This document shows positions 1 to 64,000 of a stretch of DNA of 64,000 bases, piece after piece. The DNA comes from Candidatus Bathyarchaeota archaeon (GTDB lineage Archaea > Thermoproteota > Bathyarchaeia > 40CM-2-53-6), in NCBI GenBank assembly GCA_963733055.1, contig CAVTBR010000001.1, forward strand, positions 288,001 to 352,000, read 5' to 3'. Positions within the stretch are counted from its first letter, which is position 1, and each line of letters starts with the position of its first letter. The translations under genes were made by a program, and so were the position numbers. The notes below the pieces were generated by a model, which was not told the origin of the DNA, ran no database searches, and saw nothing but the letters and a program-made list of their open reading frames with translations.

Positions 1-227
1 TTCAGTCGGAGATTGTCTCCTACGATGTTCCATCTTATTTTGGTATGATTTGCGCAAGCTTCCATAGAATATATTGAATATGCTTGGCCTGTTAGGTCAG
101 GTCGCGTCTATTTATCTGCAAATTTCTTCGACGCTGTACACCATAGCTGGAAAGCAACCACAAGCCATTTCCTCATTTTATTCCCTGTCCGCTCGCGAAC
201 AAAAAAGGAAATTCTACGAGCCGACCC

Positions 228-1286
228 ATGATGCTTGATAAACCAAAACTCTTCGGTAGCCTGATCACTCAGGTAATTCGCCCTAACCTCTGCAGTTTCT
301 GCGGTGCCTGCATGGCTGCTTGCCCGATTAACGTTCTTTGGCCTTCTGGAGAACAACCAACACTCGTCGGAGCTTGTGCTCTCTGCGAGATCTGCTACTA
401 TCAATGTCCTAACGTGGATTTCTTGAGCGACGACGTGGAAATGCTCCTACATAACCGAACCAGACGCCCCGACGAACCCCTTGGAATCTCGCACGGAACT
501 TTCGTCGGCAAGGCGACCAAAAATGAAATTCTCTGCAAGGCTCAGGACGGAGGCGTTGTCACAGCACTTCTCGCATACGCGCTGGAGAGTAAGTTGATTG
601 ATGCCGCTGTTGTTGCGGTTAGGGATTCGAAATGGCGGGCAAAGCCAGAGGTCGCAACGAAATATGACGACCTGGTCAAGGGCGCTGGGACGAAGTATAC
701 AGCGAGCCCAACACTACTCGGCGTTCGATCAGCCGTGGATGAGTACCAGAAGACTAAGATTGGCCTCGTGGGAACGCCATGTCAAATCAAGGCGGTAAGG
801 AGAATTCAGACTTCACCACTCGGAAATGTCCGACTAGCACAGGCAATGACGCTCTCGATAGGTTTGTTCTGCATGGAAAGTTACGCATACGATCCACTCG
901 TCCAAAACTACCTAGTAGGCAAAGGAATCGATCCACTCTCGGTAACTAGAATGGGAATAAAGAAAGGGTCCTTCATCGCATGGTCAGGAGAGACTGAGGT
1001 CCTTCACGTGCCCCTAAGAGATGTCGACGCTTTCGTGAGAAACAGTTGCAAGCATTGCGAAGATTTCACCGCAGAGTACTCGGATATCTCGGTTGGTGGA
1101 GTCGGTTGCCCTAGCGGCTATTCGACAGTTATCGCAAGGACCGAAAAGGGACTTGAACTACTGAAGAACGCTGAGAAGGCCGGGTACATAGAGCTCCGCG
1201 AACTGAAGCCAGAGGAGAAGGGGTACCTGAAAGTCGTAAACATGGCCCAGACAAAGAGACTGAGGAAATCAATCAAACCGATTTAA
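228..1286 (+). CDS. Coenzyme F420 hydrogenase/dehydrogenase beta-subunit family protein (FrhB/FdhB-like) with N-terminal ferredoxin
   Basis: CxxCxxCxxxCP ferredoxin motifs, AQDGGVVTALL, GTKY, VGTPCQ, GLFC, CxxCxDF-DISVG. Confidence 0.9.
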   Translation: MMLDKPKLFGSLITQVIRPNLCSFCGACMAACPINVLWPSGEQPTLVGACALCEICYYQCPNVDFLSDDVEMLLHNRTRRPDEPLGISHGTFVGKATKNEILCKAQDGGVVTALLAYALESKLIDAAVVAVRDSKWRAKPEVATKYDDLVKGAGTKYTASPTLLGVRSAVDEYQKTKIGLVGTPCQIKAVRRIQTSPLGNVRLAQAMTLSIGLFCMESYAYDPLVQNYLVGKGIDPLSVTRMGIKKGSFIAWSGETEVLHVPLRDVDAFVRNSCKHCEDFTAEYSDISVGGVGCPSGYSTVIARTEKGLELLKNAEKAGYIELRELKPEEKGYLKVVNMAQTKRLRKSIKPI

Positions 1287-1374
1287 CAGATATTCACTAG
1301 CAACCAACTAATGTACCTAGGACACTTTCCGACTTAAATCCAAGCCTCGCGATGGCATATCGCGGGCTGGATCG

Positions 1375-2245
1375 TTGTCACAGCTAGACTTCAAACTCGG
1401 CCCAGTACTGAGACTGGGTCCCATTTGCCTGAGAGTGAACGACCTGGCATTAATGCTCTCATTCTACGGGAAAGAGTGCGGACTCAAAGTAATCAAACGT
1501 GATGGAAACTTCACGGCACTCGCGTGCGGACAATCGGAGCAACCAATCTTAATTCTCAATCACGATGAAAAGGCGTTAAAGCCCCCCGCGGACTGCGGCA
1601 GGCCTATATCACTACGCGCTCCTTGTTCCAAACCGAAAGAGCCTTGCTGCCGCGTACGTTTCGCTCGGAAACAACGGCGTAATCTTCGACGGATACGCTG
1701 ACCACAATGTCAGCGAGGCACTGTACTTGAGTGATCCCGAAGGCAATGGAATTGAGATATACGCTGATAGACCGAGAAGCGAATGGAAATTTCATGATGG
1801 CGAGGTTCAGATGGCGACTGAGCCCTTGGACTTGGAGTCGGTCCTCAAAGAATTGCCGAAGGATACAGAGGATAAGATAGATGGGATCGCTGAGGGAACT
1901 CGAGTCGGCCATGTGCACCTGAAAGTAACTGACCTGCAGACTTCGATGGCATTCTACCGAAACGTTTTGGGGCTGGAATTGATGAGCTATTTGGGGAGTG
2001 CGGCGTTCCTATCCGTTGATGGGTACCATCACCACATCGGCATGAACACATGGGAGAGCCTCGGCGGACCGAGAGCTCAGAAATCTAAGCTGGGCCTAGA
2101 ATACTTCGTTCTAAACATTCCCATAACAAACTTGAATGAACTCGCCTCTAAACTCGGAGGAAATTTGAGCGCGCAGAACGAGGAACCTAGAAGACTCTTC
2201 GTCTCAGATCCTGATGATATCTCGCTGATTTTCAGTGCACTCTGA
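1375..2245 (+). CDS. CatE-like two-domain VOC dioxygenase/glyoxalase, split by one frameshift near 1580-1600
   Basis: ORF 1375-1701 continues in another frame as AGLYHYALLVP...DHNVSEALYLSDPEGNGIEIY into ORF 1727-2245 (GHVHL, GYHHHIGMNTW); C6 run at the junction. Confidence 0.85.
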
Positions 2246-2666
2246 TTCTTGAGTTCTTAACCCCGCTTATCACAAAGCATGACTCTCTACAACCGAAGAG
2301 AGAGTAACGCCTACCCGCGATGAAATTGTAGGCTCTCTCCGCCAATGAGGTGCTGAACAGTCTACAGACGAGTTTGAAGGGGGCAAGGAAGTTGCAGATT
2401 TCTGTGATTGCAGCCGGCCCGCTCATTAGTGAACCGTCGTCTCGGATCAGATGCATTCGCCCTTGAAGTTGTTGATCATTCAACCCATACTTTTGCCTCA
2501 TCCGAGAGCCAAGTTCTTGGAAGGGCTCGTACTGGATAGTTTTGTTGCGGTCAATTAGGTTGAGGAACCGAACCGCGCCAGTGCAAAGGTTGCAGATGCC
2601 ATCGTAGACCAATTGCGGCTTTTGAACCAATTTGAAGCTGCCAACCTTGACGTCTTTGAGACTCAA
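2232..2666 (-). CDS. DCC1-like/DUF393 thiol-disulfide oxidoreductase
   Basis: YDGICNLC motif, C-terminal YxFIAxRRY-FG. Confidence 0.85.
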   Translation of the reverse strand: MSLKDVKVGSFKLVQKPQLVYDGICNLCTGAVRFLNLIDRNKTIQYEPFQELGSRMRQKYGLNDQQLQGRMHLIRDDGSLMSGPAAITEICNFLAPFKLVCRLFSTSLAERAYNFIAGRRYSLFGCRESCFVISGVKNSRIRVH

Positions 2667-2827
2667 TGACTCTTGTTTATGCTCGCGTAGAGCAAGTCAC
2701 CCACGTTCATGGGCGGAGGGGTGTAGAGATGAACAAACTTGCATTCATCGCAGTAGCTTCTTTGACATTCCACACAGAAACCTATTGGCCGTCTTCCACT
2801 TCCACAGGAACAGGTTTGCATACTCAT
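2663..2827 (-). CDS. 54-aa B-box-like zinc-finger microprotein (not in the ORF track)
   Basis: Manual translation MSMQTCSCGSGRRPIGFCVECQRSYCDECKFVHLY...; its TGA overlaps the TTG start of the DCC gene (TTGA). Confidence 0.65.
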   Translation of the reverse strand: MSMQTCSCGSGRRPIGFCVECQRSYCDECKFVHLYTPPPMNVGDLLYASINKSH

Positions 2828-3074
2828 GAGAACTCGACCCTCTCGCCACGAACTCTAGTCATCGACGCTGTGAGTCGAGGCGATGAATTATCCTTTGCCC
2901 TCATCGCGCTCAGTAAAATGTGCAGAACCACAAGAATCAGTTGCCGATTTTCAATTGCTAAGTTCGTTTTGCGATATTCGAACGCTTAATCGACCCCAAG
3001 ATTTGATGAGAGCATGAGGCAGGTGGCTTTTTGTCACTACAATTATATACGGTCCCTTGCCTCGTTTCAACTTC

Positions 3075-4556
3075 ATGTCTCAGAATCAGGTCGTAATGGA
3101 GATCGCCGAGAAGTATAAGCCGCTATGGGCGCTCGATAGTGTGAGCTCACTACTTGATTGGGACATGGAAACCTACATGCCAGTAGGTTCCTCCGAACAG
3201 AGAGGTTTCGCAATCGCCCAAACCCAACTGATAAGACAAGAACGCATGACCCAGCTAGTAGACCTGGCACAAAAGGCAGAAAGATTATCCGGACTCAACG
3301 ACTACGAAAAGGGCTTCGTAAGGGTACTGAGACATGACCTCGATTATTACTTGAAAGTCCCTCCCAACCTATTGGAAGACATCTATAGAACCGGAACCGA
3401 GGGGACGGTAGTTTGGCGAGAGGCAAGGCGAAAATCCGACTTTTCGATGTTTGAACCGTATCTGAAAAAAATGGTTGCCTTGAAGAGACAGGAGGCAGAG
3501 AAACTCGGCTACAAGGGGCACCCCTACAATGCGTTGATGGACAGATTCGAGGAAGGATTTACAACCAGCGACGCGGACAGGGTATTTTCTCAACTAACTC
3601 CCGCTCTGAAAGGAATACTCGACAAGATTCTAGCAGCGGGTAAATTCCCACGGACTCACCCGCTCGAAGAAATGAGCTATGAAGAAGTGGCAATGAAACG
3701 AGTGAACGAAGACGTTTTGAAGATATTGCAAATGCCTGAGAAAACATTCAGGATGGATATCTCAACACATCCCTTCACGGCCAGTATGTCCAACGAGGAC
3801 GTGAGGATAACAACTCGTTACGAGGGGAAGGACTTCAAATCTTCCCTCTACTCGACGGTGCACGAATCGGGCCACGCAATTTACGACTTACAAATCGACC
3901 CGTCCCTCAACTATACCCCTCTTTGTAGAATAATTTCATCGGGAGTGCACGAATCCCAATCAAGATTCTGGGAGAATTTCATCGGAAGAAGTAGAGAATT
4001 CGTGAGATTAGTCTATCCGACCTTGAAATCGAACCTTCCCTTCGTCGCGAAATACAACGAGGATCAAATCTATCGCTATCTGAACACGGTGAAACCCAGC
4101 CTCATCCGCGTTGAAGCAGATGAAGTGACTTACAACTTCCACATCATGGTCAGGTATGAATTGGAAAAGAAACTCATCGGCGAAGAAATCCAAGTGTCGG
4201 AAGCGCCTTCACTCTGGAAAGACCTGATGGAAAAGTACGTAGGCGAACGGCCCAAGACCGACGCTGACGGAATCCTTCAAGATGTTCATTGGAGCGGAGG
4301 CCTGTTTGGATACTTCCCCACCTACTCTCTAGGAAACGTCATCGCGGGAATGTTCTACAACCGCATACGGAAGGACATGGACCTCAACGCCACGATTGCG
4401 AAGGGTGAATTTGGTAGGGTTAAGGACTGGCTGAAAGAGAAGATCCACAGACACGGCGCAATATACTCGCCCAAGGAACTACAGAAGAGGTTGTTCGGCG
4501 AAGAATACAACCCGCAATGGCTGATCAACTACTTGCAAGAAAAATACCTAGAGTAA
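3075..4556 (+). CDS. Carboxypeptidase M32 (Taq family)
   Basis: HPF, HESGH, HESQSRFWEN, IRVEADE, DVHW, YFPTY; TATA-like ATTATATA ~26 nt upstream of ATG 3075. Confidence 0.95.
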   Translation: MSQNQVVMEIAEKYKPLWALDSVSSLLDWDMETYMPVGSSEQRGFAIAQTQLIRQERMTQLVDLAQKAERLSGLNDYEKGFVRVLRHDLDYYLKVPPNLLEDIYRTGTEGTVVWREARRKSDFSMFEPYLKKMVALKRQEAEKLGYKGHPYNALMDRFEEGFTTSDADRVFSQLTPALKGILDKILAAGKFPRTHPLEEMSYEEVAMKRVNEDVLKILQMPEKTFRMDISTHPFTASMSNEDVRITTRYEGKDFKSSLYSTVHESGHAIYDLQIDPSLNYTPLCRIISSGVHESQSRFWENFIGRSREFVRLVYPTLKSNLPFVAKYNEDQIYRYLNTVKPSLIRVEADEVTYNFHIMVRYELEKKLIGEEIQVSEAPSLWKDLMEKYVGERPKTDADGILQDVHWSGGLFGYFPTYSLGNVIAGMFYNRIRKDMDLNATIAKGEFGRVKDWLKEKIHRHGAIYSPKELQKRLFGEEYNPQWLINYLQEKYLE

Positions 4557-4577
4557 ACTAGACCAGGTGAGACAGCC

Positions 4578-4967
4578 ATGCCAAAACGATATCGTCTCGT
4601 CTACGCCGGAATACGGGTGAGGGATCTAAAGAAATCAACCGACTTTTACAGAAGGATCATGGGAATGCGAGTCACGAGGCGAGGAACGATGCCCCACGGA
4701 GGCAAGTATGTAGCTCTAAGAAGCCCCGGATCCTCACAAGAACTCGAGTTGAACTGGTACCCGTCTCGAAGCAAATTCTATTCCAAATACCGGAGAGGCG
4801 ACGAGTTAGATCACCTGGCGTTCGGCGTGGGCAACGTGAAAGCAGCGCTAGCCAAACTTGTTTCCAAAGGAGTCGAGGTGGCCGTCTCACTCTCTGAGGC
4901 CAAAGGAGTCACGGAGGTCTACGTGAAAGACCCCGACGGAATCTGGATAGAACTTCTAAACTGGTAA
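4578..4967 (+). CDS. VOC/glyoxalase family protein
   Basis: GIRVRDL..FY, LELNWY, LDHLAF, DPDGIWIEL; GGTGA Shine-Dalgarno. Confidence 0.9.
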   Translation: MPKRYRLVYAGIRVRDLKKSTDFYRRIMGMRVTRRGTMPHGGKYVALRSPGSSQELELNWYPSRSKFYSKYRRGDELDHLAFGVGNVKAALAKLVSKGVEVAVSLSEAKGVTEVYVKDPDGIWIELLNW

Positions 4968-4995
4968 CGCGCTAGCACCTTCGAAGGGAATCGAT

Positions 4996-5568
4996 CTGAG
5001 CGACGCTCTGAGAAGATGCGGCTGGGCGCGGAATGACCCTCTGCTTAGAGTATACCATGACGAAGAGTGGGGCGTTCCTGTGCACGACGACCTCAAACTG
5101 TTCGAGTTTCTCATACTCGAAGGGGCGCAGGCTGGGCTTAGTTGGCTAACCGTACTGAAGAAACGAGACGCCTTCCGATCCGCCTTCGACGGATTCGACC
5201 CAAAGAAGGTTGCCAATTATTCGAACTCCGACATCAGGCAGCTGCTAACCAACCCCGCAATAATCCGTAATCGTCTCAAAATATCAGCGGCGATAACAAA
5301 CGCCCGGCAACTCCTAAGCGTACAGGACGAATTTGGAACCTTCGACAATTACGTTTGGAGGTTTGTCGGTGGCAGGCGGATTGAACATCGGTTCAGGTCG
5401 ATGTCAGCCATTCCCGCGAAGACCAGGGAATCTGACGCCATGAGCCGCGACATGATTAGGCGAGGGTTCAAGTTCGTTGGCTCAACTATTTGCTACGCCT
5501 TCATGCAAGCCGTAGGAATGACAAACGACCACACGATAAACTGTTTCAGATACAAGCAGCTGAAATAA
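4996..5568 (+). CDS. tag: DNA-3-methyladenine glycosylase I
   Basis: RCGW...YHDEEWGVP lies in frame upstream of the track start 5080; LEGAQAGLSW, GFKFVG, NDH..C; likely CTG start at 4996. Confidence 0.92.
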   Translation: MSDALRRCGWARNDPLLRVYHDEEWGVPVHDDLKLFEFLILEGAQAGLSWLTVLKKRDAFRSAFDGFDPKKVANYSNSDIRQLLTNPAIIRNRLKISAAITNARQLLSVQDEFGTFDNYVWRFVGGRRIEHRFRSMSAIPAKTRESDAMSRDMIRRGFKFVGSTICYAFMQAVGMTNDHTINCFRYKQLK

Positions 5569-5666
5569 TCTGCGAACTGCGTTAACGCGAAATCCGCGTC
5601 GAAGATACTCTTTTCAAGACATAGATTGGTTCCTAAGTCGTCAGTGCAGATCCTAATCAGAGTTTT

Positions 5667-5984
5667 TCAAATGAAGTGCGCGACGAGGCCTAGAATGCCA
5701 CCGATCAGGACGAGAAGTCCGCCGATTCCGCCCCCGACGAAGCCGACTATGATCAAGACGATCGCCCAGATCAATTCGGTCACCCGCTTAGATCCTACGA
5801 CGGCCACAATTCCCAGGATTATTGTGATGATACCGCCGAGGCCGAAACCTTCCACGGGTGAGTGAAATGGGATAGATACAGCGTATCCGACGAGGGATAG
5901 GAGCCCAAAGATAATCATGAGAATTCCGCCGATGATGGCGAGAATATACCCGAAATAGCCTATACTTCCTTTCCCGTGCTTCAT
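5667..5984 (-). CDS. Small Gly-rich multi-pass membrane protein
   Basis: Hydrophobic helices, LIGGIL motifs, TTATAAA box upstream. Confidence 0.7.
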   Translation of the reverse strand: MKHGKGSIGYFGYILAIIGGILMIIFGLLSLVGYAVSIPFHSPVEGFGLGGIITIILGIVAVVGSKRVTELIWAIVLIIVGFVGGGIGGLLVLIGGILGLVAHFI

Positions 5985-6131
5985 TATTCTTCAAGCTATA
6001 ACCCGCGGACTTTGCTTTTATAACTTTGTAGAAACAGAACCCCGGGAAGGATTAGGGTAGTCTAAGTTGAATACAAACCCGCGGTATGCGGAACCGAGTA
6101 CACCGAGAACATGAAAGGGTCAGGTTGAAAG

Positions 6132-6626
6132 TTGCCTGTAACGCAACTGCTGAACATCCTCGTGCTTTGGGTTCATCTGTTCAGCGCGGTTCTATTCGTT
6201 GGAGGTTCATTCTTCATGTGGTTAGTCATCGTCCCTGCCTCACATCTCATAACCACCGACGAATCGGAGAGGACGCGAATCGTTGGGAAGCTGGCCAAAG
6301 CCTTCGGTAACCTGACCAACCCCATCCTAATTGTCTTAGTGCTCACCGGGTTGTACAACGCAACATGGTACCTACAATCCGCAAATGCCCTCTTCGAATA
6401 CCCAGGCACGCTCCTACTGACGAAAGCAATCCTCGTAGCAGGTCTGCTGCTACTCATCTATGCCAATAACCTATACTTCGGAAAGAAAATCATCCGACTA
6501 GCCAAAGACGCAAAATTGAACGAACTCAAGGCGCTGCGTCAAACGAGCAGGATCGTTTCGGCAGCAAACCTGACACTAATGCTTCTGATCCTACTCCTCT
6601 CAACGATGATGCAAATGCCTCCCTGA
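6132..6626 (+). CDS. CopD-like membrane protein
   Basis: WVHLFSAVLFVGG, LVLTGLYN, four TM helices. Confidence 0.7.
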   Translation: MPVTQLLNILVLWVHLFSAVLFVGGSFFMWLVIVPASHLITTDESERTRIVGKLAKAFGNLTNPILIVLVLTGLYNATWYLQSANALFEYPGTLLLTKAILVAGLLLLIYANNLYFGKKIIRLAKDAKLNELKALRQTSRIVSAANLTLMLLILLLSTMMQMPP

Positions 6627-6672
6627 AATCGGATCTGCAGCCGCAATTCGAACAACGAGTCACCAATTGTGC

Positions 6673-8106
6673 TCAACTTTTTGGTACTCCGAATCCGATG
6701 CCCATCCAGCTGGTGTCGGGGGTTCGTGTGGCGTAGATGGCTAATGCAAGCGCCCAGAGCTCATCATCGTGAGTTCCATCCGGATGGCTGAATTGGGTTT
6801 GGCCGATTTTGGTGAGTTCGTAGTGTTCCACGTTGATTTGGGCGATTAGGTCTTGGTCTAGGTAGAGGCCGACACTTTCGGTTTCCATCATGTTCTTCAT
6901 GTAACCAAGGATCTCTTGCTTGGACGGGACCGTGAGCATAACGCCCTCGATTATGCTCTTGATGTGCACGTTCTTCATTTCCTCGGTAATGTATTCGCCC
7001 ACACCGGTTCGGTCTACTAGCACTTTCTCGACGCGTTGGAGTTTGTCGCAGATCACCTTCACGTAGCCAATTACGGTGGCGTATGGTGTCTCGAGGGGAA
7101 AGCGAACTACGCTCACGAGCTCTGCCGCCTCCTCTTTCGTGTTCCACTGAACCACCGCTATGACTGAGTTGTCAACTTTCTTGCCGAAGTCGACGCCAAC
7201 AAAGTATCGTCCCGCCGGGGCGATTACGTGCTTTGTCCAGTCGTCGGTGATTGGGGCGAGATCGCTGGCGATACATTGGGCGATTAGTTTCTGTGTGAAG
7301 TAGACGAGCTCGTCCTCAACGAACTCGGCTAGGTATTCTCGGCGGAACCTCTCGCTGGGGGTTCGTTGCTTCATCTCGTCGACGAACTTCTGCGTCGTGA
7401 GGCCGGTGTCCACGACTTCTTTGATTTTGACCCATTGTTTGCTGAACGCTTTTTCTTGGGTGAACTTGTAGAAGACCGAATCCTTGCCCCATGGCGTGCT
7501 GCTTGCGATCAGAGTCCCATCAGTTGTCTGCAGCATGGGGAAGAGGACACTGTAGAAGACGAGTTCGTCTTCACGAAAGAACGCTGCTTCGTCGGTGAGC
7601 ACGTTGCTGGCAGTATAACCTCTCAGGAGGTTGGGGTTGTTGGGTAACGCAACAATCTGCGACCCTTCCCGGAACCAGATAACGGTCCGCTGCATCTTCG
7701 CAACGATCAGGCGGCGCAGCGGTTTGTTAATTGAGAGAAGGAAACGGTGGATCCTATCCATCACGATCATGGATTGGCGGCGGCCCGGGGCCACGATGAG
7801 GCTGGTGGTGCCGGGGTGGGTGGCTGCGTACCAGATCATGCGGACTGCGAGTGTGGTTGTTTTCCCGGATTGCCTGGGCCATACCACCACGATGCGTTTG
7901 CTCGGGTCCTCAAGAAGCGCAACCTGGTAGGGGGTTGGGTTGAAGCTGAGAATATCCTGGGCGAACTTAACGATCTCTTTCCCGTAGTAGTCTCGAGTCT
8001 TCGAATCCCAGATTATGGTTTTCTCAGGCCTCGATGCGTCGCCGCCTGGCGCGTTTTCAGCTTCCAGCTGTTCCGCTGCTTTTTCCAGTTGTTTTTTCAA
8101 GTTCAT
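6673..8106 (-). CDS. Terminase large subunit (ATPase + RNase H-fold nuclease)
   Basis: PTPYQ, Walker A PRQSGKTT, Walker B LTDEAAF, SSTP, nuclease GVDFG / VDRTGVG / HDDEL. Confidence 0.92.
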   Translation of the reverse strand: MNLKKQLEKAAEQLEAENAPGGDASRPEKTIIWDSKTRDYYGKEIVKFAQDILSFNPTPYQVALLEDPSKRIVVVWPRQSGKTTTLAVRMIWYAATHPGTTSLIVAPGRRQSMIVMDRIHRFLLSINKPLRRLIVAKMQRTVIWFREGSQIVALPNNPNLLRGYTASNVLTDEAAFFREDELVFYSVLFPMLQTTDGTLIASSTPWGKDSVFYKFTQEKAFSKQWVKIKEVVDTGLTTQKFVDEMKQRTPSERFRREYLAEFVEDELVYFTQKLIAQCIASDLAPITDDWTKHVIAPAGRYFVGVDFGKKVDNSVIAVVQWNTKEEAAELVSVVRFPLETPYATVIGYVKVICDKLQRVEKVLVDRTGVGEYITEEMKNVHIKSIIEGVMLTVPSKQEILGYMKNMMETESVGLYLDQDLIAQINVEHYELTKIGQTQFSHPDGTHDDELWALALAIYATRTPDTSWMGIGFGVPKS

Positions 8107-8596
8107 GTAGGCCCGCCTTCACACGTTCCAGCAGCGGCGCAACGGCCGCCTGATCTTGGTACTTGAGGATCTCGAGGTGGACGTTAGCTGTAGCAGCCAT
8201 AACTTCCATCACGTGAATTCTCGCTTTCGCATTCTTCGCGGCCTCCTCAGTCTTCATGAAGTCGGCAGCGTCCTGGATTGCTTTCCAAATGAGGGCTTCA
8301 AGGTCGTCTCGACGCTTGTCACTAGGAAGCCCACTGGCGATTGGGATGCCTAACGGTAGGCCCATGCTTAACGCTAGGTCAGTGTACTCTTTGACGTGGT
8401 GGCTGAACTGCAATGCGGCTCCGCCGAACTGCATCGCAGTTCGTTCCCTAGTCTTCGCTTGCAGATGTCCCCTGATGACTTCCTCACGTAGGTATTCGGA
8501 TGGAGTCATGTGTTTTTCAAGCGCAAGCAGGCGGATAGCTTCAAGGTACATGGGTTGAAGCCTGAAGACGACGTTTTGGCCGATCTTAGGATTCAT
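8057..8596 (-). CDS. Putative terminase small subunit / RHH-type DNA-binding protein
   Basis: Overlaps the terL start by 50 nt; N-terminal VVFRL..IRLLA..MTPSEYLRE is RHH-like; remainder helical. Confidence 0.5.
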   Translation of the reverse strand: MNPKIGQNVVFRLQPMYLEAIRLLALEKHMTPSEYLREEVIRGHLQAKTRERTAMQFGGAALQFSHHVKEYTDLALSMGLPLGIPIASGLPSDKRRDDLEALIWKAIQDAADFMKTEEAAKNAKARIHVMEVMAATANVHLEILKYQDQAAVAPLLERVKAGLHELEKTTGKSSGTAGS

Positions 8597-8683
8597 TCAC
8601 AAACATCCCGTTCCTGAACAACCATGTAGCCCACAAGGCATTTAACTAAAATCGTATATTATGATGCCTTAGGTATACTATTA

Positions 8684-9175
8684 TTGTTAACCGAGAAAAT
8701 GCGTCGCCACGTAGAAACGAACTGGAAACGTGTGCCAAAGGAACAATTGAAGACCTACCGGAGCCGTCTACGCTACCAAGCGGTCGCAGCGTTGCTAGAC
8801 CTAGCGCTGGTAGCAGAGAGAGAGCCTGAAGAGCAGCTGCAACAGATATTCACCCCAGACACCGTCGGAATATTGATTCAGGCCTTGACAGGACACGGGT
8901 GCGAAGCAATCCACGCCCGACACCATGAAATCGCCCGCGTAATGCTCAACGCAGCATACAAACGCCTCCAAATCCTCATCGACACCGATTACCGACCCAT
9001 GGTTGTAGAGCCTCTTAACAGGGGTGTGGCTCTCCTAACAATGATCCCCGCCCCGAAAGAACCCCGACAAATGCCACCCGCCACAGTCAACGATCAACGC
9101 GAGAAAACGCAACACCAACGAAGGCGGATTATGCACGATCATCTGGGTCGCCAGCTCCTGGAGGAACACGAGTAG
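8684..9175 (+). CDS. Hypothetical protein (proviral)
   Basis: 163-aa ORF divergent from the terminase pair. Confidence 0.55.
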   Translation: MLTEKMRRHVETNWKRVPKEQLKTYRSRLRYQAVAALLDLALVAEREPEEQLQQIFTPDTVGILIQALTGHGCEAIHARHHEIARVMLNAAYKRLQILIDTDYRPMVVEPLNRGVALLTMIPAPKEPRQMPPATVNDQREKTQHQRRRIMHDHLGRQLLEEHE

Positions 9176-9390
9176 TAATATCCAGAAATGAATGGCAAGC
9201 ATGGGACGGTTAGGTTGGATAGAAGTTACCTCAACAGCCAGATCCTAACGAGGATACCATGAGTAGTTATGGCGACGTCAGGCGACGGATTCCGCATATT
9301 GTGGCCGCTGGTCTTTCTCGCGAAAGGAAGCGGGCACTTGAAAAGTAGTCGTACCAGAGTTTCGTTAATCGTACTGGCAGACACTATTAG

Positions 9391-9843
9391 TCAATTCTCA
9401 TTCGCTTGCAACTGGCGGCAGACGATGCTGTAAGCCAGTTTACTAGCGGCGACCATTTCATCCATAATTCGCTCTACTTCTTTTGCACCTTGATTCTCTG
9501 CTCTTGCGGTACCGAACGTATGAAAGAATTCGTTTCTATGCTCTTGAAACTGACGTATAATTCGAAACTCTTCAGGCGTAACGACTCCCATTTTCTTCAA
9601 GAAGTCAAGCTTTCTTCCGAAAGGTGAGCCGACCAAGAATTGGACTTTCTTGTTTGGATACTCGCAGTCCATGTGGAACTGGTTTGTTACAAGTCGGTCT
9701 ATGTCGAACTCAATACTGCTCCACGCTGCAAGAATCAATTCGTGGAAGCGTTTCTCTTTCCTTAGAATGTCAAAATAAAGCTCGTTCGTCGCTGGCGTAT
9801 CAATGGGTTGTTCAGTCATCTCGTTCGTCCTTGGTTCTCTCAA
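9391..9843 (-). CDS. HEPN-like protein
   Basis: AWSSIE, FGRKLDFL, HRNEFFH (RxxxxH). Confidence 0.6.
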   Translation of the reverse strand: MREPRTNEMTEQPIDTPATNELYFDILRKEKRFHELILAAWSSIEFDIDRLVTNQFHMDCEYPNKKVQFLVGSPFGRKLDFLKKMGVVTPEEFRIIRQFQEHRNEFFHTFGTARAENQGAKEVERIMDEMVAASKLAYSIVCRQLQANEN

Positions 9844-9896
9844 GTCTTATAATTCAACCGGAGGTGATTTATCCGTGCTGCCTTGATTTCTCAGAT

Positions 9897-10283
9897 ATGG
9901 TCGATAAATCTATCTTCGTCTACACGATTGGCCTACCTTTGCTTGTCCTTACGCTCACTATTGCCACTCGATATCCGTTGAAGTCAGAAATTCCAATAGA
10001 GGAAGATAGAGAAAGCGCACTAGCTAGATTCGGGGTGGATACGGGTTTGGACTCTTACTTTGTCGGGTTAGTCGCAGTCGTATCCGCAACTATTGCTAGA
10101 TTCGGCTCATCGGTGCCCTCTCTTGAAGTGTTTGTGATGATCGTCTACGTCGCAATCTCGGCGATAATCGGCCGACTATACAAAGTAGGTTGGAAACGGA
10201 TGAAAAATCACTGCTTCTATGTCGGCATTGCGTCTCTGCTCTTCTCTATCTCGTACGCCCTCTACCTTTTCTTCCTGGTATGA
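9897..10283 (+). CDS. Small 4-TM membrane protein
   Basis: Hydrophobic segments from ATG 9897; the upstream ORF extension overlaps the opposite-strand gene. Confidence 0.6.
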   Translation: MVDKSIFVYTIGLPLLVLTLTIATRYPLKSEIPIEEDRESALARFGVDTGLDSYFVGLVAVVSATIARFGSSVPSLEVFVMIVYVAISAIIGRLYKVGWKRMKNHCFYVGIASLLFSISYALYLFFLV

Positions 10284-10351
10284 ATCTTGGCAAGATTCCA
10301 GACAAGCTTTTATATAAAGGTCCTAGTATAGGACAAGGCGGTGGAAGCGCG

Positions 10352-10693
10352 GTGCTTTCAGGTACAGGTAACATAGACAAAGTCGGACGTTATGGGGGCG
10401 CAAGGGTCTATATCCCGTCCAAGGTTGCATTTGATAGCACACTTCCGTTCAAAATGGGAGAAGAAGTAAAGATCCAGATAGATCCAGAGATGAAAACGCT
10501 GCTTATACTTCCCGCTAACGATCAACGCAGCCTTACAGTAATCGAAACAAGAGCGCTCAGGGAACTGTCAACCGAACTCAGGCACTTCATCTCACTGTTC
10601 AGGGACCTGCCAACAGAACTGTCTAACAGGCCGGACGCAAAACGACAGGCGTCCAGGATCGAGAGGAAGCTGGATGAGTTAGTTCTGGCTTAG
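10352..10693 (+). CDS. AbrB/MazE-like DNA-binding domain protein
   Basis: ARVYIPSKV..DSTLPFKMGEEVKIQID; TTTATATAAA box at ~10308 favours the GTG 10352 start. Confidence 0.65.
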   Translation: MLSGTGNIDKVGRYGGARVYIPSKVAFDSTLPFKMGEEVKIQIDPEMKTLLILPANDQRSLTVIETRALRELSTELRHFISLFRDLPTELSNRPDAKRQASRIERKLDELVLA

Positions 10694-10767
10694 ACTCAGA
10701 GGCACACCAAGCTTACCAAACACTCTCCGCCAGGCTCGCGGTAAGGCACTCTACTTCTTCTGACTCT

Positions 10768-10890
10768 GTGAAGGTTCTAACCCGAGACTTGGCCGGTGAG
10801 TTCGAGAAACTTTGTGCACTTCTAGCCATATCCGAGAGGGAAGCTGCGGAGCTAGCTATGCGAACCTGGGTCAAAGGAAACTGGGATTAA
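10768..10890 (+). CDS. 40-aa RHH/CopG-like microprotein or remnant
   Basis: Manual translation MKVLTRDLAGEFEKLCALLAISEREAAELAMRTWVKGNWD. Confidence 0.35.
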   Translation: MKVLTRDLAGEFEKLCALLAISEREAAELAMRTWVKGNWD

Positions 10891-10919
10891 GCACAGAAGA
10901 AACTTGACCTCTACGCTGA

Positions 10920-11355
10920 GAAGGGCGGCCAACCTGTTGGGTGATTACCCTTCCACCAGGTGGCAGGGCTCAAGCGACTTCGCTTGGTTCAAGGTCTTCA
11001 TGATGATTCAGCACCAAATCAAAGCTACCGTCCTGAAAAGGAAATTGCACGCTTCGACATTCAACCACCTCGATTCCGAACTTGGTTAAGCGTTTCTTTG
11101 CAACGGGAACGTTGACCTTCCATTCTTCTGTGGCAACAACCCGATTCGGGAGACTGGAGAATACTTCCGCTAGAAACTCGCCCCCTCCTGTGCCCATGTC
11201 CAGAACAGATCTGGCGGATTTAGCTGCTTCACGAACTAATGAACCATAGTTCCAAGGCGGCGCAGCACCGACCCGTCGCCACGAGTCATTCGAGAAACTC
11301 CAGCCGGAGAAATGGCGCGCCCGTTCAACGTAAGGTCGCAGTGAATCTATCGCCT
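10920..11355 (-). pseudogene. Class I SAM-dependent methyltransferase pseudogene
   Basis: FSGWSFS..PPWNY..LDMGTGGGE; in-frame TGA at 10970-10972 within EVA*ALPPGGRVITQQVG; no start codon and C-terminally truncated. Confidence 0.8.
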
Positions 11356-11639
11356 TAGTGATCTGTCGGCATTTTCTTCTGGGCGATCAGCTTGAACTCG
11401 AAGTGGAATTGGTCGGGCTTCTGGTTCAGCTGATTGATCTTCTCCGACAAGTAGTGGGGTCGGAGTCCCACGCTCATGTCGCAGATGTCGTAGTACGCTT
11501 GACAGATGTTAGGCGGCACCCTCATGGTCCCTAGCTTCGTGAAACCCATCTTAAGCATCTCTCCATCGAGGTCTTCCTGCGCTTCTAGGAGTGTGGCCTC
11601 GTTAAGGTGTTGGATCTCGACCAGAAGTAGCATGCTCAT
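11355..11639 (-). CDS. Hypothetical protein
   Basis: C-terminal 94 aa of ORF 11355-11864, not overlapping the nuclease gene. Confidence 0.45.
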   Translation of the reverse strand: MSMLLLVEIQHLNEATLLEAQEDLDGEMLKMGFTKLGTMRVPPNICQAYYDICDMSVGLRPHYLSEKINQLNQKPDQFHFEFKLIAQKKMPTDH

Positions 11640-11699
11640 CCACCACGCTTCACTATCGATAGCGAGAACATAAGCGTTCGATGCTGACATATCGAGTGC

Positions 11700-12275
11700 G
11701 TGCGGTGGTGTTTGGTGGAGGACCCTCAGGCTCATTGGAAAGCGATGGGTCACCTGTGGGAGGTGGCTGCCGAATCTCTGCTCAAGAAAATGGGGTATCG
11801 GATACTGAGAGCCCAGCACCTTGACATCAACGTGAAGCGCGAGAGACGCCTGCGCAATCTTCACAAGGACAAAGACTTCGATTGGTACTTGTGGAAATAC
11901 CCTGACTATATCGTCGAACGGAAATCCACCATTGGTCTCGTGGATGTGAAGAGCAAGCCGCTTCTGCCCCTTCTCGGGAGATCGTCAAGATGGGGGGATT
12001 ACGGAGCCGGCTCAATCTCTTTCACTGGGATGGAGATGAGAGCCTATCCCGAGTCGAGGATCCCGGTCCAAGTTTTGCTAATTCGCTATCGTGATAGAGA
12101 CGACTTGAGGAGACTCGGCCCCGTTGAGTTTAGCCTTATTCCCTTTACCGAGTTCGAATTCAGGCCGGACTGGGCTGGTGGTTTCCCGCCCGCATCAGTG
12201 CGCTGGAAGACGCTGAGTTCTCGAGCAGCCTACAGCATTCTGCCAAAGGCTGTAAAGTCTCTTGGTGTAAAGTAG
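11700..12275 (+). CDS. PD-(D/E)XK restriction-endonuclease-like protein
   Basis: GHLWE..AESLL..GY, YPDYIV, LVDVKSK. Confidence 0.75.
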   Translation: MRWCLVEDPQAHWKAMGHLWEVAAESLLKKMGYRILRAQHLDINVKRERRLRNLHKDKDFDWYLWKYPDYIVERKSTIGLVDVKSKPLLPLLGRSSRWGDYGAGSISFTGMEMRAYPESRIPVQVLLIRYRDRDDLRRLGPVEFSLIPFTEFEFRPDWAGGFPPASVRWKTLSSRAAYSILPKAVKSLGVK

Positions 12276-12327
12276 GTGCAGTCTCCGTGTCTGATCATTA
12301 GATTTGACCAAGCTGACATGTCTCACG

Positions 12328-12834
12328 TTATCCAGACTGTTTCCATCTTTGGGTTGCTATTCGTATGATGAGGTCTCTGCAAGTGACTAGGTCACTCCAT
12401 GCTTCCTCATCAGAGACCCAGAGCTGTACTGGCTCGAGCATTCTGGTTGAATGGGCTTGTTCGTAGTACGCTCGGTCTATGCGCTGTGCGAGGTGGGCTC
12501 CAAGGTTTCCATGCTCTCTTGCAGCATCGATTCGTTTTGCGAAATCCTCATCGATCAGGTGGTTCGTCTTTGCCCACTCGAAATTTTCCTGCCACACAGT
12601 ATTCTTTACGAGCTCGTGTGAAGCTGAGCGATCGGTGATCGTTGGCGTAGTTTTCGCTGTATGAAGTAGCGTCTCCATGGACGCTCTAGTGCATAAGCAG
12701 CAGGCGAGATTGGCGTGAGCATAGAAGCACCGGACCGCCTCCCCGAAGAGGTCTGCAGCTTTCGATAGTACGAACCACTTATCGACCACGTTCTTGTTCG
12801 TGGTCAGGGAAAACCAGAGTTCACTGTAAGCCAA
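12328..12834 (-). CDS. DUF4145/HEPN-like protein
   Basis: EAVRCF, RASMETLL, REHGNLGAH. Confidence 0.7.
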   Translation of the reverse strand: MAYSELWFSLTTNKNVVDKWFVLSKAADLFGEAVRCFYAHANLACCLCTRASMETLLHTAKTTPTITDRSASHELVKNTVWQENFEWAKTNHLIDEDFAKRIDAAREHGNLGAHLAQRIDRAYYEQAHSTRMLEPVQLWVSDEEAWSDLVTCRDLIIRIATQRWKQSG

Positions 12835-12864
12835 TTGTGTCTACCCGCTTCTTAGTGAGGTGGT

Positions 12865-13533
12865 CTATTTGATTATTTGACCAGTTTTGTTTGACCATAT
12901 CAATAGGTCAAGATCGTCCATCGGAATGGAGCTGTCCCTAGCCAATTCCATCATCCTCTTCTCATATTCAAGATACTGAGACTTTCTCAGAGCTTGCTCG
13001 TAAATCTTAGAAACGTAGTTAAACTTCTTCAACTCCCTCTGGATATGTCGGTCCAAGAGCGCGAGCCCGCAACCCAATCCAATTCCAACATTTCTGAGAA
13101 ACTGACTTGCGACTTTCCAACCAACACCACTCTTCTGAGATGCGAGATATTCTCTAGCGCCTAGGATCTCCCAATCATTGGTTCTCTTGAATTTGCCTTC
13201 GAGAACATACTTGATTCTCATGGTTTCTTGATTGGCGAATTTGTCACGCCAACTTACGATGTGTATGGACCTATTCCAGAGCGCATAATGGTGCTGTCTT
13301 AGGTAAGTTTGGATTTGCTCATTTGTACCGTCAAAGAGCAACCTACTGCTCTCAAGTTCGGCAACCAAAGGGAGCGTTCTCGCAGCATCCTGCCTTGCTA
13401 GCAAAATGCCATAGCAAAGTTCGGCAAAAACGCCTTCATCGCTTTTGCCCCATCCGGTTCTCAATTCTTTAAGCCGCTCTTGAATCAAAACGCGCTTTGT
13501 TTGATATGCTTGCTGAAGGTCTTGCACTGTCAT
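12865..13533 (-). CDS. Ogg2-type N-glycosylase/DNA lyase (HhH), divergent
   Basis: FAELCYGIL, GVGWKVASQFLRNVG, LDRHI, YLEYE, LDLLIW, terminal Lys; start may extend to 13599. Confidence 0.85.
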   Translation of the reverse strand: MTVQDLQQAYQTKRVLIQERLKELRTGWGKSDEGVFAELCYGILLARQDAARTLPLVAELESSRLLFDGTNEQIQTYLRQHHYALWNRSIHIVSWRDKFANQETMRIKYVLEGKFKRTNDWEILGAREYLASQKSGVGWKVASQFLRNVGIGLGCGLALLDRHIQRELKKFNYVSKIYEQALRKSQYLEYEKRMMELARDSSIPMDDLDLLIWSNKTGQIIK

Positions 13534-13640
13534 TGGGTTGGCGCGTTGTACGATTATCGGTTTAACGTAAACTGATTCAGCCGACATATCACAGGCCACT
13601 CTCGACAGTTTCAGCCACGAACCAACTTAGTCACGAAGAG

Positions 13641-14276
13641 CTAAGCGACGGAGTTCCCGTTCCTATTCAGAGCATCATTCAACGCTTCGAAAACAGGTAT
13701 CGAAGCTGCAACTATCCGTTGGGCTGTGGGTCGATCAACATCGACTTGGTGGAGCGCTCGATTGCAAATCCTTGTTATGCTCACAATTGGTTCGACCAAG
13801 TTATCTGAAAGTATCCCTCTGCTAGCAAGGATCTTTACAATCTCTCCAAGTGGATATTTCACGGGCTCGTCAGGTCCAGATAGCTGTCTAAGGACCTGTT
13901 CAAGTCCCATACGGATCGATGCCAAAGCTAGATTCGGATCTTCATCAATCACCCTGTAAGCCAGTGCAACTTGGTTCGGAATGAGCGGCGCGATCGGTCT
14001 AGAAGTAACGATCCGTACAGTTTGCCTTTCCAGTGCTTCAACTTCTTCACGAATCTCCAATCCCCCTCCCCCGGGGAGCGATATCTTCGTCACAAAAGGG
14101 AAAAGCCAGGGAGATACGAAAATCAGAAAGAACACAACACTCGTAGTGTCAATTTGTCCCCATGACGCAGCGTGAAAGACAATCATTAACCCTGCCGCTA
14201 GAGAAATTAACAGTGAGGTCGCGTAGTATCTTCTTCCTCTAAACAATTTGCTCGACAATTGCTGCGATGACACCAC
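13641..14276 (-). CDS. 2-TM + DUF4145/HEPN-like protein
   Basis: Two N-terminal TM helices; LALASIRMGLEQ, ICNRALH. Confidence 0.65.
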   Translation of the reverse strand: MVSSQQLSSKLFRGRRYYATSLLISLAAGLMIVFHAASWGQIDTTSVVFFLIFVSPWLFPFVTKISLPGGGGLEIREEVEALERQTVRIVTSRPIAPLIPNQVALAYRVIDEDPNLALASIRMGLEQVLRQLSGPDEPVKYPLGEIVKILASRGILSDNLVEPIVSITRICNRALHQVDVDRPTAQRIVAASIPVFEALNDALNRNGNSVA

Positions 14277-14329
14277 GTGCGTATTCTATCCATCGCATTA
14301 ACTTGAATCTTTTCGGAGTTACCAGCGCG

Positions 14330-15388
14330 CTAATAGAACTGCCAGAACCGACGGAAGCCTTCGGCATCACCGATGCTGAGCATCTGCATGAGAGATCTCA
14401 GTTCACTTCCATCTACGAGCTGCACACTCCTCTTGTTACATTCTTCGCGCGCGTGACTCGTGTCTATCTTCGTCGTTACCATAGCTGCCCGCACTTTACC
14501 GGAATTGCCGTCGAAGAGCTCTTGGCTCAAGTATTCAGCGCATTCTTTGATGCTAGAGATTTCTTTATCCTGGGGAAGATCCATGGTACATGAAACGACG
14601 TAAATAGTGCTGTACTGCGGAGCATATGCAATCAGGTCTGCGCTACCTTTAGTGAACTTTGACTCTTTGATAATCAGTTTCTCGAACTCGTCGAGCTTGA
14701 CGACGCAAAAGACACCGGAGGAGGAGAGAAGCCATGATACCGCTCGTTCGAATACCCTGCTAGGCCGTGAAACCTTCTCGGGGGAGAGTAATTGTTTGCT
14801 CAAATCCTCGACTGAACAAAATCGGTCTAGAACCAATCTTAGTGGAAATTCAACCCCGAATACCCTGTTCGGATGCTTGAGGAGAAGACCTGAAAGTTCT
14901 CTGCCTTCTTCATCGAGATTTAGTCCACCAAGAAGCAAGCGCGCATCTATGTGGTCATGGATCGCCCAATGTTGCAGCTTAGTTGAGAGAGTAACTCGAT
15001 TAATAGAATTACCAAGTTTTTCAACTCCAATATTTTTCAAGCAGAATTCATATTCCTCCTTCGGCGGTCCGCTTCGCGCACCCCACCCCTCGCCAGACAA
15101 CAGATGAACGACCAGTCTAGCGCTGTTGAAGCGGTCATGGAAAGATATCGTTGATGAAAAAGTTGATCCGTCAAATGAAACAGCGTCAATCCGAGCATAA
15201 ACTGGCAACGATACGAAAATACTGTAACCAGCATTCATGCTTTGATCTAGGTGAACCTGAAGGCAGGAGCTCACCGCCTGATAGATGTCTCTATACCCAA
15301 GCGTTCTGACGTCGAAAGAGGCTCGGTCCAACGTCTCTTGGTCGGGACCGGCGTCTCCACGATTTATCGCTCCGCCATATTGCGCCAT
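14330..15388 (-). CDS. Protein with C-terminal Mrr-like restriction-endonuclease-fold domain
   Basis: FERAVSWLL, ADLIAY, VVSCT, VQLVDGSEL; may be fused by frameshift to 15364-15771. Confidence 0.6.
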   Translation of the reverse strand: MAQYGGAINRGDAGPDQETLDRASFDVRTLGYRDIYQAVSSCLQVHLDQSMNAGYSIFVSLPVYARIDAVSFDGSTFSSTISFHDRFNSARLVVHLLSGEGWGARSGPPKEEYEFCLKNIGVEKLGNSINRVTLSTKLQHWAIHDHIDARLLLGGLNLDEEGRELSGLLLKHPNRVFGVEFPLRLVLDRFCSVEDLSKQLLSPEKVSRPSRVFERAVSWLLSSSGVFCVVKLDEFEKLIIKESKFTKGSADLIAYAPQYSTIYVVSCTMDLPQDKEISSIKECAEYLSQELFDGNSGKVRAAMVTTKIDTSHAREECNKRSVQLVDGSELRSLMQMLSIGDAEGFRRFWQFY

Positions 15389-15771
15389 TCCTTTTCAATG
15401 AAGTATGTCGAGTATCTGGACAGACCACAATTCAACGATGCGATATCGGGCACCGGTTTTATGGCGACAGGCACTTCTTGAAGCTCAACTTTACCCGATG
15501 CGAAGGCTTGTTGGAAATCCTTCCAATCGTCCTCCACTGTCCCGCTCGCATAGTATGTTCGAAAGCACCGAGTAACAATAGGCTTGGTTCGTCTTACGGT
15601 TGTAGACCCGTCGCAGAGGAAGCGAATCGACGATGCGTAGTTTACCCACTCATCACCTTGTCGAAAACATGCAAATCGCACGTCAACTCGGCTAAAGAAA
15701 TGAGACAGTTCTTCAAGAAGTTGTCCGAACTTAACAGCAGACATACTAACGCTTAGGATCAGCGCAGACAA
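15364..15771 (-). CDS. Hypothetical protein; possible N-terminal part of the downstream nuclease gene
   Basis: Overlaps the next ORF by 25 nt on the same strand. Confidence 0.5.
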   Translation of the reverse strand: MSALILSVSMSAVKFGQLLEELSHFFSRVDVRFACFRQGDEWVNYASSIRFLCDGSTTVRRTKPIVTRCFRTYYASGTVEDDWKDFQQAFASGKVELQEVPVAIKPVPDIASLNCGLSRYSTYFIEKEWRNMAER

Positions 15772-15925
15772 AGAGTTTCCTAAATTTGCAACGCTCGTCT
15801 CCGATTGAGGAACTAGTCGAAGGCGACAATGCTTTGTCCCACAAAATGTCTAGTTTTAGAGTGTGTACCACCAATCATGTTTCGAGACCACGTTGGTAGA
15901 CATACGGGCTTCGGAGCGAAGAACC

Positions 15926-16972
15926 ATGCTGACGCTTGCACCAGTCTTCAACGTTGATTTTGAACAACCTCAGTTGGAGCTTTCAGAGAACCTGTGCTTA
16001 CGCATTTTGACAAATGAGGAAGTTCAGGTCATTCGTGAGAATGAGAACAGATTCAGAGCGCTTCCTCTCAACGCGCTTACGAAACTGAAATTTGCTATAG
16101 CCTGTATCACTGAAGTATCCTCCCCATGGGATCTCCTAACCCAGAGCAGGGCAACCAAACGGATTAACCTCGTAATTGCCGCTTTCCGACTCTGGAGCGG
16201 TGTCAATCTCCGATCACCTCTCAGATTTCAAAGGATAGAAGTAAGCAACGTTTTGTACAATCTACCAATCGGCGATCGAGAGAGAGAATCACTCTTAAAG
16301 AAGATTAATCCATTTTCTATCACTAAATTGAGCTCTCCTGAACCCTTTGCAGTAAGCGAAGTAAATCGATTCTCAAAGGCGGATGCAGAAGCGTTCGCTC
16401 AGCTTTTCAGAAGTATGGAGAAAGACAATCAAGGCAATTTGAAAGTGGCTTTTCAACGGCTGAAAATGTTCTCAGAGGAAGAATGGCCTGAGAAGATCAT
16501 TGATGCAATGATAGCCTTCGAAGCCCTTTACGTCAAGAGAGGAGATAAACGGTCCAAGTCTGAACAGATCGCCTCAGGAGCTGCAAAGCTCATAGGGCAA
16601 ACCCCTGCTGTGGCCGAATTGCTTCACGCTGCATACAAGCTAAGGAATAGAATCGTGCATGGAGAAGATGTGACCTCAGACCACTGGAATGAACTCACTA
16701 GACTGGCAATCATGAACGACCCTGATTTGAAATCCTTGATATCTGAACCGACTACGGACAGTCACGAAGAACTTCCACCAAACGCCCCCGTCGAAGCGAT
16801 AGGCAACTGTTTGTGTGAATCGATTAGCGCTAAACTAACACATGAAATCGACAACGAGGATAGACACGCAAGAGAGGGGGCCGGAGCGGAGCAGGGCTCA
16901 ACGTCACAGCCGCAACATGACCAAAGAACCGAGCTTTACCATAGCGACGATTATGATGGTTATCAGGATTAA
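15926..16972 (+). CDS. Apea-like HEPN domain protein
   Basis: IIDAMIAFEALY, AYKLRNRIVHG. Confidence 0.8.
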   Translation: MLTLAPVFNVDFEQPQLELSENLCLRILTNEEVQVIRENENRFRALPLNALTKLKFAIACITEVSSPWDLLTQSRATKRINLVIAAFRLWSGVNLRSPLRFQRIEVSNVLYNLPIGDRERESLLKKINPFSITKLSSPEPFAVSEVNRFSKADAEAFAQLFRSMEKDNQGNLKVAFQRLKMFSEEEWPEKIIDAMIAFEALYVKRGDKRSKSEQIASGAAKLIGQTPAVAELLHAAYKLRNRIVHGEDVTSDHWNELTRLAIMNDPDLKSLISEPTTDSHEELPPNAPVEAIGNCLCESISAKLTHEIDNEDRHAREGAGAEQGSTSQPQHDQRTELYHSDDYDGYQD

Positions 16973-17060
16973 CAAATGGAGCAATCGAAGAAAACTTCAA
17001 AAAAACGGCCCAAAATGAGGAGAAATCCGTAGAAAATGGTCTATCAATCCCATGAGATGA

Positions 17061-17412
17061 TGGGGCTGGTGGGATTTGCACCCGCCGGTGTCCGCTAGGT
17101 TCAGCCTGCAGACTCACCGGTCTATCTTCCGAGTCAGCTTTGCACATGTAACTGACACCGATCGGTATAGTATACGAACCTGGAACATAAGCCTCTGGGA
17201 TAACATCGCCAACATGAATCGTCTTGAGGTGATGGAAGGCAAATTACTCTCATTATAAGTCGATTCAGCAGCGCAGAATTCCGGACTACGATGCCATACT
17301 TAGGAGCTAGGATAGCTCCCTTGATCTCCTATGCCTCGCCGGCAGGGTCGCACATGGGCGCAGTTGTGGAGACAACTGAAATCGGATTCAACGTACACGA
17401 CCCTGATCTCCT
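17061..17412 (-). ncRNA. Candidate ~350-nt structured RNA ending in a tRNA-like T-arm/acceptor 3' strand
   Basis: Five consecutive stem-loop domains with G-U pairs that form only on the minus strand; ends GCGGG-TGCAAAT-CCCAC-CAGCCCC-A. Confidence 0.5.
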
Positions 17413-17437
17413 GTTCAATGTATCCTCTGGAATCAAT

Positions 17438-17824
17438 CTAATTGAAACACACATCTACTCGTGCCTTGGATAAGAGGAATTCTTGAAGTCTTTCCGTGCT
17501 GCTGAAACTTCTCTTGACCCCGACTTCGGATCTCGATAGTAGGTATACATGTGATTTGTCTAAAGCAACGTTTTCGTCCTCCCCTTGTAAGCTGACCAGA
17601 GCCAGTATATCGTATAATTTCCGCTCCTCGGGAGCTGGCCATTGATCATTCACGGAAGTCTTCACCTGTATAGTCCGTAAACTGAGTCCTTTAGCTGCTA
17701 TGAGATCGTTTCCACTATCCTTGAGAGTGAACGATGCTTGGACTCCATACTGAAGCAGTCGCATAACCACAAGCAATTCTCCTATTGTTCCCGTCTTTAG
17801 ATTCTCATCCAACGGATTTGCCAT
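17438..17824 (-). CDS. Small PD-(D/E)XK endonuclease (PDDEXK_5 / Hjc-like)
   Basis: GTIGELLV, GNDLIA, TIQVKTS. Confidence 0.8.
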   Translation of the reverse strand: MANPLDENLKTGTIGELLVVMRLLQYGVQASFTLKDSGNDLIAAKGLSLRTIQVKTSVNDQWPAPEERKLYDILALVSLQGEDENVALDKSHVYLLSRSEVGVKRSFSSTERLQEFLLSKARVDVCFN

Positions 17825-17976
17825 GACGATGCGTAACCTCGGTCGGAGATTTACGTACTACCTAAATTCTCTCAGGCCAACAAAATGCGAGTAGTTTCGC
17901 TGGTTTTTTCAGGTAATAATAGGAGAGGAGCGCATTTCGAGCAACAGGCGCACAATTTACTCAACCGGTGAGGTAG

Positions 17977-19200
17977 CTATTTTGATGATTTGAGATACTC
18001 AAGCGCGTCGCTTATTGCATCCAATTCTTTCTCACGCAAACCGCCGTATTCGAATATGGCTCTCACGGACGAGATCGAATACTTTTCCAATGCGAACTTC
18101 CACAACACGCTCAACATCAAATCAGCAAGAAGTTTGCTGAAGATTAAGTCATGGTGGCCGATCAACTCCAACTTACCTTCATGAACCATGGAATTACGTT
18201 TGAGCAATGTCACGTCTACTTCGGATTCAAAGGCTGGAGATTTGTTCACGAAATATTTGCGAACTCTGTCTTTGAGGACCTTCTCTGGAGTTATCTGCCT
18301 CAAGGTAGCAATAGTCTCAACTACGATCCAATACTTCAGAAAAGCAAAGGCAGCATCGGTTTCAGTCACAGCAGAGCTGTACACATCGAGAGATTCAAGT
18401 AACAGACTCGCAAGGTTGCTATCCTCGAGTGGATAATACATCTCATCGAGAACTTTCTTGAATCTTGCCACATCAAGCAGCTTTGTTCCTGTCAGGTAGG
18501 GATCTGGAATATCAACAACTGTCCAATCGATCAAGCCTTTCTTTTCGAATGCGAATATACTTCTTGAAGGTCTGAAATTCGTTAGAGGTGTGTTGGACAA
18601 TGGATGGATTGTTCCTCCGACGCATTCATAGTTCACGAGTGCAAAGAATCTACTTACGAGATTAGACAACTCTCGAAACGCAAAGGAGGCATCTCGAGCC
18701 TGAATCTTAGAGCTAACCCAGACCAAATTCGCCAAAGAAGGAACGTAACCTGATGCCAACTGAAAATACTCTTTGATCCGATCCTCTGCGATGGTCGACA
18801 GGTCTGAATGTGTCTCAAAGTCCAGCTTTTGCGCACGGACATCGCAGGTCGGGCCGAATTGCTTCACGAAATCAGCCGGTAGCGGAGTCGGGGAGATTAC
18901 GATCAGCTCTTTCATGGGTAATGAGTGCAGGCTCGCGAGTTCGTTCTCTATCTCTCTGACTAGTGATGGAATCGAGTCAACGCCGTTTCCTTTGAATTTG
19001 CTGATTGCTTTTTCCACGACGGCAAGAGTCTGGTTGCTTCTCAATTGCCAAACTCGCTTGCGAACGTTGTTGCCGTCGGACAATTGTAGACTGGCAGCTA
19101 TGATCTCACAGCAGTGCTGAATTTCATGTATCCGATTTGGTCGGCCCAAGAATTTCAGAGAGTGATTTGCTAGTGCAAGGAACGAATCATCTGACTGCAT
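17977..19200 (-). CDS. Apea-like HEPN domain protein
   Basis: SLDVYSSA, FLKYWIVVE, KRNSMVHEG. Confidence 0.75.
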   Translation of the reverse strand: MQSDDSFLALANHSLKFLGRPNRIHEIQHCCEIIAASLQLSDGNNVRKRVWQLRSNQTLAVVEKAISKFKGNGVDSIPSLVREIENELASLHSLPMKELIVISPTPLPADFVKQFGPTCDVRAQKLDFETHSDLSTIAEDRIKEYFQLASGYVPSLANLVWVSSKIQARDASFAFRELSNLVSRFFALVNYECVGGTIHPLSNTPLTNFRPSRSIFAFEKKGLIDWTVVDIPDPYLTGTKLLDVARFKKVLDEMYYPLEDSNLASLLLESLDVYSSAVTETDAAFAFLKYWIVVETIATLRQITPEKVLKDRVRKYFVNKSPAFESEVDVTLLKRNSMVHEGKLELIGHHDLIFSKLLADLMLSVLWKFALEKYSISSVRAIFEYGGLREKELDAISDALEYLKSSK

Positions 19201-19298
19201 AATAGGATGACCGTCGTAGCCGTGTTTTCAAGCCTTTGCTGACGTTCGTCTGTTCCTGATCATCGAGAGCCTACCTTTATTTCAGCAGCTAGAACAGA

Positions 19299-19398
19299 GT
19301 ATTGACAAGGAATCGAGGGTAGATTCTGTTGAGTAATCTAACTTCTGTGATTTTTCAATACGCAAAACAGGTGCGGCGGTAACGAAATGCGTATATAA
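19299..19398 (+). promoter_or_regulatory. 63-bp imperfect inverted repeat followed by BRE/TATA promoter of the HTH operon
   Basis: GTATTGA/TCAATAC, AATC/GATT and TAGATT/AATCTA arms; CGAAA then GTATATAA at 19391-19398. Confidence 0.55.
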
Positions 19399-19432
19399 AG
19401 TGCTATTGCGTTATAGAGTAGAGCTGAATTGT

Positions 19433-19789
19433 ATGGCTGACGAAAACGAAGAACTCGGACTGCTGAGGGAAATCAACGAGAATTTGAAAGTGATTAGAAA
19501 GCTCACTGAGATACAGCTTCACGGACCAATCAAGGACGAACTGACAAAGTTCGCCTCGTCAGCAGAGCGGAGAAAGCTTTGGATGCTGTGTGACGGAACT
19601 ACTACCACCATAGAGATGTCGAGAAGAATCGGCGTTAGTCCGAGAGCCGTTCAGTATTTCGTCCAGGATGGACTGAAAGCCGGTTTCCTCAGAGTCGACA
19701 GACGGGGTTATCCAAGTCGAGCAATAGACTGGACTCCGCCAGAGTGGGAACGAGCTCAAGGCGAAACAAGGGAGAGCAGAAATGAGTGA
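19433..19789 (+). CDS. Helix + winged-HTH protein 1
   Basis: LLREINENLKVIRKL helix; LCDG.TTIEMSRRIGVSPRAVQ. Confidence 0.75.
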   Translation: MADENEELGLLREINENLKVIRKLTEIQLHGPIKDELTKFASSAERRKLWMLCDGTTTTIEMSRRIGVSPRAVQYFVQDGLKAGFLRVDRRGYPSRAIDWTPPEWERAQGETRESRNE

Positions 19790-20087
19790 GTCAGAATTCA
19801 AGCACTTGACAAAGCAGAATGACACGATCATTACACTGCTGGGACATTTGGCGTTCAAAGCGCAAGATATCAAGGACATTGTGACTAAGAAGAAGCAGAA
19901 CCCCGACAACTATGTCAAAGGATACAATGCCTGTGACGGACAACATACAGTATCTCAGATTGCTCAGATAGTGGATGTCAAATCTGGCACGCTCACGCCC
20001 ATTCTCCAGGAGTGGGAAGAATTGGGGATTATTCGTGAAATCGAAAAGCCTGGAGGCAGGTTCTACAAGAAGCTGTTTCCTATTTAG
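19782..20087 (+). CDS. Helix + winged-HTH protein 2
   Basis: ACDG.HTVSQIAQIV..GTLTPILQEWEELGII; 8-nt overlap with the previous gene. Confidence 0.8.
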   Translation: MSESEFKHLTKQNDTIITLLGHLAFKAQDIKDIVTKKKQNPDNYVKGYNACDGQHTVSQIAQIVDVKSGTLTPILQEWEELGIIREIEKPGGRFYKKLFPI

Positions 20088-20095
20088 GTGAAAAC

Positions 20096-20332
20096 ATGGA
20101 CGAAAAACAGTTCACAGAACTCATGGGCAGGCTCGGTGTCCTAAGTAAACTCCTCGCTTGGAATATTCTCCAAGGCAAGGAAAGTCTAACTCAGCGGGCT
20201 CTGGCACTCTCCTCAGCCGGTTTGGAAAGGAAGGAGATTGCATGGTTACTGGGTCAAGATCCAGATCTGATTAGTCAGACACTATACCAGGCCAAGCAGG
20301 CAAAGGGAAGCAAGAAGGAGAGAGTCAAATGA
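20096..20332 (+). CDS. Helix + HTH protein 3
   Basis: AGGTGA SD; LSSAGLERKEIAWLLG..LISQTL. Confidence 0.75.
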   Translation: MDEKQFTELMGRLGVLSKLLAWNILQGKESLTQRALALSSAGLERKEIAWLLGQDPDLISQTLYQAKQAKGSKKERVK

Positions 20333-20598
20333 GCGATCAAGAACAATTCGCCAGACTGATTGAGCTGATTGAGGCGATCCTGAGAACGAGAATCACGGAG
20401 CTGTTGGACAAGGAGCTAGATGATCCCAAGAAGAAGAAACTATACGAACTTACTGGCAGAAAGAAAATAGTCGAGCTTAGCAAACTCACTGATCTCTCAA
20501 CAGGAACTATCTCGGGCCTCTGGCAGAGATGGTATTCGATGGGCATCCTGAAGAAACAAGGCAAGCTCTACGTCAAGTTCTTCGAGGAGGAGATCTAA
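20329..20598 (+). CDS. Helix + winged-HTH protein 4
   Basis: ATGA overlap; LYELTG..IVELSK..LSTGTISGLWQRW..GIL. Confidence 0.75.
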   Translation: MSDQEQFARLIELIEAILRTRITELLDKELDDPKKKKLYELTGRKKIVELSKLTDLSTGTISGLWQRWYSMGILKKQGKLYVKFFEEEI

Positions 20599-20685
20599 GA
20601 CGACTGAAGAACCGCTGAGAAGAACTACAAGGAATAGAGAGACGTGCGTCTCTTAGTGTCTCCGGCAGAAGAAGAGGTGATATCG

Positions 20686-20850
20686 ATGCCAAAGAAGCCA
20701 AAAACAGTTGAAGAGCACCTCGAAATCATGGAGAATCTGCTCGCTGGTGTTATTCTAAAGCGTGAACCGAACGTGAAAAAGCTAGCCAAGATTATGGGTG
20801 TCTCCAGTGACAAGCTTACTGAATTGTATCCTACTTCCAGGAAGAAGTGA
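20686..20850 (+). CDS. Helix + HTH microprotein 5
   Basis: GAGGTGA SD; LEIMENLL, VKKLAKIMGVSSDKL. Confidence 0.65.
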   Translation: MPKKPKTVEEHLEIMENLLAGVILKREPNVKKLAKIMGVSSDKLTELYPTSRKK

Positions 20851-20875
20851 GAGAAAACCGAAGAGTGATTGACGG

Positions 20876-21577
20876 ATGTTGGATCGTGCTTCACTCATCA
20901 GCAATTTGAGAGCGTTCTGTGCTGGATCGCCCAAGAAAATAGCAATTTTGAAAGCCGTCCGAAAGCGAACATATTACAAGGAAGTTGCGAAAAATGTTCA
21001 CGCTAGAGAGGACTACTGTTCTAGCGTTCTTAATGGCTTACGGGCAAATGAGTTAGTCGAAGGAAAACGCGGTTTCTATCAGCAGACACCGTTGATGAAA
21101 ACCATCAACATAGATTCTGAGTTAAAGAAGCAAAGTGGAAGAGTACGAGTCGCACAAACAAAGCAAACTCCTACAGAGAAAATTAGAGTACTTGACCTAG
21201 AAAAGGCGCTTGATCAGCTAGACGTCGACTCGGTAATCAAGAGTGACTGCTTTCCTCTGCGAAAACCCTACAGAACTCATGTAGGGGAAGCGTATCTAAC
21301 TGTAGAGAATTTCATCAAACAAGAGTTGCGATTGCCCGATTCCCTCGTGGGTACAGATCTCGTTTCCGAGGCTGTCAAGAAGGGACTCTTCGATAGGTCG
21401 GTCAATTCTGAGAAAGAAGGTCTAGCTCTTCTCTTCAGAGGAGCCGTGCTTTGGCTTAGAAACCCAGCTCATCATAGGAAGGGAGACATGCCTAGAGAGG
21501 ATGCCCTTAAGATGATACTGTTTGCAGACTACCTGTTGAAGTTAGTTAGAAGGCAAAAAGAACTGAACAAACTCTAA
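20876..21577 (+). CDS. wHTH + TIGR02391 (Ymh-like) domain protein
   Basis: N-terminal HTH; EAYLTVE, GTDLV, SEKEGLALLFRG, LRNPAHH. Confidence 0.8.
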   Translation: MLDRASLISNLRAFCAGSPKKIAILKAVRKRTYYKEVAKNVHAREDYCSSVLNGLRANELVEGKRGFYQQTPLMKTINIDSELKKQSGRVRVAQTKQTPTEKIRVLDLEKALDQLDVDSVIKSDCFPLRKPYRTHVGEAYLTVENFIKQELRLPDSLVGTDLVSEAVKKGLFDRSVNSEKEGLALLFRGAVLWLRNPAHHRKGDMPREDALKMILFADYLLKLVRRQKELNKL

Positions 21578-21715
21578 ATGATATTCGCAGTTTGACCATG
21601 CGCTCAACTCATGTCTATTTGGTCGATATAACAATCGTTCGCCGATATTGCAGATTTTTCGTGATCAAAACAGACATCAAGATAAGATTGATCGGAGCAT
21701 TTCTTTCGGAGACAA

Positions 21716-24238
21716 TTGGACGTTCAGGAGTGCCTAGAAGCCATCGTAGAGAGCATACGTAAGAAGAAGATGTCTATCTGGGTTGGAGCTGGAATATCTC
21801 TACCGTCTCTTCCTTTGGGAAATGAATTGAAGTTTTGCATACTTGAGGAAGTATGCGCCCATCCCTCACTTCGGAAATATGGAGATCGATTGCAACGAGG
21901 GCAGGACATAGCGAGAGATGTGGAGAAGCTTCCGCTCGAATGGATAATTCAAATCACATCCACCCTGGATTCGTCGATCCTTGCTTGCGTCGCCAACGTG
22001 TTTAGGGGCGGCTCTTCGAACAAGAATCATTTCCTGATAGCTCAGCTAATTGCGCAAGGTTTTGTCTCGCAGGTCATGACAACAAACTTTGACCTCCTGA
22101 TCGATAGAGTTCTCGAGAACGAGCTAGGATTACGAAGAGGATCCACTTTCAACCTACTGTATCGTGAGTCTGAATTTGAAAATATCAAAGCGATCAAAAA
22201 CCGACCCACCCTCTACAAGATTCATGGCAGTGCAGATGACGAATCTAGCATAAGAGTCACTTTGAACAATGTGGCGAGCAGGGGACTTTCGGACCGCAGA
22301 GCCGAAGCCTTGGAACACTTTCTCAGCTCGGGAGACATTCTTGTTCTTGGCTACAGCGTGCGAGATGACTTTGACATCAATCCGATTCTGTCGAAAATAC
22401 CATCGAAAGGGCGTATTTTCTACGTTAGACACGTAAGGGAAGGATTCAGCATAAGGAAGCTGCCAAAAGCATTCTCTAGGTTTCCAGGAACAACTATTCA
22501 TTTTGACACGGCTAAGCTGATTGACTATCTGTCGAAGTCAATTCTAGACCAAGATCCGAAGCAACTCTCGGTGAAGATGGGATTAGAATCTGGGAACTGG
22601 AGGAAAACGATCGAGGCATGGGCGGAAAGGCTCCAATTGTCTAAGAGATGCCTTATCATGGGATCGATTCTTCTTGAGATACGGCGGAATGATTCATATG
22701 AATTATTCAGAAGGGCGAGCAAAGCATGTGTCGTCGATCATAACCTTCCCGGATTAGCGACCGCCCTCTATAGTATGGGCATGATAGAGCAAGAAAGAGG
22801 CAGGTACAACAAAGCGCTGACATTTTTCGATCAGACGCTGCGGCTTGACCGTAGACTCAACGATCAACATGGGATAGCGGTTACCTTACGTTTGATGGGG
22901 AAAATCCAACTAGACGTCGGCAATTTTGCCAAGGCTGCAAGGCTATTCCTTCGAGGTGCAAATATTCTTTACGAGCTTGGGGATTTGTATGAATTTGCCA
23001 CTGCTGTCCAGGACTTGGCTGTTTTGGAGATGGACAATGAAAATTATCCTCGAGCGACAGCGTTCTTCGGTCAGGCAAAGGAAACCTTCGAGAAGTTAGG
23101 CAACGTGTCAGGAGCAGCGGGAGTGTCGCAAAATTTGGCGATAATTGAGGAGCGAAAAGGAAACCTGAAGGAGGCTTCAAGACTATGTCGAAAAGCCTTA
23201 GAGACCGCATCAAGCCTCTCAGATGAACCTGAAATCGGCGCTGCACTTCATCATCTCGGCACTATTGAGCAGAGTCTAGGAAATTATGCGACGGCCAAAC
23301 GATTCTTCGATCGGGCTTTGAAGATTCGACTAAGCCTGAAAGACTTGGCAGGATTGGCAAGTACAACCAGTGAACTGGCCAAACTCGAAGTCCTGTTAGG
23401 ACATTATGGTAGAGGTCGAATTCTGTACAACAGAGCGAAGAAGTTCTTCTGCAAGCTGGATCACTCATATGGAATCGCCAATTGCCTTCAAGAGCTGGCA
23501 ATAGTAGATGTGTACGAGGGGAAATATCAGAGGGCCGTCCAGTTGACGAATGAGAGCCTTGAGATTAGGAGGCAGGGTCCAAACCAATCAGCTGTCGCAG
23601 CATTGCTGGACCAATTGGGATCAATTGAGTTGCTGCAACGGAAATACGTTGAGGCGAAGACACATTGCAAAAAGGCGCTGCAAATATTTCGCAAACTGGA
23701 CGATCAAGCTGGAATTGCAGGAGCTCTTCATGACCTCGCCAGTGTCTACGAAGAGAGTGGTGACCTCCCTAGAGCCATAGCGATGTATAATCACAGCCTG
23801 AAAATTAAGCGGAGAATCAAAGATCGTCATGGAATGGCCAAAACTTTTCATCAGCTAGGTTTAATCGAGTATCGCAGAAAACACTACGACAGGGCCAGGA
23901 AATATTGTGACGATAGTCTACGAATCAAACGGAAGTTAGGCGACAAACACGGAATCGGTGCGACGCTGCTTCAGCTTGGTGCAGTCGAACATGCGAACAA
24001 CAATCTTGTTCAAGCAGAGCAGTTCTATACTGAGGCTCTGGCGCTTTTCCGCGCCATCGGAAGCCAAACAGCCGAATCTTCCGTTCTAACAAATCTTGGA
24101 ATACTCGAAGTGACTAATCAGAATTACGATGCGGCAGGGGAATTTTTCAAAGAAGCTCTGACAATAGAACGCAAGCCGGGCAATCGCCATAATGCTGAAC
24201 AGCTGCTTATGACACTACAGGGTCTCTCTAGACTCTAA
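21716..24238 (+). CDS. SIR2-like (SIR2_2) domain + TPR repeat protein
   Basis: WVGAGIS, TTNFD, KIHGS, LGYS.RDDFDI followed by many ~40-aa TPRs. Confidence 0.9.
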   Translation: MDVQECLEAIVESIRKKKMSIWVGAGISLPSLPLGNELKFCILEEVCAHPSLRKYGDRLQRGQDIARDVEKLPLEWIIQITSTLDSSILACVANVFRGGSSNKNHFLIAQLIAQGFVSQVMTTNFDLLIDRVLENELGLRRGSTFNLLYRESEFENIKAIKNRPTLYKIHGSADDESSIRVTLNNVASRGLSDRRAEALEHFLSSGDILVLGYSVRDDFDINPILSKIPSKGRIFYVRHVREGFSIRKLPKAFSRFPGTTIHFDTAKLIDYLSKSILDQDPKQLSVKMGLESGNWRKTIEAWAERLQLSKRCLIMGSILLEIRRNDSYELFRRASKACVVDHNLPGLATALYSMGMIEQERGRYNKALTFFDQTLRLDRRLNDQHGIAVTLRLMGKIQLDVGNFAKAARLFLRGANILYELGDLYEFATAVQDLAVLEMDNENYPRATAFFGQAKETFEKLGNVSGAAGVSQNLAIIEERKGNLKEASRLCRKALETASSLSDEPEIGAALHHLGTIEQSLGNYATAKRFFDRALKIRLSLKDLAGLASTTSELAKLEVLLGHYGRGRILYNRAKKFFCKLDHSYGIANCLQELAIVDVYEGKYQRAVQLTNESLEIRRQGPNQSAVAALLDQLGSIELLQRKYVEAKTHCKKALQIFRKLDDQAGIAGALHDLASVYEESGDLPRAIAMYNHSLKIKRRIKDRHGMAKTFHQLGLIEYRRKHYDRARKYCDDSLRIKRKLGDKHGIGATLLQLGAVEHANNNLVQAEQFYTEALALFRAIGSQTAESSVLTNLGILEVTNQNYDAAGEFFKEALTIERKPGNRHNAEQLLMTLQGLSRL

Positions 24239-24250
24239 AGGGACGAAAAT

Positions 24251-27184
24251 TTGATGGAGTCTGTGTTGTTACTTGCAGGCTTGTTGCTCGCCAGATTACT
24301 TCTCGAGAAGCTTCCAGAAAGCGTTGCATCTGATGCAATTATAGATTCGGGGAAGGCGCTTGCCCATCGAATAGGTAGAAAGAATCTTGAAGAGCTCATT
24401 GTGGAATCGATCAAAGAAGCCGCTGAACAGTCTGCAAGAGAGTACGGCGATATCAGACAAGATATTTTCAAGAGTGCGTTGAAAGCGCTTGAGTGTCCTT
24501 CTGCAAAAGAGATTATCCGGAGAAGAAGCGATGCACTGCTTCGAGCAAAATTCACCTCCGAGGAATTCAAGCAGCTCTCTCAAGAGTTAGCAGCCACGAT
24601 CTATGTCAAGTCAGGTATTTCCAAAGAAGACATTGAACGCGTTCTGAGAGAATCTCTACGTTTGTTTCATGACCACTTACTTGCGAAGATCGCTGAAGAC
24701 CAGAGGCTTACGAATTTTCTTGGGCTTAAGTTAGGAATTCAAAATGCTCTTGCACTAGAGTCCCTCACGAGTGCTTTTAGAGCCTCCAGGAAAGATACTC
24801 AAAGTGCATTTCAACCGTTCACTATTCTACCGTTATCGGATTTGCGGAAACTGGACACGGTTCTCCATTATAACCCACCCCAATCAAGATTGCATGGATA
24901 CGTGCCGAGGGAAGAGATTGACTTCGATCCATCTGGAAGAAGGATCATTATTCTAGGAACTCCAGGATCGGGCAAGACAACCGCTCTGCTGAAAATCCTT
25001 GAAAGAGCAAAAAGCGGAACCATAGCGGTAATACACAGATCCTTTTCCGCCGATGATATCCTCGGACTACTCAACGCTATCTCGATTGGTGAGTCAATTA
25101 TTCTTGTTTGGGACGACCTGCATTGGGTCGGCGAACCGTCTCTCGTTCCGACAACTATTTGTAAGATCCTGGAAGTCACTTCTAACCCTACCTTAATACT
25201 GGCTGCAAGATCAAACGAATTCGAGTCATTACGTCGAAAGGTATCGGAACACTTCTGGTCTATGTTTGAAAAACATCAGCTCGTGGACCTCGACACCGAT
25301 CAGACAAGGAGGCTAGTAGACATTTGCAAACAGGAATTCGATGTGACGATGGATGAGGAACTTGAGAAACAGCTAATCTCCGTAGTCAAAGAAGCCGATC
25401 CTACTCCTCTCTATATTGTGTCGGCTATTCTAGCCTTGAAAGGGAAATCGCTTGAAGCGACCGACATCCACAGAATTCCTGCAAGCGCTAGGGACATTTG
25501 GGCAGGATTATTCTCCTCACTCGATTCCGACAACAAGAATGTCTTGAGGTCTCTGAAATTACTTGACGAAGCACAGCTTCCTCCTTTGCATTGGCTTGCC
25601 TCAGCAATATACGAATGCGTCTTTCGTGGAGACGAAACGAAATTCCAATCAGCCTTGGACCAACTTAGTAGCATGGGATGGGTTCGATCTCTTGGCTCAC
25701 GTATTCAGTGTCATGACCTCCAACTCGAAGCGGTTCAGATCGACGATCTTTCCTACGACAATTTGCGTTTTCTCTCATCTAGTCTCAACCTAACCCCTGA
25801 AGGCAAATTCACTGTTCTTCATCACTTTGGCATAGTGCTTGACCGAAGAGGTAGGTATAACGACGCAAGAGCGCTGCTCGAAGAAAGCCTTGCAATTGAA
25901 CGTGATGTTGGGAACAATTTGTCAGAGGCTTTAACGTTGCACCAATTGGGAAAGATCGAACAGGCGATAGGCAACTACGACGTCGCCCAGAAACTCTATG
26001 AACAAAGTCTCGAGATCAAACGGAAACTAAGAAATGAAGCTAGCATACCTTCAACGTTGCATCAGCTTGGCGTTTTAGCCTATCTTAAGGGCGACTATGA
26101 TGCTGCCAAGCGATTGTACGGGGAGGCAGAGAGTGCCTTTCGCAAGTTTGATGATCAATCCGGATTAGCTGGGGTACTGCATCAACTTGCACTCATAGAA
26201 AAGGAGAGGGGAAACCTTGATGAATCAGCAAAACTCGCCGAACAAAGTTTGAGGATTAGTCAAACACTAGGAGATCAAGAAGCAGTGCCTCAAGATGTGG
26301 TGCTTCTTGCTCAACTAGAAGATTCCAGAGGTAATCGTGATACAGCGAAGCGACTGTACGCAGAAGCTGAAAACGCTTTTCGAGAACTAGGCGATCAAGT
26401 GGGGCTAGCAATCGTGTTACACCAACTCAGTATGATGCTTCAAGACGAAGGCAACTTGGATGAATCTCTTAGATTGTGTAATGAGAGCTTGAGAATTGAG
26501 CAAAAGATCGGGCATCCATTAGGAATAGCTGGAAGCTTGAATCAGTTAGGTAGAATTCAATTTCAAAAAGGCAACTATGATGAGGCCCAGAGATTCTATG
26601 AGGCCAGCTTGGAAATTACTGGTAAACTTGGAAATCAATCGGAAAGCGCTCAGACACTGCATTCCCTGGGCGTAATCGAATACATGAGGGGCAACTACGA
26701 TAAAGCCACGAAACTGTACAATCAGGCCCTTGAAGTCTACGGTTTACTTGGGATGAAAGCAGAGATTGCCTCAGTTCTGTATCAGTTTGGCAACATGGCA
26801 GTGTCAAAGGAAAATTACGATGACGCAAAGACGCTTTATGAACAATGCCTAGAAATCGATCGGGAGGTTGAGAACCCATTAGGCATAGCGAGAACTTTAG
26901 TGGCACTGGGTAGAGTGGATGCTCTGAAGGATAACTTTGAGAATGCAAGGAAACTTTTCAATGAAAGCCTGGCGATTGCTCGCAAGCTTGGAAACATATC
27001 AGAGGAAGCGACGGCGAATGCTCAACTCGGTAGCCTTGCGGAGGCGGAGGGTGATGTGAAAAGTGCTGTCAAGCTGTGGTCACAAGCATTACAAATTTTC
27101 GAGCAGATAGGCGAGAGAGAAAAAGCGGACAATCTAAGGCCCGAGCTCAAGCGTCTAATGGACAGGTTACGACTTGGACAGTAA
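24251..27184 (+). CDS. STAND-like P-loop NTPase + TPR repeat protein
   Basis: Helical N-terminus, Walker A GTPGSGKT, Walker B LVWDD, TPLY (GxP-like), HD motif, then TPRs. Confidence 0.85.
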   Translation: MMESVLLLAGLLLARLLLEKLPESVASDAIIDSGKALAHRIGRKNLEELIVESIKEAAEQSAREYGDIRQDIFKSALKALECPSAKEIIRRRSDALLRAKFTSEEFKQLSQELAATIYVKSGISKEDIERVLRESLRLFHDHLLAKIAEDQRLTNFLGLKLGIQNALALESLTSAFRASRKDTQSAFQPFTILPLSDLRKLDTVLHYNPPQSRLHGYVPREEIDFDPSGRRIIILGTPGSGKTTALLKILERAKSGTIAVIHRSFSADDILGLLNAISIGESIILVWDDLHWVGEPSLVPTTICKILEVTSNPTLILAARSNEFESLRRKVSEHFWSMFEKHQLVDLDTDQTRRLVDICKQEFDVTMDEELEKQLISVVKEADPTPLYIVSAILALKGKSLEATDIHRIPASARDIWAGLFSSLDSDNKNVLRSLKLLDEAQLPPLHWLASAIYECVFRGDETKFQSALDQLSSMGWVRSLGSRIQCHDLQLEAVQIDDLSYDNLRFLSSSLNLTPEGKFTVLHHFGIVLDRRGRYNDARALLEESLAIERDVGNNLSEALTLHQLGKIEQAIGNYDVAQKLYEQSLEIKRKLRNEASIPSTLHQLGVLAYLKGDYDAAKRLYGEAESAFRKFDDQSGLAGVLHQLALIEKERGNLDESAKLAEQSLRISQTLGDQEAVPQDVVLLAQLEDSRGNRDTAKRLYAEAENAFRELGDQVGLAIVLHQLSMMLQDEGNLDESLRLCNESLRIEQKIGHPLGIAGSLNQLGRIQFQKGNYDEAQRFYEASLEITGKLGNQSESAQTLHSLGVIEYMRGNYDKATKLYNQALEVYGLLGMKAEIASVLYQFGNMAVSKENYDDAKTLYEQCLEIDREVENPLGIARTLVALGRVDALKDNFENARKLFNESLAIARKLGNISEEATANAQLGSLAEAEGDVKSAVKLWSQALQIFEQIGEREKADNLRPELKRLMDRLRLGQ

Positions 27185-27407
27185 ACGTTCCAAATGATGC
27201 TCCGTCAGTCCACGTGATTTGGGTACTAAATATTAGCTGACCTTGGTAATAGAGTGATATCCAGCCTGCCATGCTTGTTGCGAGCCTCTGTGATATTCAT
27301 CGGCTCTTGTGATTTTGAACTTCACCCACCACCTTCTTCTCACATCTCAGGAATGCGTTTCGGCTCAAACGGTAGGCAAGTTTTCAATTAATCAATCTGC
27401 GGAATCG

Positions 27408-27529
27408 TGGCGGGCCCGCGGGGATTCGAACCCCGGACCCCAGGCTTCTCCCGCTTCCTGAAAGCGTTTAGAGGGCCTGTGCTTTAGACGCTCAAACCAG
27501 AAGCACTATCCAGACTGAGCTACGGGCCC
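27408..27529 (-). tRNA. tRNA-Arg(TCT) with two introns (22/23: 27484-27505; anticodon loop: ~27447-27468), encoded CCA
   Basis: GGGCCCG acceptor, TTCGAAT T-loop, CAGGC/GCCTG anticodon stem, BHB-like intron folds; spliced length 75 nt + CCA. Confidence 0.88.
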
Positions 27530-27911
27530 AACCCGAATCCAGACCTGCCAAACTAAAAGCGTTGAGGCCCACGAGGTTCACGGGTTGATAGGCGTGAATT
27601 TCGCGCGTGCCTAACATAGTTTAGGCAAGTTATTTCTGGATGTACTCAGTTGCTGTTTGGAGAAGAGTTTGCGTTTGAAACTATACTTCTGTCCCGCGAA
27701 GCATGTGGACTAATCGCACGTGTGATCTTAACGAGCAAAATGGGGCAAGAACCGCTAAAGTAGCCGATTTCCGCCCCTTTCCGTTATTCAACCTTGAGCA
27801 TCGAAGTATGGGATACAAAATCTGGCTTGCTTTGACACTATCTTGTAACTAACTATCAAGTCAAACTACCTCCATCCCCATTCTACCTTAGAAACGTGTC
27901 AATGAGGATGT

Positions 27912-28505
27912 TTGAAGAAATTGGCTTACATGTGCTATTATCACCCAAACCTACCCGGGAACGCGGTATGTAGTCGCTGCGGGCGAAGAATTTGCGTTTC
28001 ATGCACTAAACCCTACGTCGAATTAGCTCTATGCCCAGGCTGCTACCACTCAGCCATGGTCAATCATCCAGCCCCACCACCGATGGCACCCACCTTGTAT
28101 GCGCAGGGAGGTTTACCTCCGGGAGGAATGGTATACGGTCCTTACCCTCACATGTTCCGTCGATTCTCGTGGGGAGCAGTTCTGCTACTGTTCACTGCAT
28201 CGTCGCTTATTCTCGCGAATGCGGCAGCCTTGCTTTGGCCGGCCTTCTTTGTATTCTGGGCAGGGTTCTTCCCATGGATAGTGCAGCTTGGCAATTTTAG
28301 CTTCATTCTCGGAACGGTCTTGGGCATAGTGCTCATTGGAGCTGTGCTCCTGTACATGCTAGGGTTCAAAGTTCTATCCGCATTCATGATCTTCCCGACA
28401 GCGATAGTGAGCCTGTTCATCGGCGGCGGCTTCCTAATTGGCCTAATACTTGCCGTCGTAACCGGGATCTACATGATAATGAACGAAAAGGGTTGGCACC
28501 CGTAG
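27912..28505 (+). CDS. B-box zinc finger + membrane domain protein
   Basis: CYYHP..CSRCGRRICVSC..LCPGC, Pro-rich linker, TM helices. Confidence 0.75.
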   Translation: MKKLAYMCYYHPNLPGNAVCSRCGRRICVSCTKPYVELALCPGCYHSAMVNHPAPPPMAPTLYAQGGLPPGGMVYGPYPHMFRRFSWGAVLLLFTASSLILANAAALLWPAFFVFWAGFFPWIVQLGNFSFILGTVLGIVLIGAVLLYMLGFKVLSAFMIFPTAIVSLFIGGGFLIGLILAVVTGIYMIMNEKGWHP

Positions 28506-28524
28506 ACTGCGCCGCCTTGACTCT

Positions 28525-31419
28525 CTATTCTAAGAATATTGCAGGCCGATAGGGTTCGGCCATCTTCGCTCTTCCCTTCGGATCGTAAAGGGAAGCGTCT
28601 TCTTCACCGTGAACTTCAACGTTAGTCTTCAACTCCGCGCCGAAGAATCGCCTTGCCTCGGTGAATAAGCTTCGTTCCTCAACCTCCCCCACCTCCAATC
28701 TTCTCGCGCGTAGTTCGCTTGGCATCGTTTTGACTTGCTGTACGATTTTCGCCGCGAATTTTGGAAGGTCTTTCGTAGAAGCTACTTTGGCCGAAAGCAT
28801 GTCACGAATCAGCCCATCGAGAGTTTCTGGGTGTGAACTCGCTCGCGCCAGAGCCTCAGAGTACACTCGCCATTTCCATTCCGCAGCAACGTAATAGTGC
28901 ACCGTCTTCGGGCTCAGTTTTGTTGTAGCAATTATTTCCTGAGTATCCTGCAACGTTTGCCTGATCAGAACCTCTAGTTCATCGGAGCGTAGATCCACGT
29001 TGCCCTTCTCAAATTCCGGCCAGCCGGCGACGGCGACGAACCCTTCATGACCCGTCTTCTGCCAAACCTCTTCACTTAGGTGCGGGGCGAAGGGAGCCAA
29101 TAGTTGGATCCATTTCGAGATGAATGCGTCTACGGTCACGGAGTCAGGTATTGCGACCCGACGCTCGTACCATCTCAAATCGTTCCACATATCGTAAAGA
29201 GCGATTGATGTCGCTGTACGCGTTTTCAGCTTCGCAATGGCGTCAGCGATCAAACCTGCCTTCGCGTTGATTCTGCCCATCAACCAATTTTCTAGATGAC
29301 CATTCGCGGCTTGTTCCTTCGGCCTCCGGGCGATGTCTTCAATGAAACGTAGGAAACCTTCAAGCCTGCCCTTTACGTCTCGAACGTTCTCGGCTCGCCA
29401 GTCTGGGTCATCCATCCCCTCTGTGCCAAGGAGGACACCACACCGGACGGCGTCTGCTCCGAATTCCTCGCAAGCTTTCCACAGGGGGACAAAGTTGCCT
29501 TTAGATTTGTGAATGGTCCGCCCTTCCAACAGCATGAACCCGTTGACCCCAATAGCCTTCGGCCAATACCGCGGCTCGAAGAGCGCCACGTGATGGAAGA
29601 TGAAGAAGCTTAGATGATTGCCGACCAAATCTTTCCCTGAGTTGCGCAAGTCTACCGGGTACCAGTAGAGAAATTCGCTCCGAATCTCCTCCATTAGCTT
29701 CCGTTCTATTCCGGCGGTCTTAGCGACTTCATCCGGATTGCCGGTGCCATAGTAAATGAAATCGAAAACTTGGGGCGGCAATTGTGAAGCGTTGACTTTG
29801 CCCGCGTTGACGAACTTGCTTACCATGTAGTATGCCATGTAAATGGTTGAGTCGCTAAGCGTTTCAACGATCCAATCGGGGCTCCATGGGAGTGGAGTGC
29901 CTAGGCCGGTTCTGCGGGCACATGGCCAATCTTGCAGCCAATCGATAATTCCGTTGAACCATGCCCTAGCTTCCTCGGGGTAGAAGGACATTTGAGCAAT
30001 CGCTTGATGCGCGAGCTTCTTCCAGTCAGGGTCTGAATATTTGAGAAACCACTGATCTTGTATTATCTTGGCTACGCATTCGGTTGTGCACCTGCACACC
30101 ACCCGTTGCGGCAGTTCATACATCACATCTGCGATTCGCTTGCGTCTGAAATCTGCCACCAAGCCCTCCTTAACATCTGCAACTCTCTGCTTCGAGTATT
30201 CGCCGCAATTGTCTCTCATTATGCCGCTGTGAAATTCTGCTTTGTAAATTTCCTTCGTAGCTTCTTCAGCCAACGGATCCGTCTGGTTACGAATTCCCAT
30301 CCGATCAACGATCTCCATTGCCGGAAATTCTCCGTATCCCTCCACCGAGATTACTGAAATTGGTTGGATTCGCGCCAACTCAGTTGTAGTGATGGGGTAT
30401 CTCGATACAGTGTCCGGATTCTTTTGCACGTCTCTCAGTGCCAGTAGGTCGAAGGGTGCGTGCGCGGGGACGCTGTAAACCAACCCCGTGGCATGATTGG
30501 TCTTGACAAATTCTCCCGGTAGTATCAGTAGCGGTCGGTTTTGAATTGGATCCGTACACGTTTTCCCGATTAGTTCCGCGCCTTTCAAGCTTCTGATGAT
30601 GTTGACTTGCTTGAACTGATTTTGTAATTTTCCGGCCGCTGCTTGGCTTACGATCCATTTTTCTCCGTTGACATCAGCCTCTACATATTCGCCATCTGGG
30701 TTGATCCATAGATTCGTAACGCCATAGATCGTCTCAGGCCTGAAAGTTGCGCACGGTAGGAGTAGGTTCCCCATTTTGAATTTTACTAGCGTGAACTCCT
30801 CGGGCCGAACGCCTTCCCCTTCTAAACGATCGGCGTCACCGGTTGGGCTCTGATCCTTGGGGCACCAAACTACGGGATGCGTGCCTTTTGTAACGTAACC
30901 TTTCTCGCGCAAGCGCAAATATTGCCATGTGACGAACTTGCTGAACTCCGCGTTTAGAGAGCTCGTATGAAATTCACGCCGCCAATCTACGGAAGTTCCG
31001 AATCGTTTTATGGCGTCTCGGTTCACGTCGGTGTAGTATTGTGCCATATAGACGGGGTCAACGAATTTTCTAATCTCCGCTTCAGGGACCTCGTCGACCT
31101 CTCTGATGGGGCGTATGAATTCCTCGTCCCCGTTCTTGATGCGTTCAGCTGCGCCCGCAACGGTCTTCCCCGTCCAATGCCATGCCCAAGGGAAGAGGAC
31201 ATTGAACCCGCGCATTCGCATGTATCTAGCGTAGACATCGATTCTGGCTGCGGTGAAGCCGTTACCGACGTGTAACGGTCCACTCATGTAGGGGAAGGGA
31301 TAAGTTACGAAACACTTTTCACGTTTCGGGTCTGGATCGGCTTCGAAGATCCTGGCTTTTTCCCATTCCTTTTGCCATTTTCCATCTATCTCAGCCCAAT
31401 CCACTTCCACGATGATCAC
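28525..31419 (-). CDS. leuS: Leucine--tRNA ligase (archaeal type)
   Basis: PYMSGPLHVG, TFRPET, SVPAHAPFD, GKDLVGNHL, IHKSKGN. Confidence 0.97.
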   Translation of the reverse strand: MIIVEVDWAEIDGKWQKEWEKARIFEADPDPKREKCFVTYPFPYMSGPLHVGNGFTAARIDVYARYMRMRGFNVLFPWAWHWTGKTVAGAAERIKNGDEEFIRPIREVDEVPEAEIRKFVDPVYMAQYYTDVNRDAIKRFGTSVDWRREFHTSSLNAEFSKFVTWQYLRLREKGYVTKGTHPVVWCPKDQSPTGDADRLEGEGVRPEEFTLVKFKMGNLLLPCATFRPETIYGVTNLWINPDGEYVEADVNGEKWIVSQAAAGKLQNQFKQVNIIRSLKGAELIGKTCTDPIQNRPLLILPGEFVKTNHATGLVYSVPAHAPFDLLALRDVQKNPDTVSRYPITTTELARIQPISVISVEGYGEFPAMEIVDRMGIRNQTDPLAEEATKEIYKAEFHSGIMRDNCGEYSKQRVADVKEGLVADFRRKRIADVMYELPQRVVCRCTTECVAKIIQDQWFLKYSDPDWKKLAHQAIAQMSFYPEEARAWFNGIIDWLQDWPCARRTGLGTPLPWSPDWIVETLSDSTIYMAYYMVSKFVNAGKVNASQLPPQVFDFIYYGTGNPDEVAKTAGIERKLMEEIRSEFLYWYPVDLRNSGKDLVGNHLSFFIFHHVALFEPRYWPKAIGVNGFMLLEGRTIHKSKGNFVPLWKACEEFGADAVRCGVLLGTEGMDDPDWRAENVRDVKGRLEGFLRFIEDIARRPKEQAANGHLENWLMGRINAKAGLIADAIAKLKTRTATSIALYDMWNDLRWYERRVAIPDSVTVDAFISKWIQLLAPFAPHLSEEVWQKTGHEGFVAVAGWPEFEKGNVDLRSDELEVLIRQTLQDTQEIIATTKLSPKTVHYYVAAEWKWRVYSEALARASSHPETLDGLIRDMLSAKVASTKDLPKFAAKIVQQVKTMPSELRARRLEVGEVEERSLFTEARRFFGAELKTNVEVHGEEDASLYDPKGRAKMAEPYRPAIFLE

Positions 31420-34181
31420 TTCTTCAGCATTTCACTGACGGCCTTCTCGGAGTCTTTGAGGATAGAGTCTACCGCGCCTAGTTTTGTGCCGCCGCCTTGA
31501 CCGAAGTTGTCTTTACCGCCTCCACCTCCGCCTACTAGGCCGGCCAGCTTCGCAGCTAACTTCCCCGCGTGTACGCCATGCGCAATGGCGCCCTTTCCCG
31601 CACCGACCAGGACTCTCACTGAGTCTTTCGATAAGACTAGTATGACGACGGAGCTTGGATCCTTTTGGATGATTTCGTTGTTGAGTATAACTAGGTCGTT
31701 TTCTTCACCCGTCTCGTATTTCGTCGCAACTAGCTTGACCGGCCCAACCGTTCTTGCGGAAGCGGTGAGGCTTTGAGCCTCTTGCTTAGCCCAGACTTCC
31801 GCCAATCCTTCCAACCTTTTTTCTAATCGTGACTTTTCATCGACGAGTGTCTGCACGTACTTGTCGAGTTTTTCGATTGGTGCTTCGATTATCGTTGATA
31901 TTTCATTCAGTTTTCTTTCTTGTTCTTCAATGGCGCGTAGGGCTTGGGTTCCGGCAGCGAATATTATCCGCTCAACGCCGTCCTGAATGCGCTCCGTGCG
32001 AAGAATCTTGATGGTCCCGATCTGTCCCGTTCTGGTGCAGTGGGTTCCGCCGCATGCTTCTACGTCCCAGTCATCGATCTTTATGACGCGCAATTCGCGG
32101 CCTGGGACGACGCCGCCCTGGTAAAGCCGGAACCCGTATTGTTGCTCGGCCTTCTCCCTAGGCATCCACTCTGATTCAACGGGAATATCCTCCAGCGCAA
32201 TTTCTGTGGCCCGTCGCTCTATCTCTCTCGCCTGCTCATCAGTGATCTTCTCATAGTGCGAAATGTCGACGCGGCTTGATTCAACTCCTTTCTGCGCTCC
32301 AGCCTGCCACACGTGCTGTCCAAGAACTCTCCTCGCGGCTCCTAGTATCAGGTGTGTGCCTGTGTGGTGACGCATGAGGCTGATACGCCTCTCCCAATCA
32401 ATTGTACCCTGAACACTTTCGCCTACCTTCGGGGGTTTTCCGTCAAGTTGGTGAACAACAACGCGTCCGACTTTCTGCGTCCCAACTACCTTCACAGGGC
32501 CACTTGCGGTTCGGATTTCTCCTATGTCCCCCGGCTGGCCTCCACCTTCAGGGTAGAAGCAGGTTTGGTCTAGCACAATGAACTCCTTTTGCAGCGCCGC
32601 GAGTACTTTGCCTTGAAATTCCCGTTGGAATGGATCCTTATAGTAAAGTCGAACTGTTTCAGGAAGTTCATTGACCATATCCTTCAGCGAGGCCCCAACG
32701 TCTGATTCTTCATCTTCCTCAGAAGCGCGCTTTCCGGAGAGATGCTTTTGCAGGACCATGGCGTAGAAGTTGCCGGGAGGATTGACGGCGACTCCTAATG
32801 GTTCTGCGACTTCTCTAACGATGTCGGGAACCATCCCCTGTGAATCATACAATTCGACTAGGGAGTGAGAGGGGATTTCCTTCTGCCCTTTCGCTTTGAG
32901 GTCGATTGCAATTTTCTTTACTAGGTCAGCGCCGCGTTCCAGGGTTCGTTTATACTTTGTTTCCTCGGATTTGATTGCTTCCGCTATCTCACGCCTCATG
33001 CCTTTCAGTTGCTGGAAGTCGTCTCCCCAATAATCGACCTGCGCGTCCAATATCTCCGGCATTCTGTCTTCGATTCCAAGTTGTCGAAGCATTCGGTATG
33101 TGCGGCGAATCAGCAACCTTGTCAGATAACCCTCTTCCACATTCGACGGAACGACTCCTTCTGATAATAGAAAAGCGATCGCCTTTGTGTGGTCGGCTAC
33201 AGCCATTGCAGATTCGATTGGCACTATTCCCTTTTCGAGGTCACGCCAATCCATGCCAACGCTCTCAGCCTCTTTCTTGCGGGCATCGATTCGGCTGTCG
33301 CCCCGTTCGATGTTCATGTAACTTGAGTACGGAACAACCTTCGCAACCAACGCCTTATCGTACTTCACGCCCGCCAGGCTGAAGATCTTGTCCAACACCG
33401 GGCCGTAGAGAACCTCAAAAGCGCTCGCCGTTCCTTGGCTCAGCCATGCCCATCGTTCGATCCCGTAACCGGTATCCACTGTTCGTATGGGCAGCTTCTG
33501 CAATTGATCGCCCCGCACCCTGTACTGCATGAAGACTAAGGTTGAAATTTCCAAGCCGGAGCAGAGACACTCCAAGTCGGGCCCAGCATTTCCGCCGCCG
33601 GACCAAAAATGCTCTTTGTAAGATATCGATTCGGATTTGAGACCGAACTCTTCCGTCGCTAGTCTATGGTGGTACCTTATGGTTTGATCCATCCAGTAAA
33701 TCTCCTTATCCGCGTAGTTGAAGGCGTGAGCGCCGCCCATCTCAAAGATCAACTCATGCCGTCCCAATGTGGGGCCGACGTTGTCAATGTCAGTGAAACG
33801 GATGGAGGGTTGGCTAACAACCAAGGGGTTTGCTGGTGGCGGAATGAGACCTTCTGTAACGTAGGGCTGGAAATCGTAGATCGATGCACCTACCAAGAAC
33901 ACGTCGTCCCTCCAGCGCGCCACGACGGGGTAAGGGTTGATTCTGGTGTGGCCGTTTTTCTCGAAGAATGATAGGAATAGTTCCCTCATATCATGAATTG
34001 AGTATGGCTTCTTTGCTGGTGGCTTGCCGATGAAGGAGTATTGTACGCACGGGCTGTCTCCGCAAAACCTCTCATCACTCTTTTGCGTCCAGAAGTAGCC
34101 TTTGCAGCATTCACACTGCTTACGTTCGAATCCGTTCTCTTTGAAGAACGGAACCGCAAATTCCTTCGCGCTAATTTCCAA
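31416..34181 (-). CDS. alaS: Alanine--tRNA ligase
   Basis: YPVVARWR, DTGYGIER, HHTGTH, ACGGTH, GGGGG DHHA1 tail. Confidence 0.97.
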   Translation of the reverse strand: MEISAKEFAVPFFKENGFERKQCECCKGYFWTQKSDERFCGDSPCVQYSFIGKPPAKKPYSIHDMRELFLSFFEKNGHTRINPYPVVARWRDDVFLVGASIYDFQPYVTEGLIPPPANPLVVSQPSIRFTDIDNVGPTLGRHELIFEMGGAHAFNYADKEIYWMDQTIRYHHRLATEEFGLKSESISYKEHFWSGGGNAGPDLECLCSGLEISTLVFMQYRVRGDQLQKLPIRTVDTGYGIERWAWLSQGTASAFEVLYGPVLDKIFSLAGVKYDKALVAKVVPYSSYMNIERGDSRIDARKKEAESVGMDWRDLEKGIVPIESAMAVADHTKAIAFLLSEGVVPSNVEEGYLTRLLIRRTYRMLRQLGIEDRMPEILDAQVDYWGDDFQQLKGMRREIAEAIKSEETKYKRTLERGADLVKKIAIDLKAKGQKEIPSHSLVELYDSQGMVPDIVREVAEPLGVAVNPPGNFYAMVLQKHLSGKRASEEDEESDVGASLKDMVNELPETVRLYYKDPFQREFQGKVLAALQKEFIVLDQTCFYPEGGGQPGDIGEIRTASGPVKVVGTQKVGRVVVHQLDGKPPKVGESVQGTIDWERRISLMRHHTGTHLILGAARRVLGQHVWQAGAQKGVESSRVDISHYEKITDEQAREIERRATEIALEDIPVESEWMPREKAEQQYGFRLYQGGVVPGRELRVIKIDDWDVEACGGTHCTRTGQIGTIKILRTERIQDGVERIIFAAGTQALRAIEEQERKLNEISTIIEAPIEKLDKYVQTLVDEKSRLEKRLEGLAEVWAKQEAQSLTASARTVGPVKLVATKYETGEENDLVILNNEIIQKDPSSVVILVLSKDSVRVLVGAGKGAIAHGVHAGKLAAKLAGLVGGGGGGKDNFGQGGGTKLGAVDSILKDSEKAVSEMLKK

Positions 34182-34635
34182 TAGCTACTCCTCTAACCAG
34201 GCAGAACAGAACGGCGCAACTGGGTTAGTAAGTTATTTGCCTCGTCCCTTTAGAAAGGCTTCGTGTCTGGTCGAGTGCGGTCGATTATGATTCTCGGCTT
34301 CGTCTGTTAGGTCGTGAAAACCCTCGGGCTTCTGATTCCTGTGCTGGGCTTCCTTGCTTCCCACACCAGGGCTGATGGAGATCGTACAGTCGCCTGCCTT
34401 CTTCGTCATTGGTAAATTTGGCACCACACCTACACACGGTATACTCCTCGGACAAGTCTCAACTCAGCTCTCACCCATTATTATCGAACGACTAAGGTAT
34501 AATCGTTGAACTCTTGCTCAGCCGAGCAACACTCGGAAAAACTCGCGCCCCATTACATTCACCCACCGGTATCCTCGACCCTCTGCGCCGTCCCCATAAC
34601 GAGCTCAAGGCAAAGCTGGTTCACGTGGAAGCCCC

Positions 34636-36132
34636 GTGCTGTCAAGCGCATCCGTGCCATGCCAAGTTAACGTGACAAAATCCAGCAGCAAACTTGGAAT
34701 AACAATTCCGCATTTCTCCCAAAGCAATCCTGCAAGGCAGGTTGTCCGGCTCACGGTGGCAAACGAAGCAACCCAAGCAAGCTTCCTCGCCCTAGCCGCA
34801 CCATGGGTCACAATCCCCACAAGCATCTGCACAAAACTGAACATCTCCTACGATCAGACAATCTCGATTCTCGAGATCAGACCAGTCCAACCGCACACTC
34901 GTCCCCCCTTCAAAACCGAGGGGGACAAGGTAGACATGCTCTCACTGATTCCGCCAACTTCCACCAACGGCTATCAATTGTACGTTGACGGATACGAGGA
35001 CAACGGAGAGCCGTGGCTTAGAATCTGGTACCACCATCCAAGAGGAGCCGCACGCCAAATAGAATTGAAGCGGTATGCTAATGCTGCAAGCCTTGGTGGT
35101 TTACTGGGACTACTTCAGGCCGAGGGCGAGAAGAAGTACGCCAGAGTTGTATTCAAGAATTCGGCCATCGCGGAACATGCTTATCTTGTCTCAGGGCTGG
35201 CGGAATTAGGTGTGCCTTTAGCGCTCATTCGCGGACGCTGCATTTTCAATCCGAGTAGGTCATCACTAGCAACTGCTTATGAATATGCTGAGCGATACAG
35301 AAACGCAACTAGGGTTACAATCGGACATTTCAGTGCGATTGACTCCATGAAGGGAGCTATTGCCGCGGATACTCTCGTGAGATCGAGTGTACTGGCAGCG
35401 GTACTCCTTTTCTCTATGAGCGAAGTTCGTCGAGGGGCATTCTGGAATAATTCACTTCGTCGCAATTTCCTTGCTAAGTTGCTTACTGGTGACGGATCGC
35501 TTGATGCAAGAAGAAGACCGCAGAGACTTGATGTCCGATTGACGATAGTCGACCGAGACATAGATGCTCTCCAAGATTATGCTGAGCTCCTCTCGCAAGA
35601 AGGCTTCAAGGCAAGTGTATATTCGGATCGAATCACCGTTCGCGCATATTGCACGTGGTTAAATCTTGTAAGACTCTATGAAATTGGTGCTTTCAGGAAT
35701 GGGAGAAACTGGATCAAATTACTATGCGCGATAAAGATCACAATCCTGGGAAGGGAGAATCGTGGATACAAGAGAATTCAAGAGCTATCGAGGTTGGACT
35801 CAATTACAAGCGACGATATCTCGGGAAAGTATGGGATTGGAAGACGCTCGGCAAACCTGTGGATAGGTACAATGCTTCGCAAAGAAATGTTAGAAAGACT
35901 GCTGACAAACCGAAACGACGGACGAAAGGAGTACGTAGTGGCTGCGAAGGGAAAGGCGCTAGCCGGAATCATCGAAGCGATCCAACGCGATTACGATGAG
36001 GTCAGCAAACAGAAAGGAACTGATGATCCCCACGTTATTCTTCAAGAAATGAAGTACAAAGGAAAACCTGGGCAGACAAAACAATTGCTCGCGAAGCCAG
36101 TTATTCGGGCGTCTTCCGCTGAAACGGCTTAA
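34636..36132 (+). CDS. Free-standing double-LAGLIDADG protein with C-terminal wHTH
   Basis: LLGLLQAEG and FLAKLLTGDG motifs; C-terminal ITSDDISGKYGIGRRSANLWI HTH; start uncertain. Confidence 0.75.
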   Translation: MLSSASVPCQVNVTKSSSKLGITIPHFSQSNPARQVVRLTVANEATQASFLALAAPWVTIPTSICTKLNISYDQTISILEIRPVQPHTRPPFKTEGDKVDMLSLIPPTSTNGYQLYVDGYEDNGEPWLRIWYHHPRGAARQIELKRYANAASLGGLLGLLQAEGEKKYARVVFKNSAIAEHAYLVSGLAELGVPLALIRGRCIFNPSRSSLATAYEYAERYRNATRVTIGHFSAIDSMKGAIAADTLVRSSVLAAVLLFSMSEVRRGAFWNNSLRRNFLAKLLTGDGSLDARRRPQRLDVRLTIVDRDIDALQDYAELLSQEGFKASVYSDRITVRAYCTWLNLVRLYEIGAFRNGRNWIKLLCAIKITILGRENRGYKRIQELSRLDSITSDDISGKYGIGRRSANLWIGTMLRKEMLERLLTNRNDGRKEYVVAAKGKALAGIIEAIQRDYDEVSKQKGTDDPHVILQEMKYKGKPGQTKQLLAKPVIRASSAETA

Positions 36133-36164
36133 TTTATAGCGTTTGAGCTAAAAGGAGCTCAAAA

Positions 36165-36461
36165 TCAACCGAACAGTGCTCCGAGCCCGGCTAATGCCTC
36201 TTCCGACTTCTTTTCTTCTTTCTTCTCTTCTTTCTTGCCTGCAGCGGCTGCTGCGGGTGCTGGTGCTGCTGCGGCTACTTGCATTGTTTGTGCGGCTTTG
36301 AGGGCGTCGTCGATTTTGATTTCGGAGAGTGCGGCGACTAGGGCTTTGACTCTTGGTTCGTCGACCTTGACTCCTGCTGCGGTTAGGACTTTCTTTACAC
36401 CGTCGTCAGTTACTTTGCCGCCTGCTGAGTGTAGCAGGAGTGCTGCGTAGACGTATTCCAT
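36165..36461 (-). CDS. rpl12: 50S ribosomal protein P1/L12
   Basis: [11 protein letters not shown] ... GLGALFG. Confidence 0.97.
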
Positions 36462-36513
36462 TTCTTTCACCGAATTTTAGCGGGATTCCTGTGCTTAGCC
36501 GAAGCCCCTCTTT

Positions 36514-37431
36514 TCAACCTTTTCCTTCAGCTGGCGGAGTTTCTGGGGTTTGTTGTGGCGTGATCGCTTCAGGTTTTACCGCTGAAATTGCTGATGAGAG
36601 TGCGCTCGCGTTGGAATATGCTCTCCGGATAATGAGGTCCGTGGTTTGTTTGGTGAAGAACCCTGCTTCAACGCTAACCTCGACCGCCTGCCGGTACGCC
36701 TTGGAGATGATCAGTGGCGCCGTCTCGGGTAGCATGAAGTTCGCTTCTACCGCGACTCCGATAGCCAAGCGTGCGGCTGATGAGATGTCAGCTTTCATTT
36801 TGTCGAGGTCGAAGGCGAGATCGTTCGGGCCGAGCAGTAAGCCGTTGTCGTATGCGTATGAAAGCGAGAGGCCGGCTTCCATTGGTTTCATACCAAGTTT
36901 CGAAAGCAGTGACGCGGTCTTAACCGGGATTACATCTCCCTTCGTAACAACAATGGTATCTTCAGCGACGAAGATGCTACCACCTTCAATCCGAGTTTTC
37001 ACCTTCGCTTCATTGAATTCGCTAATGACGGGCCCGGGCTGTATGCCGGTATTTCCGCCGGGGATCATTATGTCGCCTGTAGCGATGTCTCCCCCTTTGG
37101 CGGGGACCCTAACTTTGTTCTTGTTGAGGAAGATGATTAGTTCGAAGGGGTTCATTTGAGTAAAGATGAGCACTTTCGATCCGGTGAGGGAATCCGCGAA
37201 CTGGTTCACCTTCTCCTTCTGGCCAGCTGCTTTTTCAGCGGCTTTCCGCAGAATCGTATTCTTCGCTACTATGAGTTCGGCCTTGCCACGTAGTTTCTTT
37301 CTAATCTCCTGAATCTGAGACGAGCGTACTTTCTGTAGGTCGGCTACGGCGATGACTGAGTATTTGTTCAGTAGTTCGGTGAGGTCGTCGAAGATTTCCT
37401 TCTTCCAAACGGCGACCTGTTGGGTGAGCAT
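36514..37431 (-). CDS. rpl10: 50S ribosomal protein uL10/P0
   Basis: WKKE, AKNT, NPFEL, TGIQPGP. Confidence 0.96.
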   Translation of the reverse strand: MLTQQVAVWKKEIFDDLTELLNKYSVIAVADLQKVRSSQIQEIRKKLRGKAELIVAKNTILRKAAEKAAGQKEKVNQFADSLTGSKVLIFTQMNPFELIIFLNKNKVRVPAKGGDIATGDIMIPGGNTGIQPGPVISEFNEAKVKTRIEGGSIFVAEDTIVVTKGDVIPVKTASLLSKLGMKPMEAGLSLSYAYDNGLLLGPNDLAFDLDKMKADISSAARLAIGVAVEANFMLPETAPLIISKAYRQAVEVSVEAGFFTKQTTDLIIRRAYSNASALSSAISAVKPEAITPQQTPETPPAEGKG

Positions 37432-37437
37432 CGTTAA

Positions 37438-38094
37438 TCACTTTGTGAGGCTGATCTTTACCGGTTTGCTCATCGTTCCTTTGACGAGGATTTCGCCGAT
37501 GTTCTTGAAACCTCTCTCAAGCTTCTGCTCGATTCTTGAGACAACCGCCTGAATATTCTCCACAAGCTTCTCGTCGGGCATGGCCTCCGTTCCCACCCGA
37601 CACTGCAGGACGGGTTGCTCTCGCATACGCACACGGACCATCTTGCGGTGGTTTACGATCACTTGATCGACCGGTGCGTTAGGCGGGATGGGTGTGGGCA
37701 TCTTGCCCCTCGGGCCGAGGAACGACCCTAGCGCTCTTCCGACGAGTGGCATGAGAGGCGCTTCGGCGATGAAGAAGTCGTATTCCTGCGCCAACTTTCG
37801 TGCCCCCTTCTTGTCCTTGGCCAGGTTTTCAATCTCCTGCCTACCGACGAGCATATCAGCCCCAGCAGCTTTCGCCCGTGTCGCCAGGTCCCCGGAGGCG
37901 ATTACACAAACTTTCAAAGCTTTCTCAGGAGGATTGGGTAGTGGGATGGCTTCGTTGATACGGTTCTCGGGCTTCTTCAGGTCAACTTCGCGAAGTCGAA
38001 CGACTAGGTCGATGGATTGAGTGAATTTCTTCTTGGTTAGACCCTTTCGTAACTCACCGAGTGCCCTAGATATTTCGTCCTTAGCAAGTGGCAA
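37438..38094 (-). CDS. rpl1: 50S ribosomal protein uL1
   Basis: KFTQSIDL, LGPRGKMP, TMSKP. Confidence 0.97.
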   Translation of the reverse strand: MPLAKDEISRALGELRKGLTKKKFTQSIDLVVRLREVDLKKPENRINEAIPLPNPPEKALKVCVIASGDLATRAKAAGADMLVGRQEIENLAKDKKGARKLAQEYDFFIAEAPLMPLVGRALGSFLGPRGKMPTPIPPNAPVDQVIVNHRKMVRVRMREQPVLQCRVGTEAMPDEKLVENIQAVVSRIEQKLERGFKNIGEILVKGTMSKPVKISLTK

Positions 38095-38171
38095 CGATTA
38101 GACCATCTAGACAATTTTCTGACTCACGATTTCCCCTGACCCATAAAAACGTTTCAGATTGAAACGGAGAG

Positions 38172-38200
38172 GAGGCCGACCCTTTTGTTGGACGGCCTCT
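38172..38200 (-). terminator. GC-rich hairpin downstream of the APC permease
   Basis: GAGGCCG...CGGCCTC inverted repeat between the permease stop and the rpl1 promoter. Confidence 0.4.
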
Positions 38201-38231
38201 ACGATTCTAGTCGAATTTCCGTTGTTTGGGC

Positions 38232-39839
38232 CTATTCTGGCGGTATTGTTTTCAGCGCGATTGAGAGGTCGAGGCCCTCACGTTTGTGGTAGGCCCACGA
38301 GGCGAAGTATATGATGAACGCTAACGCGATAACGCTCCCTGTTAAGTAGTAACCGAACGTGGTGGGTACTGCTGCCGCGGGCGTTACGAATCCGAGGTAT
38401 CCTTCCCAAGCGAACGCTATTGCGGTTATGATTCCTACAATGGATACGACCGGTAGCCCTGCAAGTTTCCACCTCACGAAGCCGGGAGACTGGCTGAAGA
38501 GATCTTTCTTCACAAATGGGAAGATTGCTAACGCAAGGCCCGGTACGACGTAGCTAACGTCCCAGATCACGGTTCCCATTGTGAACGAGCCAGACCAGCC
38601 TAACAAGAAGTAGACCACTTCGGACAATATGCCGAGTACAACGACAGCTATGATAGATAGATGCGGCGTACGGAATCGCTCTCCTATGTCCGCGAACTTA
38701 GTCGGAATTACTCTATCAAATGCCCAAGCGAACATATACTTGCTTGCGATCCAGAAGTAAGCGAAGATCGGAGCCAACGATCCGAGTAGGTATGTGATGA
38801 ACATGACATAGATCAGCGCGGTGTTCGGATAAGCGGCCACGGCTAACATCAACGGCTGTGAGGGTGGAAACGGAAGAGCAAACTTACCGTTGTCAAAAGC
38901 GTAGCCGACCGCGTACATCCAGTTCGCGCCAACCGCGTTTAAGGTAAGGGTTGAGGTTATGCTCCAATAGATTATGCCGAACAATAGTGACAAGAACAAT
39001 GCGATTGGAATTGATTTCTTAACGTTCTTGATTTCTCCTACGAAAGCGTTTGTGTAATTTCCTCCCAAGAGAAAGAGTGATGCGAGCGGAAGCGCAACGG
39101 CAATGGAAGAGAAGCCTGGTGGAGAAAGCGTGAAGCCGGCCGACTGTCCTGCTGATTGGACTGCTTGGTATGTGGCGTTGTTTCCGAAACTGGGGACTAA
39201 GAGGGTGTTCCAGTTGGAAGCAAACGTTTGCGGATTCATGGTTGCGAGAATGTACCACATTAATGCTATTCCGATTACAGCAGCTATCCAGGAACCGTAC
39301 ATGAGACCTTTGATGAATCTGGATCCGAAGATGGAGAACACGCCGAACAGAAGCGTAAGCAAGATCGAAAGCTCAATTGTCCCAACCGAACCGCCAAGGA
39401 AACTCCCGAAGTTGGTCATTGATGGCGAGTTGCCGATTATTCCAAGTGACGTCAAGGAAATTGAAAACGCAAATGAAAACGGCGCGACTCCGGCTCCCAC
39501 AAAGGCGACGAATAGGACGATGAACATGTAGATTAATCCCCAAGCGAAACCGATTGCGGGATGGAAGATTCTCCCCACCCAGACGTAATCATTTCCAGTC
39601 CTAGGCATTACTATAGCCATGACCCAGTATGCAACCATCAGGAAAATGAATGGAATCGCCGCTACTACCAAGGAGGTTGGGAGGTCAGCACCTCCGGTAT
39701 TTCCATAGAACCAAGCGAATTGGACGGTCGTAAAGATAAGTGCGAACACCATTGCACTAGAAAAGAGCAATGCATCTAGTGCGCCGAATTCCCTGACGAA
39801 ACCTGTCGCATTTCTAACGAAAACTTTTGATGAGGCCAA
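38232..39839 (-). CDS. APC family amino acid permease
   Basis: FVRNATG, MPRTGNDYVW, GEIK, FAWAFDR, C-terminal IPPE. Confidence 0.9.
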   Translation of the reverse strand: MASSKVFVRNATGFVREFGALDALLFSSAMVFALIFTTVQFAWFYGNTGGADLPTSLVVAAIPFIFLMVAYWVMAIVMPRTGNDYVWVGRIFHPAIGFAWGLIYMFIVLFVAFVGAGVAPFSFAFSISLTSLGIIGNSPSMTNFGSFLGGSVGTIELSILLTLLFGVFSIFGSRFIKGLMYGSWIAAVIGIALMWYILATMNPQTFASNWNTLLVPSFGNNATYQAVQSAGQSAGFTLSPPGFSSIAVALPLASLFLLGGNYTNAFVGEIKNVKKSIPIALFLSLLFGIIYWSITSTLTLNAVGANWMYAVGYAFDNGKFALPFPPSQPLMLAVAAYPNTALIYVMFITYLLGSLAPIFAYFWIASKYMFAWAFDRVIPTKFADIGERFRTPHLSIIAVVVLGILSEVVYFLLGWSGSFTMGTVIWDVSYVVPGLALAIFPFVKKDLFSQSPGFVRWKLAGLPVVSIVGIITAIAFAWEGYLGFVTPAAAVPTTFGYYLTGSVIALAFIIYFASWAYHKREGLDLSIALKTIPPE

Positions 39840-39937
39840 ACCCGTTCTATACGTACGACTTGGGCTTTACATATAACATTTACGAGCTCTGAGCCAAGCG
39901 TCACGGGCCTATGAGCCTGAAAACACTGGCCGCCGCT

Positions 39938-41131
39938 TCAATTCACACCTACTCGGTAAAGCGTACTTGCATTTCCTGAAAGGATACTCGCTGCTTTCTC
40001 CGTGGCCTCATCCTCATCGAAAACGTTTCCCTCAATGAATTTAGTGAAACATTTCTCGAGCACCCGTTTCCCTAGTTTCGCGCTGAACCAGAAAACTTCT
40101 GGGACGCCGAAACCATCGGAACCGTACATAACCTTCGAACTCGGAGCAATCTCCAAGATTTCCATAAGCCGCTGATCGCTGACAGGGTTGAGGAATGGAA
40201 TTGTGAGGGAGAAGTCCAGGAAGACGTTCGGAAGTACGGATGCCATGTAGGCGGCATTTTGGTTGTTTGGAAACCCAGAGTGGACCAGTGCGACTGTTGC
40301 GTGTCGGATCTTATCGTCCGTAAGAAGGTCAAACAACAGCCCCGGATCACATTGATCTAGCAGGATCTCGTAGTCCCCAACGCCGGTGTGGATCTGCATT
40401 GGAATGTCCAGGTCGATCGAGAGCTCTAACGATCGAACGGTTAGAAAGTCACGAAGCATCTTCACCTTGGGGCCAAACCAAGCCTGTTCCGCGCGGCCTT
40501 GTCGTGCAGCCTGAAAATCGTTCTTAGCAGTTTTTTCGTCTACCCGCCTTATCTTTAGACCAGTTCGATACGCGATAATAGTCTTAAGCCCAACAAAGCC
40601 CTCGCTCTTGACCGCCTTGCGGATTCTCGAATCGAATTCCGAGCAAAACTCTTCAAATGAGTCGTGTTTTGCCAACAATTCGTTGATCTGGGGTTCGACC
40701 CGAAATATCTTCGCAACCTTAGCCGGAAAATGCTTCACATCGTCCTCGGTTAAGGGAGGGTAAGCGCCGTCCATAACGAGGCCCTCAAGCCTTACGTTTT
40801 GGAATAGTTCCCGCACGTATGAGTCAAAGTCTTTGGCCCTGGCGCTTCGGGCACTGGCGACCGCTTCTAAGTCATCTTTGCAGTGGAAGAATTCAGAGAG
40901 CCACCGAAACATCAGATTGGAGTATGGCTGCTCCACATCCATCGCTGAAATTCTGCTCTTAGATCTCTGCAACTGATTGAGAGCCGGTTTGAATTTCCCG
41001 TCTAGAAAACTCGGAGGTGCCGCGAGAATGTTCGAGTACCGGGCAAATTCGGTTGAATGCATGACCTTCGGCGAGCTTAGGTACGAGTGACAGTGCGCAT
41101 CCACGACGGGTAGCTTGGAGAAATCGAGCAA
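39938..41131 (-). CDS. Amidohydrolase (Amidohydro_2 family)
   Basis: [25 protein letters not shown]. Confidence 0.9.
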
Positions 41132-41207
41132 AGAGGTAAGTCACTACCGGGTTGAAAACGCATCAACTTCTAATAACACCGTCGGAAGGTCACCGAAATG
41201 GGGACCA

Positions 41208-42810
41208 TTGCGCTTGTTCACTTCAGGCTTGGTTGTCTCAGCGAATCCTGAAGCATCAAAGTCCGGCTTGAGTATTCTAAAGAACGGAGGCAATGCTGTA
41301 GACGCAGCCGTAGCTACCGCGCACACTCTCGGTGTGGCCGCGCCGGCTTTCTCCGGAATCGGTGGAGGCGGATTCGCATTGATTTGGCTCGCGGGAAGCG
41401 AAAGCGGTCTTCATTGATTTTCGCGAGAGAGCCCCGTCCAATGCCTCAGAGGAGATGTTCAAGCTAACGAGGTCGGGGAAGGTCGTCCGTGAGGAGAATT
41501 CAGTGGGTTACAAGTCCGTGGCAGTTCCCGGAACAATCTCAGGCCATGGTTTGATGCTAGAGAAATATGGGACGATGAAGTTGAAGGACACACTCGCGCC
41601 CGCCATTAAATGTGCAAGAAGGGGCTTTCGCGTGGGTAGGGCGCTTGACTTCACTTGGAAACCCGGTGTAACGAAACTCAAGCGGTTTGACGACTCCAGG
41701 AAGACGTACCTCAAAAGAGGCCGACCCTACCACCAAGGCGAGAAGATTACACTACCATCCCTAGCGAAAACCCTAGAGACCTTAGGACATGATGGTGTCG
41801 AGGAATTCTACAACGGAGCGATTGCGGAGAAGATTTGTCAGGACATGAAGGCAAATGACGGGCTCATAACTTCCGCTGATCTGGAACGATACAAGCCTAC
41901 GATACGGGAACCGCTTCGTGGAACATACAGGGATTACGAAATTCTTACCGCGCCACCACCGAGTTCTGGTGGAGCAATAATTCTTCAATCACTCAACATG
42001 TTGGAGAGCCGACCTCTGGAACGTTTCGGGCAGAACTCTCCGAAATCATTGCATGTAATCTCGGAAGCGTTAGCGCGAAGTAATTTGAGCTGCAGAGCCA
42101 GCATTTCCGATCCTGAATTCGTCGACGCTCCGATGGGTAAGTTGCTATCGAAGGAATTCGCGGAAGAAGTTGGGTCGACGATTAACCCGGACAGAGCCTC
42201 AATGCCAGCCGAACCGACCGGCTCCCCTTTGATGCCCGCTTCGAATACGTCACATTTAGTGGTGATCGATTCTGAGCATAATTTGGTTTCGATGACGGAG
42301 AGCGTGGAATGCTATTTCGGTTCAGGAATCACCGTTCCGGGGACTGGGATGATTTTGAATGACACGATGCATGATTTTGAGCCTAGGCCGAAGATGGCGA
42401 ATTCCGTGGCTCCTTGGAAGATACCGATGAGCAGCATGACTCCCACCATCATCCTCAAGAACGGTCGACCAATCATGGCGGTTGGCTCAGCCGGAGGGCC
42501 GAGAATCGTCTCGTCAATCTTGCTGGTTATTTTGAACGTGCTGGAGTTCAAAATGGGGCTCGAAAACGCTGTGGCGGCTCCAAGAATTCATGTCCACGGA
42601 AACCTTGTACAACTGGAAAACACCCTAACCCGAAAGACCGCGACCGAACTCCGCAAGATGGGACATTCGGTTGAAATAAGAAAACTCACGGGACGGGGAG
42701 ACCCAGGGTTGTATTTCGGTGGTGTACACGCAGCACAACTCTCAGAAGACAACCGCCTAAGCGGCGCGGCGGACCCGAGAAGAGATGGCCTCGCGGTTGG
42801 CATACCTTGA
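41208..42810 (+). CDS. ggt: Gamma-glutamyltransferase, frameshifted near 41390-41405
   Basis: [18 protein letters not shown] in one frame; [33 protein letters not shown] in the next. Confidence 0.9.
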
Positions 42811-42889
42811 CAGGCCGATGTGGCTGTAACGTAAGGAAACCTTCAGATTAATAGCGAGCGCCACAGCCATAGGGCGAGGTAACTAGCCT

Positions 42890-43099
42890 TTGTCAGAAGT
42901 GAAAAAGTTCAGAATTACGGGTGAGATAAAGAAAGGCCTCACTAAGGTTCCTTTCTCTGTCGAATTCAGCGCCCTCAAGAAGGAACATGCGCTCGAACGG
43001 CTTTACGCAGAGATGGGAAGTAGGCATAGAGCGCGCCAATTCGAGATTAAGATAAAGGACGTTCAGGAATCGAAACCGGCGGCCGAAGCCAAGGCATAG
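42890..43099 (+). CDS. rpl18a: 50S ribosomal protein eL20 (L18Ae/LX)
   Basis: ALERLYAEMGSRH. Confidence 0.92.
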   Translation: MSEVKKFRITGEIKKGLTKVPFSVEFSALKKEHALERLYAEMGSRHRARQFEIKIKDVQESKPAAEAKA

Positions 43100-43103
43100 A
43101 GAA

Positions 43104-43571
43104 ATGGCATCGTCATCGTCACAGGTGAAGGAAGAGGACGTCGTTCGACAACTCGCGTCCGAGATACGTATCCTCGAAGGATCTATAGGTGTCCTCCAGT
43201 CGAGATTGGATATCGTTCGCGCCGCGATCAACGAAGTCACCTTAGCCTATAACACTCTTGACGGCATGAAGAAACTTGAGACCGGAGAGGCTACCCTTAT
43301 TCCCGTTGGTGCGGGTTCGTACATTAGAATGCAAGTGGCTGATTCGAAGAAACTTGTTATGGGCATAGGGGCTGGAGTAGCGATCGAGAAGGATGTCGAG
43401 AGTTCCGTGGAGGAATTGAAGGGCAGACTTCAAGATCTGGACAAGGCCAGGACCTCGATCCAACAACAACTAGACCAGACAGTCTCCCGGTACCAGCAGG
43501 ATCGAGAAACTATCGAAGAACTGCTAAGGCAACAGTCCCAGCCGTCCCAACCGCAAAGAAGAGCTAGTTGA
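43104..43571 (+). CDS. pfdA: Prefoldin alpha subunit
   Basis: LIPVGAGSY, IGAGVAIEK, coiled coils. Confidence 0.93.
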   Translation: MASSSSQVKEEDVVRQLASEIRILEGSIGVLQSRLDIVRAAINEVTLAYNTLDGMKKLETGEATLIPVGAGSYIRMQVADSKKLVMGIGAGVAIEKDVESSVEELKGRLQDLDKARTSIQQQLDQTVSRYQQDRETIEELLRQQSQPSQPQRRAS

Positions 43572-43609
43572 CGCCATATCCAACATAGTCCTCGCTTGTG
43601 CCGTGAGTC

Positions 43610-44515
43610 TTGTTCGAGAAGCTGAGATCAGGCGTTAGCGGCCTAGTTCAAAAGATATCCCAACGAGAATTATCTGACAAAGACATCGGGCAAGTGCTCG
43701 ATGAATTTCTCCTAGTCTTAGTCCAGAACGATGTCGCATATGAGGTTGCACAGAAGATTTGTGACGGCTTACGACAGAAACTTGAGACTACTCAGGTACG
43801 ACGTTTTGCCGACGCTTCCGTGCCGGCAAAAACCGTGCTCCATGACGTTCTGCTTGATCTCTTGAAGGGGAGTGGAGGAGAATCATTCTTCAAGGTGCTG
43901 GACGAGGGCAAGGCTCAGCACAAACCCGTCGTAATACTCTTCGTAGGAGTTAATGGTACGGGGAAGACGAGCACCGTCGCCAAGATAGGTTACCTGCTTC
44001 AGCACAAGGGTTACTCGGTTCTGATAGCCGCCGCCGACACGTACCGTACCGGATCCATAGAACAGATCGAGGAACACGCACGGAGAATTGGGATTAGAAC
44101 CATCAAACATGATTACGGCGGAGATGCAGCCGCGGTTGCGTTTGACGCCTCAAACTTCGCAAACGCCCATGGCACGAACGCCGTCCTGATAGATACGGCG
44201 GGGAGGATGCAGACGAACAAGAACCTCCTCGAGGAAATGAAGAAGATCAGTCGAGTGGCCAAGCCCAGCATCACCATCCTTGTCGTGGACGCGTTGACTG
44301 GAAATGATGCTGTCGAGCAGGGTCGAACATTTTCAGAAGCCGTGAACATAGACGGCGTGATACTCACGAAACTTGACGCCGACGCGAAAGGTGGAAGCGC
44401 CATATCGATGGCGACCATAATCGGTAAACCCATCCTCTTCGCCACCGTTGGGCAGGGTTACGAAGACATAATCCCCTTCGAACCAGAACAAATGGTCGAG
44501 AAGATCGTCGGCTAG
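43610..44515 (+). CDS. ftsY: SRP docking protein FtsY
   Basis: GVNGTGKT, DTYR, DTAGR, TKLDADAKGG. Confidence 0.97.
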   Translation: MFEKLRSGVSGLVQKISQRELSDKDIGQVLDEFLLVLVQNDVAYEVAQKICDGLRQKLETTQVRRFADASVPAKTVLHDVLLDLLKGSGGESFFKVLDEGKAQHKPVVILFVGVNGTGKTSTVAKIGYLLQHKGYSVLIAAADTYRTGSIEQIEEHARRIGIRTIKHDYGGDAAAVAFDASNFANAHGTNAVLIDTAGRMQTNKNLLEEMKKISRVAKPSITILVVDALTGNDAVEQGRTFSEAVNIDGVILTKLDADAKGGSAISMATIIGKPILFATVGQGYEDIIPFEPEQMVEKIVG

Positions 44516-44526
44516 GCGAAAGACAA

Positions 44527-45327
44527 GTGGCCGTGCTTATTATTGCCTCTAAGCGCGACCCGGCAGCCCAGAACATCGCGCAGCAGTTGACTCAGTTGCA
44601 CAATTTTCAGGAAACTCCGACTAAGGATCTATTTCGGGCGGGTGAGGTTTTCCTCAAACATGTCGAGACGGACGGGATTTACACTGACAAGCTGGGCGTA
44701 GATTTCGCTCCTGAGGCGGTAATCTTTGCCTCGAGGCATCGTAGCGAGAGCAACGAACCCGCCATGACGACTCATTGGACTGGAAATACAACTGGGCGTG
44801 CCGATTTCGGCGGCAAACCCAAGAGCCTCTCATCCACAGACCCCAAGCGCCTCCGCGCCGCATTATTAGCACTGGATTCGGCTCGAGAAGCGAGGAAGTT
44901 GAACTACGCCGTTACCCTGGAAGCGACACACCATGGCCCCACCGAACTTGGGATACCAACCCTCTTCGTGGAGATAGGGAGCACGGACAAGGAGTGGAAC
45001 GATCAAGAGGCCGGAGCGGCAGCGAGCGAGGCAATTTGGAAAGCAGCGACTGACCCTACCAACGGTAAGGCTGCCGTCGGATTTGGCGGGGGACATTACT
45101 GTAACAAACACTGCGACGCCCTGCGACAGGATGGGTATGCATTCAGTCACATTTTCTCAAAGTACTTCTTTGCAGATTACGATGGATCATTGATTCGTAT
45201 GGCGTTCGACAAAACGTTGGGTGAATGCCGAACCGCCACCATAGATTGGAAAGGCATCCGCGGTTCCGAGAGAGCAGTACTGCTTGCCGATCTGAAGCAG
45301 ATGAATGTTGAAATTATCCGTGTGTAG
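44527..45327 (+). CDS. dtdA: D-aminoacyl-tRNA deacylase (archaeal)
   Basis: SRHRS, EATHHGP, FVEIGS, GGGHY. Confidence 0.93.
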   Translation: MAVLIIASKRDPAAQNIAQQLTQLHNFQETPTKDLFRAGEVFLKHVETDGIYTDKLGVDFAPEAVIFASRHRSESNEPAMTTHWTGNTTGRADFGGKPKSLSSTDPKRLRAALLALDSAREARKLNYAVTLEATHHGPTELGIPTLFVEIGSTDKEWNDQEAGAAASEAIWKAATDPTNGKAAVGFGGGHYCNKHCDALRQDGYAFSHIFSKYFFADYDGSLIRMAFDKTLGECRTATIDWKGIRGSERAVLLADLKQMNVEIIRV

Positions 45328-45403
45328 TTTCAAAGGTTAAAATAGAGGGCTTTTCATTTTCAACACGAAATCGTTCCAAGCGAAAAATCCAGAGGGACAA
45401 TAA

Positions 45404-45610
45404 GTGAACGCACAAGAATTCTGGGATTCAACCAAACGTCTACTTCATGTCACAACCAAGCCGTCACGGGATGAGGTGTCGTTGATGGTGAAGATCAGCT
45501 TTCTAGGAGTAGCAATCGTGGGCTCGCTTGGGTTCATCATACGAGTTCTCTTTCTGTTCTTCAATTTGCTCCCGGCAACGGCGACCGGGACCGCCGGAGC
45601 CTCACCTTGA
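45404..45610 (+). CDS. secE: Protein translocase SecE/Sec61-gamma
   Basis: KPSRDE, TM helix GSLGFII; upstream of spt5. Confidence 0.9.
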   Translation: MNAQEFWDSTKRLLHVTTKPSRDEVSLMVKISFLGVAIVGSLGFIIRVLFLFFNLLPATATGTAGASP

Positions 45611-46104
45611 TGAGCTCCGAGCGTAAGATGCTCATCTACGCCGTCAGAACCACCAGCGGCCAAGAAAGGACGGTCGTAGACCTTATCGCATCCAGGATAG
45701 GTTTGAAGAAACTCCCAATCGTAAGCATCCTAGCGCCCGACGTGGTTAAAGGGTACATTTTCGTGGAAGCGGCCGGGCCCCATTACGTGGACGACCTTAT
45801 CGCCGGCGTACGGCACGCGCGGGCGCGGACGAAAGGCGTGATTTCTGCTGAAGCCTTAGACCGGTTCATTGTTACAAAACCCGTAATCGAAGACCTGAAG
45901 AGCGGAGATTCCGTGGAAGTCATCAGCGGTCCGTTTAGAGGGTTGAAAGCGCGGATTACGAATGTTGACAAGTTGAAGGAGGAAGTGACGATTGAACTCT
46001 TGGAAGAGGGGTTCGCGACGCTTCCGATTACCGTGCATGCTGACTACGTGAAGCTAACCGCTAGAGGAAGTGCACCTGCAGTTGGGCGAGAAGAAGCAAG
46101 TTGA
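45610..46104 (+). CDS. spt5: Transcription elongation factor Spt5
   Basis: TTSGQE, KGYIFVEA, KOW GPFRG. Confidence 0.96.
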   Translation: MSSERKMLIYAVRTTSGQERTVVDLIASRIGLKKLPIVSILAPDVVKGYIFVEAAGPHYVDDLIAGVRHARARTKGVISAEALDRFIVTKPVIEDLKSGDSVEVISGPFRGLKARITNVDKLKEEVTIELLEEGFATLPITVHADYVKLTARGSAPAVGREEAS

Positions 46105-46572
46105 AGCTCTGTTAAACGGAGGGGAGGCTAATGCGGGCCCGCCCTTAGGACCAGCGTTGGGTCCCTTAGGAGTGAATGTGCTCCAGATCGTCAACCGGAT
46201 AAACGAACTGACCAAAGCCTACGCGGGCATGAAAGTGCCCGTCCGCGTCGTGGTCGACGTCGACACGAAGGAATTCGAGGTCGATATCGGAACACCCACT
46301 ACATCAGCCCTAGTCGTAAAGGAACTTGGAATCGCGAAAGGATCCGGCAACCCCAAGGCGGAAAAAGTTGGAAACCTCACCATGGAACAAGTCGCCAAGA
46401 TAGGTGCAATGAAAATGCCGAGCAGCTACGCGAAGTCTACCAAGGCCGCCGCGAAAGAAGTCATGGGAACCTGTGTCAGCCTAGGAATAACGATCGACGG
46501 CAAGGACCCGCCGAGGCCCAGAAAGAACTGGACCAAGGCAAATGGGACGAGCTGTTCCAAAAAGCCAAGTAA
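46082..46572 (+). CDS. rpl11: 50S ribosomal protein uL11, apparent 1-nt deletion near 46511
   Basis: GPPLGPALGP; the conserved tail EAQKELDQGKWDELF lies in a shifted frame ending TAA 46572. Confidence 0.95.
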
Positions 46573-46839
46573 TGACTGTAGATAAGTTGCCTTAACCTCT
46601 TCTGACGGTGAACTCGCCTGAGCGCCGTCCGCCTGTAGCATGAGTCGAGTAGTTTCGAGGAGCGAGCTAGCCTTCGTAGGAGAGACGGGTGGCCCCGCAT
46701 TCATACGGTCGCGAGCGTGACGCCCCGCGTCAGCTCTTTGAGGTCGTGAGGCGCGAAGCTCGCGAGCCGGGATTGTTCGCTCGCAAGCTCCGGACCACAA
46801 AAATCATATCCCGCGACGGACCTCCACCGCGCCGAGACG

Positions 46840-47225
46840 ATGAAAGCCAAATTCCTCTACACTGGAATCCGCGTGAAGGACCTCGAGGCGTCCGAGAAGT
46901 TTTACACGACCGTCCTCGGGATGAAGGTGCGCAGCCGAAACCCGAACGCCGCGGGAAAGGGGCCGTCGTCGAGCTCATCAGCGAAGAGGGCGGTGATACC
47001 CTCGAGCTCAACCGCTACGAGAAGGGCAGCCCGTTCGACACGAAGTACGAGGTCGGAGAGGGGCTGGACCACCTCGCGTTCGTGGTCAAGGACCTCGACA
47101 CCGCACTCGCGGAGGCGAAGATGGCGGGCCATCCGGTGGTCCAAGAAATGCGGGAGCCCGGGAGCCGCTACGCGTACATCCAGGACCCGAACGGGATCTG
47201 GATCGAGCTCTGCCAGTTCGGCTGA
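46840..47225 (+). CDS. VOC/glyoxalase protein, GC-rich, frameshifted near 46955
   Basis: YTGIRVKDL in one frame; LELN, LDHLAF, DPNGIWIEL in the other. Confidence 0.85.
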
Positions 47226-47278
47226 GCTCTGAAGGCGAGCCTATGCGACCCGGGCCTCTTCCAACAAGAGCACTTAGT

Positions 47279-47938
47279 TTAGAGTCCCAGTGTTCGACTG
47301 ATTTGCATTAGTTCCGCACCGCGCGTCAACGCGCCCACGACAGCCCCTTTTGAGTTGGCGAGGATTCCCGACTTAACGAATGGCACGCCCCCGTTCGTTG
47401 AACTAACGTCTGTCTCAACATGCAGAGCGGATCTGACCACTTCGAGTTCCTCCAGTGAGGTGTTCGGGCTAAGCATGGCTCCCTTGTTCGTTGCTACGCC
47501 TAGTGCCCCCACGAATGATAATGTACCCAACTTGCCGAATGCTGACTCAACCTTCAATTCGTCATTTACCGCCCTCACGACATGTGATGAGGCGTCTGGA
47601 TGTACAACGGCGCCCTTATCGTTGGCTAAAATGACGTTACCTAGCGCAGTCCATCTAGAATCTACCATTACAACTTTCATGAATTCTTGTATTCTATTCA
47701 ACTCATAGTCTTGAATCGTGTGCGGTACTAGGATAGCATTGGAGTTCCCAGTAACTAGTGCTCCCACCAGAGTGGAGCTAGCAATCGTTGTACTGCAGAC
47801 TTCAACGCCTAGCGTCTCGGCGAACTGGCTGAGTTTATGTTTCGTCATGCCTGGAGGAACGATGGCAATCTTCTCATTTGCGAAGCAGTAAACGCCGATG
47901 TTCGGACTGCCGAATACGTCTGCGAGGATTATGGGCAT
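47279..47938 (-). CDS. eif6: Translation initiation factor 6
   Basis: PNIGVY, GNSN, ALGNVILANDKGA, NGGVPFV. Confidence 0.95.
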   Translation of the reverse strand: MPIILADVFGSPNIGVYCFANEKIAIVPPGMTKHKLSQFAETLGVEVCSTTIASSTLVGALVTGNSNAILVPHTIQDYELNRIQEFMKVVMVDSRWTALGNVILANDKGAVVHPDASSHVVRAVNDELKVESAFGKLGTLSFVGALGVATNKGAMLSPNTSLEELEVVRSALHVETDVSSTNGGVPFVKSGILANSKGAVVGALTRGAELMQISRTLGL

Positions 47939-47975
47939 TCCGAATTTACCACGCACGAACCAGCGAATCGGTTGC

Positions 47976-48422
47976 TTAGGTCTTCGCCGGGTAAACTATG
48001 ACTTTGCCTTCCTTGTCTTTTACGGCGCGAACAGTGATCTTTCGCGGTGGTTTGTTGATGCTTCGCGCCCACAGTTCCGAATTAATCTCGTTACTGATAG
48101 CGACTTCGTCCGCTTTCATGTGTCGAGCGACGAAATCTCTCACATCCCTAACAGCCCGGGGTGCTCTTTTTCCGCGCGGAGTGACGACGTGGACATGGCG
48201 TAGTGAGATTGTGTAGACCTTCTCTTCGACGACTTCAATTTCTTCTTCACCCTCAGCGGTGGGTTCGGCCTCAGCCGCAGCGGGAAGAGTTTCCGCTGGT
48301 GCTTCTGCCTCTTCTTCGGGGGCGGTTGTTTCCTCCGTTGTGGGCTCTTCTGTTGGTGCTTCTTCGACTTCTTCTTCCTCGGCTTCGACGACGTTCTCTT
48401 CCTTAGACTCAGTTTCGCTCAT
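47976..48422 (-). CDS. rpl31e: 50S ribosomal protein eL31 with acidic N-terminal extension
   Basis: YTISLR, KRAPRA, RHMK, PPRKITV. Confidence 0.93.
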   Translation of the reverse strand: MSETESKEENVVEAEEEEVEEAPTEEPTTEETTAPEEEAEAPAETLPAAAEAEPTAEGEEEIEVVEEKVYTISLRHVHVVTPRGKRAPRAVRDVRDFVARHMKADEVAISNEINSELWARSINKPPRKITVRAVKDKEGKVIVYPAKT

Positions 48423-48438
48423 TCACTTTTCTCCTCCT

Positions 48439-48594
48439 CTAAGCTTTCAGCTTCGTTCTGCGCCATTGCCTTTTCTTCGGGTGAGTTCTGGTGTGACCGT
48501 CAGTTTTCGCCATTACCCAGGTTGGAACGGGTTTACGAGTTTTGCCGGCTGCGGCGAGTCTTCGTTTTCTCGCGGTTGGTTTGTTTCTCGCCAT
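48439..48594 (-). CDS. rpl39e: 50S ribosomal protein eL39 (not in the ORF track)
   Basis: Manual translation [37 protein letters not shown]. Confidence 0.95.
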
Positions 48595-48597
48595 GGT

Positions 48598-48948
48598 CTA
48601 GGCTCTCCGAATTCGAATTTCCTTTCGTGACGACTGCAATCGTCCCAACGCTTCCTTAAGTTGATCGTCCGAGATCGGAACCTTGACCCTGCCGCTTTGT
48701 GCGAGTTGTATGAGTTGCATTTCTACCTGTTCCGCGAATTCTGGTTTTACCATTCGTATGTTTGTTAACCTTTGTCTTGCCTCGGGAGTCATGATTTGTT
48801 TTAGGGCTGCCTGTTTTTGGGCTTCAAATTGTCTTCGAGATTCTGATTGTCTTTGTTCATCTAATGCGGCGCGTTGAAGGTCCGAGTATCTCCTTCGCCT
48901 GATTTCTGTGAGTTCTTCGTCGGAGTAGTCCTCATCATTGCTCATCAT
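48598..48948 (-). CDS. PDCD5-like DNA-binding protein
   Basis: TPEARQRLTNIRMVKPE, LIQLAQSGR. Confidence 0.93.
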   Translation of the reverse strand: MMSNDEDYSDEELTEIRRRRYSDLQRAALDEQRQSESRRQFEAQKQAALKQIMTPEARQRLTNIRMVKPEFAEQVEMQLIQLAQSGRVKVPISDDQLKEALGRLQSSRKEIRIRRA

Positions 48949-49391
48949 TACTGGCCTTCCGTCTTCCTGGCACCTTTGAGAATGTCGGCGGCCATTCGGT
49001 TTAGAAGACTAATGCCCTCGGCTGTGAGTTTTCTGCCTTGTTTCGCCTCGATTGATATGAAACCGGCCTTCTGGAGTTGCTGCAACGGTTCCCGGATAGC
49101 TGAACCACCCGAAACGCGAGAATGTTCAATATGAGTCCCATGGCGAAGGCGCCCCCCGTATTCGACCCGTAGACGAGCTATCCCGACCGGACCGTGAACG
49201 TACAATTTTCGTAGGAGTGAGGCGCAACGGGTGTACCACCAATCTGGGTTAGAGGGTGGGCGTTCCCGGTGAGATCCTGTCTTCGCGTTTGCCGCCCAAA
49301 CAGGTGGGGCGACTTCACCTACGTTCTCTTTGAGGAATTTCGACAGCCGGTCGATTAAGTCATTCGAAGGAACATCTAGTGGCGTTGGCAT
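48948..49391 (-). CDS. rps19e: 30S ribosomal protein eS19
   Basis: PPVWA..KTG, WWYTRCASLLRK, GPVG. Confidence 0.96.
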   Translation of the reverse strand: MPTPLDVPSNDLIDRLSKFLKENVGEVAPPVWAANAKTGSHRERPPSNPDWWYTRCASLLRKLYVHGPVGIARLRVEYGGRLRHGTHIEHSRVSGGSAIREPLQQLQKAGFISIEAKQGRKLTAEGISLLNRMAADILKGARKTEGQ

Positions 49392-49449
49392 GGAATTTTC
49401 CGGCTGATAGGGAAGAGGCTAGATTCGGAGAGCGCCATATAAGTTTGCT

Positions 49450-49728
49450 TTACCATTTGTATCGCGGTTTGAAGGGGACTTCAGCGCTTTTTGCAACTTT
49501 CTGAACTTCTTTTCGTTTGTAAACCGTAAAGGTGTGTCCCATAACTTCGACCAATGTCGAACCGGTAGATGCAACAACTCTTTGGGCCAAGTCAGTCGTC
49601 CCAGTCTCCGAAAGGGCCGACTTCTGAATCTTCAATTTGACTAGTTCGCGGGACTTTAACTGATTCGCCACCTGTTTCATTAAAGCCTCTGACGCGCCCT
49701 CCTTCCCAATCCAGATCGTTGGGTCCAT
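49450..49728 (-). CDS. YhbY/CRM RNA-binding protein
   Basis: PTIWIGKEG, ELVKLK, GHTFTVYK; true start probably upstream of 49728. Confidence 0.85.
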   Translation of the reverse strand: MDPTIWIGKEGASEALMKQVANQLKSRELVKLKIQKSALSETGTTDLAQRVVASTGSTLVEVMGHTFTVYKRKEVQKVAKSAEVPFKPRYKW

Positions 49729-49754
49729 TTTTCTCGACCTGGATTGTAGTCGTC

Positions 49755-50111
49755 TTAACCGTTTTGTTTCGAACGCCGTTCCCTCACTGTTGGGTATCTC
49801 TTCTTTGTTCCGCAATCCAGGCAGGTAATTAAGACCGTTGTCCCAGCTTCGGATCTCGTCCTCACTCGACAATTCACCCCAGGAACAAGAAAGCTTCCGC
49901 AACCTTTGCAGATTCTGAGTTTTTGTTCCCTCGTTAATCGAACGCCGGCCTTCATGCCGACTTTCTGTGCGAGTTCGATGTACCGTTTCGCGAGGGTTGG
50001 ATCGGAGGGGAAGGTTGTCTTGGCTTGATTGAATAGGATCTCTATTCTCTGGCGTGCAATCTCCCTTACGTTTCCACCCCGTCTCCAAGCCAAGGAACCA
50101 ACTCGCCCCAA
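49755..50111 (-). CDS. rnp4: RNase P protein component 4 (Rpp21)
   Basis: IARQRIEIL, CKGC..LVPG, CLDCG..RYP. Confidence 0.92.
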   Translation of the reverse strand: MGRVGSLAWRRGGNVREIARQRIEILFNQAKTTFPSDPTLAKRYIELAQKVGMKAGVRLTREQKLRICKGCGSFLVPGVNCRVRTRSEAGTTVLITCLDCGTKKRYPTVRERRSKQNG

Positions 50112-50175
50112 CTCTCTCGAAATGGTCTTGTAACCTTTTTGTGGGCTGGCTGGAGAGAGTTAGTCTGATGCATCG

Positions 50176-50898
50176 TTGGCCTTGACCTTCGTACTAGTCG
50201 AATCGGCTCTTCAACTTGTTCCACATGAGATTCAATCGCATCCACAAATCAAAAGCTACGCTGAGCGGCGAGAGAAGAAACCGAACGAAGTCCTGCTTGA
50301 CCGAGCGTTCCACCATGCCGCGATGCAGAAACTGGCACGGAAAGGGTACCGTGTCCCGGTGGAAAAGATGGGTAGGCCGGATATAGTTCACAACGTTCTG
50401 CTTCAGATTCTTGAGACTCCCCTCAACTGGGAGGGAGGGCTACGCGTTTTCGTTCACACCCAAGACGGTTACGTGATTTCAGTAAACCCCAAGATACGCC
50501 TGCCAAAGAACTACGTCCGATTTGACGGGCTTATCGAGCAGCTGTTCGCCCAGAAACGAGTCCCGGAGGAGGGAGAACCGTTGATGCAGATCGAGAAGAG
50601 CACGTTGAATCAACTCGTGCGCAATGTTGGGGTGAGCGATGTGCTTGGATTCAGCATCCTCGGGAAACCAACCCTGATGCGTAGTGTCGCCGAACGCGCA
50701 AGCAAACTCCAGAACCCCGCGGTGTTCGTCGGTGGTTTCCCGCGTGGGCATTTTCGAGACAAGACGCGAAGCCTGTTAAACGAGATATGGTCCGTGGACC
50801 GTGAATCACTGGACGCTTGGGTGGTCGCGGGCCGTTTCGTTTATGACTTCGAATGGTGCATAGGCGTCGCCCAGAACCGAACGAAGAAACCGAAATGA
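50176..50898 (+). CDS. nep1: rRNA small-subunit methyltransferase Nep1
   Basis: LLDRAFHH, GRPDIVH, RLPKNY.RF, GGFPRGHF. Confidence 0.93.
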   Translation: MALTFVLVESALQLVPHEIQSHPQIKSYAERREKKPNEVLLDRAFHHAAMQKLARKGYRVPVEKMGRPDIVHNVLLQILETPLNWEGGLRVFVHTQDGYVISVNPKIRLPKNYVRFDGLIEQLFAQKRVPEEGEPLMQIEKSTLNQLVRNVGVSDVLGFSILGKPTLMRSVAERASKLQNPAVFVGGFPRGHFRDKTRSLLNEIWSVDRESLDAWVVAGRFVYDFEWCIGVAQNRTKKPK

Positions 50899-51279
50899 TT
50901 GCTTATGACCAATGACTCGGAGCTAGAACGGCTGAAGCGTCAACGCTTAGCAGATATGCAGAAGCGGATGACAGCGAAGCAACAGAGCACCTCCGCGCCT
51001 GGAAGGACCGAACCGACTAAGGTTTTCGAAAAGGTCTTCGTGGGGCGTGCCTGGGAAGTATACCACGCAGCTAGGGCTCAATATCCGGTGATTGCGGATC
51101 AGGTTTTCCAAGAACTGGCCGGGCTAATTCAGTTTGGCCAAGTGAAGGGGCAGATAACTGGGGAACAGTTGTTCGGGTTACTTCGCCAAATTGGGATGGA
51201 TGTTCGGTTGGATACGAAGATTCAAGTTCTGGAACACGGCGAATTGAAATCAATAGCCGACAAATTCAAAGGCGGTTAA
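50899..51279 (+). CDS. Second PDCD5-like DNA-binding protein
   Basis: DSELERLK, GRAWEV, ITGEQL..LLRQIG. Confidence 0.75.
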   Translation: MLMTNDSELERLKRQRLADMQKRMTAKQQSTSAPGRTEPTKVFEKVFVGRAWEVYHAARAQYPVIADQVFQELAGLIQFGQVKGQITGEQLFGLLRQIGMDVRLDTKIQVLEHGELKSIADKFKGG

Positions 51280-51473
51280 GGCAGAGTATCCCTAGGCAGC
51301 TTCTCGGTTTCATGGGGCTTTCCGTCCCCGGGATCCACGAAGAGCTTCCCGCATTTCTCGCAACGCCAAGCTTCAAAATCCTTCACATACCCCGGAGCCG
51401 CGCTCTCTAACCGAACGTCCATGAGGTATCTGGCAACAAAATCCATCGGCAGACCGCAGTATGGACATTTCAT
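51276..51473 (-). CDS. CPxCG-type zinc-finger microprotein
   Basis: CPYCG ... CEKCG. Confidence 0.75.
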   Translation of the reverse strand: MKCPYCGLPMDFVARYLMDVRLESAAPGYVKDFEAWRCEKCGKLFVDPGDGKPHETEKLPRDTLP

Positions 51474-51630
51474 AATCTTTTCAGATTCCTATGGCTGGAC
51501 CGTTTCGACTCTATCTTCCATTCATGGTATGGACTCGCATGGAGCAGATGAATGGAAGCGTCTTGCACGAGACGGAACTCCATATATAATCTCACTATGA
51601 TACGTCGGGTAGGAAACGAGGAATTGACCA

Positions 51631-51996
51631 GTGGCGTCATCACCATCTAACTCGGAGAAAATTAGGTCGGCGGTTACTTGGCCGGCCGTTGTTTGGATCA
51701 TAACAATCGTCCTATTCAGGGTAGCCGCGCTCGTGGACCCAGCTGCGGGTGCGGAGCTTTCAGCCAATATCTACTCGATCGCTACCACCCTGGGCCTGCT
51801 GCTCGCCGTGTGGGCGGGTTTCGGAGTGAAGATGGCCAAAGGGTCGGTACAGGAAGCGATTCTTGCGGGAGTCGTTGTCGGCTTGGCGTTCGCGGTTCCC
51901 AGCGTGATCATCTTCGGCCTAGGATTTGTCGGAGCCGCGATCAACGTGACGATCTTCTCGCTCGCAGCCTCATGGGCAGCCTGGGGATTGAAGTAA
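51631..51996 (+). CDS. Small 4-TM membrane protein
   Basis: Four hydrophobic helices; TATA-like CATATATAA upstream. Confidence 0.65.
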   Translation: MASSPSNSEKIRSAVTWPAVVWIITIVLFRVAALVDPAAGAELSANIYSIATTLGLLLAVWAGFGVKMAKGSVQEAILAGVVVGLAFAVPSVIIFGLGFVGAAINVTIFSLAASWAAWGLK

Positions 51997-52214
51997 GACA
52001 AATACAGACTCCATCCCCCTTCTTTCCACGACATCCGTACCTCCCCCATTCATGCCGATCCGAAGCCGACCCCCTCGCCTGTAACTGTATGAGAGCTGCA
52101 CAACTCTTCACTGGGTAAGCGCGTACCCTTCAACCCAATCCAGTTGGAGCGGATCTGGACGGAGGGCTTTCAGTAGTTTAGGGGCTTTTGTCCACAGGGT
52201 AGGCGTGGCATTAC

Positions 52215-52233
52215 TGTATAACCCTGTTATACA
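52215..52233. promoter_or_regulatory. Perfect 8-3-8 palindrome, candidate TF site
   Basis: TGTATAAC-CCT-GTTATACA in a long intergenic region. Confidence 0.45.
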
Positions 52234-52451
52234 CTCATGTAAAGTTCAAGGGTTGTCCATCAGCCGTCGGGAAGTCCAATATGCACCGTTTGACAGCCCG
52301 ATCCACATCCAAAAGAAGACTTTACCATCGTTACGAGGGCGTTCCGGTGGGATGCCGACCATTCTTCTCTTAAGAGTACATGTCCAAGAAGTAGAATGTA
52401 CCACAAGAGCTCAAGATTGTCGGTTGCCATAGGTTACGTTAGTGATTGTAA

Positions 52452-52637
52452 TTGAGTAGGCTAGTCGTTCGACGAGGAAGCGTTAACCAAACCGCTGAAC
52501 TCGAACAGCCAGAGGTCTGCCTACACGGCGTGGTACATGAGATTGGACAAGACTTCGACAAGGAAGGGATGCTCATTCGACTCGTCCGATGCCAGAAATG
52601 CGGCCTGCTAATGCGACAATACCTCCCAACGGTATGA
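52452..52637 (+). CDS. Small zinc-ribbon-like protein
   Basis: CLH ... RCQKCG. Confidence 0.55.
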   Translation: MSRLVVRRGSVNQTAELEQPEVCLHGVVHEIGQDFDKEGMLIRLVRCQKCGLLMRQYLPTV

Positions 52638-52779
52638 AGCATCAGAATCCGAGAGACCTCGCACAGGGACACACGTTACAGGCGCTCCAACGCGGTATCC
52701 TCCTACTTCCCATACGCTGATTTCCAACGTCCATACGGGCTCAGCGTTCTTATAGGGAACCATAAGCCGCCCACCCTCG

Positions 52780-53061
52780 ATGGAGGGAGTTGCTTTGGCG
52801 CGGCTTCTCGCTTTCATAAACATCTTTGTGGAGCCACATTCCCTGGAGGCTGTGACCAAAGCTCTATCTGAATTCTCCAACGTAGAGGAAGTCTATGAGG
52901 TTACGGGAGAGTTCGACATTGTCTCGCTCGTCTCTACAGCGGATATAGAGGAATTTGGAGATTTCTTGAAGCACAAGGTCTTGAAAATACCAGGCGTAAG
53001 GAGCACTGTGACCTCGATCGTATTTAACGTCGATAAAGGTCCTCAAGAACGCCAGCGCTGA
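52780..53061 (+). CDS. Stand-alone Lrp/AsnC ligand-binding domain protein
   Basis: VYEVTGEFDI, IPGVRSTVTSIV. Confidence 0.9.
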   Translation: MEGVALARLLAFINIFVEPHSLEAVTKALSEFSNVEEVYEVTGEFDIVSLVSTADIEEFGDFLKHKVLKIPGVRSTVTSIVFNVDKGPQERQR

Positions 53062-53213
53062 ACATTCGAAGTAACGACTATCCAATTTGGCAAACAACGA
53101 CCTGTCTTAAATCAGGATGGACGAGCGCCTTTTTGTTGAAATCATCCGGATTGATTGACCAGGATGACGCCGCACTTCCGTTCCTTTCGTAACCTAATAA
53201 TCTCCGAGAATGT

Positions 53214-54431
53214 ATGAACGCAGGAGATGGACCTTTGGATACGTCGGCGAGTTCGAATGCTTTGGCTCGGCGTTCTCTCGGCTTGGTCGCTTGTGCTGCA
53301 ATGCTATTCTCGATGACGGTGCCTCCTTTCGTTGCGTCTGAGACATTGATCGTGAAAATCTATCCATATCTTTCAAGTCTCCCAGTCCTAGCATCCCTGC
53401 CTCTAGCAGCGGCTCTGACTGCCAGTGTCGCTTCCGTTGGGTTCCTGATCCTTTTGACTGGAGCGTTGCTCGGGATTGTGTTCTTTGGGCTCAGACTTGA
53501 CCTCGGGAAGGCCCGTGCCTCGATGGTGTTGTCGGCAGTCGGTTTACTGCTGATTAGCATTAGCCTCTTCAGTTACGGCGGGAGCATCGTGAGCGAGATT
53601 CTCACGATTTCTTGGGTTGGGACATGGCCAGAGTTAGGAGTATTTGGGACGGGATATCTTGTTTCCTGGGTTGCAATCATCGTCGGATTCCTAGTATCAG
53701 ATGTGAGGCGAGGCCGAGCTCGATCCGCTCAATACGTCCGGCCAAGCCCCGTTTCGCAGCCGAAGATGTTGGAAAGCGCCGTCCCGACTGGCTATGTCGC
53801 GCTCGATAACGTCCTGAATGGCGGGCTCCCTGCAGGAACGAGCGTAGTACTGACCAGCCCTTCGTGCGACGAGAAAGACGTGATAATTCATCGTCTTCTC
53901 GATACCGCCCTCATGCATAACCACCCTTGCATCTTCATTTCTAGTTCCCTCGACCACATCCGTGACCTTCTTCCCAAATATCGACGGTTGCTCTTCTTGA
54001 TAGTCTGCAATCCGCAAGCTGACGTGCTCACCGTGGGTCTTCCTGAAGCTGTCAAGCTCAAGACATTGGACAGTTTGACCGAACTAAACCTAGGAATCAG
54101 TAACGCGCTGAGCAAGATGAATGCGTCGTATGGCGCAGTTCTCTGTTTAGAGACTTTGGACGACATTCTTCTTACTCATCATGCTGCAACGAGAAGGTGG
54201 TTGATGGACATACTAACACGAATCAAAGCAGACCGAGTGACCTGCATAGCAACACTCAACCCCGCCATGCATCCGCAGACCGAGACGCAGGGCGTGCTCG
54301 AAACATTCGACGGACAAATCGATCTGTACGAGGCTGAAATACAGGTTCGCCCAAAACTAATCCGAGTCAGGAGACTAGGCGGCCGAAAATTCACTGACAC
54401 TGAATTACGAGTAGACAAAGATAGGATCTAA
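53214..54431 (+). CDS. Membrane-anchored KaiC/RAD55-like protein with degenerate Walker A
   Basis: N-terminal TM helices; PTGYVALDNVLNGGLP, LTSPSCDEKD, FDGQIDL. Confidence 0.8.
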   Translation: MNAGDGPLDTSASSNALARRSLGLVACAAMLFSMTVPPFVASETLIVKIYPYLSSLPVLASLPLAAALTASVASVGFLILLTGALLGIVFFGLRLDLGKARASMVLSAVGLLLISISLFSYGGSIVSEILTISWVGTWPELGVFGTGYLVSWVAIIVGFLVSDVRRGRARSAQYVRPSPVSQPKMLESAVPTGYVALDNVLNGGLPAGTSVVLTSPSCDEKDVIIHRLLDTALMHNHPCIFISSSLDHIRDLLPKYRRLLFLIVCNPQADVLTVGLPEAVKLKTLDSLTELNLGISNALSKMNASYGAVLCLETLDDILLTHHAATRRWLMDILTRIKADRVTCIATLNPAMHPQTETQGVLETFDGQIDLYEAEIQVRPKLIRVRRLGGRKFTDTELRVDKDRI

Positions 54432-54485
54432 GGACACTTGGTCACGAGCTGAGTCGTCGTCGTTATGGAAAGTGTGTGAGTCTGG

Positions 54486-54507
54486 TGGTGCGCACACATA
54501 CGAACGG
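54486..54507 (+). repeat. Direct repeat copy 1 (21/22 identical to 55452-55473)
   Basis: TGGTGCGCACACATACGAACGG. Confidence 0.75.
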
Positions 54508-54559
54508 GCTGAGCCACTTGTTACGACTGGGAGCCCTGTACGGCGTGTACGGTGTGTTC

Positions 54560-55066
54560 TCAGCCACCAAGCGTCTTGTAAATGTTGTAGACAAAGGTCA
54601 ATTGCGCGCCAAGTCCAATAATGAAAAGAACAAGGAATGTTGTGAGAAGAGGGGTAACAGGAGCACTTCCCATCACCAGTGCTTCGCTGGTCCCTGAACT
54701 CACAAGCGAGTCGACAACAAAACTCGTGTAAGTGGTTACCACTATGCCGATAGGGAGAGTGATGTTAGTTATCCAAAAATGAACTAATGCAAGTTTGCTG
54801 CTGTGAACCTCTTCCTTCCCGCGCATCCTAGGGACTAGATAGTAGAGGACACCAATTAAGGCAAAGCTTGCCCATCCGAGAACCATGACGTGCACTCTTG
54901 CGGTATCATGGATCGCGCTGGCTAATGTTGTAGAGGGTGATGGCAAGACCGGGGTTGGTCCAAGACCCATCCAGATCGCTCCGACAATGAAGTAGATAAG
55001 CGATATCTGAATGAATCTCACGCCAATCTGAGAGGATACTCCCTTAGCTTCTAAGACCAAGTGCAT
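54560..55066 (-). CDS. Short heme-copper oxidase subunit I-like membrane protein
   Basis: VHVMVLGWAS..IGVLYYLVP, VHFW. Confidence 0.65.
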   Translation of the reverse strand: MHLVLEAKGVSSQIGVRFIQISLIYFIVGAIWMGLGPTPVLPSPSTTLASAIHDTARVHVMVLGWASFALIGVLYYLVPRMRGKEEVHSSKLALVHFWITNITLPIGIVVTTYTSFVVDSLVSSGTSEALVMGSAPVTPLLTTFLVLFIIGLGAQLTFVYNIYKTLGG

Positions 55067-55230
55067 TCACGATCGGAGGATCAAATTGAGACCAGACTCC
55101 TTTGACGTTTTAACATTTTCTGTTAGCGATCTAAGATCCCAACCTCTGGCGACGAATTTCTTTATTCACGCGCTTTCGCCGCCAGTACAATTGAACCATC
55201 ATCGTCGTTCGTGAATGTGTATGTGTCTGG

Positions 55231-55392
55231 TGGTGCGGCCGCCGGGATTTGAACCCGGGCGTCTTCTCGCCCGTTTTCTGTGCGGGCGATCAGAAGCGTG
55301 GCAGGCTTGCGCCAGCAGATATTCTCTGCTGTTCCCGTCCTAGACCAGGTTGTCCAAACCGAATTGTGGTCGGTCTTCTAGACTACGGCCGC
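55231..55392 (-). tRNA. tRNA-Gly(GCC) with three non-canonical introns (55350-55377, ~55307-55332, 55261-55290), encoded CCA
   Basis: GCGGCCG acceptor, CT-GCC-AC loop, TTCAAAT T-loop; removing 28+26+30 nt gives 75 nt + CCA. Confidence 0.9.
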
Positions 55393-55451
55393 AACCAAGA
55401 AACAAGAGCGTTGCAACCCCGTATAAAACCATAAGCCTAGAAGCCATCTAA

Positions 55452-55473
55452 TGGTGCGCACACATACAAACGG
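55452..55473 (+). repeat. Direct repeat copy 2
   Basis: TGGTGCGCACACATACAAACGG. Confidence 0.75.
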
Positions 55474-55530
55474 CGTGCAAACGAAATCCACAACTACGGC
55501 TTCCTGTGAAGATAATCTAGTGTTCGATCT

Positions 55531-56229
55531 ATGCCGCGGATTCCATTGATCGAGGAATTAACTGCTCAACCGATACCCGCGGGTTCAGTACTACTGGTGG
55601 TCTTTGATCCATCGTCGCAATGGTATAACGCGACAACCACGATTACTGCGGCATGGTTGAAACAGGGAGGAAAAGTTGACTATAGCGCCTACGCCGAGAC
55701 GCCTGAAGCCGTCCGCCTGAAATTGGGGCGCTTAGGGGTTAACGCGGGGCAGCTAGAAGAGGAGGAGAAACTCCAGATCAACGACTGGTACACCGCAACA
55801 CTCGGGGAAAAATCTGAAGAGAAACATTCCTTCTCATCACTCAAGGTCTCCGAGCTAAGCGCATTCTTCTCCCAGCTGGAAATACGACCCGAGCCCGAAC
55901 CGGGGTGGTTGAACATCTCGGATAACACTTCCACCGTGGCGAGATTCAACGACGAAAAGAGTTGGGTAGATTATGTGCTAGCGGGGCCTATTCGAATGGG
56001 ACGCATTCGCGGACACACTATGATACGTGGCCTGATGGATGGCGTTCACAGCGACTGGGCCTACAAGCAACTGGAATCAGCCCATGACGGCATTATTGAC
56101 TTCAAGTTCGACGAATCAAGATCGCCGCCTAGAAATCAAATGAGAATAAGAACGATGCGAAACGTTCGTTTTGATGGAAGCTGGCATCAACTCAAGTTGA
56201 ACGATGACTTCGAAGTTAAGTTAAACTAA
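55531..56229 (+). CDS. KaiC/RAD55-like protein with degenerate Walker A
   Basis: IPAGSVLLVVFDPSSQW, INDWY, DGIIDFK, MRIRTMR. Confidence 0.8.
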   Translation: MPRIPLIEELTAQPIPAGSVLLVVFDPSSQWYNATTTITAAWLKQGGKVDYSAYAETPEAVRLKLGRLGVNAGQLEEEEKLQINDWYTATLGEKSEEKHSFSSLKVSELSAFFSQLEIRPEPEPGWLNISDNTSTVARFNDEKSWVDYVLAGPIRMGRIRGHTMIRGLMDGVHSDWAYKQLESAHDGIIDFKFDESRSPPRNQMRIRTMRNVRFDGSWHQLKLNDDFEVKLN

Positions 56230-56936
56230 CTATCTCGCAACCGCCTACCACGTTCGATCAACCTGAAAGGAATCGCCGAAAGTAAAGCCCCTAAGAATGG
56301 CCCGGCCAAGTAGACGTAGATGTTTGCCCAATGGCCAGATGAAAGCGCGGGCCCAATACTTCTGGCGGGATTGAAGGAAGCGCCTGTCACTTCTCCTACC
56401 GCTAAGATCAGAACGAATAAGGTTCCTCCGACGAACCCCGCTTGTCTGATCGGACGATGAACATACAACGTTGCGATCAAGGCGGCCGAGCACAGGAGAA
56501 ATGTGCCAATCGCTTCGTAAATGACTCCGAGCAAAGGCAGCACGCCCGGTGCCAATTCAGTAGCACCCAGATCAGCGGGAAACACCGTACTATTCAAGAA
56601 GAAAACTCGAAGAGTAAATGCCGCAACAATCGCCCCTAATGCCTGAAAGAATAGGTACGGCAGAATTTGGTCAGTCCGAATTTTCCTCACCAATGCATGC
56701 GCGAGGGTGACTGCTGGGTTAATGTGAGCTCCGGAATGTTTGCCGAGAAGAAAGATGACCAGAGCCACGGTTCCCCCAAAAACTCCGGCAACAAATACTA
56801 TCACAATTGTGCCTCTCAGCGCGGAACTGATCACGATCGACCCAGCGCCAAAAAGTACGAGCAAATAGGTGCCTAGAAATTCCGCGGAACACTCCCGTAT
56901 GCGTACGGACCAAGGAACTGAAACCATTATCTTCAC
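56226..56936 (-). CDS. MIP family aquaporin/aquaglyceroporin
   Basis: AEFLGT, SGAHINPAVT, GASFNPARS. Confidence 0.95.
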   Translation of the reverse strand: MKIMVSVPWSVRIRECSAEFLGTYLLVLFGAGSIVISSALRGTIVIVFVAGVFGGTVALVIFLLGKHSGAHINPAVTLAHALVRKIRTDQILPYLFFQALGAIVAAFTLRVFFLNSTVFPADLGATELAPGVLPLLGVIYEAIGTFLLCSAALIATLYVHRPIRQAGFVGGTLFVLILAVGEVTGASFNPARSIGPALSSGHWANIYVYLAGPFLGALLSAIPFRLIERGRRLRDS

Positions 56937-56945
56937 TCTTCGGAC

Positions 56946-58070
56946 CTAACTTTGTCGAAACTTCATCGACTGAGTCTGAGCTTGTAGCGGTTGTTTTAGT
57001 TTCGGTATTTGGTTGATCGTTGTTGCAGACTGTTCTTCGCTGAAGAAACGTTTTCTTGCCCAGAGGGACACGTTAACTAAGCCTATGAGTACGGGGACTT
57101 CGAAGAGTGGCCCAATCACTGCGGCGAATGCTTCCCCAGAATTGATGCCGAAAACGCCGACCGCGACTGCAATGGCGAGTTCAAAGTTGTTGCTGGCCGC
57201 AGTGAAGGATAACGTCGCCGTTTCAGGGTAATTGAATTTCCAAGCCTTAGAGATAACGAAGGACATTGTGAACATTATGAGGAAATAACTCACGAGAGGG
57301 ATTGCGATTCTTACGACATCCCATGGTAAGGCTAGGATGTACGCTCCTTTCAGAGAAAACATCACGACGATTGTGAATAGCAACCCGATCAGTGCAGTTG
57401 GGCTCAACTTTTCAACGAAGGCACTGTCGTACCAATCCTTGCCCTTCTTCCGAACCAGCACAAATCTAGTGGTGATACCGGCGATGAATGGGATACCAAG
57501 ATAGATGAAGACGGTTCGGGCGATGTCCCAAACGGAAATTGCGACGATAACCCCTGAACCATGCGCTACCCACGAGGATAGTAGCGTGATGAAAAACCAT
57601 GCATACACGGAGTAAAGTGCGACTTGAAAGAGAGAGTTGAGGGCTACGAGAACGGCAGCATATTCATTGTCGCCTCCCGCGAGCATATTCCACACGAGAA
57701 CCATGGCGATACACCTTGCCAACCCCACGATGATGATACCAATTCGGTATTCGGGCAAGTCTGGTAGGAACAGCCATGCCAGACCGAACATCAAGAAAGG
57801 CCCAACCAACCAGTTCTGGAACAGGGAAACGCCGAACATCTTCCATGCCTTTCCCACCTTCGAGAGCTCATCGTACTTGACGCGAGCTAAGGGGGGGTAC
57901 ATCATCCACAATAAGCCGAATGCGATTGGAAGCGAAATTGTGCCAACGCTCAAAGTTTCGAGAAGTTTCGCTAGCTGCGGAAAAAGACTCCCTGCGCCCA
58001 CTCCGATAGCCATCGCTAAGAAAATCCACACAGTAAGGAATCTGTCCAGAATCGAAAGCCGTTGCGTCAG
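56946..58070 (-). CDS. acr3: Acr3 arsenite efflux transporter
   Basis: [12 protein letters not shown] in frame upstream of the track start, [31 protein letters not shown]. Confidence 0.95.
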
Positions 58071-58123
58071 CTCGGGCTACCCCCGGTCATCGCTTCGTGC
58101 GGCAGTGTATCGAGTGGAGCGGA

Positions 58124-58855
58124 TTAGCTAGGTTTCGTAGCCTTCCATGCCACACTTTTCACTTGGAGCCCTTTCCAGCTCGCTTCGTTTATGGGGTGTG
58201 ACTCGTCCGACCCTTCGATACCTATGAATCCCGACTTTTCCAGCAGTCCTCTATACTCATTGAATGTGACGGCGCCCGCGATGCACTCTGACCACTCCTC
58301 TAGATTAACCGCCTTTCGACCTTCCTCCTTTGCTACCATATCCGCGACTGAGATTCTTCCGCCTGGTTTGAGGACGCGAAAAATCTCACGAAACGCCGAT
58401 TGCTTGTCCGGAACTAAGTTCAGGACGCAGTTGCTTATCACTAGATCCACCGAACTGCCCTCAATGGGCATGTGCTCGATCTCGCCCAATCGAAACTCAA
58501 CGTTCTTGTAACCATGCTTCGTAGCGGTTTCACGTGCTCTAAAGATCATCTCGGGCGTCGCGTCAAGGCCAATAACTCTTCCCGTCGTCCCGACCAGTTT
58601 CGAAGCACGAAACACGTCAATGCCTCCGCCGCTTCCCAAATCGAGTACGGTCTCGCCTTCGCGTGCCTGCACGTGGGTTAAGGGGCTCCCACAGCTCGCC
58701 ACGACGTTAGCCGCCTCCTCGGGTATGTCCTTTTCAATTGTCGATGAACTGCAACAGGTCCCAACCTGATCTCCGCAACATGATTCATTCAGTACTGCCA
58801 ATTGTCCGTATCTTTTCCTAACGGCATTCTTGATTTGTTCCTCGTTTAGGCTCAT
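58124..58855 (-). CDS. arsM: Arsenite methyltransferase
   Basis: N-terminal CC pairs, SCGSP, LDLGSGGGID, SNCVLNL, ECIAGA. Confidence 0.92.
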   Translation of the reverse strand: MSLNEEQIKNAVRKRYGQLAVLNESCCGDQVGTCCSSSTIEKDIPEEAANVVASCGSPLTHVQAREGETVLDLGSGGGIDVFRASKLVGTTGRVIGLDATPEMIFRARETATKHGYKNVEFRLGEIEHMPIEGSSVDLVISNCVLNLVPDKQSAFREIFRVLKPGGRISVADMVAKEEGRKAVNLEEWSECIAGAVTFNEYRGLLEKSGFIGIEGSDESHPINEASWKGLQVKSVAWKATKPS

Positions 58856-58881
58856 GCTTCTTCTGCTCCAACAGTACGAAG

Positions 58882-58901
58882 TAACATATTTAAGAATGTT
58901 A
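58882..58901. promoter_or_regulatory. Candidate ArsR operator in the divergent promoter
   Basis: TAACAT-N8-ATGTTA overlapping a TATA-like TTTAAG between arsM and arsR. Confidence 0.55.
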
Positions 58902-58925
58902 ATATAATCTTTACCTTCGATAATC

Positions 58926-59327
58926 ATGAGTTCCGTAATCGCCCAAGCTCGGGTAAAACGCCTGGTAACCCTAGGCTTGGTAGATTCTACCTGCACCCCA
59001 ACTGAACGCATCAACGAGTTGAAAGCCAGACTCGACCTAGATGATCGCAAATTCCGGGAGAACGAGACATTCTTTTCATCGCTAGGTGACGTGACCAGGT
59101 TGAAGATTCTGAAAGTCATCGGCGAGGAGGAATTATGTTCATGTGAAGTCATGGCTGCACTTGACCTGACACAACCAACTACTTCACACCATCTCGGAAT
59201 ATTGGAACGAGCGGGAGTATTGAGTTCCAGGCGCGAAGGGAAATGGGTATTCTACCGAATAGCCAGCCCAAGAATCAAAGCGTGGCTCACGAAGACCCTC
59301 GATATGATGGAGGCTGTGGTTCAATGA
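58926..59327 (+). CDS. arsR: ArsR/SmtB transcriptional repressor
   Basis: LGDVTRLKIL, ELCSCE, SHHL, REGKWVFY. Confidence 0.92.
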   Translation: MSSVIAQARVKRLVTLGLVDSTCTPTERINELKARLDLDDRKFRENETFFSSLGDVTRLKILKVIGEEELCSCEVMAALDLTQPTTSHHLGILERAGVLSSRREGKWVFYRIASPRIKAWLTKTLDMMEAVVQ

Positions 59328-59713
59328 AGAAAGTTCTCTTCGTTTGCATCGAAAATGCGGGCAGAAGCCAGATGGCTGAAGGCTTCGCGAGAGCCTACGG
59401 TTTGGATGCTTCTAGCGCAGGAACGGTGCCAGCAGAGAAGGTGAATCCGCTGGTGGCTCAGGCAATGACGGAGAGAGGCGTCTCTATTCCGGGAAAACCG
59501 AAGATTCTAACCGAACAGATGATCACCGACGCTGATCTCGTTGTGACTATGGGATGCTCCGTGGAAGAAGTATGCCCAGCCCCCCTGGTCCGGCAAATGG
59601 AGAAGAAACTTGTCGATTGGCAAATCGAAGATCCGAAAGGAAAAGGAATCGACCAGGTTAGAAAGATCCAGTCACAAATCGAAAGCAAAGTCATGGAACT
59701 ATTGAAGCGCTAA
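59324..59713 (+). CDS. arsC: Arsenate reductase, LMW-PTP family
   Basis: CIENAGRSQMAE, TMGC..CP, DW..EDP. Confidence 0.92.
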   Translation: MKKVLFVCIENAGRSQMAEGFARAYGLDASSAGTVPAEKVNPLVAQAMTERGVSIPGKPKILTEQMITDADLVVTMGCSVEEVCPAPLVRQMEKKLVDWQIEDPKGKGIDQVRKIQSQIESKVMELLKR

Positions 59714-59724
59714 GCGGTTGGTGC

Positions 59725-60492
59725 TTATGCTCCGAATAGTCGCGGGATAATGGCCCCGACGAGATATCCGATTAAGGCGGAGCCGCCTCCGATGAGTAGC
59801 ACTTGAAATCCGCTTCGAAGAAGTGCCGTCCTAACTACACGCCCCTTTACCACGCCCAAAGCAAATAGAGCGAACGCAGTCGTCACTAGCGAGATTGGTA
59901 GCGCGAGAGATAAGGGCCATAGAAGGTATGGCCAGAGGGGTATGAGGGCGGCGCCGGCGTAGGATGAACCTACGACAATTGCGTCTCTAGGTGCCGTGTT
60001 CGTTTCTCCGTGGGGTAGGCCTAATTCCTTCTCTATCATTGTCTTGGTTAGTGAAGTAGTTGAACGAGAAATAATTTCGCTAGCCAATTTCGCGTCCTCG
60101 GTGCTGAGATCCTCCTCCTTCAGCATCATTTCAAGTTCCAGACGTTCGACATCTGGGTGCTCCCTGATTTGCGATGTTTCATCCTCAATCTCTGCTTGGA
60201 ACAATTGGTTCTCGGCCTGACTAGCCAAGAAGCTGGCAGTACCCATCGCTAGCGCGCCAGCCGCGGCCTCTGCTAGGCCACCGACTATAACGGTGACCGG
60301 GGCAAAGGCTGCAGCCGCTAAACCCGTAACAACCGCTAATGGCACAAGCAAGCCGTCTTGGAATCCGAGGACAAGTTCCCGCACTCGGGAGAGGCGCAAG
60401 ATCCTTCCCTTTTCGCTGAGGGCCCTAATGCGCAATTCCTCTCCTGAGGTGGGGTGCGGAGGTCGTTTGGTTCTGGACTTGACTTTCCCCAT
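59725..60492 (-). CDS. VIT1/CCC1 transporter family
   Basis: VLGFQDGL, AGALAMG, EKELG. Confidence 0.9.
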   Translation of the reverse strand: MGKVKSRTKRPPHPTSGEELRIRALSEKGRILRLSRVRELVLGFQDGLLVPLAVVTGLAAAAFAPVTVIVGGLAEAAAGALAMGTASFLASQAENQLFQAEIEDETSQIREHPDVERLELEMMLKEEDLSTEDAKLASEIISRSTTSLTKTMIEKELGLPHGETNTAPRDAIVVGSSYAGAALIPLWPYLLWPLSLALPISLVTTAFALFALGVVKGRVVRTALLRSGFQVLLIGGGSALIGYLVGAIIPRLFGA

Positions 60493-60697
60493 GTTGGCTT
60501 CAAGACGTTAGAGTGGTAACGGTTGCCTTATTTCGCTTTCAATCTGCTTGCGTTTTGGATCAGCGTCAACCAATTGGAACTCTACTCCCACGCCTGCTAT
60601 ACCCTGGAGACATCATTTAGAATACCAATTAAGAAAACGGCGTACACGGAAGTACGTTTCTCGGTAGCCTGATCCAGTAGTGCAAGGATTTGCGTGG

Positions 60698-62245
60698 TTA
60701 TTCTGGCGGTAGTTCCTTGAATGCTAGCGATAGGTCGATGCCTTGCTTCTTGAGATGATACTTTTGGGCAGTGTAGAGTATCAGGCCGCCGACGAAGGAG
60801 GCAAGCAGGAATGCGTAGCTAAGGGTGTTTCCGCCGTATATGCTTGGTAATATTGCGAATTCGTAGGAGACGTATGCGAACACGATGGCGCTGAGTGCGC
60901 CGGCGATTACTAGTCCCATTCGAACGTTGCTCGGTTCAGATTTTCTGCGGATTCCGTATAATACCGAAGCTATTGCGACGAACATGAAGAAGAGCATTGG
61001 ACCGATGGCCGTAGCCGATAAGGCCGAGAACTGCCCGTAGTAAAACGCAGTCGCGCCCACCAGTATAATCGCTAGGACTAAATCGAAAATGTGGGCGACG
61101 GCGGGGGAATTGAATCGCGGGCTTACGTACGCGAACTTTGAGGGCAGAAATCTGTCGAATGATAATGCGAGAATGTATCTCGCAACAGCCATTATTGTAA
61201 CCATCAGGAAAATAATATTCCAGATAATCCAAACAGCGCCGAGAGCCAACGAGATCGCGAGATTATTCGCGACGCCCATGGCGAGCGTCCAGAAATTGAA
61301 GCCGTAGTCGAAAACTAGAGTTGAGTTTGAGAACGCTGCGTTGATGAACGGTTGACCGGCAACCCCGTATAGCACGGCAAAAACAGCGGTCCAGATTAGG
61401 AAGACGCTGATACCCGAGATTGGAACGCTCCATCTAAGTGCGCTCTTCCCCTTCAACTCCGACCCCGCGATTGTCGACATGTTAAACCATGGAAAGAGGA
61501 ATAGGAAGTAAAAGGGAATCAGGAGCAGTGTATTGCCCAGATCGAATGTAGGTCCGGTATACGAGCTGGCTATGGTATCGTAAGTTGTGTTGCTGATTCC
61601 CAACGAGTTTACGTAACCGACGACTCCAGCTCTGCCCGCGCCTAAGAGAACTCCAACTGCCAAAACAATGCCCACGACTCCAATAATCACCAATACCGTG
61701 AGAGTTCTGATTGCGTACCTGGGGCTCACTATGTTAACGAGAACCAGTATGGTGAAGATGATTGATCCGAGAATGAATTGGGAGGTCGGGTCAGCTCCGG
61801 AAATGTTCCCGGGCAGCGCGAGGCCAAGAAAACTCATGTTTCCCAAAGCAACACCAACAGATCCGATTGAGAAGACCGCTGACAGAATCAGGATGGCGAC
61901 AAAGGCGATGAAGTTCAGGCACGCTCCGGTCAGTCCCATCGCACTTCCGAAAAGCCCACCAAACTGCCTAGACATCCAAACGTAATCACCACCGGTCCGC
62001 GGCATTCGCCTCTGAATAATTGTGTAAATGAACATTTGAGGAATAACGAACAAGAACCCTATTACCGAACCGTAAACAAGGTTGACACCAGACATCGTCG
62101 GAAAGAATACGGTATAGAGCGGGAGTAGGGCAATTGTTGCGCCAAGCCCCATCCAAGCAGCGTTCATGCTTATTGCATCAAGCAGTGAGACGTTCTTGAC
62201 GAGGCCTGTGGCCTCTCTAACAAAAACAGTCGGCTTGCTAGACAT
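60698..62245 (-). CDS. APC family amino acid permease
   Basis: FVREATGL, MPRTGGDYVW, SFDR, C-terminal LPPE; paralog of 38232-39839. Confidence 0.9.
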   Translation of the reverse strand: MSSKPTVFVREATGLVKNVSLLDAISMNAAWMGLGATIALLPLYTVFFPTMSGVNLVYGSVIGFLFVIPQMFIYTIIQRRMPRTGGDYVWMSRQFGGLFGSAMGLTGACLNFIAFVAILILSAVFSIGSVGVALGNMSFLGLALPGNISGADPTSQFILGSIIFTILVLVNIVSPRYAIRTLTVLVIIGVVGIVLAVGVLLGAGRAGVVGYVNSLGISNTTYDTIASSYTGPTFDLGNTLLLIPFYFLFLFPWFNMSTIAGSELKGKSALRWSVPISGISVFLIWTAVFAVLYGVAGQPFINAAFSNSTLVFDYGFNFWTLAMGVANNLAISLALGAVWIIWNIIFLMVTIMAVARYILALSFDRFLPSKFAYVSPRFNSPAVAHIFDLVLAIILVGATAFYYGQFSALSATAIGPMLFFMFVAIASVLYGIRRKSEPSNVRMGLVIAGALSAIVFAYVSYEFAILPSIYGGNTLSYAFLLASFVGGLILYTAQKYHLKKQGIDLSLAFKELPPE

Positions 62246-62356
62246 GAGCGAAGCGTCTCGGACGAGCGACTCTTTAGATTAGTTATCGAGAACCATCATT
62301 AAGATAACTTACGGAATACATCGCCGAGACAATTCATCTCTATGAAGACGACCAAG

Positions 62357-63085
62357 CTATGGAAATTGTGGTAACGCTACGAGATGGTTAGCGAGCTCGT
62401 CGGGTTTTGAGTAGAAGGGGGAGTGACTACTGTCCATCCATACAAGTTTCCGACACAGCGTCGTGGAGTTCATTCTCCGTTGCAACATAGGGGACACGGC
62501 CTTGTCTCTGAGCGTACCAATATAGAATCGCGGTACCCGACCGTAATTCTTCTCACTGAGCCGCAACGGTGTCTCAATGGGACGAGTAGGCTCAGGAACA
62601 AAACGGCGCACGGCATCTTGAACATCTTCGTCAGTGCAGTCGCCGTAGAAAATCTCCTTTAACATATCTTGGTCTTTGATCACGTGAACGCTTCTGTCTT
62701 CTGAAAAGGCAAGGTTGGGCGGTATGAGTGAGTCCGTATCTTCCACCGCGAGTTGTATCATGGATTCGCCGCTGCGTAGGAGGAACGCTGCCAAGTATAC
62801 CAAGCACCTTAGGCGACCCGGTCGAACCTCAGCGACTTGACTGATCACTATACCTCCCCGGCTATGCCCAACCAATACCACCGGTTCGGTTTGCTGGTCC
62901 AAGATGTTGCAAATCGTCTCCACGTATGAATCAAGGGTGATGTTGCGAACTGAGGTTTTGTCTGACCCGTGACCCGGTAGGTCTGGGGCATGCACCGTGT
63001 GTCCCCGAGCTTGTAGGCGTGATGCTAGTTTCCTCCAACACCAGCCGCCATGCCACGAACCATGAACGAGAATGTAAACCGTCAT
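62357..63085 (-). CDS. Alpha/beta hydrolase (esterase)
   Basis: VHGSWHGGWCW, DLPGHG, GHSRGG, SHSPF. Confidence 0.92.
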   Translation of the reverse strand: MTVYILVHGSWHGGWCWRKLASRLQARGHTVHAPDLPGHGSDKTSVRNITLDSYVETICNILDQQTEPVVLVGHSRGGIVISQVAEVRPGRLRCLVYLAAFLLRSGESMIQLAVEDTDSLIPPNLAFSEDRSVHVIKDQDMLKEIFYGDCTDEDVQDAVRRFVPEPTRPIETPLRLSEKNYGRVPRFYIGTLRDKAVSPMLQRRMNSTTLCRKLVWMDSSHSPFYSKPDELANHLVALPQFP

Positions 63086-63303
63086 AGTCGGTTCTGATTC
63101 GCGAGCTGCACTTAAGAGATTAGCAACCATGGATGGAAATACCTAACAAGCAAACCAAATACACGAATTGGCAAGAGTAGTCGTAATATCTCATAGAGTC
63201 CGCGACGCCTGAACAGTATTACTTGAACACGTTGAAATATGCTACAGGTCTACAGCCTGTTCCAATATTTTCAACCTGAAATTCGTAAATTTGGTGTCTC
63301 TCA

Positions 63304-64000
63304 ATGACAGAATCAGTAGCGAAACAACTCCAACACGAGAATCAGCAAGGTAACGGCGTGACACAGTTCGTTGTGCCATTCGAACAGATTGGTATGGAGG
63401 ATTTACCAAATGTTGGTGGAAAGAACGCTTCGCTAGGCGAACTGACCAGCATAGGAATCCCAGTCCCACCCGGATTCGCCCTCAACGTTGCGTTCTACAG
63501 GGAATTCATAGAAGCGAATGGACTCAACGATTACATCAGTGAACAACTAACGAATTTAGATATCGGCGATGTTGAGCATCTTCAGAAAATCGGCAAGAGC
63601 ATCCGTTCCAAAATAACTCAATCCGACTTCCCACCCCAGTTGAAAGACGCCGTCACGACGGGCTACGCGATTCTCTGTAACGGCGAAGATGTGCAGGTCG
63701 CGGTAAGAAGCAGTGCGACGGCTGAAGATCTAGCCGACGCTTCGTTCGCGGGCCAACAAGATACTTACCTGAATGTGGTCGGGAAGGATAAGGTGCTTGA
63801 GTGCACCAAGCTTTGTATTGCATCGTTGTTCTCGGATCGCGCCATTAGTTACAGAGCGAAGAGGGGATTCGACCACATGGACGTGGGGCTGAGTGTCGGA
63901 ATTCAACGAATGGTGAAAAGCGACTCGTCGGGTGTGATGTTCACAATCGACCCTGACTCTGGCAACGACAACATCATGGTCATAGACTCTAGTTGGGGCT
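63304..64000 (+). CDS. ppsA: Phosphoenolpyruvate synthase, 5' part (runs off the window)
   Basis: Manual translation VGGKNASLGEL, VPPGF, VAVRSSATAEDL..ASFAGQQDTYL, SGVMFT. Confidence 0.93.
   Translation, partial: MTESVAKQLQHENQQGNGVTQFVVPFEQIGMEDLPNVGGKNASLGELTSIGIPVPPGFALNVAFYREFIEANGLNDYISEQLTNLDIGDVEHLQKIGKSIRSKITQSDFPPQLKDAVTTGYAILCNGEDVQVAVRSSATAEDLADASFAGQQDTYLNVVGKDKVLECTKLCIASLFSDRAISYRAKRGFDHMDVGLSVGIQRMVKSDSSGVMFTIDPDSGNDNIMVIDSSWG

Follow-up and report, generated by a model that had tools for sequence, protein, structure and literature searches.

When an element integrates into the 3' part of a tRNA gene, this part becomes duplicated, so that each integration event, or each imported attP, leaves a copy of the tRNA end without the tRNA body. 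Split and multi-intron tRNAs occur in Thermoproteota and Nanoarchaeota. According to two publications, it is mostly the 3'-distal portion of tRNA genes with which archaeal elements recombine, tRNAs with introns also serve as integration targets, and attB may reach past the tRNA gene (PMC6563490, PMC8371274). A small nuclease, an intron RNA and a tRNA gene are found together in the case of I-Ssp6803I, whose reading frame lies in a group I intron of 655 nt within the Synechocystis tRNA-fMet gene (PMC1995217).

The locus analysed here lies in a window of 64 kb, by which the whole stretch of DNA under analysis is meant (C1:288001-352000 of the genome under study, G000), and all coordinates refer to this window unless a contig is named. 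The original prediction had placed on its minus strand a structured RNA of ~350 nt with a tRNA-like 3' end, directly behind a PD-(D/E)XK nuclease gene. Our analysis points elsewhere: with a probability of roughly 0.8, the stretch 17002-17087 (minus strand) is an attachment-site relic, in which the 3' end of a tRNA encoded on contig C3 of the same genome and ~60 nt of its putative trailer are preserved as a single, decayed copy. The 350 nt before the tRNA-like end are an unconserved spacer with ordinary local inverted repeats and not a conserved RNA fold. The features of the locus and of its surroundings are collected in Table 1.

Table 1. Coordinates of the features at the relic, in the adjoining spacer and in the surrounding island (positions of the 64-kb window).
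Feature	Position	Strand	Remarks
tRNA-like end, probable decayed copy of tRNA positions 49-73	17061-17087	minus	T arm, 3' acceptor strand, discriminator
Trailer-like flank	17002-17060	minus	T-rich runs; in relatives it follows the C3-type tRNA or its end copies
Imperfect hairpin, 15 bp	17085-17120	both strands	Abuts the tRNA-like core; sole locally outstanding stem
Further stems	17207-17273 and 17129-17165	minus	Inverted repeats seen in the sequence
Stem GGGAGCTA/TAGCTCC	17302-17320	minus	Inverted repeat seen in the sequence
Stem CAGGGTCG/CGACCCTG	17398-17405/17343-17350	minus	Encloses CAGTTGT/ACAACTG; inverted repeat seen in the sequence
Spacer (body of the claimed ~350-nt RNA)	17088-17437		Non-coding, unconserved, several local inverted repeats
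PD-(D/E)XK nuclease gene, 128 aa, free-standing	17438-17824	minus	Motif and predicted fold
407-aa ORF	17977-19200	minus	Upstream of the nuclease gene; R-N-S-M-V-H; without above-threshold Pfam match
369-aa ORF	15863-16972	plus	Converges on the relic; R-N-R-I-V-H motif; without Pfam match
Strain-specific island, ~20.8 kb	6629-27394		Between a conserved gene and tRNA-Ser(UGA)
Terminase large subunit	6673-8106		Island gene
Other island genes: DUF4145, Ogg glycosylase, Hypoth_Ymh, SIR2-TPR, STAND-TPR, HEPN-like			
tRNA-Ser(UGA), intron-bearing	27408-27529	minus	ARAGORN -i; right island border

Inspection of the sequence located every stem named in the original prediction at its minus-strand coordinates, confirmed the duplication of the 9-mer AGGAGATCA on the minus strand (17404-17412 and 17322-17330; by our own estimate, the chance expectation for one repeated 9-mer in 355 nt is ~0.24) and confirmed the tRNA-like end GCGGG-TGCAAAT-CCCAC-CAGCCCC-A at 17087-17061. 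The co-oriented small nuclease ORF does lie upstream, with its stop ~25-30 nt before the first stem, and the reported lack of a 5' acceptor strand was borne out as well, the pattern [GA]GGG[CT]T[GA] being unmatched on the minus strand of 17000-20000. The stems, the T-arm-like end and the upstream gene are accordingly where the prediction had them, and the part of the observation that did not hold is the structured RNA.

A whole-region signal was absent when the folding of the claimed RNA was set against shuffled sequence, the check that had been proposed for it: the 355 nt of 17061-17415 (minus strand) folded at -108.8 kcal/mol in comparison to -108.5 +/- 5.4 kcal/mol for the shuffles (z -0.05), 45 of 100 shuffles folded at least as well, and the opposite strand of the stretch gave z -0.88. 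The five single hairpins reached z values of -2.88, -2.99, -1.32, -1.16 and -3.35 on the minus strand and of -2.61, -1.83, -2.54, -2.03 and -2.83 on the plus strand, all of them biased by the cutting of each hairpin exactly at its stem ends and by the picking of the stems after the fact. Since they are comparably strong on both strands, the single hairpins are indicative of inverted repeats at the DNA level without strand preference. The hairpin at 17085-17120, which accounts for the last value of either series, folded at -18.5 kcal/mol on the minus strand and at -15.7 kcal/mol on the plus strand, and 1 of 200 shuffles was equally good. At the scale of 60 nt, the only one covered by the background of 6395 windows drawn from the same 64 kb, the region contributed 3 of its 31 minus-strand windows and 2 of its 31 plus-strand windows to the lowest 5% of that background after GC correction.

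The searches for known RNAs were in line with the folding results. Neither strand of 16800-18000 obtained a match in Rfam at E<=10, be it to tRNA, tmRNA, group I intron or any other family, and the single RNA found at gathering thresholds in the whole 64-kb window was the intron-bearing tRNA at 27411-27529 (minus strand). ARAGORN reported no tRNA and no tmRNA in the window at default settings, and with introns allowed it made 33 calls across the whole genome, none of them at the relic locus; a tmRNA at the locus was thereby unmatched in both Rfam (E<=10) and ARAGORN. A relaxed ARAGORN run (-ps90, introns allowed) returned a 'tRNA-Phe(GAA)' that ends at 17061, contains an intron of 547 nt and has its 5' half within the nuclease ORF, and this call was dropped, because its acceptor pairs are mismatched at 3 of 7 positions and the setting gives 991 calls genome-wide vs 33.

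Conservation of the spacer was equally sparse. The stretch 17084-17900 found nothing in 40 relatives except one 40-nt match (E 0.004), and the spacer alone was matched in 0 of 22 same-genus genomes and, across 58 same-family genomes, by one weak stretch of 42 nt (E 0.004). Of the five open frames that lie in the spacer or overlap it, four were devoid of any Pfam match, and a sub-threshold match of a 41-aa frame in the spacer to UL145 (E 0.013) was judged to be noise. With shuffle-like folding, no Rfam match and no conservation in relatives, the ~350-nt structured RNA was not upheld.

The nuclease gene itself is real, and nothing links its family to an RNA partner. The motif, set on the alpha-beta-beta-beta-alpha-beta core of the superfamily, and the predicted fold support the 128-aa product as a PD-(D/E)XK nuclease, in agreement with the original assignment. 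It has 192 homologues at E<=1e-3, and an alignment of 25 of them displays the motif E16/D40/Q53-x-K55, in which E16 and D40 do not vary, while Q53 and V54 occur in at least 90% and K55 in most rows. The best Foldseek matches of its AlphaFold2 model (pLDDT 88.5, pTM 0.84) are I-Ssp6803I (2ost; E 8.9e-4, TM 0.62-0.64), SPARDA nuclease subunits and Hjc, so that the predicted fold resembles I-Ssp6803I and equally Hjc and the SPARDA nuclease. The match to Pfam PDDEXK_5 (PF11645) was sub-threshold (E 0.018; 15.5 bits vs a cut-off of 26.1).

Comparison of 139 homologue loci (59 from genomes and 80 from metagenomes), which took in the closest homologues at 58-65% protein identity, retrieved no DNA like 17040-17437: the best blastn matches had E 0.38 and 1.0, and nhmmer returned none. 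The gap between a homologue and the next downstream ORF of at least 70 aa has a median of 57 nt and exceeds 300 nt in 1 of 38 cases, as counted over those 39 of the 59 genome loci with near-full-length matches, 38 of which had such a following ORF. Rfam recognised two intact tRNAs only, and no intron, on the 20 homologue loci scanned, and tRNAs were near homologues at 5 of the 139 loci, all intact. None of 10 neighbour proteins of the window nuclease was matched at the 59 homologue loci at E<=1e-3, and there is no conserved partner gene. Judged by their sequence context, the homologues are free-standing genes, and they are spread over bacteria and archaea.

These data bear on the first of the three options raised by the original prediction, namely a large non-coding RNA (a guide, an antitoxin or a tRNA mimic) that is made from 17061-17415 (minus strand) and works with the PD-(D/E)XK protein. 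Its co-orientation with the nuclease gene, ~25 nt past whose stop it begins, the presence of several local hairpins and the slightly above-average folding of the region's windows relative to the genome (mean GC-corrected z -0.54) would all suit such an RNA. However, the region as a whole folds no better than its shuffles and equally on the plus strand, Rfam knows nothing like it, the spacer was not found in the relatives searched, and the homologues co-occur with similar DNA at 0 of 139 loci and are mostly followed by short gaps; we consider a nuclease-associated RNA to be very unlikely.

The second option, a degenerate group I intron with a PD-(D/E)XK homing endonuclease residing in a tRNA gene, had a real basis, since I-Ssp6803I is itself intron-encoded in a tRNA gene; that nuclease is the best Foldseek match of the model, PDDEXK_5 is approached below threshold and a tRNA 3' end does follow downstream. 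Yet no group I intron model matched either strand of 16800-18000 at E<=10, a 5' tRNA exon is missing (no acceptor partner occurs within 3 kb, and ARAGORN with introns is silent at its default threshold), the similarity to tRNA begins at the T stem rather than at the anticodon loop, and the homologues are free-standing, with an intron in 0 of the 20 loci scanned. An intron origin is therefore extremely improbable.

The proposed search of the host genome for a tRNA with a matching end was productive, and located it on C3. Together with the TCA that follows it (17058-17060), the tRNA-like end is identical at 24 of 28 positions to the 3' end of a host tRNA (C3:546744-546771). Four positions of the copy differ: C50 leaves the T stem with a mismatched C50.A64 pair, U55 is replaced by G55, the acceptor strand has A67, and CCA has become TCA, all of which is as expected under neutral decay. 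The mismatch and G55 leave the relic without an intact T arm, and the Rfam tRNA model is unmatched there; a 7-bp acceptor stem is not formable, its 5' strand being absent from the minus strand of 17000-20000 even with G-U pairs allowed. The relic has lost features that are required of a tRNA. The original prediction had named, as the outcome that would speak against it, a locus without folding signal, covariation or expression whose last ~24 nt match a host tRNA exactly; as far as the sequence itself is concerned, what we found is essentially that outcome, the host tRNA match being 24/28 rather than exact.

Three near-copies of the 23-mer GGGT..CCCCA occur in the genome, with 2 mismatches each and all on contig C3. 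One of them closes a full intron-bearing tRNA of 183 nt (G000:C3:546744-546926), which has GGGGCCG/CGGCCCC as its acceptor, possesses a T arm and encodes its own CCA. ARAGORN -i calls this gene tRNA-Glu(CUC) with a single 103-nt intron, and its intron layout is certainly more complex than that; in Rfam it obtains only a sub-threshold tmRNA score (30 bits vs 47). Orthologues of the C3 tRNA were found in four other genomes, with the inserted helices altered. An ORF of 358 aa matching Phage_integrase lies ~340 nt downstream of it, and two body-less copies of its 3' end, comprising the last 27-32 nt, follow 18.9 and 43.6 kb further downstream; body-less copies of a C3-type tRNA end are also present in three relatives (G002, G004 and G011). 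By its layout, this succession of tRNA, integrase and downstream end copies on C3 demonstrably represents integrated DNA at a tRNA target.

The extent of the similarity is also instructive. Its left boundary at the relic is the 5' strand of the T stem, the same as in five body-less copies (L002, L003, L014, L015 and L016), and no tRNA-body similarity was found upstream of the T stem. In the other direction it extends ~60 nt beyond the tRNA end into the trailer, and the 82-nt block 17083-17002 shares 74-78% identity with five same-genus genomes, where it stands after an intact tRNA (L013) or after body-less copies (L014-L016). A second copy of the trailer flank exists within the genome under study, behind the middle copy on C3. 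The flank may be the native trailer of the tRNA or an arm of an element. A tblastx comparison of the surroundings of the sites in three relatives (G011, G018 and G002; 87.6 kb) left the window unmatched near 17 kb, and for the genes that follow the flank in G011 a clear G000 orthologue was not found (43% identity at best, with the second query unmatched).

A piece of tRNA in an archaeal host with multi-intron tRNAs may also call to mind the 3' half of a split (trans-spliced) tRNA, or a pseudogene descended from a decayed second copy of the gene, more so as the order of T arm and acceptor is kept and the trailer has been copied too, as would happen in gene duplication. Such an origin is nevertheless improbable: the similarity to a tRNA body upstream of the T stem is lacking, the boundary is shared with the five body-less copies elsewhere, and U55, the T-stem pair and CCA are gone. 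The leader self-folds, a complementary partner was not found in a search of the own genome with 17040-17440, and the C3-type tRNA is not beside tRNA-Ser in relatives.

As regards the genomic setting, an empty site was identified in G013 (contig C18), where the matches to 6122-6628 and 27394-27579 are 105 nt apart vs 20,765 nt in G000. The stretch 27307-30400, tRNA-Ser included, is common to same-genus genomes, and tRNA-Ser(UGA) is matched over in ~18 of the 22, whereas 10500-27306 had only 2 matches among them. Taken together, the same-genus comparison and the empty site place the relic in the middle of a strain-specific island of 20.8 kb, whose GC content is ~0.46 vs 0.50-0.53 outside and which is a mosaic of a provirus remnant and defence-type genes. 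In a tblastx comparison of 13000-27600 with the whole genome, all 161 HSPs were self matches, and paralogous modules were none.

Both large ORFs that flank the relic bear Rx4H motifs. As a lead only, each may be an Apea-like HEPN protein, with an Atlas score of 0.87-0.90 for the 369-aa ORF and of 0.88-0.89 for the 407-aa ORF.

Two features of an attachment site are displayed by the relic: its sequence repeats the 3' part of a tRNA but not the body, and the same tRNA is targeted elsewhere; the feature it lacks is a paired direct repeat that delimits an integrase-encoding element. Of the 6 genomic matches to the integrase family PF00589, none lies in the window, and a second copy of the tRNA-like core was not found within the window. 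With a single core copy and no PF00589 in the window, no element is delimited, and the locus is a relic or orphan site rather than an active element. The Glu-type tRNA does not adjoin tRNA-Ser in relatives, and the target tRNA is on another contig. Given that neither an integrase nor a second core lies in the window and that the Glu-type tRNA is not beside tRNA-Ser, we infer that the copy was imported. Scans of IMG/VR viral contigs for exact tRNA-end patterns, with and without the start of the trailer, returned 0 stretches, exact matching being insensitive, and hence no free element with this attP was found.

A sequence of events consistent with these observations can be proposed. Tyrosine-integrase elements of the genus would use the 3' end of the C3 tRNA as their attachment site; the copy in the window probably came in with an imported element, as its attP or as a junction, rather than forming on the spot, and may be an attP, an attR or a rearrangement; and the spacer lies at the end of the module to which the free-standing nuclease gene belongs. 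The third option of the original prediction, a virus-derived RNA fused to a tRNA att fragment, can hence be retained for its att fragment, that is for the last ~28 nt with their 24/28 identity to the C3 tRNA, and not for its RNA. For the interpretation as a whole, likewise, the tRNA att fragment stands, and the non-coding RNA and the group I intron do not.

Some residual function of the relic was also considered. The hairpin at 17085-17120, the damaged T arm and the acceptor strand could form a minimal tRNA-like 3' module of the nuclease mRNA, which, if true, would serve the ending, processing or stability of that mRNA; or the relic could be a working secondary attachment site, in which case the integrase encoded on C3 could recombine the island with the C3 tRNA locus. 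The strength of the hairpin for its composition favours the former and the still recognisable likeness of the 82-nt block to functional sites favours the latter. But the T arm is damaged, the acceptor helix that RNase P or RNase Z would act on is absent, and the hairpin is made in nearly the same form by the plus strand and is nowhere conserved; both possibilities are very unlikely.

The attachment-site relic, in turn, makes the locus an ordinary one, as a tRNA-end relic in a strain-specific island without any sign of a structured RNA. Its value lies in what it marks and in the caution it conveys. The relic marks an internal module junction in the 20.8-kb island beside tRNA-Ser, and it draws attention to the intron-bearing C3 tRNA as a recurrent integration target in the genus. 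T-arm and acceptor fragments that stand alone in archaeal islands should be compared with the host's own tRNAs before new RNAs are claimed, and this comparison should include the multi-intron tRNAs that standard tRNA finders miss. The 128-aa PD-(D/E)XK family, uncharacterised and widespread, may merit a study of its own.

In comparison to known systems, the window protein is a small PD-(D/E)XK protein like I-Ssp6803I, and the parallel of a nuclease ORF, an RNA and a tRNA end is superficial, as the window locus has neither a group I core nor a 5' exon and the protein identity is 15-17%. With the archaeal Holliday-junction resolvase Hjc and the SPARDA nuclease it shares the fold class, a similar size and the arrangement E...D...(E/Q)xK, although the identity is 13-18% and the third motif has Q for E; unlike Hjc, the window gene is situated in an island and not at a core genome location, and, in contrast to SPARDA, no pAgo partner stood out among those neighbours that were inspected. 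With the split and multi-intron tRNAs the locus shares an archaeal host that has tRNAs with several introns, and an orphan tRNA piece; the relic, however, has its first tRNA residues in the T stem, carries damage at conserved sites and is without a complementary partner. The closest match is to the archaeal tRNA attachment sites (attL, attR and attP) of tyrosine-integrase elements, among which are tandem arrays and decayed relics. The relic differs from them in being solitary, without a partner repeat or a nearby integrase, and in having diverged (24/28 in the core and ~78% over 82 nt) beside a different tRNA, and it is like them in that it repeats the 3'-distal portion of a tRNA without the body, is bounded at the T stem and is lodged in variable, low-GC DNA rich in defence and virus genes.

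Five clustered ORFs of the window carry features of HEPN-type proteins, namely Rx4H motifs, DUF4145 and Hypoth_Ymh, and Atlas leads to an Apea-like HEPN. Together with the neighboring SIR2-TPR and STAND-TPR proteins, these ORFs look like a defence island, and no system was called by PADLOC among these genes. Two of the clustered ORFs, of 369 and 407 aa, flank the decayed tRNA 3'-end copy and the nuclease gene and share an exact 17-nt direct repeat, GGCCGAATTGCTTCACG (16612-16628 and 18852-18868), which reads sense within the former and antisense within the latter; such a repeat is unlikely to arise by chance within 22 kb.

Window 6629-27394 constitutes a 20.8-kb strain-specific island adjoining tRNA-Ser(UGA), the empty site of which is found in a relative (G013:C18). 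This island has neither a flanking direct repeat nor an integrase, and the terminase large subunit at its left end has 93% DNA identity with G019:C3:30022-31296.

Coordinates of genes and loci (window positions unless a contig is named)
Feature	Position	Strand	Remark
Terminase large subunit	6673-8106		left end of island
ORF with HEPN-type features	12328-12834	-	
ORF with HEPN-type features	13641-14276	-	
ORF with HEPN-type features	15863-16972	+	369 aa
ORF with HEPN-type features	17977-19200	-	407 aa
ORF with HEPN-type features	20876-21577	+	
SIR2-TPR protein	21716-24238		adjoins HEPN-type cluster
STAND-TPR protein	24251-27184		adjoins HEPN-type cluster
tRNA-like gene L004	G000:C3:546744-546926		tRNA-Glu CUC, 103-nt intron (ARAGORN -i)
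Second Phage_integrase	C3:530740-531189	opposite	
L021	G011:C3:178000-181400		just upstream of body-less copy of C3-type tRNA end

On contig C3 of the same genome, an integrase lies downstream of the L004 tRNA, and the 3' end of this tRNA recurs as two body-less copies, at 18.9 and 43.6 kb in the downstream direction; this stretch (G000:C3:503173-546926) probably represents tandem integrated elements. In a relative, locus L021 encodes a SIR2-like protein of 373 aa together with a 278-aa Rx4H protein, with no detectable sequence similarity between these defence-type genes and those of the window. Similar defence-type cargo recurs in islands at the C3-tRNA att site, L021 being an instance in a relative.

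A further ARAGORN -i call, tRNA-Arg(UCU) containing an intron of 70 nt, falls at window 55231-55392(-) and is absent from the Rfam list at the gathering threshold. The L004-type tRNA-like gene (orthologues L013, L018, L019 and L024; 181-206 nt) appears to contain several helices as insertions, with the D-loop region among their sites; the loops are variable, and paired changes are seen across species. It is not detected by the Rfam tRNA model and scores 30 bits with the tmRNA model.

Follow-up and report, generated by a model that had tools for sequence, protein, structure and literature searches.

A row of small helix-turn-helix genes in front of a winged-helix HEPN gene: a candidate variant of a recurrent archaeal cassette

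What could so many small DNA-binding proteins be doing beside a single nuclease? The question is raised by a locus in the 64,000-nucleotide stretch of archaeal DNA analysed here (hereafter the window), in which five genes for small helix-turn-helix (HTH) proteins, g1 to g5, precede a sixth gene, g6, that encodes a predicted RNase of the HEPN class. The puzzle is one of design, with up to nine small HTH proteins for one nuclease in cassettes of this kind. A preliminary description, made from the sequence of the window, had read the small proteins as diverged paralogs that co-assemble through their N-terminal helices to control a HEPN-like RNase, in an architecture without a named counterpart. 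We examine below what the genes encode, how far the arrangement recurs, and which functional readings fit it.

A six-gene operon in an accessory island

The six genes form an operon within an accessory island of the archaeal chromosome, a region of low GC (Table 1). All six closely packed open reading frames (ORFs) that had been described are present on the plus strand. So are the two reported overlaps, 8 nt between g1 and g2 and 4 nt (ATGA) between g3 and g4, and the two GGTGA sites, which lie 5–6 nt 5' of the ATG in g3 and in g5. The TATA-box-like element falls within the 232-nt intergenic gap between g1 and a divergent gene for a 407-aa protein. A scan for sigma-70 promoters and terminators returned sites no commoner than in shuffled sequences, and its models are irrelevant for an archaeon. 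Relatives, in which g5 overlaps the gene before it, do not share the 16-nt palindrome.

Table 1. Genes and sequence features of the locus, in window coordinates
Feature	Position	Strand	Description	Source
Imperfect inverted repeats	19299-19361 and 19353-19399		in the 232-nt gap 5' of g1	
TATA-box-like element	19392-19399	+	about 34 nt 5' of the g1 ATG; putative promoter element	read from sequence
g1	19433-19789	+	118 aa; long N-terminal helix and winged HTH (W type)	ORF list
g2	19782-20087	+	101 aa; helix and winged HTH (W type)	ORF list
g3	20096-20332	+	78 aa; 23-residue amphipathic N-terminal helix and sigma-region-4/LuxR-like tri-helical HTH (C type)	
g4	20329-20598	+	89 aa; helix and winged HTH (W type)	ORF list
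16-nt palindrome	20638-20653	none	within the gap between g4 and g5 (87 nt); could be an operator or hairpin	
g5	20686-20850	+	54 aa; minimal tri-helical HTH with basic tail (A type)	
g6	20876-21577	+	233 aa; wHTH (about aa 1-85), disordered basic linker (aa 88-106), Ymh-family HEPN (aa 129-223)	
Rx4H HEPN motif codons (R195-N-P-A-H-H200 of g6)	21458-21475	+		read from sequence

Judged from their divergence, all six genes are real and under purifying selection. Relatives of g1, g2, g3, g5 and g6 lie together on one locus, L005. Measured against it, pN/pS is 0.14–0.46 for g1 to g3, at saturated synonymous sites, with the lowest value for g1, whose L005 homolog is 80% identical (pN/pS 0.14); dN/dS is 0.14 for g5 and 0.095 for g6. 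Homologs of g2 in L005, L008 and L009 share 73–78% identity with it, while g4 has 19 other homologs (58–85% identity) and g6 has 35 (44–81%). Among 36,987 stop-to-stop ORFs of the 2.88-Mb genome, we found no paralogs of the small genes elsewhere. This rules out a genome-wide regulator family and indicates that the small genes belong to the cassette.

The sixth gene encodes a winged helix joined to a Ymh-family HEPN domain. Residues 129–223 match Pfam PF09509 (Hypoth_Ymh; E=3.8e-13, 49.8 bits, cut-off 25), and all full-length g6 homologs carry a precomputed PF09509 label. The 19 aligned homologs all keep W193, R195, N196, H199 and H200 unchanged. In the AlphaFold model, the N-terminal winged helix is modelled with a pLDDT of about 90 across residues 1–80, and four helices fill residues 136–230, with the motif placed right after helix 177–194. 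Foldseek with the whole model matched ArsR, SmtB, NolR and MarR structures (probability 1.0, E about 0.02, none at or below 0.001); the search was dominated by the winged helix, returned winged-helix matches only and did not recover a HEPN structure. The g6 profile had no match at E≤0.001 among PDB sequences, and the g6 alignment had none in a profile search of genome contigs, from which the genome's own contigs were possibly excluded. The winged-helix fusion that had been proposed thus stands as wHTH-HEPN on the combined evidence of PF09509, the motif and Foldseek. Its assignment to TIGR02391 does not, as the NCBIfam model scored 17.7 bits against a cut-off of 39.45 and covered residues 175–228 only.

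By sequence comparison, the five small proteins form a loose superfamily of long-helix-plus-HTH proteins. Independent HMMs of the small-protein types cross-match, and hhalign links the g5 type to the B type (94.6%) and the wHTH type to the g3 type (84.8%). The common plan first read into the five proteins therefore survives as kinship at the profile level, and they are related HTH proteins, but not recent paralogs of one another. Pairwise similarity is confined to g2 and g4 (33.5 bits by blastp) and, weakly, g1 and g2 (22 bits), with no direct similarity between other pairs, and g5 probably lacks the extra helix. The signature ascribed to g1, g2 and g4 was borne out in a seven-sequence alignment, where g1 aligns with g2 and g4 and the glycines of (C)DG/TG, of G-I/F-L and of the wing are invariant.

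Matches to known families were faint throughout. Pfam HTH matches of g1 to g5 were all sub-threshold, those of g2 being to HTH_47 and MarR. Among PADLOC models, g4 weakly matched the C-terminal wHTH of Csa3 (E=5.9e-5), and g2 and g4 weakly matched the HTH part of PDC-M05A (E 0.007–0.016). No resemblance of the small proteins to a known antitoxin or C-protein family appeared in Pfam, NCBIfam or PADLOC models.

The AlphaFold model of g3 (pLDDT 87.2) places helices at residues 3–25, 31–40, 45–52 and 56–76, which suggests an extra long N-terminal helix ahead of the HTH. Such a helix is probably present in g1, g2 and g4 as well, and the segment of g5 that had been taken for an N-terminal helix is probably helix 1 of its tri-helical HTH. 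The best Foldseek matches of g3 were ECF sigma region 4, LuxR-type proteins and an archaeal transcription factor, none at E≤0.001. Sigma70_r4_2 was matched in 5 of 17 members of the g3 family, which extends to 4754 cluster representatives at E≤0.001.

A variable array and an exchangeable effector

Across related loci, g5 is the only constant partner of g6. It lies directly 5' of g6 in all nine related metagenome loci with upstream sequence, separated by −4 to 27 nt, and the pairwise identities of the two proteins correlate (r=0.92 over 36 pairs, which are non-independent). The g5 family has 80 members. Together, g5 and g6 display the gene layout of type II toxin-antitoxin systems, a small gene and a toxin gene that are adjacent, co-directional and co-inherited.

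The remaining small genes come and go. In close relatives, g1 to g4 may be present, absent, reordered or even placed 3' of g6, and in L007 g5 is the sole small gene. The five genes had been presented as a set; the cassette does recur elsewhere, but the set is not fixed, and only g5 is always linked to g6. Close relatives can do without g1 to g4, which makes a machine of six parts improbable.

The arrangement extends well beyond these relatives. Through g5 relatives we reached five DPANN-type loci that combine an array with an effector, and HMMs built from the window's relatives recognise their small genes at E 1e-6 to 1e-27. Arrays in other genomes also include genes resembling g2 (L055, L056). 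At loci reached by the g3-type profile only, 12 of 12 had at least two adjacent co-directional small genes abutting a gene for a protein of 200–312 aa. What recurs, then, is a layout: two or more small HTH genes, all from one superfamily and running in one direction, that abut an effector differing across lineages. Ten genomes with partial matches only, in which the HTH part sits inside ORFs of 131–174 aa, were left aside. Locus L027 has a partial g5-like match and no array.

The protein that ends the array varies in kind. Swt1-like HEPN effectors score above the Pfam cut-off in L024, L025, L057, L058 and L061; Pfam also identifies an HNH effector in L057 and the Schlafen domain AlbA_2 in L026, L023 and L061. 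The L026 array, found via g5 relatives, terminates in a wHTH-AlbA_2 protein. In L083, Ymh falls just short of its cut-off of 25 (24.9 bits), and the terminal proteins of L055, of the L056/L005/L082 type, of L059 and of L084 have no recognisable domain. A comparison of Ymh-type with Swt1-type effectors by hhalign gave 0.5%. This excludes a single family for the two and, given the lack of profile-level homology, means that the effector has been swapped. Ymh proteins encoded in the related genomes L002 and L003 have other N-terminal parts and no small-HTH array, so the array is not general to Ymh genes. With moderate confidence, we regard the locus as the Ymh-effector variant of a recurrent archaeal cassette in which a row of small HTH genes is joined to an interchangeable, mostly nuclease-type, 200–312 aa protein.

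These cassettes keep company with defence and mobile-element genes. Neighbours in the window encode SIR2-TPR, STAND-TPR, DUF4145 and terminase proteins, and sister arrays lie near genes for an OLD-family nuclease, a CfrBI restriction endonuclease, Cas1, an integrase, HerA-NurA, and a methylase with a ResIII helicase. The 407-aa, 128-aa, SIR2-TPR and STAND-TPR proteins were rejected as parts of the module, as tblastn found none of them in the collected related loci.

Candidate functions

From gene context, our best functional guess is that the HTH proteins act as antitoxin or controllers of the HEPN RNase. We lean towards reading the cassette as a conflict module, be it a toxin-antitoxin system, an abortive-infection system or the addiction system of a mobile element, its defence role being assigned by association. 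In such a module g6, a predicted RNase, would dimerise through its HEPN domain, and its winged helix would keep it on DNA or serve autoregulation. As the gene translated just ahead of g6, g5 would encode a dedicated controller, which might be a transcriptional repressor, in the manner of the C proteins of restriction-modification systems, or a neutralising antitoxin. The g1 to g4 proteins could contribute additional, exchangeable levels of sensing or of control through DNA binding. As a counterpoint, a g6 protein with a DNA-binding domain of its own might need no partner.

The same genes could instead be the regulatory module of an integrated mobile element such as a provirus, casposon or plasmid. 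The small HTH proteins would then be repressors or excision-type regulators, and the HEPN domain of g6 would sense or bind RNA without killing. Some HEPN families are non-catalytic regulators. The island is low in GC and has a terminase gene 11 kb upstream of the operon; Cas1, an integrase and a terminase-like ORF are found next to sister arrays; and archaeal mobile elements typically encode small HTH proteins, according to the accessible part of one article (PMC6563490). However, the window has neither an integrase nor a replication gene next to the operon, and IMG/VR viral contigs gave no match for the g6 family, the g5 family or the DPANN g5 subgroup. The invariance of Rx4H also argues for catalysis, and terminal genes that are mostly nucleases of unrelated families fit effectors better than regulators. 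We consider this explanation unlikely.

Doubtful, in our view, is the assembly envisaged at the outset, in which the small proteins and g6 would join through their N-terminal amphipathic helices into a hetero-oligomeric, DNA-binding sensor that controls whether the HEPN RNase is active. The 4-nt and 8-nt overlaps point to translational coupling, and in the N-terminal helix of g3-type proteins positions 13, 16, 19 and 21 are hydrophobic in 100% of 17 sequences, yet this stripe may simply pack against the HTH of the same chain. No segment of the g3 type varies more than the recognition helix (2.31 bits, against 1.61 for helix 2), and fused proteins with 4–23 tandem HTH repeats suggest that many such domains are workable in one molecule. 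Against this, the make-up and order of the array vary among close relatives, down to g5 alone in L007, which a fixed stoichiometry would not tolerate.

We give equally little credence to a combinatorial set, in which variable recognition helices would read different sequences, conserved hydrophobic N-terminal helices would dock the paralogs to each other and to the terminal protein's N-terminal domain, and the binding of foreign DNA to this exchangeable, multi-specificity sensor, built up by the cell or by a mobile element, would license a plug-in nuclease. If true, a combinatorial DNA-recognition set that licenses Ymh-HEPN, Swt1-HEPN, HNH and Schlafen effectors would be an innate-immune logic new for archaea. 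A chance cluster of short ORFs, or of ordinary unrelated transcription factors without joint function, is scarcely credible: the Pfam HTH matches of g1 to g5 are only sub-threshold, but the genes bear the marks of purifying selection, run in one direction with overlaps and have no copies elsewhere in the genome, and the same arrangement recurs in other phyla.

The conflict module remains the reading we favour. Archaeal immunity is poorly charted, and this cassette, present in archaea from sediment and soil as well as in DPANN lineages, could be put to the test as a candidate defence or addiction module of archaeal type. The uncharacterised Ymh HEPN family would gain a first functional context from it; we found no experimentally characterised member in the literature searched.

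Comparison with known systems

The expectation that no named system has this architecture was upheld. PADLOC assigns none to the window's genes, and our literature searches, outside of which lay the supplementary tables of the cited papers, found no description of the cassette.

In the accessible part of a survey of HEPN proteins, Ymh is a family of this class whose catalytic motif is conserved and whose members, solo or fused, occur alongside restriction-modification and Abi domains (Anantharaman et al. 2013, PMC3710099). The g6 protein is alike in its C-terminal domain, which scores above the PF09509 cut-off and keeps Rx4H. It differs in its winged-helix fusion and in the linked small HTH genes: in the same part of that survey, Ymh fusions to paraMORC, AbiJ-NTD1 and AbiTii are listed, and neither a winged-helix fusion nor linkage to small HTH genes is among them (PMC3710099). 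Schlafen proteins offer a second point of contact. HTH-fused prokaryotic members are reported to defend against phages, with HTH fusions making up 8.8% of the family (Nat Microbiol 2026, PMC13056530, accessible part), and the wHTH-AlbA_2 protein that ends the L026 sister cassette belongs to this family. The window's effector, in contrast, is a HEPN protein, and small-HTH arrays are not mentioned in the accessible part of that article.

Among HEPN toxin systems, the HEPN-MNT type VII toxin-antitoxin system (PADLOC PDC-M05) and RnlA-RnlB are alike in that a HEPN RNase-type protein is encoded right after a small partner gene, in accessory DNA. The HEPN-MNT partner is a nucleotidyltransferase, whereas g1 to g5 contain no nucleotidyltransferase domain detectable by Pfam. 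Here the partners are DNA-binding HTH proteins, up to five of them, and the predicted toxin has a winged helix of its own. The PADLOC candidate PDC-M34 bears on the sister cassettes, whose Swt1-like HEPN effectors match PDC-M34B at E down to 4e-47. No PDC-M34 model was matched by g1 to g6, and none of 15 small proteins matched the PDC-M34A models at E≤1, including all 10 neighbours of Swt1-type effectors.

The C proteins of restriction-modification systems are encoded by a small HTH gene just 5' of the nuclease gene, co-transcribed with it and carried on mobile DNA. They are Xre-type HTH proteins and occur singly. As a functional analogy for g5 they are plausible, although the HTH domains here are of the sigma-region-4/homeodomain-like kind and come in arrays, and the effector they accompany carries an RNase-type domain.

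The operon, its terminal gene and its surroundings

Six co-directional ORFs, five encoding small helix-turn-helix (HTH) proteins (g1–g5) and one a winged-helix HEPN protein (g6), occupy positions 19433–21577 of the window. The genes g1 and g2 overlap by 8 nt and g3 and g4 by 4 nt, the remaining intergenic gaps measure 8, 87 and 25 nt, and GGTGA precedes both g3 and g5, confirming the close packing, overlaps and paired GGTGA signals of the preliminary description. The 232-nt gap that holds a TATA-like box is common to g1 and a divergent gene for a 407-aa protein. All six genes are real. Against relatives at a related metagenome locus, L005, pN/pS is 0.14, 0.20 and 0.46 for g1, g2 and g3 (synonymous sites being saturated), and dN/dS is 0.14 for g5 and 0.095 for g6. 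L005 lacks g4, which has 19 other homologs at 58–85% identity; two of these lie on contigs equal in size (37804 and 14588 nt) to contigs with g5/g6 homologs, a proxy for co-location and not proof of it.

Features of the window in and around the operon
Feature	Position (nt)	Strand	Product	Remarks
Terminase large subunit and DUF4145 HEPN protein	6673-8106 and 12328-12834 (joint entry)	-		Terminase_6N, E=5e-19; both in the same accessory region
407-aa protein	17977-19200	-	407 aa	divergent from g1
TATA-like box	19392-19399			~34 nt 5' of the g1 ATG; putative promoter element
g1	19433-19789	+	118 aa
g2	19782-20087	+	101 aa
g3	20096-20332	+	78 aa
g4	20329-20598	+	89 aa
g5	20686-20850	+	54 aa
g6	20876-21577	+	233 aa
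SIR2_2 + TPR protein	first of two adjacent genes in 21716-27184	+	840 aa	likely true start: ATG near 21770
P-loop STAND-like NTPase + TPR + MIT	second gene in 21716-27184	+	977 aa
LAGLIDADG_3 ORF	34636-36132	+	498 aa	adjoins AlaRS/LeuRS genes

The genome comprises 2.88 Mb in 3 contigs, and its rRNA operon matches archaeal SSU and LSU models. The cassette stretch is low in GC (0.45–0.48 vs 0.50–0.55 in the flanks) and lies within a ~21-kb accessory region, between housekeeping genes that end at ~6.6 kb and LeuRS/AlaRS genes that start at 28.5 kb. The terminase and DUF4145 genes suggest a decayed provirus or defence island spanning ~6.7–28 kb, and the SIR2_2-TPR and STAND-like genes directly 3' of g6 look like a separate candidate defence pair. 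The 407-aa protein matches no Pfam or NCBIfam family and is not conserved beside g6 elsewhere; it may be another HEPN-like protein, since an R-N-S-M-V-H (Rx4H) motif lies near its C-terminus. The LAGLIDADG_3 ORF could be a homing endonuclease or intein-derived gene.

The g6 protein matches Pfam Hypoth_Ymh (PF09509; E=3.8e-13, exceeding the cut-off). Because its NCBIfam TIGR02391 score falls under the cut-off, we assign the domain to the Pfam family alone and drop the TIGR02391 label it first carried. A collection of 5.8 billion proteins holds 35 other homologs at 44–81% identity, all of the same length except the shortest fragments, and W193, R195, N196, H199 and H200 are invariant across 19 aligned members. 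The AlphaFold model (mean pLDDT 79.7) has three parts: a confident winged helix (residues 1–85), a disordered basic linker (88–106) and a helical C-terminal domain in which the Rx4H motif directly follows helix 177–194. Foldseek relates the N-terminal part to ArsR/SmtB/NolR/MarR winged helices (prob 1.0, E ~0.02, none ≤0.001) and returned no match for the HEPN part of the model.

Types and kinship of the small HTH proteins

In Pfam, g1–g5 give sub-threshold HTH matches only, and searching the rest of the genome at E<0.001 gave no paralog for any of them. With relatives from other loci, four types of small gene could be distinguished: A (g5); B, of ~55 aa and absent from the window; C (g3); and W (g1, g2 and g4), winged HTH proteins of ~90–130 aa. 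Direct pairwise similarity is confined to g2–g4 (33.5 bits, 24% over 70 aa) and g1–g2 (22 bits), but profile comparisons link the types. By hhalign, A–B reaches a probability of 94.6% over 45 columns, B–C 85%, W–C 84.8% over 63 columns including the N-terminal helix, A–C 56%, and W against the g6 N-terminus 69.5%. HMMs built from the window's close relatives alone recognise small genes of DPANN genomes (E 1e-6 to 1e-27), with A/B and B/C cross-hits. The relatedness of the five genes proposed earlier thus stands at the level of profiles, and in direct comparison for those two pairs alone.

The common plan of an N-terminal helix followed by an HTH holds for g3 by its model and for g1, g2 and g4 by alignment, but probably not for g5, where the first helix is likely to belong to the HTH. 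In the g3 model (17-sequence alignment, pLDDT 87.2) a 23-residue N-terminal helix leads into a three-helix HTH. Structure comparison places it nearest to ECF-sigma region 4, to LuxR-type domains and to an archaeal transcription factor, with no match at E ≤0.001, and Sigma70_r4_2 matches 5 of 17 family members. An Atlas search returned unnamed clusters; in some of them a minority of members carry Sigma70_r4_2 or HTH_23. Across the C type, the hydrophobic stripe of the N-terminal helix is fully conserved, and sequence varies most in the recognition helix.

A conserved gene pair and a wider class of arrays

Scanning metagenomes with the g6 alignment yielded 13 loci, four of which begin inside g6. 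In all nine with upstream sequence, a g5 homolog lies immediately 5' of g6 (gaps −4 to 27 nt), and the pairwise identities of g5 track those of g6 (r=0.92, 36 non-independent pairs). The other small genes vary: g2', g1, g2, g3, a B gene and a gene for a 310-aa protein ahead of g5-g6 in L005; one B gene in L004 and L006; B, C, B in L010; B, C in L011; C and then the contig end in L013; g5 alone in L007; and a W gene with g2 downstream of g6 in L008 and L009. Gene order is therefore conserved for g5-g6 but not for g1–g4, which are present, absent or relocated: g5-g6 is the core, around which the remaining small genes are shuffled and exchanged. The cassette's other neighbours in the window recur at none of the loci.

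Two of these loci show further rearrangement. In L008 (282–982) and L009 (1–671) the g6 homolog is broken into 57-aa and 162-aa ORFs by an identical frameshift; together with the downstream genes, this may point to decay or rearrangement of the copy. Just 3' of g5-g6 in L007, on the opposite strand, lies a second mini-array (2461–3573, −) of two C-type genes and a 169-aa ORF whose N-terminus, judged by eye, resembles Swt1-type HEPN proteins, so that L007 appears to carry two neighbouring cassettes.

Full-length g6 was found only in its own genome, both among 41 relatives and among 401 genomes of the class, and in no viral contig. The g5 family has 80 members in a large protein collection; of 401 genomes from a DPANN class, 3 carry it. 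The C-type profile matches 4754 cluster representatives at E ≤0.001, of which 713 pass E ≤1e-10; these matches include many stand-alone 66–110 aa proteins (ten without an informative name) and long proteins (P0117–P0131, 250–2900 aa) with 4–23 tandem g3-type HTH copies, which we regard as fused counterparts of the gene arrays. Directly 5' of the L023 array lies a 286-aa four-HTH protein (HTH_23; 4916–5776).

The cassette recurs in other genomes. A g5-subgroup search gave six genome loci, labelled Nanoarchaeota, Woesearchaeota, Micrarchaeota, Pacearchaeota, uncultured archaeon and a 'Planctomycetales' MAG. Five carry 2–6 tightly packed A, B or C genes and then a 239–265 aa protein; the sixth, L027, has a partial g5-type match without an array. 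The terminal protein is Swt1-like HEPN in L024 (E=4e-8), L025 (E=6e-8) and, below cut-off, L028; winged HTH plus Schlafen AlbA_2 in L026 (E=1.8e-23); and in L023 a protein without an assigned domain, followed by an AlbA_2 protein.

Sampling blind to the effector, we ran the C-type profile against 401 genomes of the window's own phylum (18 matches at E ≤1e-5, 8 full-length including the own genome) and 401 of a DPANN class (8 at E ≤1e-8, 5 new) and retrieved all 12 new full-length cases. In every one, two or more small genes of these types (eight in L057) stand next to each other in the same orientation and adjoin a same-strand gene of 200–312 aa. Pfam assigns Swt1-like HEPN above cut-off to the terminal genes of L057, L058 and L061, HNH at L057, Hypoth_Ymh at cut-off to L083 (24.9 bits vs 25, E=2e-5), weak DUF4145 or DUF5677 matches to L060, L080 and L081, and nothing to L055, L056, L059, L082 and L084. 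The L056 protein is 42% identical to one in L005, and a D...EVK motif, seen by eye, hints at a restriction-fold nuclease in L059. Ymh-type and Swt1-type terminal proteins showed no relation at profile level, and we rejected treating them as one family.

Beside the arrays stand genes for an OLD-family nuclease (L055, L024), a CfrBI-type REase (L025), a tyrosine integrase (L056), HerA-NurA with a nucleoside deoxyribosyltransferase (L004) and a GmrSD-AlbA_2-EVE protein (L061). In L080 (1609–8794, −) an array of four genes and a HEPN-like protein of 236 aa are flanked by a DNA methylase and a ResIII-type helicase, all on one strand, as if within a restriction-modification operon. The five-gene array and Swt1-HEPN gene of L058 (4154–8311, −) adjoin a Cas1 gene (E=6e-59) and are possibly casposon cargo.

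Function and comparison with known systems

The cassette is a conserved accessory operon built on an invariant pair, a small HTH protein and a wHTH-HEPN protein that keeps its catalytic motif intact. Across the broader class to which it belongs, effectors from unrelated nuclease families replace one another. Conflict systems are typically recognised by such exchangeable effectors, by a patchy distribution and by neighbouring genes of defence or mobile elements, and we therefore read the cassette as a conflict module. We lean towards a module of the toxin-antitoxin, abortive-infection or addiction kind, in which g6 would be the RNase effector and would be controlled by g5; g5 might act transcriptionally, like the C proteins of restriction-modification systems, or by direct neutralisation. 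The co-assembly proposed in the preliminary description, recast as a modular assembly, would fit the coupling of the genes, the conservation of the hydrophobic helix and the occurrence of poly-HTH fusions, but we consider it improbable; close relatives that dispense with g1–g4 speak against a fixed six-subunit machine.

Literature searches turned up no account of arrays of small HTH genes coupled to HEPN or other effectors, nor does one appear in the portions consulted of PMC3710099, PMC6563490, PMC12988326 and PMC13056530. In the consulted part of PMC3710099 (Anantharaman et al. 2013), Ymh is counted among the HEPN families and has a conserved catalytic motif; its members occur solo or fused to paraMORC, AbiJ-NTD1 or AbiTii and accompany restriction-modification genes; the winged-helix fusion of g6 is absent from the fusions given there. 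The PADLOC candidate PDC-M34, not experimentally tested, is matched by the sister arrays in part: none of 15 small proteins, g1–g5 included, matches any PDC-M34A model, whereas the Swt1-type terminal proteins match PDC-M34B with E down to 4e-47.

Follow-up and report, generated by a model that had tools for sequence, protein, structure and literature searches.

The locus lies in a stretch of 64,000 nt (hereafter the window) of a Candidatus Bathyarchaeota archaeon (contig CAVTBR010000001.1, positions 288,001-352,000 of the forward strand), and all coordinates are given as positions in this window. Two large genes, designated here gene 1 and gene 2, occur at the tRNA-proximal end of a genomic island, together with the following features:

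4557..27410, no strand: variable island of ca. 22.8 kb, from the M32 carboxypeptidase gene to the tRNA gene (flank comparison; GC content)
19400..20598, + strand: four small genes of 129, 101, 78 and 89 aa, two with weak HTH/wHTH profile matches
20876..21577, + strand: upstream neighbour encoding a Ymh (PF09509) protein of the HEPN family (Pfam, E 3.8e-13)
21716..24238, + strand: gene 1, SIR2-TPR protein P0001, 840 aa (ORF list; Pfam SIR2_2 and TPR_12)
21716..22720, + strand: gene 1 residues 1-335, predicted SIR2 NADase-type domain and linker (invariant columns in alignments A2 and A6; A2 profile matches)
22721..24238, + strand: gene 1 residues ca. 336-840, array of TPR_12-type repeats (Pfam TPR_12, 6 stretches)
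24239..24250, + strand: spacer of 12 nt from the stop TAA to the TTG of gene 2 (15 nt to the ATG), with AGGGA just past the stop (sequence)
24251..27184, + strand: gene 2, STAND NTPase-TPR protein P0002, 977 aa (ORF list; Pfam; AlphaFold2 model; Foldseek)
24251..24925, + strand: gene 2 residues 1-225, all-helical N-terminal domain opening with a conserved hydrophobic helix at 2-20 (DSSP of the model; Kyte-Doolittle)
24926..25810, + strand: gene 2 residues 226-520, STAND NTPase module with Walker A K242, Walker B D288/D289, R320, P386 and C-H488-D in a predicted winged helix (motifs, alignments, model)
25811..27184, + strand: gene 2 residues ca. 521-977, TPR array (Pfam; helix every 20 residues in the model)
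27411..27529, - strand: tRNA gene with two insertions (introns), its 3' end forming the island boundary (Rfam RF00005, 41 bits)

The island is strain-specific and variable. Its flanks are 1.4 kb apart in genome G018 and 8.3 kb apart in G015, and GC falls to 0.46-0.47 across 14-28 kb of the window versus 0.50-0.53 in the flanks. The 22 further genomes of the genus contain neither gene 1 nor gene 2, apart from one SIR2 match at 47%. The tRNA gene bounding the island is found in five genomes of the same genus, in which it is 84-94% identical and located ca. 50 nt from LeuRS; neither a second copy of its 3' part (att repeat) nor any convincing direct repeat was detected in the window. Upstream of gene 1, the Ymh family is named among the HEPN families, and placed in operons with restriction-modification (R-M) genes, in the relevant part of PMC3710099. 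The four small genes further upstream also precede the SIR2-TPR gene at another locus, L007, with 54-74% identity by tblastn.

Gene 1 starts with a TTG codon preceded 6 nt upstream by GGAG, while the TTG of gene 2 is followed by an ATG at 24254. Being long and domain-bearing, with homologues elsewhere, both ORFs can be regarded as genuine and not as chance reading frames. The preliminary description of this locus had noted two large co-oriented genes 12 nt apart, 138 nt downstream of the preceding gene, and these distances proved exact, the preceding + strand gene ending at 21577. The short gap and the common strand suggest that genes 1 and 2 share one transcript, and the operon-like spacing and defence flavour previously attributed to the pair are supported. 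Six short contigs at least 99% like this stretch come from one DNA run; they are not independent and do not bridge the junction.

Domain architecture of the two proteins

Residues 120-230 of gene 1 match SIR2_2 (PF13289) in Pfam with an E value of 8.9e-12 and 45.7 bits, above the curated cut-off of 24.5, and are followed by ca. 12 TPRs of 40 residues (TPR_12, E 2.5e-62) that are 64-75% identical among close relatives. No P-loop family was found in this protein by the Pfam scan, in agreement with the earlier view of a SIR2 domain joined straight to TPRs without an NTPase. The motifs GAGIS (24-28), TTNFD (N124, D126) and KIHGS (H170) are invariant in the eight aligned relatives of alignment A2, where G24, G26, S28, N124, D126 and H170 form invariant columns, and the last three residues are also invariant in the 26 sequences of alignment A6. 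By analogy with DSR2 (PDB entry titled DSR2 H171A), we take N124 and H170 to be the catalytic pair. When compared to solved structures, the A2 SIR2 profile matched DSR2 (8k98, E 5e-8, query 107-230) and ThsA (6lhx, E 8e-4), and the PADLOC models of ThsA- and Dsr1-type SIR2 match the SIR2 part of gene 1 only. To judge from these alignments, the domain is a defence-type SIR2_2 with a full set of predicted catalytic residues.

For gene 2, Pfam, the AlphaFold2 model and Foldseek agree with the organisation first proposed, namely a helical N-terminus, a STAND-like NTPase and TPRs, with no recognisable effector. The model (pLDDT 85.7) is all-helical over residues 1-186, displays the strand/helix order of the NTPase module and a beta-hairpin at 478-487, and from residue 516 onward has a helix every 20 residues, that is repeats of 40 residues. 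An earlier model of residues 1-520, built from a four-sequence alignment, had a pLDDT of 42.8 and was set aside. The array comprises ca. 11 TPRs (TPR_12, E 3.1e-63), so that the preliminary observation of TPRs of ca. 40 aa in both genes holds. The NTPase module has a weak nSTAND3 match in Pfam and matches nSTAND_NTPase5 (PF25199) with an E value of 3.6e-6 and 27.3 bits, below the 34-bit cut-off; nSTAND_NTPase5 is matched at E<=1e-5 in 15 of 59 relatives of gene 2, with sub-threshold matches in 14 of 14 control genomes. The best Foldseek match of the model in the PDB is an archaeal STAND-TPR protein (6mfv_A, E 9.7e-13), with TM-scores of only 0.25/0.35.

The P-loop of gene 2 reads GTPGSGKTT (236-244) and its Walker B VWDDLH. 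In 59 sequences, G236, G241 and K242 are invariant and G239, D288, R320 and P386 are at least 90% conserved, whereas C487-H488-D489 is invariant in the close family and appears as HD.QLEA in the family consensus. We read these positions as the putative Walker A, Walker B (hhhhDD), sensor-1 Arg, helical-domain Pro and winged-helix His of STAND proteins. No enzymatic effector of a known family was detected in gene 2 with Pfam, PADLOC or NCBIfam, and Pfam gave no DNA-binding domain. The N-terminal domain belongs to no Pfam family, with chance-level matches only at E values up to 10, and its assignment to a NACHT N-terminal helical domain (NNH2, Atlas score 0.85) was rejected as below the reliable level. 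Its hydrophobic first helix (Kyte-Doolittle 19-residue mean of 1.84 at position 1) is kept in P0012-P0014. The best-conserved stretch of this domain spans residues 13-53, yet residues 20-40 are modelled with a pLDDT below 50, a combination that fits a segment folding on binding.

Searches with the NTPase module yielded 185 representative relatives at E<=1e-3. The N-terminal domain itself is present in just 4 of 152 NTPase relatives by iterated profile search, most of the relatives having a region of 200-240 residues ahead of the P-loop; TPRs occur in 35 of 59, and a SIR2 domain in none of the 152. When close relatives of gene 2 were sought more widely, none of 400 further genomes of the phylum matched at E<=1e-5, there was no match in 40 relatives or in viral contigs, and a scan of genome contigs gave three matches, all weak and partial. 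Gene 2 is a member of an nSTAND-like family that is still uncharacterised and in which the N-terminal helix is hydrophobic and conserved.

Co-occurrence of the two gene families

Relatives of gene 1 were found in 201 stretches of JGI metagenomes, and 80 loci were kept, 31 with at least 3 kb downstream and 40 with at least 3 kb upstream. Co-occurrence was counted from the gene 1 side. None of the close homologues of gene 2 is known from a locus lacking gene 1, a statement that leaves aside the contexts of P0013, P0014 and P0015. A clear match to the gene-2-type NTPase profile occurs in a single locus of the 80 (L031); a 119-aa ORF at a second one (L068) has a marginal score with this profile (E 7e-4). 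In L031, a SIR2-TPR gene with 34% identity to gene 1 is followed by a STAND-like NTPase-TPR gene that is 26% identical to gene 2 around the P-loop, has weak Pfam matches to nSTAND3/AAA_16 and lies among other defence-type genes. Because of this distant relation and of the surrounding defence-type genes, the L031 NTPase may be a chance neighbour.

In the 19-row clade holding the window, 16 rows of which correspond to fetched loci, the NTPase was found in none of the seven loci with at least 3 kb downstream. On a quick SIR2 tree, with SH-aLRT as the only branch support, the paired state requires at least two changes. In the sister lineage, L007, gene 1 is intact at 840 aa, with 62% identity over 806 aa, but the 6 kb flanking it at each end hold nothing of gene 2; a remnant of a deleted gene 2 at this locus was considered and dropped, tblastn having given only cross-matches inside the TPRs of gene 1 itself. 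In seven loci, the SIR2 and TPR parts correspond to separate, overlapping genes, and the NTPase is absent there too. A scan of viral contigs for gene 1 gave four distant loci. Long relatives of its SIR2 domain, as expected of a fused form, did not turn up, which is weak evidence. Genes adjoining the relatives of gene 1 include those of type I R-M, Schlafen/AlbA_2, HEPN_Swt1 and Peptidase_U49.

The closest relatives are P0003 for gene 1 (72-75%) and P0012 for gene 2 (69-79%). Each is encoded on one contig of 45,016 bp, the sources being the same for both, which makes conservation of the pair there probable. A third pair, broken up during assembly, may be represented by P0004, which is truncated at the C-terminal end, and P0013, which lacks an initial Met. 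The identity steps of the homologues match, with 72/60/44% for gene 1 and 74/62/43% for gene 2. The TPR arrays of genes 1 and 2 share 30% identity, a value no different from that with unrelated TPR_12 arrays, and the idea of two recent duplicates sharing a ligand was rejected on this ground. The N-terminal domain of gene 2 has no counterpart in gene 1, and no adaptor domain or motif shared by the two proteins was found. A complex prediction with residues 1-840 of gene 1 (alignment A6) and 1-160 of gene 2 (alignment A1) scored 0.00 in two runs in which the partner fold was uncertain, and carries no weight either way.

The preliminary description had proposed that the executor and the switch of one Avs-like system lie on two proteins. 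This is supported only in part: on the refuting condition given there, independent occurrence of the homologues, it fails for gene 1, and no SIR2-NTPase fusion was found. Conservation of the pair in its neighbourhood, the check suggested for it, was observed only in part: gene 1 homologues are mostly without gene 2 (present in 1 of 80 loci and lacking in L007), but the nearest clade, that of P0003/P0012, appears to keep both. Since relatives of gene 1 nearly always occur without gene 2, two adjacent genes or a loose partnership are more probable than a single protein divided in two, while the apparent retention of the pair in the nearest relatives makes a clade-restricted partnership possible. 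On the best reading, the pair came together recently and within a single small clade, and gene 1 can do without gene 2.

Interpretation of the gene pair

We give about an even chance to the explanation that genes 1 and 2 are defence genes transcribed together, either of which can act without the other. They would then be antiviral genes of the same orientation, probably sharing a transcript, on a strain-specific island beside a tRNA gene, and each would have a sensor and, most likely, also an output of its own. Gene 1 would be a single-chain SIR2-TPR NADase with a Dsr1/DSR2-type layout, in which the TPR solenoid may keep the SIR2 domain inactive until a viral protein binds; once released, the SIR2 domain (N124, H170) would hydrolyse NAD+ and the infection would abort. 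Gene 2 would act as an NLR-like STAND ATPase, in which a ligand on the TPRs and nucleotide exchange would lead to oligomerisation. The oligomer would cluster the N-terminal helical domains, the hydrophobic first helix being the likely output, either on a membrane or as a docking site.

We consider it possible, if on balance doubtful, that the two genes form a clade-specific two-gene system in which gene 1 is able to act alone and gene 2 is an add-on STAND switch without an effector of its own. Gene 2 would in this case sense a second ligand, oligomerise and recruit or license the SIR2-TPR protein, for instance by placing its N-terminal segment in the TPR groove of gene 1, in a manner likened to a sensor/helper NLR pair or to a split Avs5. 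The common strand and 12-nt gap fit such a system, as do the probable retention of the pair on one contig at 72-74% identity, the matching identity steps of both families, the lack of a known effector in gene 2 and the conservation of its residues 13-53 while residues 20-40 have a pLDDT below 50; moreover, Avs5 unites SIR2, nSTAND3 and TPR/Sel1 repeats in one chain, according to the passage on this protein in PMC12931631. The order SIR2-TPR then NTPase-TPR recurs in the distant L031, but its NTPase is itself distant and maybe a chance neighbour. Moreover, relatives of gene 1 are overwhelmingly solo, gene 1 of L007 is intact at 840 aa with gene 2 missing, and the two proteins share no adaptor domain or motif; the lack of SIR2 on all 152 NTPase relatives points the same way, as does, though as weak evidence, the lack of long SIR2 relatives. 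Finally, a pure executor would have no need of a complete sensor array such as that of gene 1.

A related proposal, to which we attach a rather low probability, is an archaeal sensor/helper pair in which the effector-less STAND-TPR protein inserts its N-terminal helix or bundle in a membrane or docks it in the groove of the SIR2-TPR protein, thereby licensing a Dsr1-like NADase. Membrane insertion upon oligomerisation is known from plant CC and fungal HeLo domains. If true, this would link two defence layouts so far kept apart and indicate a helper-type NLR-like wiring in archaea. A role outside antiviral defence seems improbable, in which gene 1 would be a protein deacylase of the sirtuin type scaffolded by TPRs, and gene 2 a MalT/AfsR-like STAND regulator, serving host physiology or the biology of a mobile element. 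TPR_MalT and AfsR-like TPR matches were indeed obtained, the entry title of the best structural match (6mfv) gives no defence role, and a literature search on SIR2-TPR found no paper. However, gene 1 carries a SIR2_2-type domain with the defence NADases DSR2 and ThsA among the closest solved structures, and gene 2 lacks a DNA-binding domain. The genomic context also argues for defence: both genes are missing from the other genomes of the genus, except for the one SIR2 match mentioned above, they lie on a variable low-GC island with a HEPN gene alongside, and R-M, Schlafen/AlbA_2, HEPN_Swt1 and Peptidase_U49 genes occur near relatives of gene 1.

Prokaryotic immunity relies centrally on SIR2 NADases and STAND/NLR-like sensors, and to our knowledge those that have been tested are almost all bacterial. 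Three entities emerge from the present analysis: a widespread family of SIR2-TPR proteins, some natural variants of which have enzyme and sensor encoded by separate genes; a STAND-TPR family, as yet uncharacterised, whose N-terminal helical region is of conserved length; and a small archaeal clade that joins both in one putative operon. If the two genes cooperate, they represent a natural experiment in the coupling of an NTPase-free sensor-effector to an NLR-like switch; otherwise, they are another case where tight spacing in a defence island does not equate with a system.

Comparison with known systems

Avs/AVAST proteins carry effector, STAND and sensor in one polypeptide, an arrangement that genes 1 and 2 do not have. 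The closest in composition is Avs5 (AVAST type 5), which has the same three parts, SIR2_2, an nSTAND-type NTPase and TPR-like repeats, as far as it is covered in the relevant part of PMC12931631. Here, however, the SIR2 and NTPase are on separate proteins with a TPR array on each, the searches gave no fused relative, and an additional N-terminal domain of 225 residues is present in gene 2. ThsA of Thoeris has an NADase domain of the SIR2_2 type in common with gene 1, which two PADLOC models of ThsA match (E 5e-9 and 8e-9), but no SLOG family was found on gene 1 with Pfam, PADLOC or NCBIfam, and no ThsB/TIR partner gene matched a model among the 12 window neighbours scanned. The gene 2 model resembles 6mfv in its NTPase and TPR sensor over 802 aligned columns in Foldseek, but with 14% identity, another N-terminus and no PDB match at the sequence level.

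DSR2 resembles gene 1 in that a single chain runs from a SIR2 domain into a long helical sensor region, with an equivalent catalytic His (entry DSR2 H171A), although the similarity is confined to the SIR2 core. The trigger of DSR2 is the tail-tube. Dsr1 is presented, in the relevant part of a preprint (PMC12803255), as a SIR2 protein with a TPR-type sensor and no NTPase that recognises the phage major capsid protein, this sensor type being common with the STAND family Avs7. Gene 1 differs from it in being archaeal and 840 aa long, with regular 40-residue TPR_12 repeats and a STAND-TPR gene 12 nt downstream, and the similarity is not full-length, only positions 14-209 of the 1227 of the PADLOC Dsr1 model (PDLC04166, E 3.7e-7) matching gene 1, in its SIR2 part. 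The sensors are likened by layout, and this layout is the same in both proteins, with an N-terminal SIR2 leading straight onto TPR-type repeats and no NTPase.

Two adjacent genes and the island that carries them

The preliminary description had placed two long co-oriented ORFs 12 nt apart, and both were recovered on the + strand with that spacing:

21716-24238, +: gene 1, SIR2-TPR ORF of 840 aa, TTG start
24251-27184, +: gene 2, STAND NTPase-TPR ORF of 977 aa, TTG start

The pair is real and its parts are of defence type. In gene 1, which has a GGAG 6 nt upstream of its TTG, residues 120-230 match SIR2_2 in Pfam (PF13289; 45.7 bits against a cut-off of 24.5), TPR_12-type repeats follow from about residue 340 (E 2.5e-62) and no NTPase family was matched, confirming a SIR2 domain joined to TPRs without an NTPase. 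The ThsA-type and Dsr1-type SIR2 models of PADLOC match the SIR2 part only, the Dsr1 match spanning positions 14-209 of 1227. The SIR2 profile of gene 1 also matched the solved structures of DSR2 (8k98, E 5e-8) and ThsA (6lhx, E 8e-4), its other structure matches being chains named SIR2-family or Sir2-superfamily proteins. Alignment of gene 1 with seven relatives showed G24, G26, S28, N124, D126 and H170 to be invariant, the last three still so across 26 sequences, and from these conserved residues the enzyme is predicted to be active.

In gene 2 the codon that follows the TTG is an ATG, and AGGGA lies just past the gene 1 stop. It displays a Walker A (GTPGSGKTT) and a Walker B motif (VWDDLH), and Pfam detected TPR_12 repeats together with a weak nSTAND_NTPase5 match (27.3 bits, under the 34-bit cut-off). 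In an AlphaFold2 model built from an alignment with 59 relatives (mean pLDDT 85.7), residues 1-186 are all-helical and are followed by a P-loop sheet, a helical domain and a beta-hairpin (478-487), while residues 516-974 form a helix every 20 residues, i.e. 40-residue repeats. The top PDB match of this model in Foldseek is the archaeal STAND-TPR protein 6mfv_A (E 9.7e-13, with low TM-scores), the remaining listed matches being for the most part TPR-repeat proteins. The motifs, model and match thus support the helical N-terminus, STAND-like NTPase and ca. 40-aa TPRs described earlier. At least 90% of the 59 relatives keep K242, D288, R320 and P386, and C-H488-D is invariant within the close family; Pfam detects TPRs in 35 of the 59 and nSTAND_NTPase5 in 15. 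In agreement with the proposed lack of a recognisable enzymatic effector, no known effector family occurs among the 25 most frequent of the 66 families in these relatives.

At E<=1e-3, the gene 2 family numbers 185 representatives. Of the 137 members with an identified P-loop, most have it 200-240 residues into the chain, so that an N-terminal region of this size is typical of the family; that of gene 2 is recognisable by sequence in the four closest members only. Its first helix is hydrophobic (19-residue Kyte-Doolittle mean of 1.84, and 1.70-1.86 in three homologues), residues 13-53 include many invariant positions and residues 20-40 are modelled with a pLDDT under 50. This region is a putative output or docking part.

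The window is archaeal, as indicated by ribosomal protein P0 with the RL10P insertion domain, a class I LeuRS and an AlaRS. Its features around the two genes are:

3057-4556: M32 carboxypeptidase gene
4557-27410: variable strain-specific DNA, ca. 22.8 kb, from the M32 carboxypeptidase gene to the tRNA 3' end (the island)
6673-8106, -: terminase large-subunit gene inside the island (Terminase_6N, E 5e-19)
19400-20598: four small genes with weak HTH matches, in the island upstream of gene 1
27411-27529, -: tRNA gene with two insertions (Rfam, 41 bits; missed by ARAGORN)

The tRNA insertions are of 29 nt in the D-loop region and 27 nt in the anticodon region. Five same-genus genomes have this gene at 84-94% identity, with LeuRS ca. 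50 nt away, and further matches to its 3' part occur at several positions in those genomes. Since the M32 carboxypeptidase homologue, which lies across the tRNA from LeuRS, is 1.4 kb from the tRNA in one genome of the genus (G018) and 8.3 kb from it in another (G015), the ca. 22.8 kb between the two in the window is variable DNA. GC content is 0.46-0.47 over 14-28 kb versus 0.50-0.53 in the flanks, and no att-like repeat was found at the island. The terminase gene, which sits among ORFs without family match, may be a provirus remnant. The island also holds small repair and resistance genes and, directly upstream of gene 1, a Ymh gene (PF09509), a family listed in a passage of PMC3710099 as HEPN and as occurring in operons with R-M. 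Elsewhere in the window, a 498-aa ORF (34636-36132, +) with a weak LAGLIDADG_3 match (E 5e-5) lies between the AlaRS gene and ribosomal protein genes.

Relatives of gene 1 and their neighbourhoods

Among 60 related genomes, gene 1 was found in G021 only, at 47% and truncated at the end of a contig, and a word-based search retrieved 8 homologous proteins. Scanning JGI metagenomes with the SIR2-domain alignment yielded at least 201 stretches encoding relatives, from which 80 loci were kept; the sequence extends for 3 kb or more past the SIR2 ORF on its downstream side in 31 of them and on its upstream side in 40. The 80 loci were searched directly with gene 2 residues 1-520 and with an NTPase-module profile (109 sequences). 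Both searches agree on a single clear gene 2-type NTPase ORF (L031:9072-11924, profile E 7.4e-11), separated by 244 nt from the SIR2-TPR gene that precedes it, so that seen from gene 1 the pair is not a conserved neighbourhood; a 119-aa ORF in L068 gave a marginal profile match (E 7e-4). Among immediate same-strand neighbours of at least 200 aa, only the L031 ORF and a FeoB gene in L027 carry a Walker A motif.

A quick ML tree built on 76 SIR2 domains places that of gene 1 with its homologue P0003 (SH-aLRT 99); homologue P0004 and L007 join next (100), and all of these fall within a clade of 19 rows (99), 16 of them fetched loci. An NTPase was found in none of the seven loci of this clade having at least 3 kb downstream. 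L031 falls in a distant clade beside L030 and L036, both without NTPase. In L007, an 840-aa SIR2-TPR gene is 62% identical to gene 1 over 806 aa, and a four-gene block (L007:3048-4638) corresponds to window 19400-20598 with 54-74% identity, both upstream of the SIR2-TPR gene. Between block and SIR2-TPR gene lie Ymh in the window and, in L007, a Schlafen/AlbA_2 gene and a weak DUF4062/TIR-like ORF; the L007 cargo also includes HEPN_Swt1, and gene 2 left no trace within ca. 6 kb on either side. This would fit a conserved backbone in which the defence cargo can be exchanged. Elsewhere in the gene 1 family, L044 has type I R-M as a neighbour, L050 has Peptidase_U49 and a large helicase, L030 has a second SIR2-TPR gene and L011/L012 have TPR-only genes; housekeeping genes occur as neighbours as well.

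In seven loci (L014-L019, L022) SIR2 and TPR occur as separate ORFs. The SIR2 ORF has its TGA stop at the domain border, and the TPR ORF, in which TPRs were confirmed by Pfam in all five cases scanned, overlaps it and begins in the +1 frame; in three loci its ATG lies 5-8 nt before the SIR2 stop. It follows that enzyme and sensor need not share one polypeptide and, as no NTPase was found in these seven loci, the arrangement argues that the functional unit would be SIR2 plus TPR. It may represent a natural split in which translation of the two ORFs is coupled, or else a programmed frameshift.

Other variants were observed. L030:5119-10572 comprises two tandem SIR2-TPR genes, and L084:4104-8402 encodes a 1433-aa protein with DUF4062, TPRs, SIR2_2 and further TPRs; a 2026 preprint (10.64898/2026.09.04.749371) reportedly renames DUF4062 as a NADase domain. 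The window's own genome has a second SIR2_2 gene (L098:7873-10251, i.e. G000:C1:1465872-1468250), fused to an ABC-type ATPase (AAA_15/AAA_21); its neighbours are a further AAA_15 ATPase gene and an ORF that matches HNH weakly. This is a different defence-type locus.

Pairing with gene 2 and comparison with known systems

Close homologues of gene 2 are very few (P0012, 74%; P0013, 62%; P0014, 43%; and the fragment P0015, 47%). None was found in 40 relatives, 22 of them of the genus, nor, at E<=1e-5, in a sample of 400 genomes from the phylum, and one genome from each of 185,579 species gave nothing beyond three weak partial matches. P0003 and P0012 are each on a single 45,016 bp contig from the same sources, from which we infer that the pair is probably kept in these nearest relatives. 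P0004 lacks its C-terminus and P0013 begins without Met, although the window's TTG start is written M in the same collection; at a guess, the two may have formed a pair that was split in assembly.

The earlier proposal of a sensor and an executor split over two proteins stands only in part. That gene 2 is an add-on switch using gene 1 as its effector, the main rival reading, would fit the 12-nt spacing, the probable conservation at P0003/P0012 and the recurrence of the SIR2-TPR and NTPase order in L031, but many gene 1 relatives are solo, gene 2 is lost in L007, and fusions and shared adaptors are absent; we consider it the less likely reading. No SIR2 domain occurs on any of 152 NTPase-family representatives and, as weak evidence, no long proteins related to the gene 1 SIR2 domain were found. 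Identity between the two TPR arrays is 30%, no different from that of either array to unrelated TPR_12 arrays, and gene 1 has no counterpart of the gene 2 N-domain. We give about an even chance to two defence genes that are co-transcribed yet separable and that have come together in a small archaeal clade only; gene 1 would be a Dsr1-like SIR2-TPR NADase, and gene 2 a STAND-TPR protein having an N-terminal output of its own. A non-defence role for both is improbable.

No paper on SIR2-TPR proteins was found among the sources covered; the supplementary tables of PMC12803255 (STAND clades) and those of the Avs5 paper may already list the families of gene 1 or gene 2. As described in passages of the preprint PMC12803255, Dsr1 has SIR2 joined directly to a TPR-type sensor without an NTPase and recognises the phage major capsid protein. 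Gene 1 has this same layout of SIR2 and TPR-type sensor with the NTPase absent, and is related in layout to DSR2.
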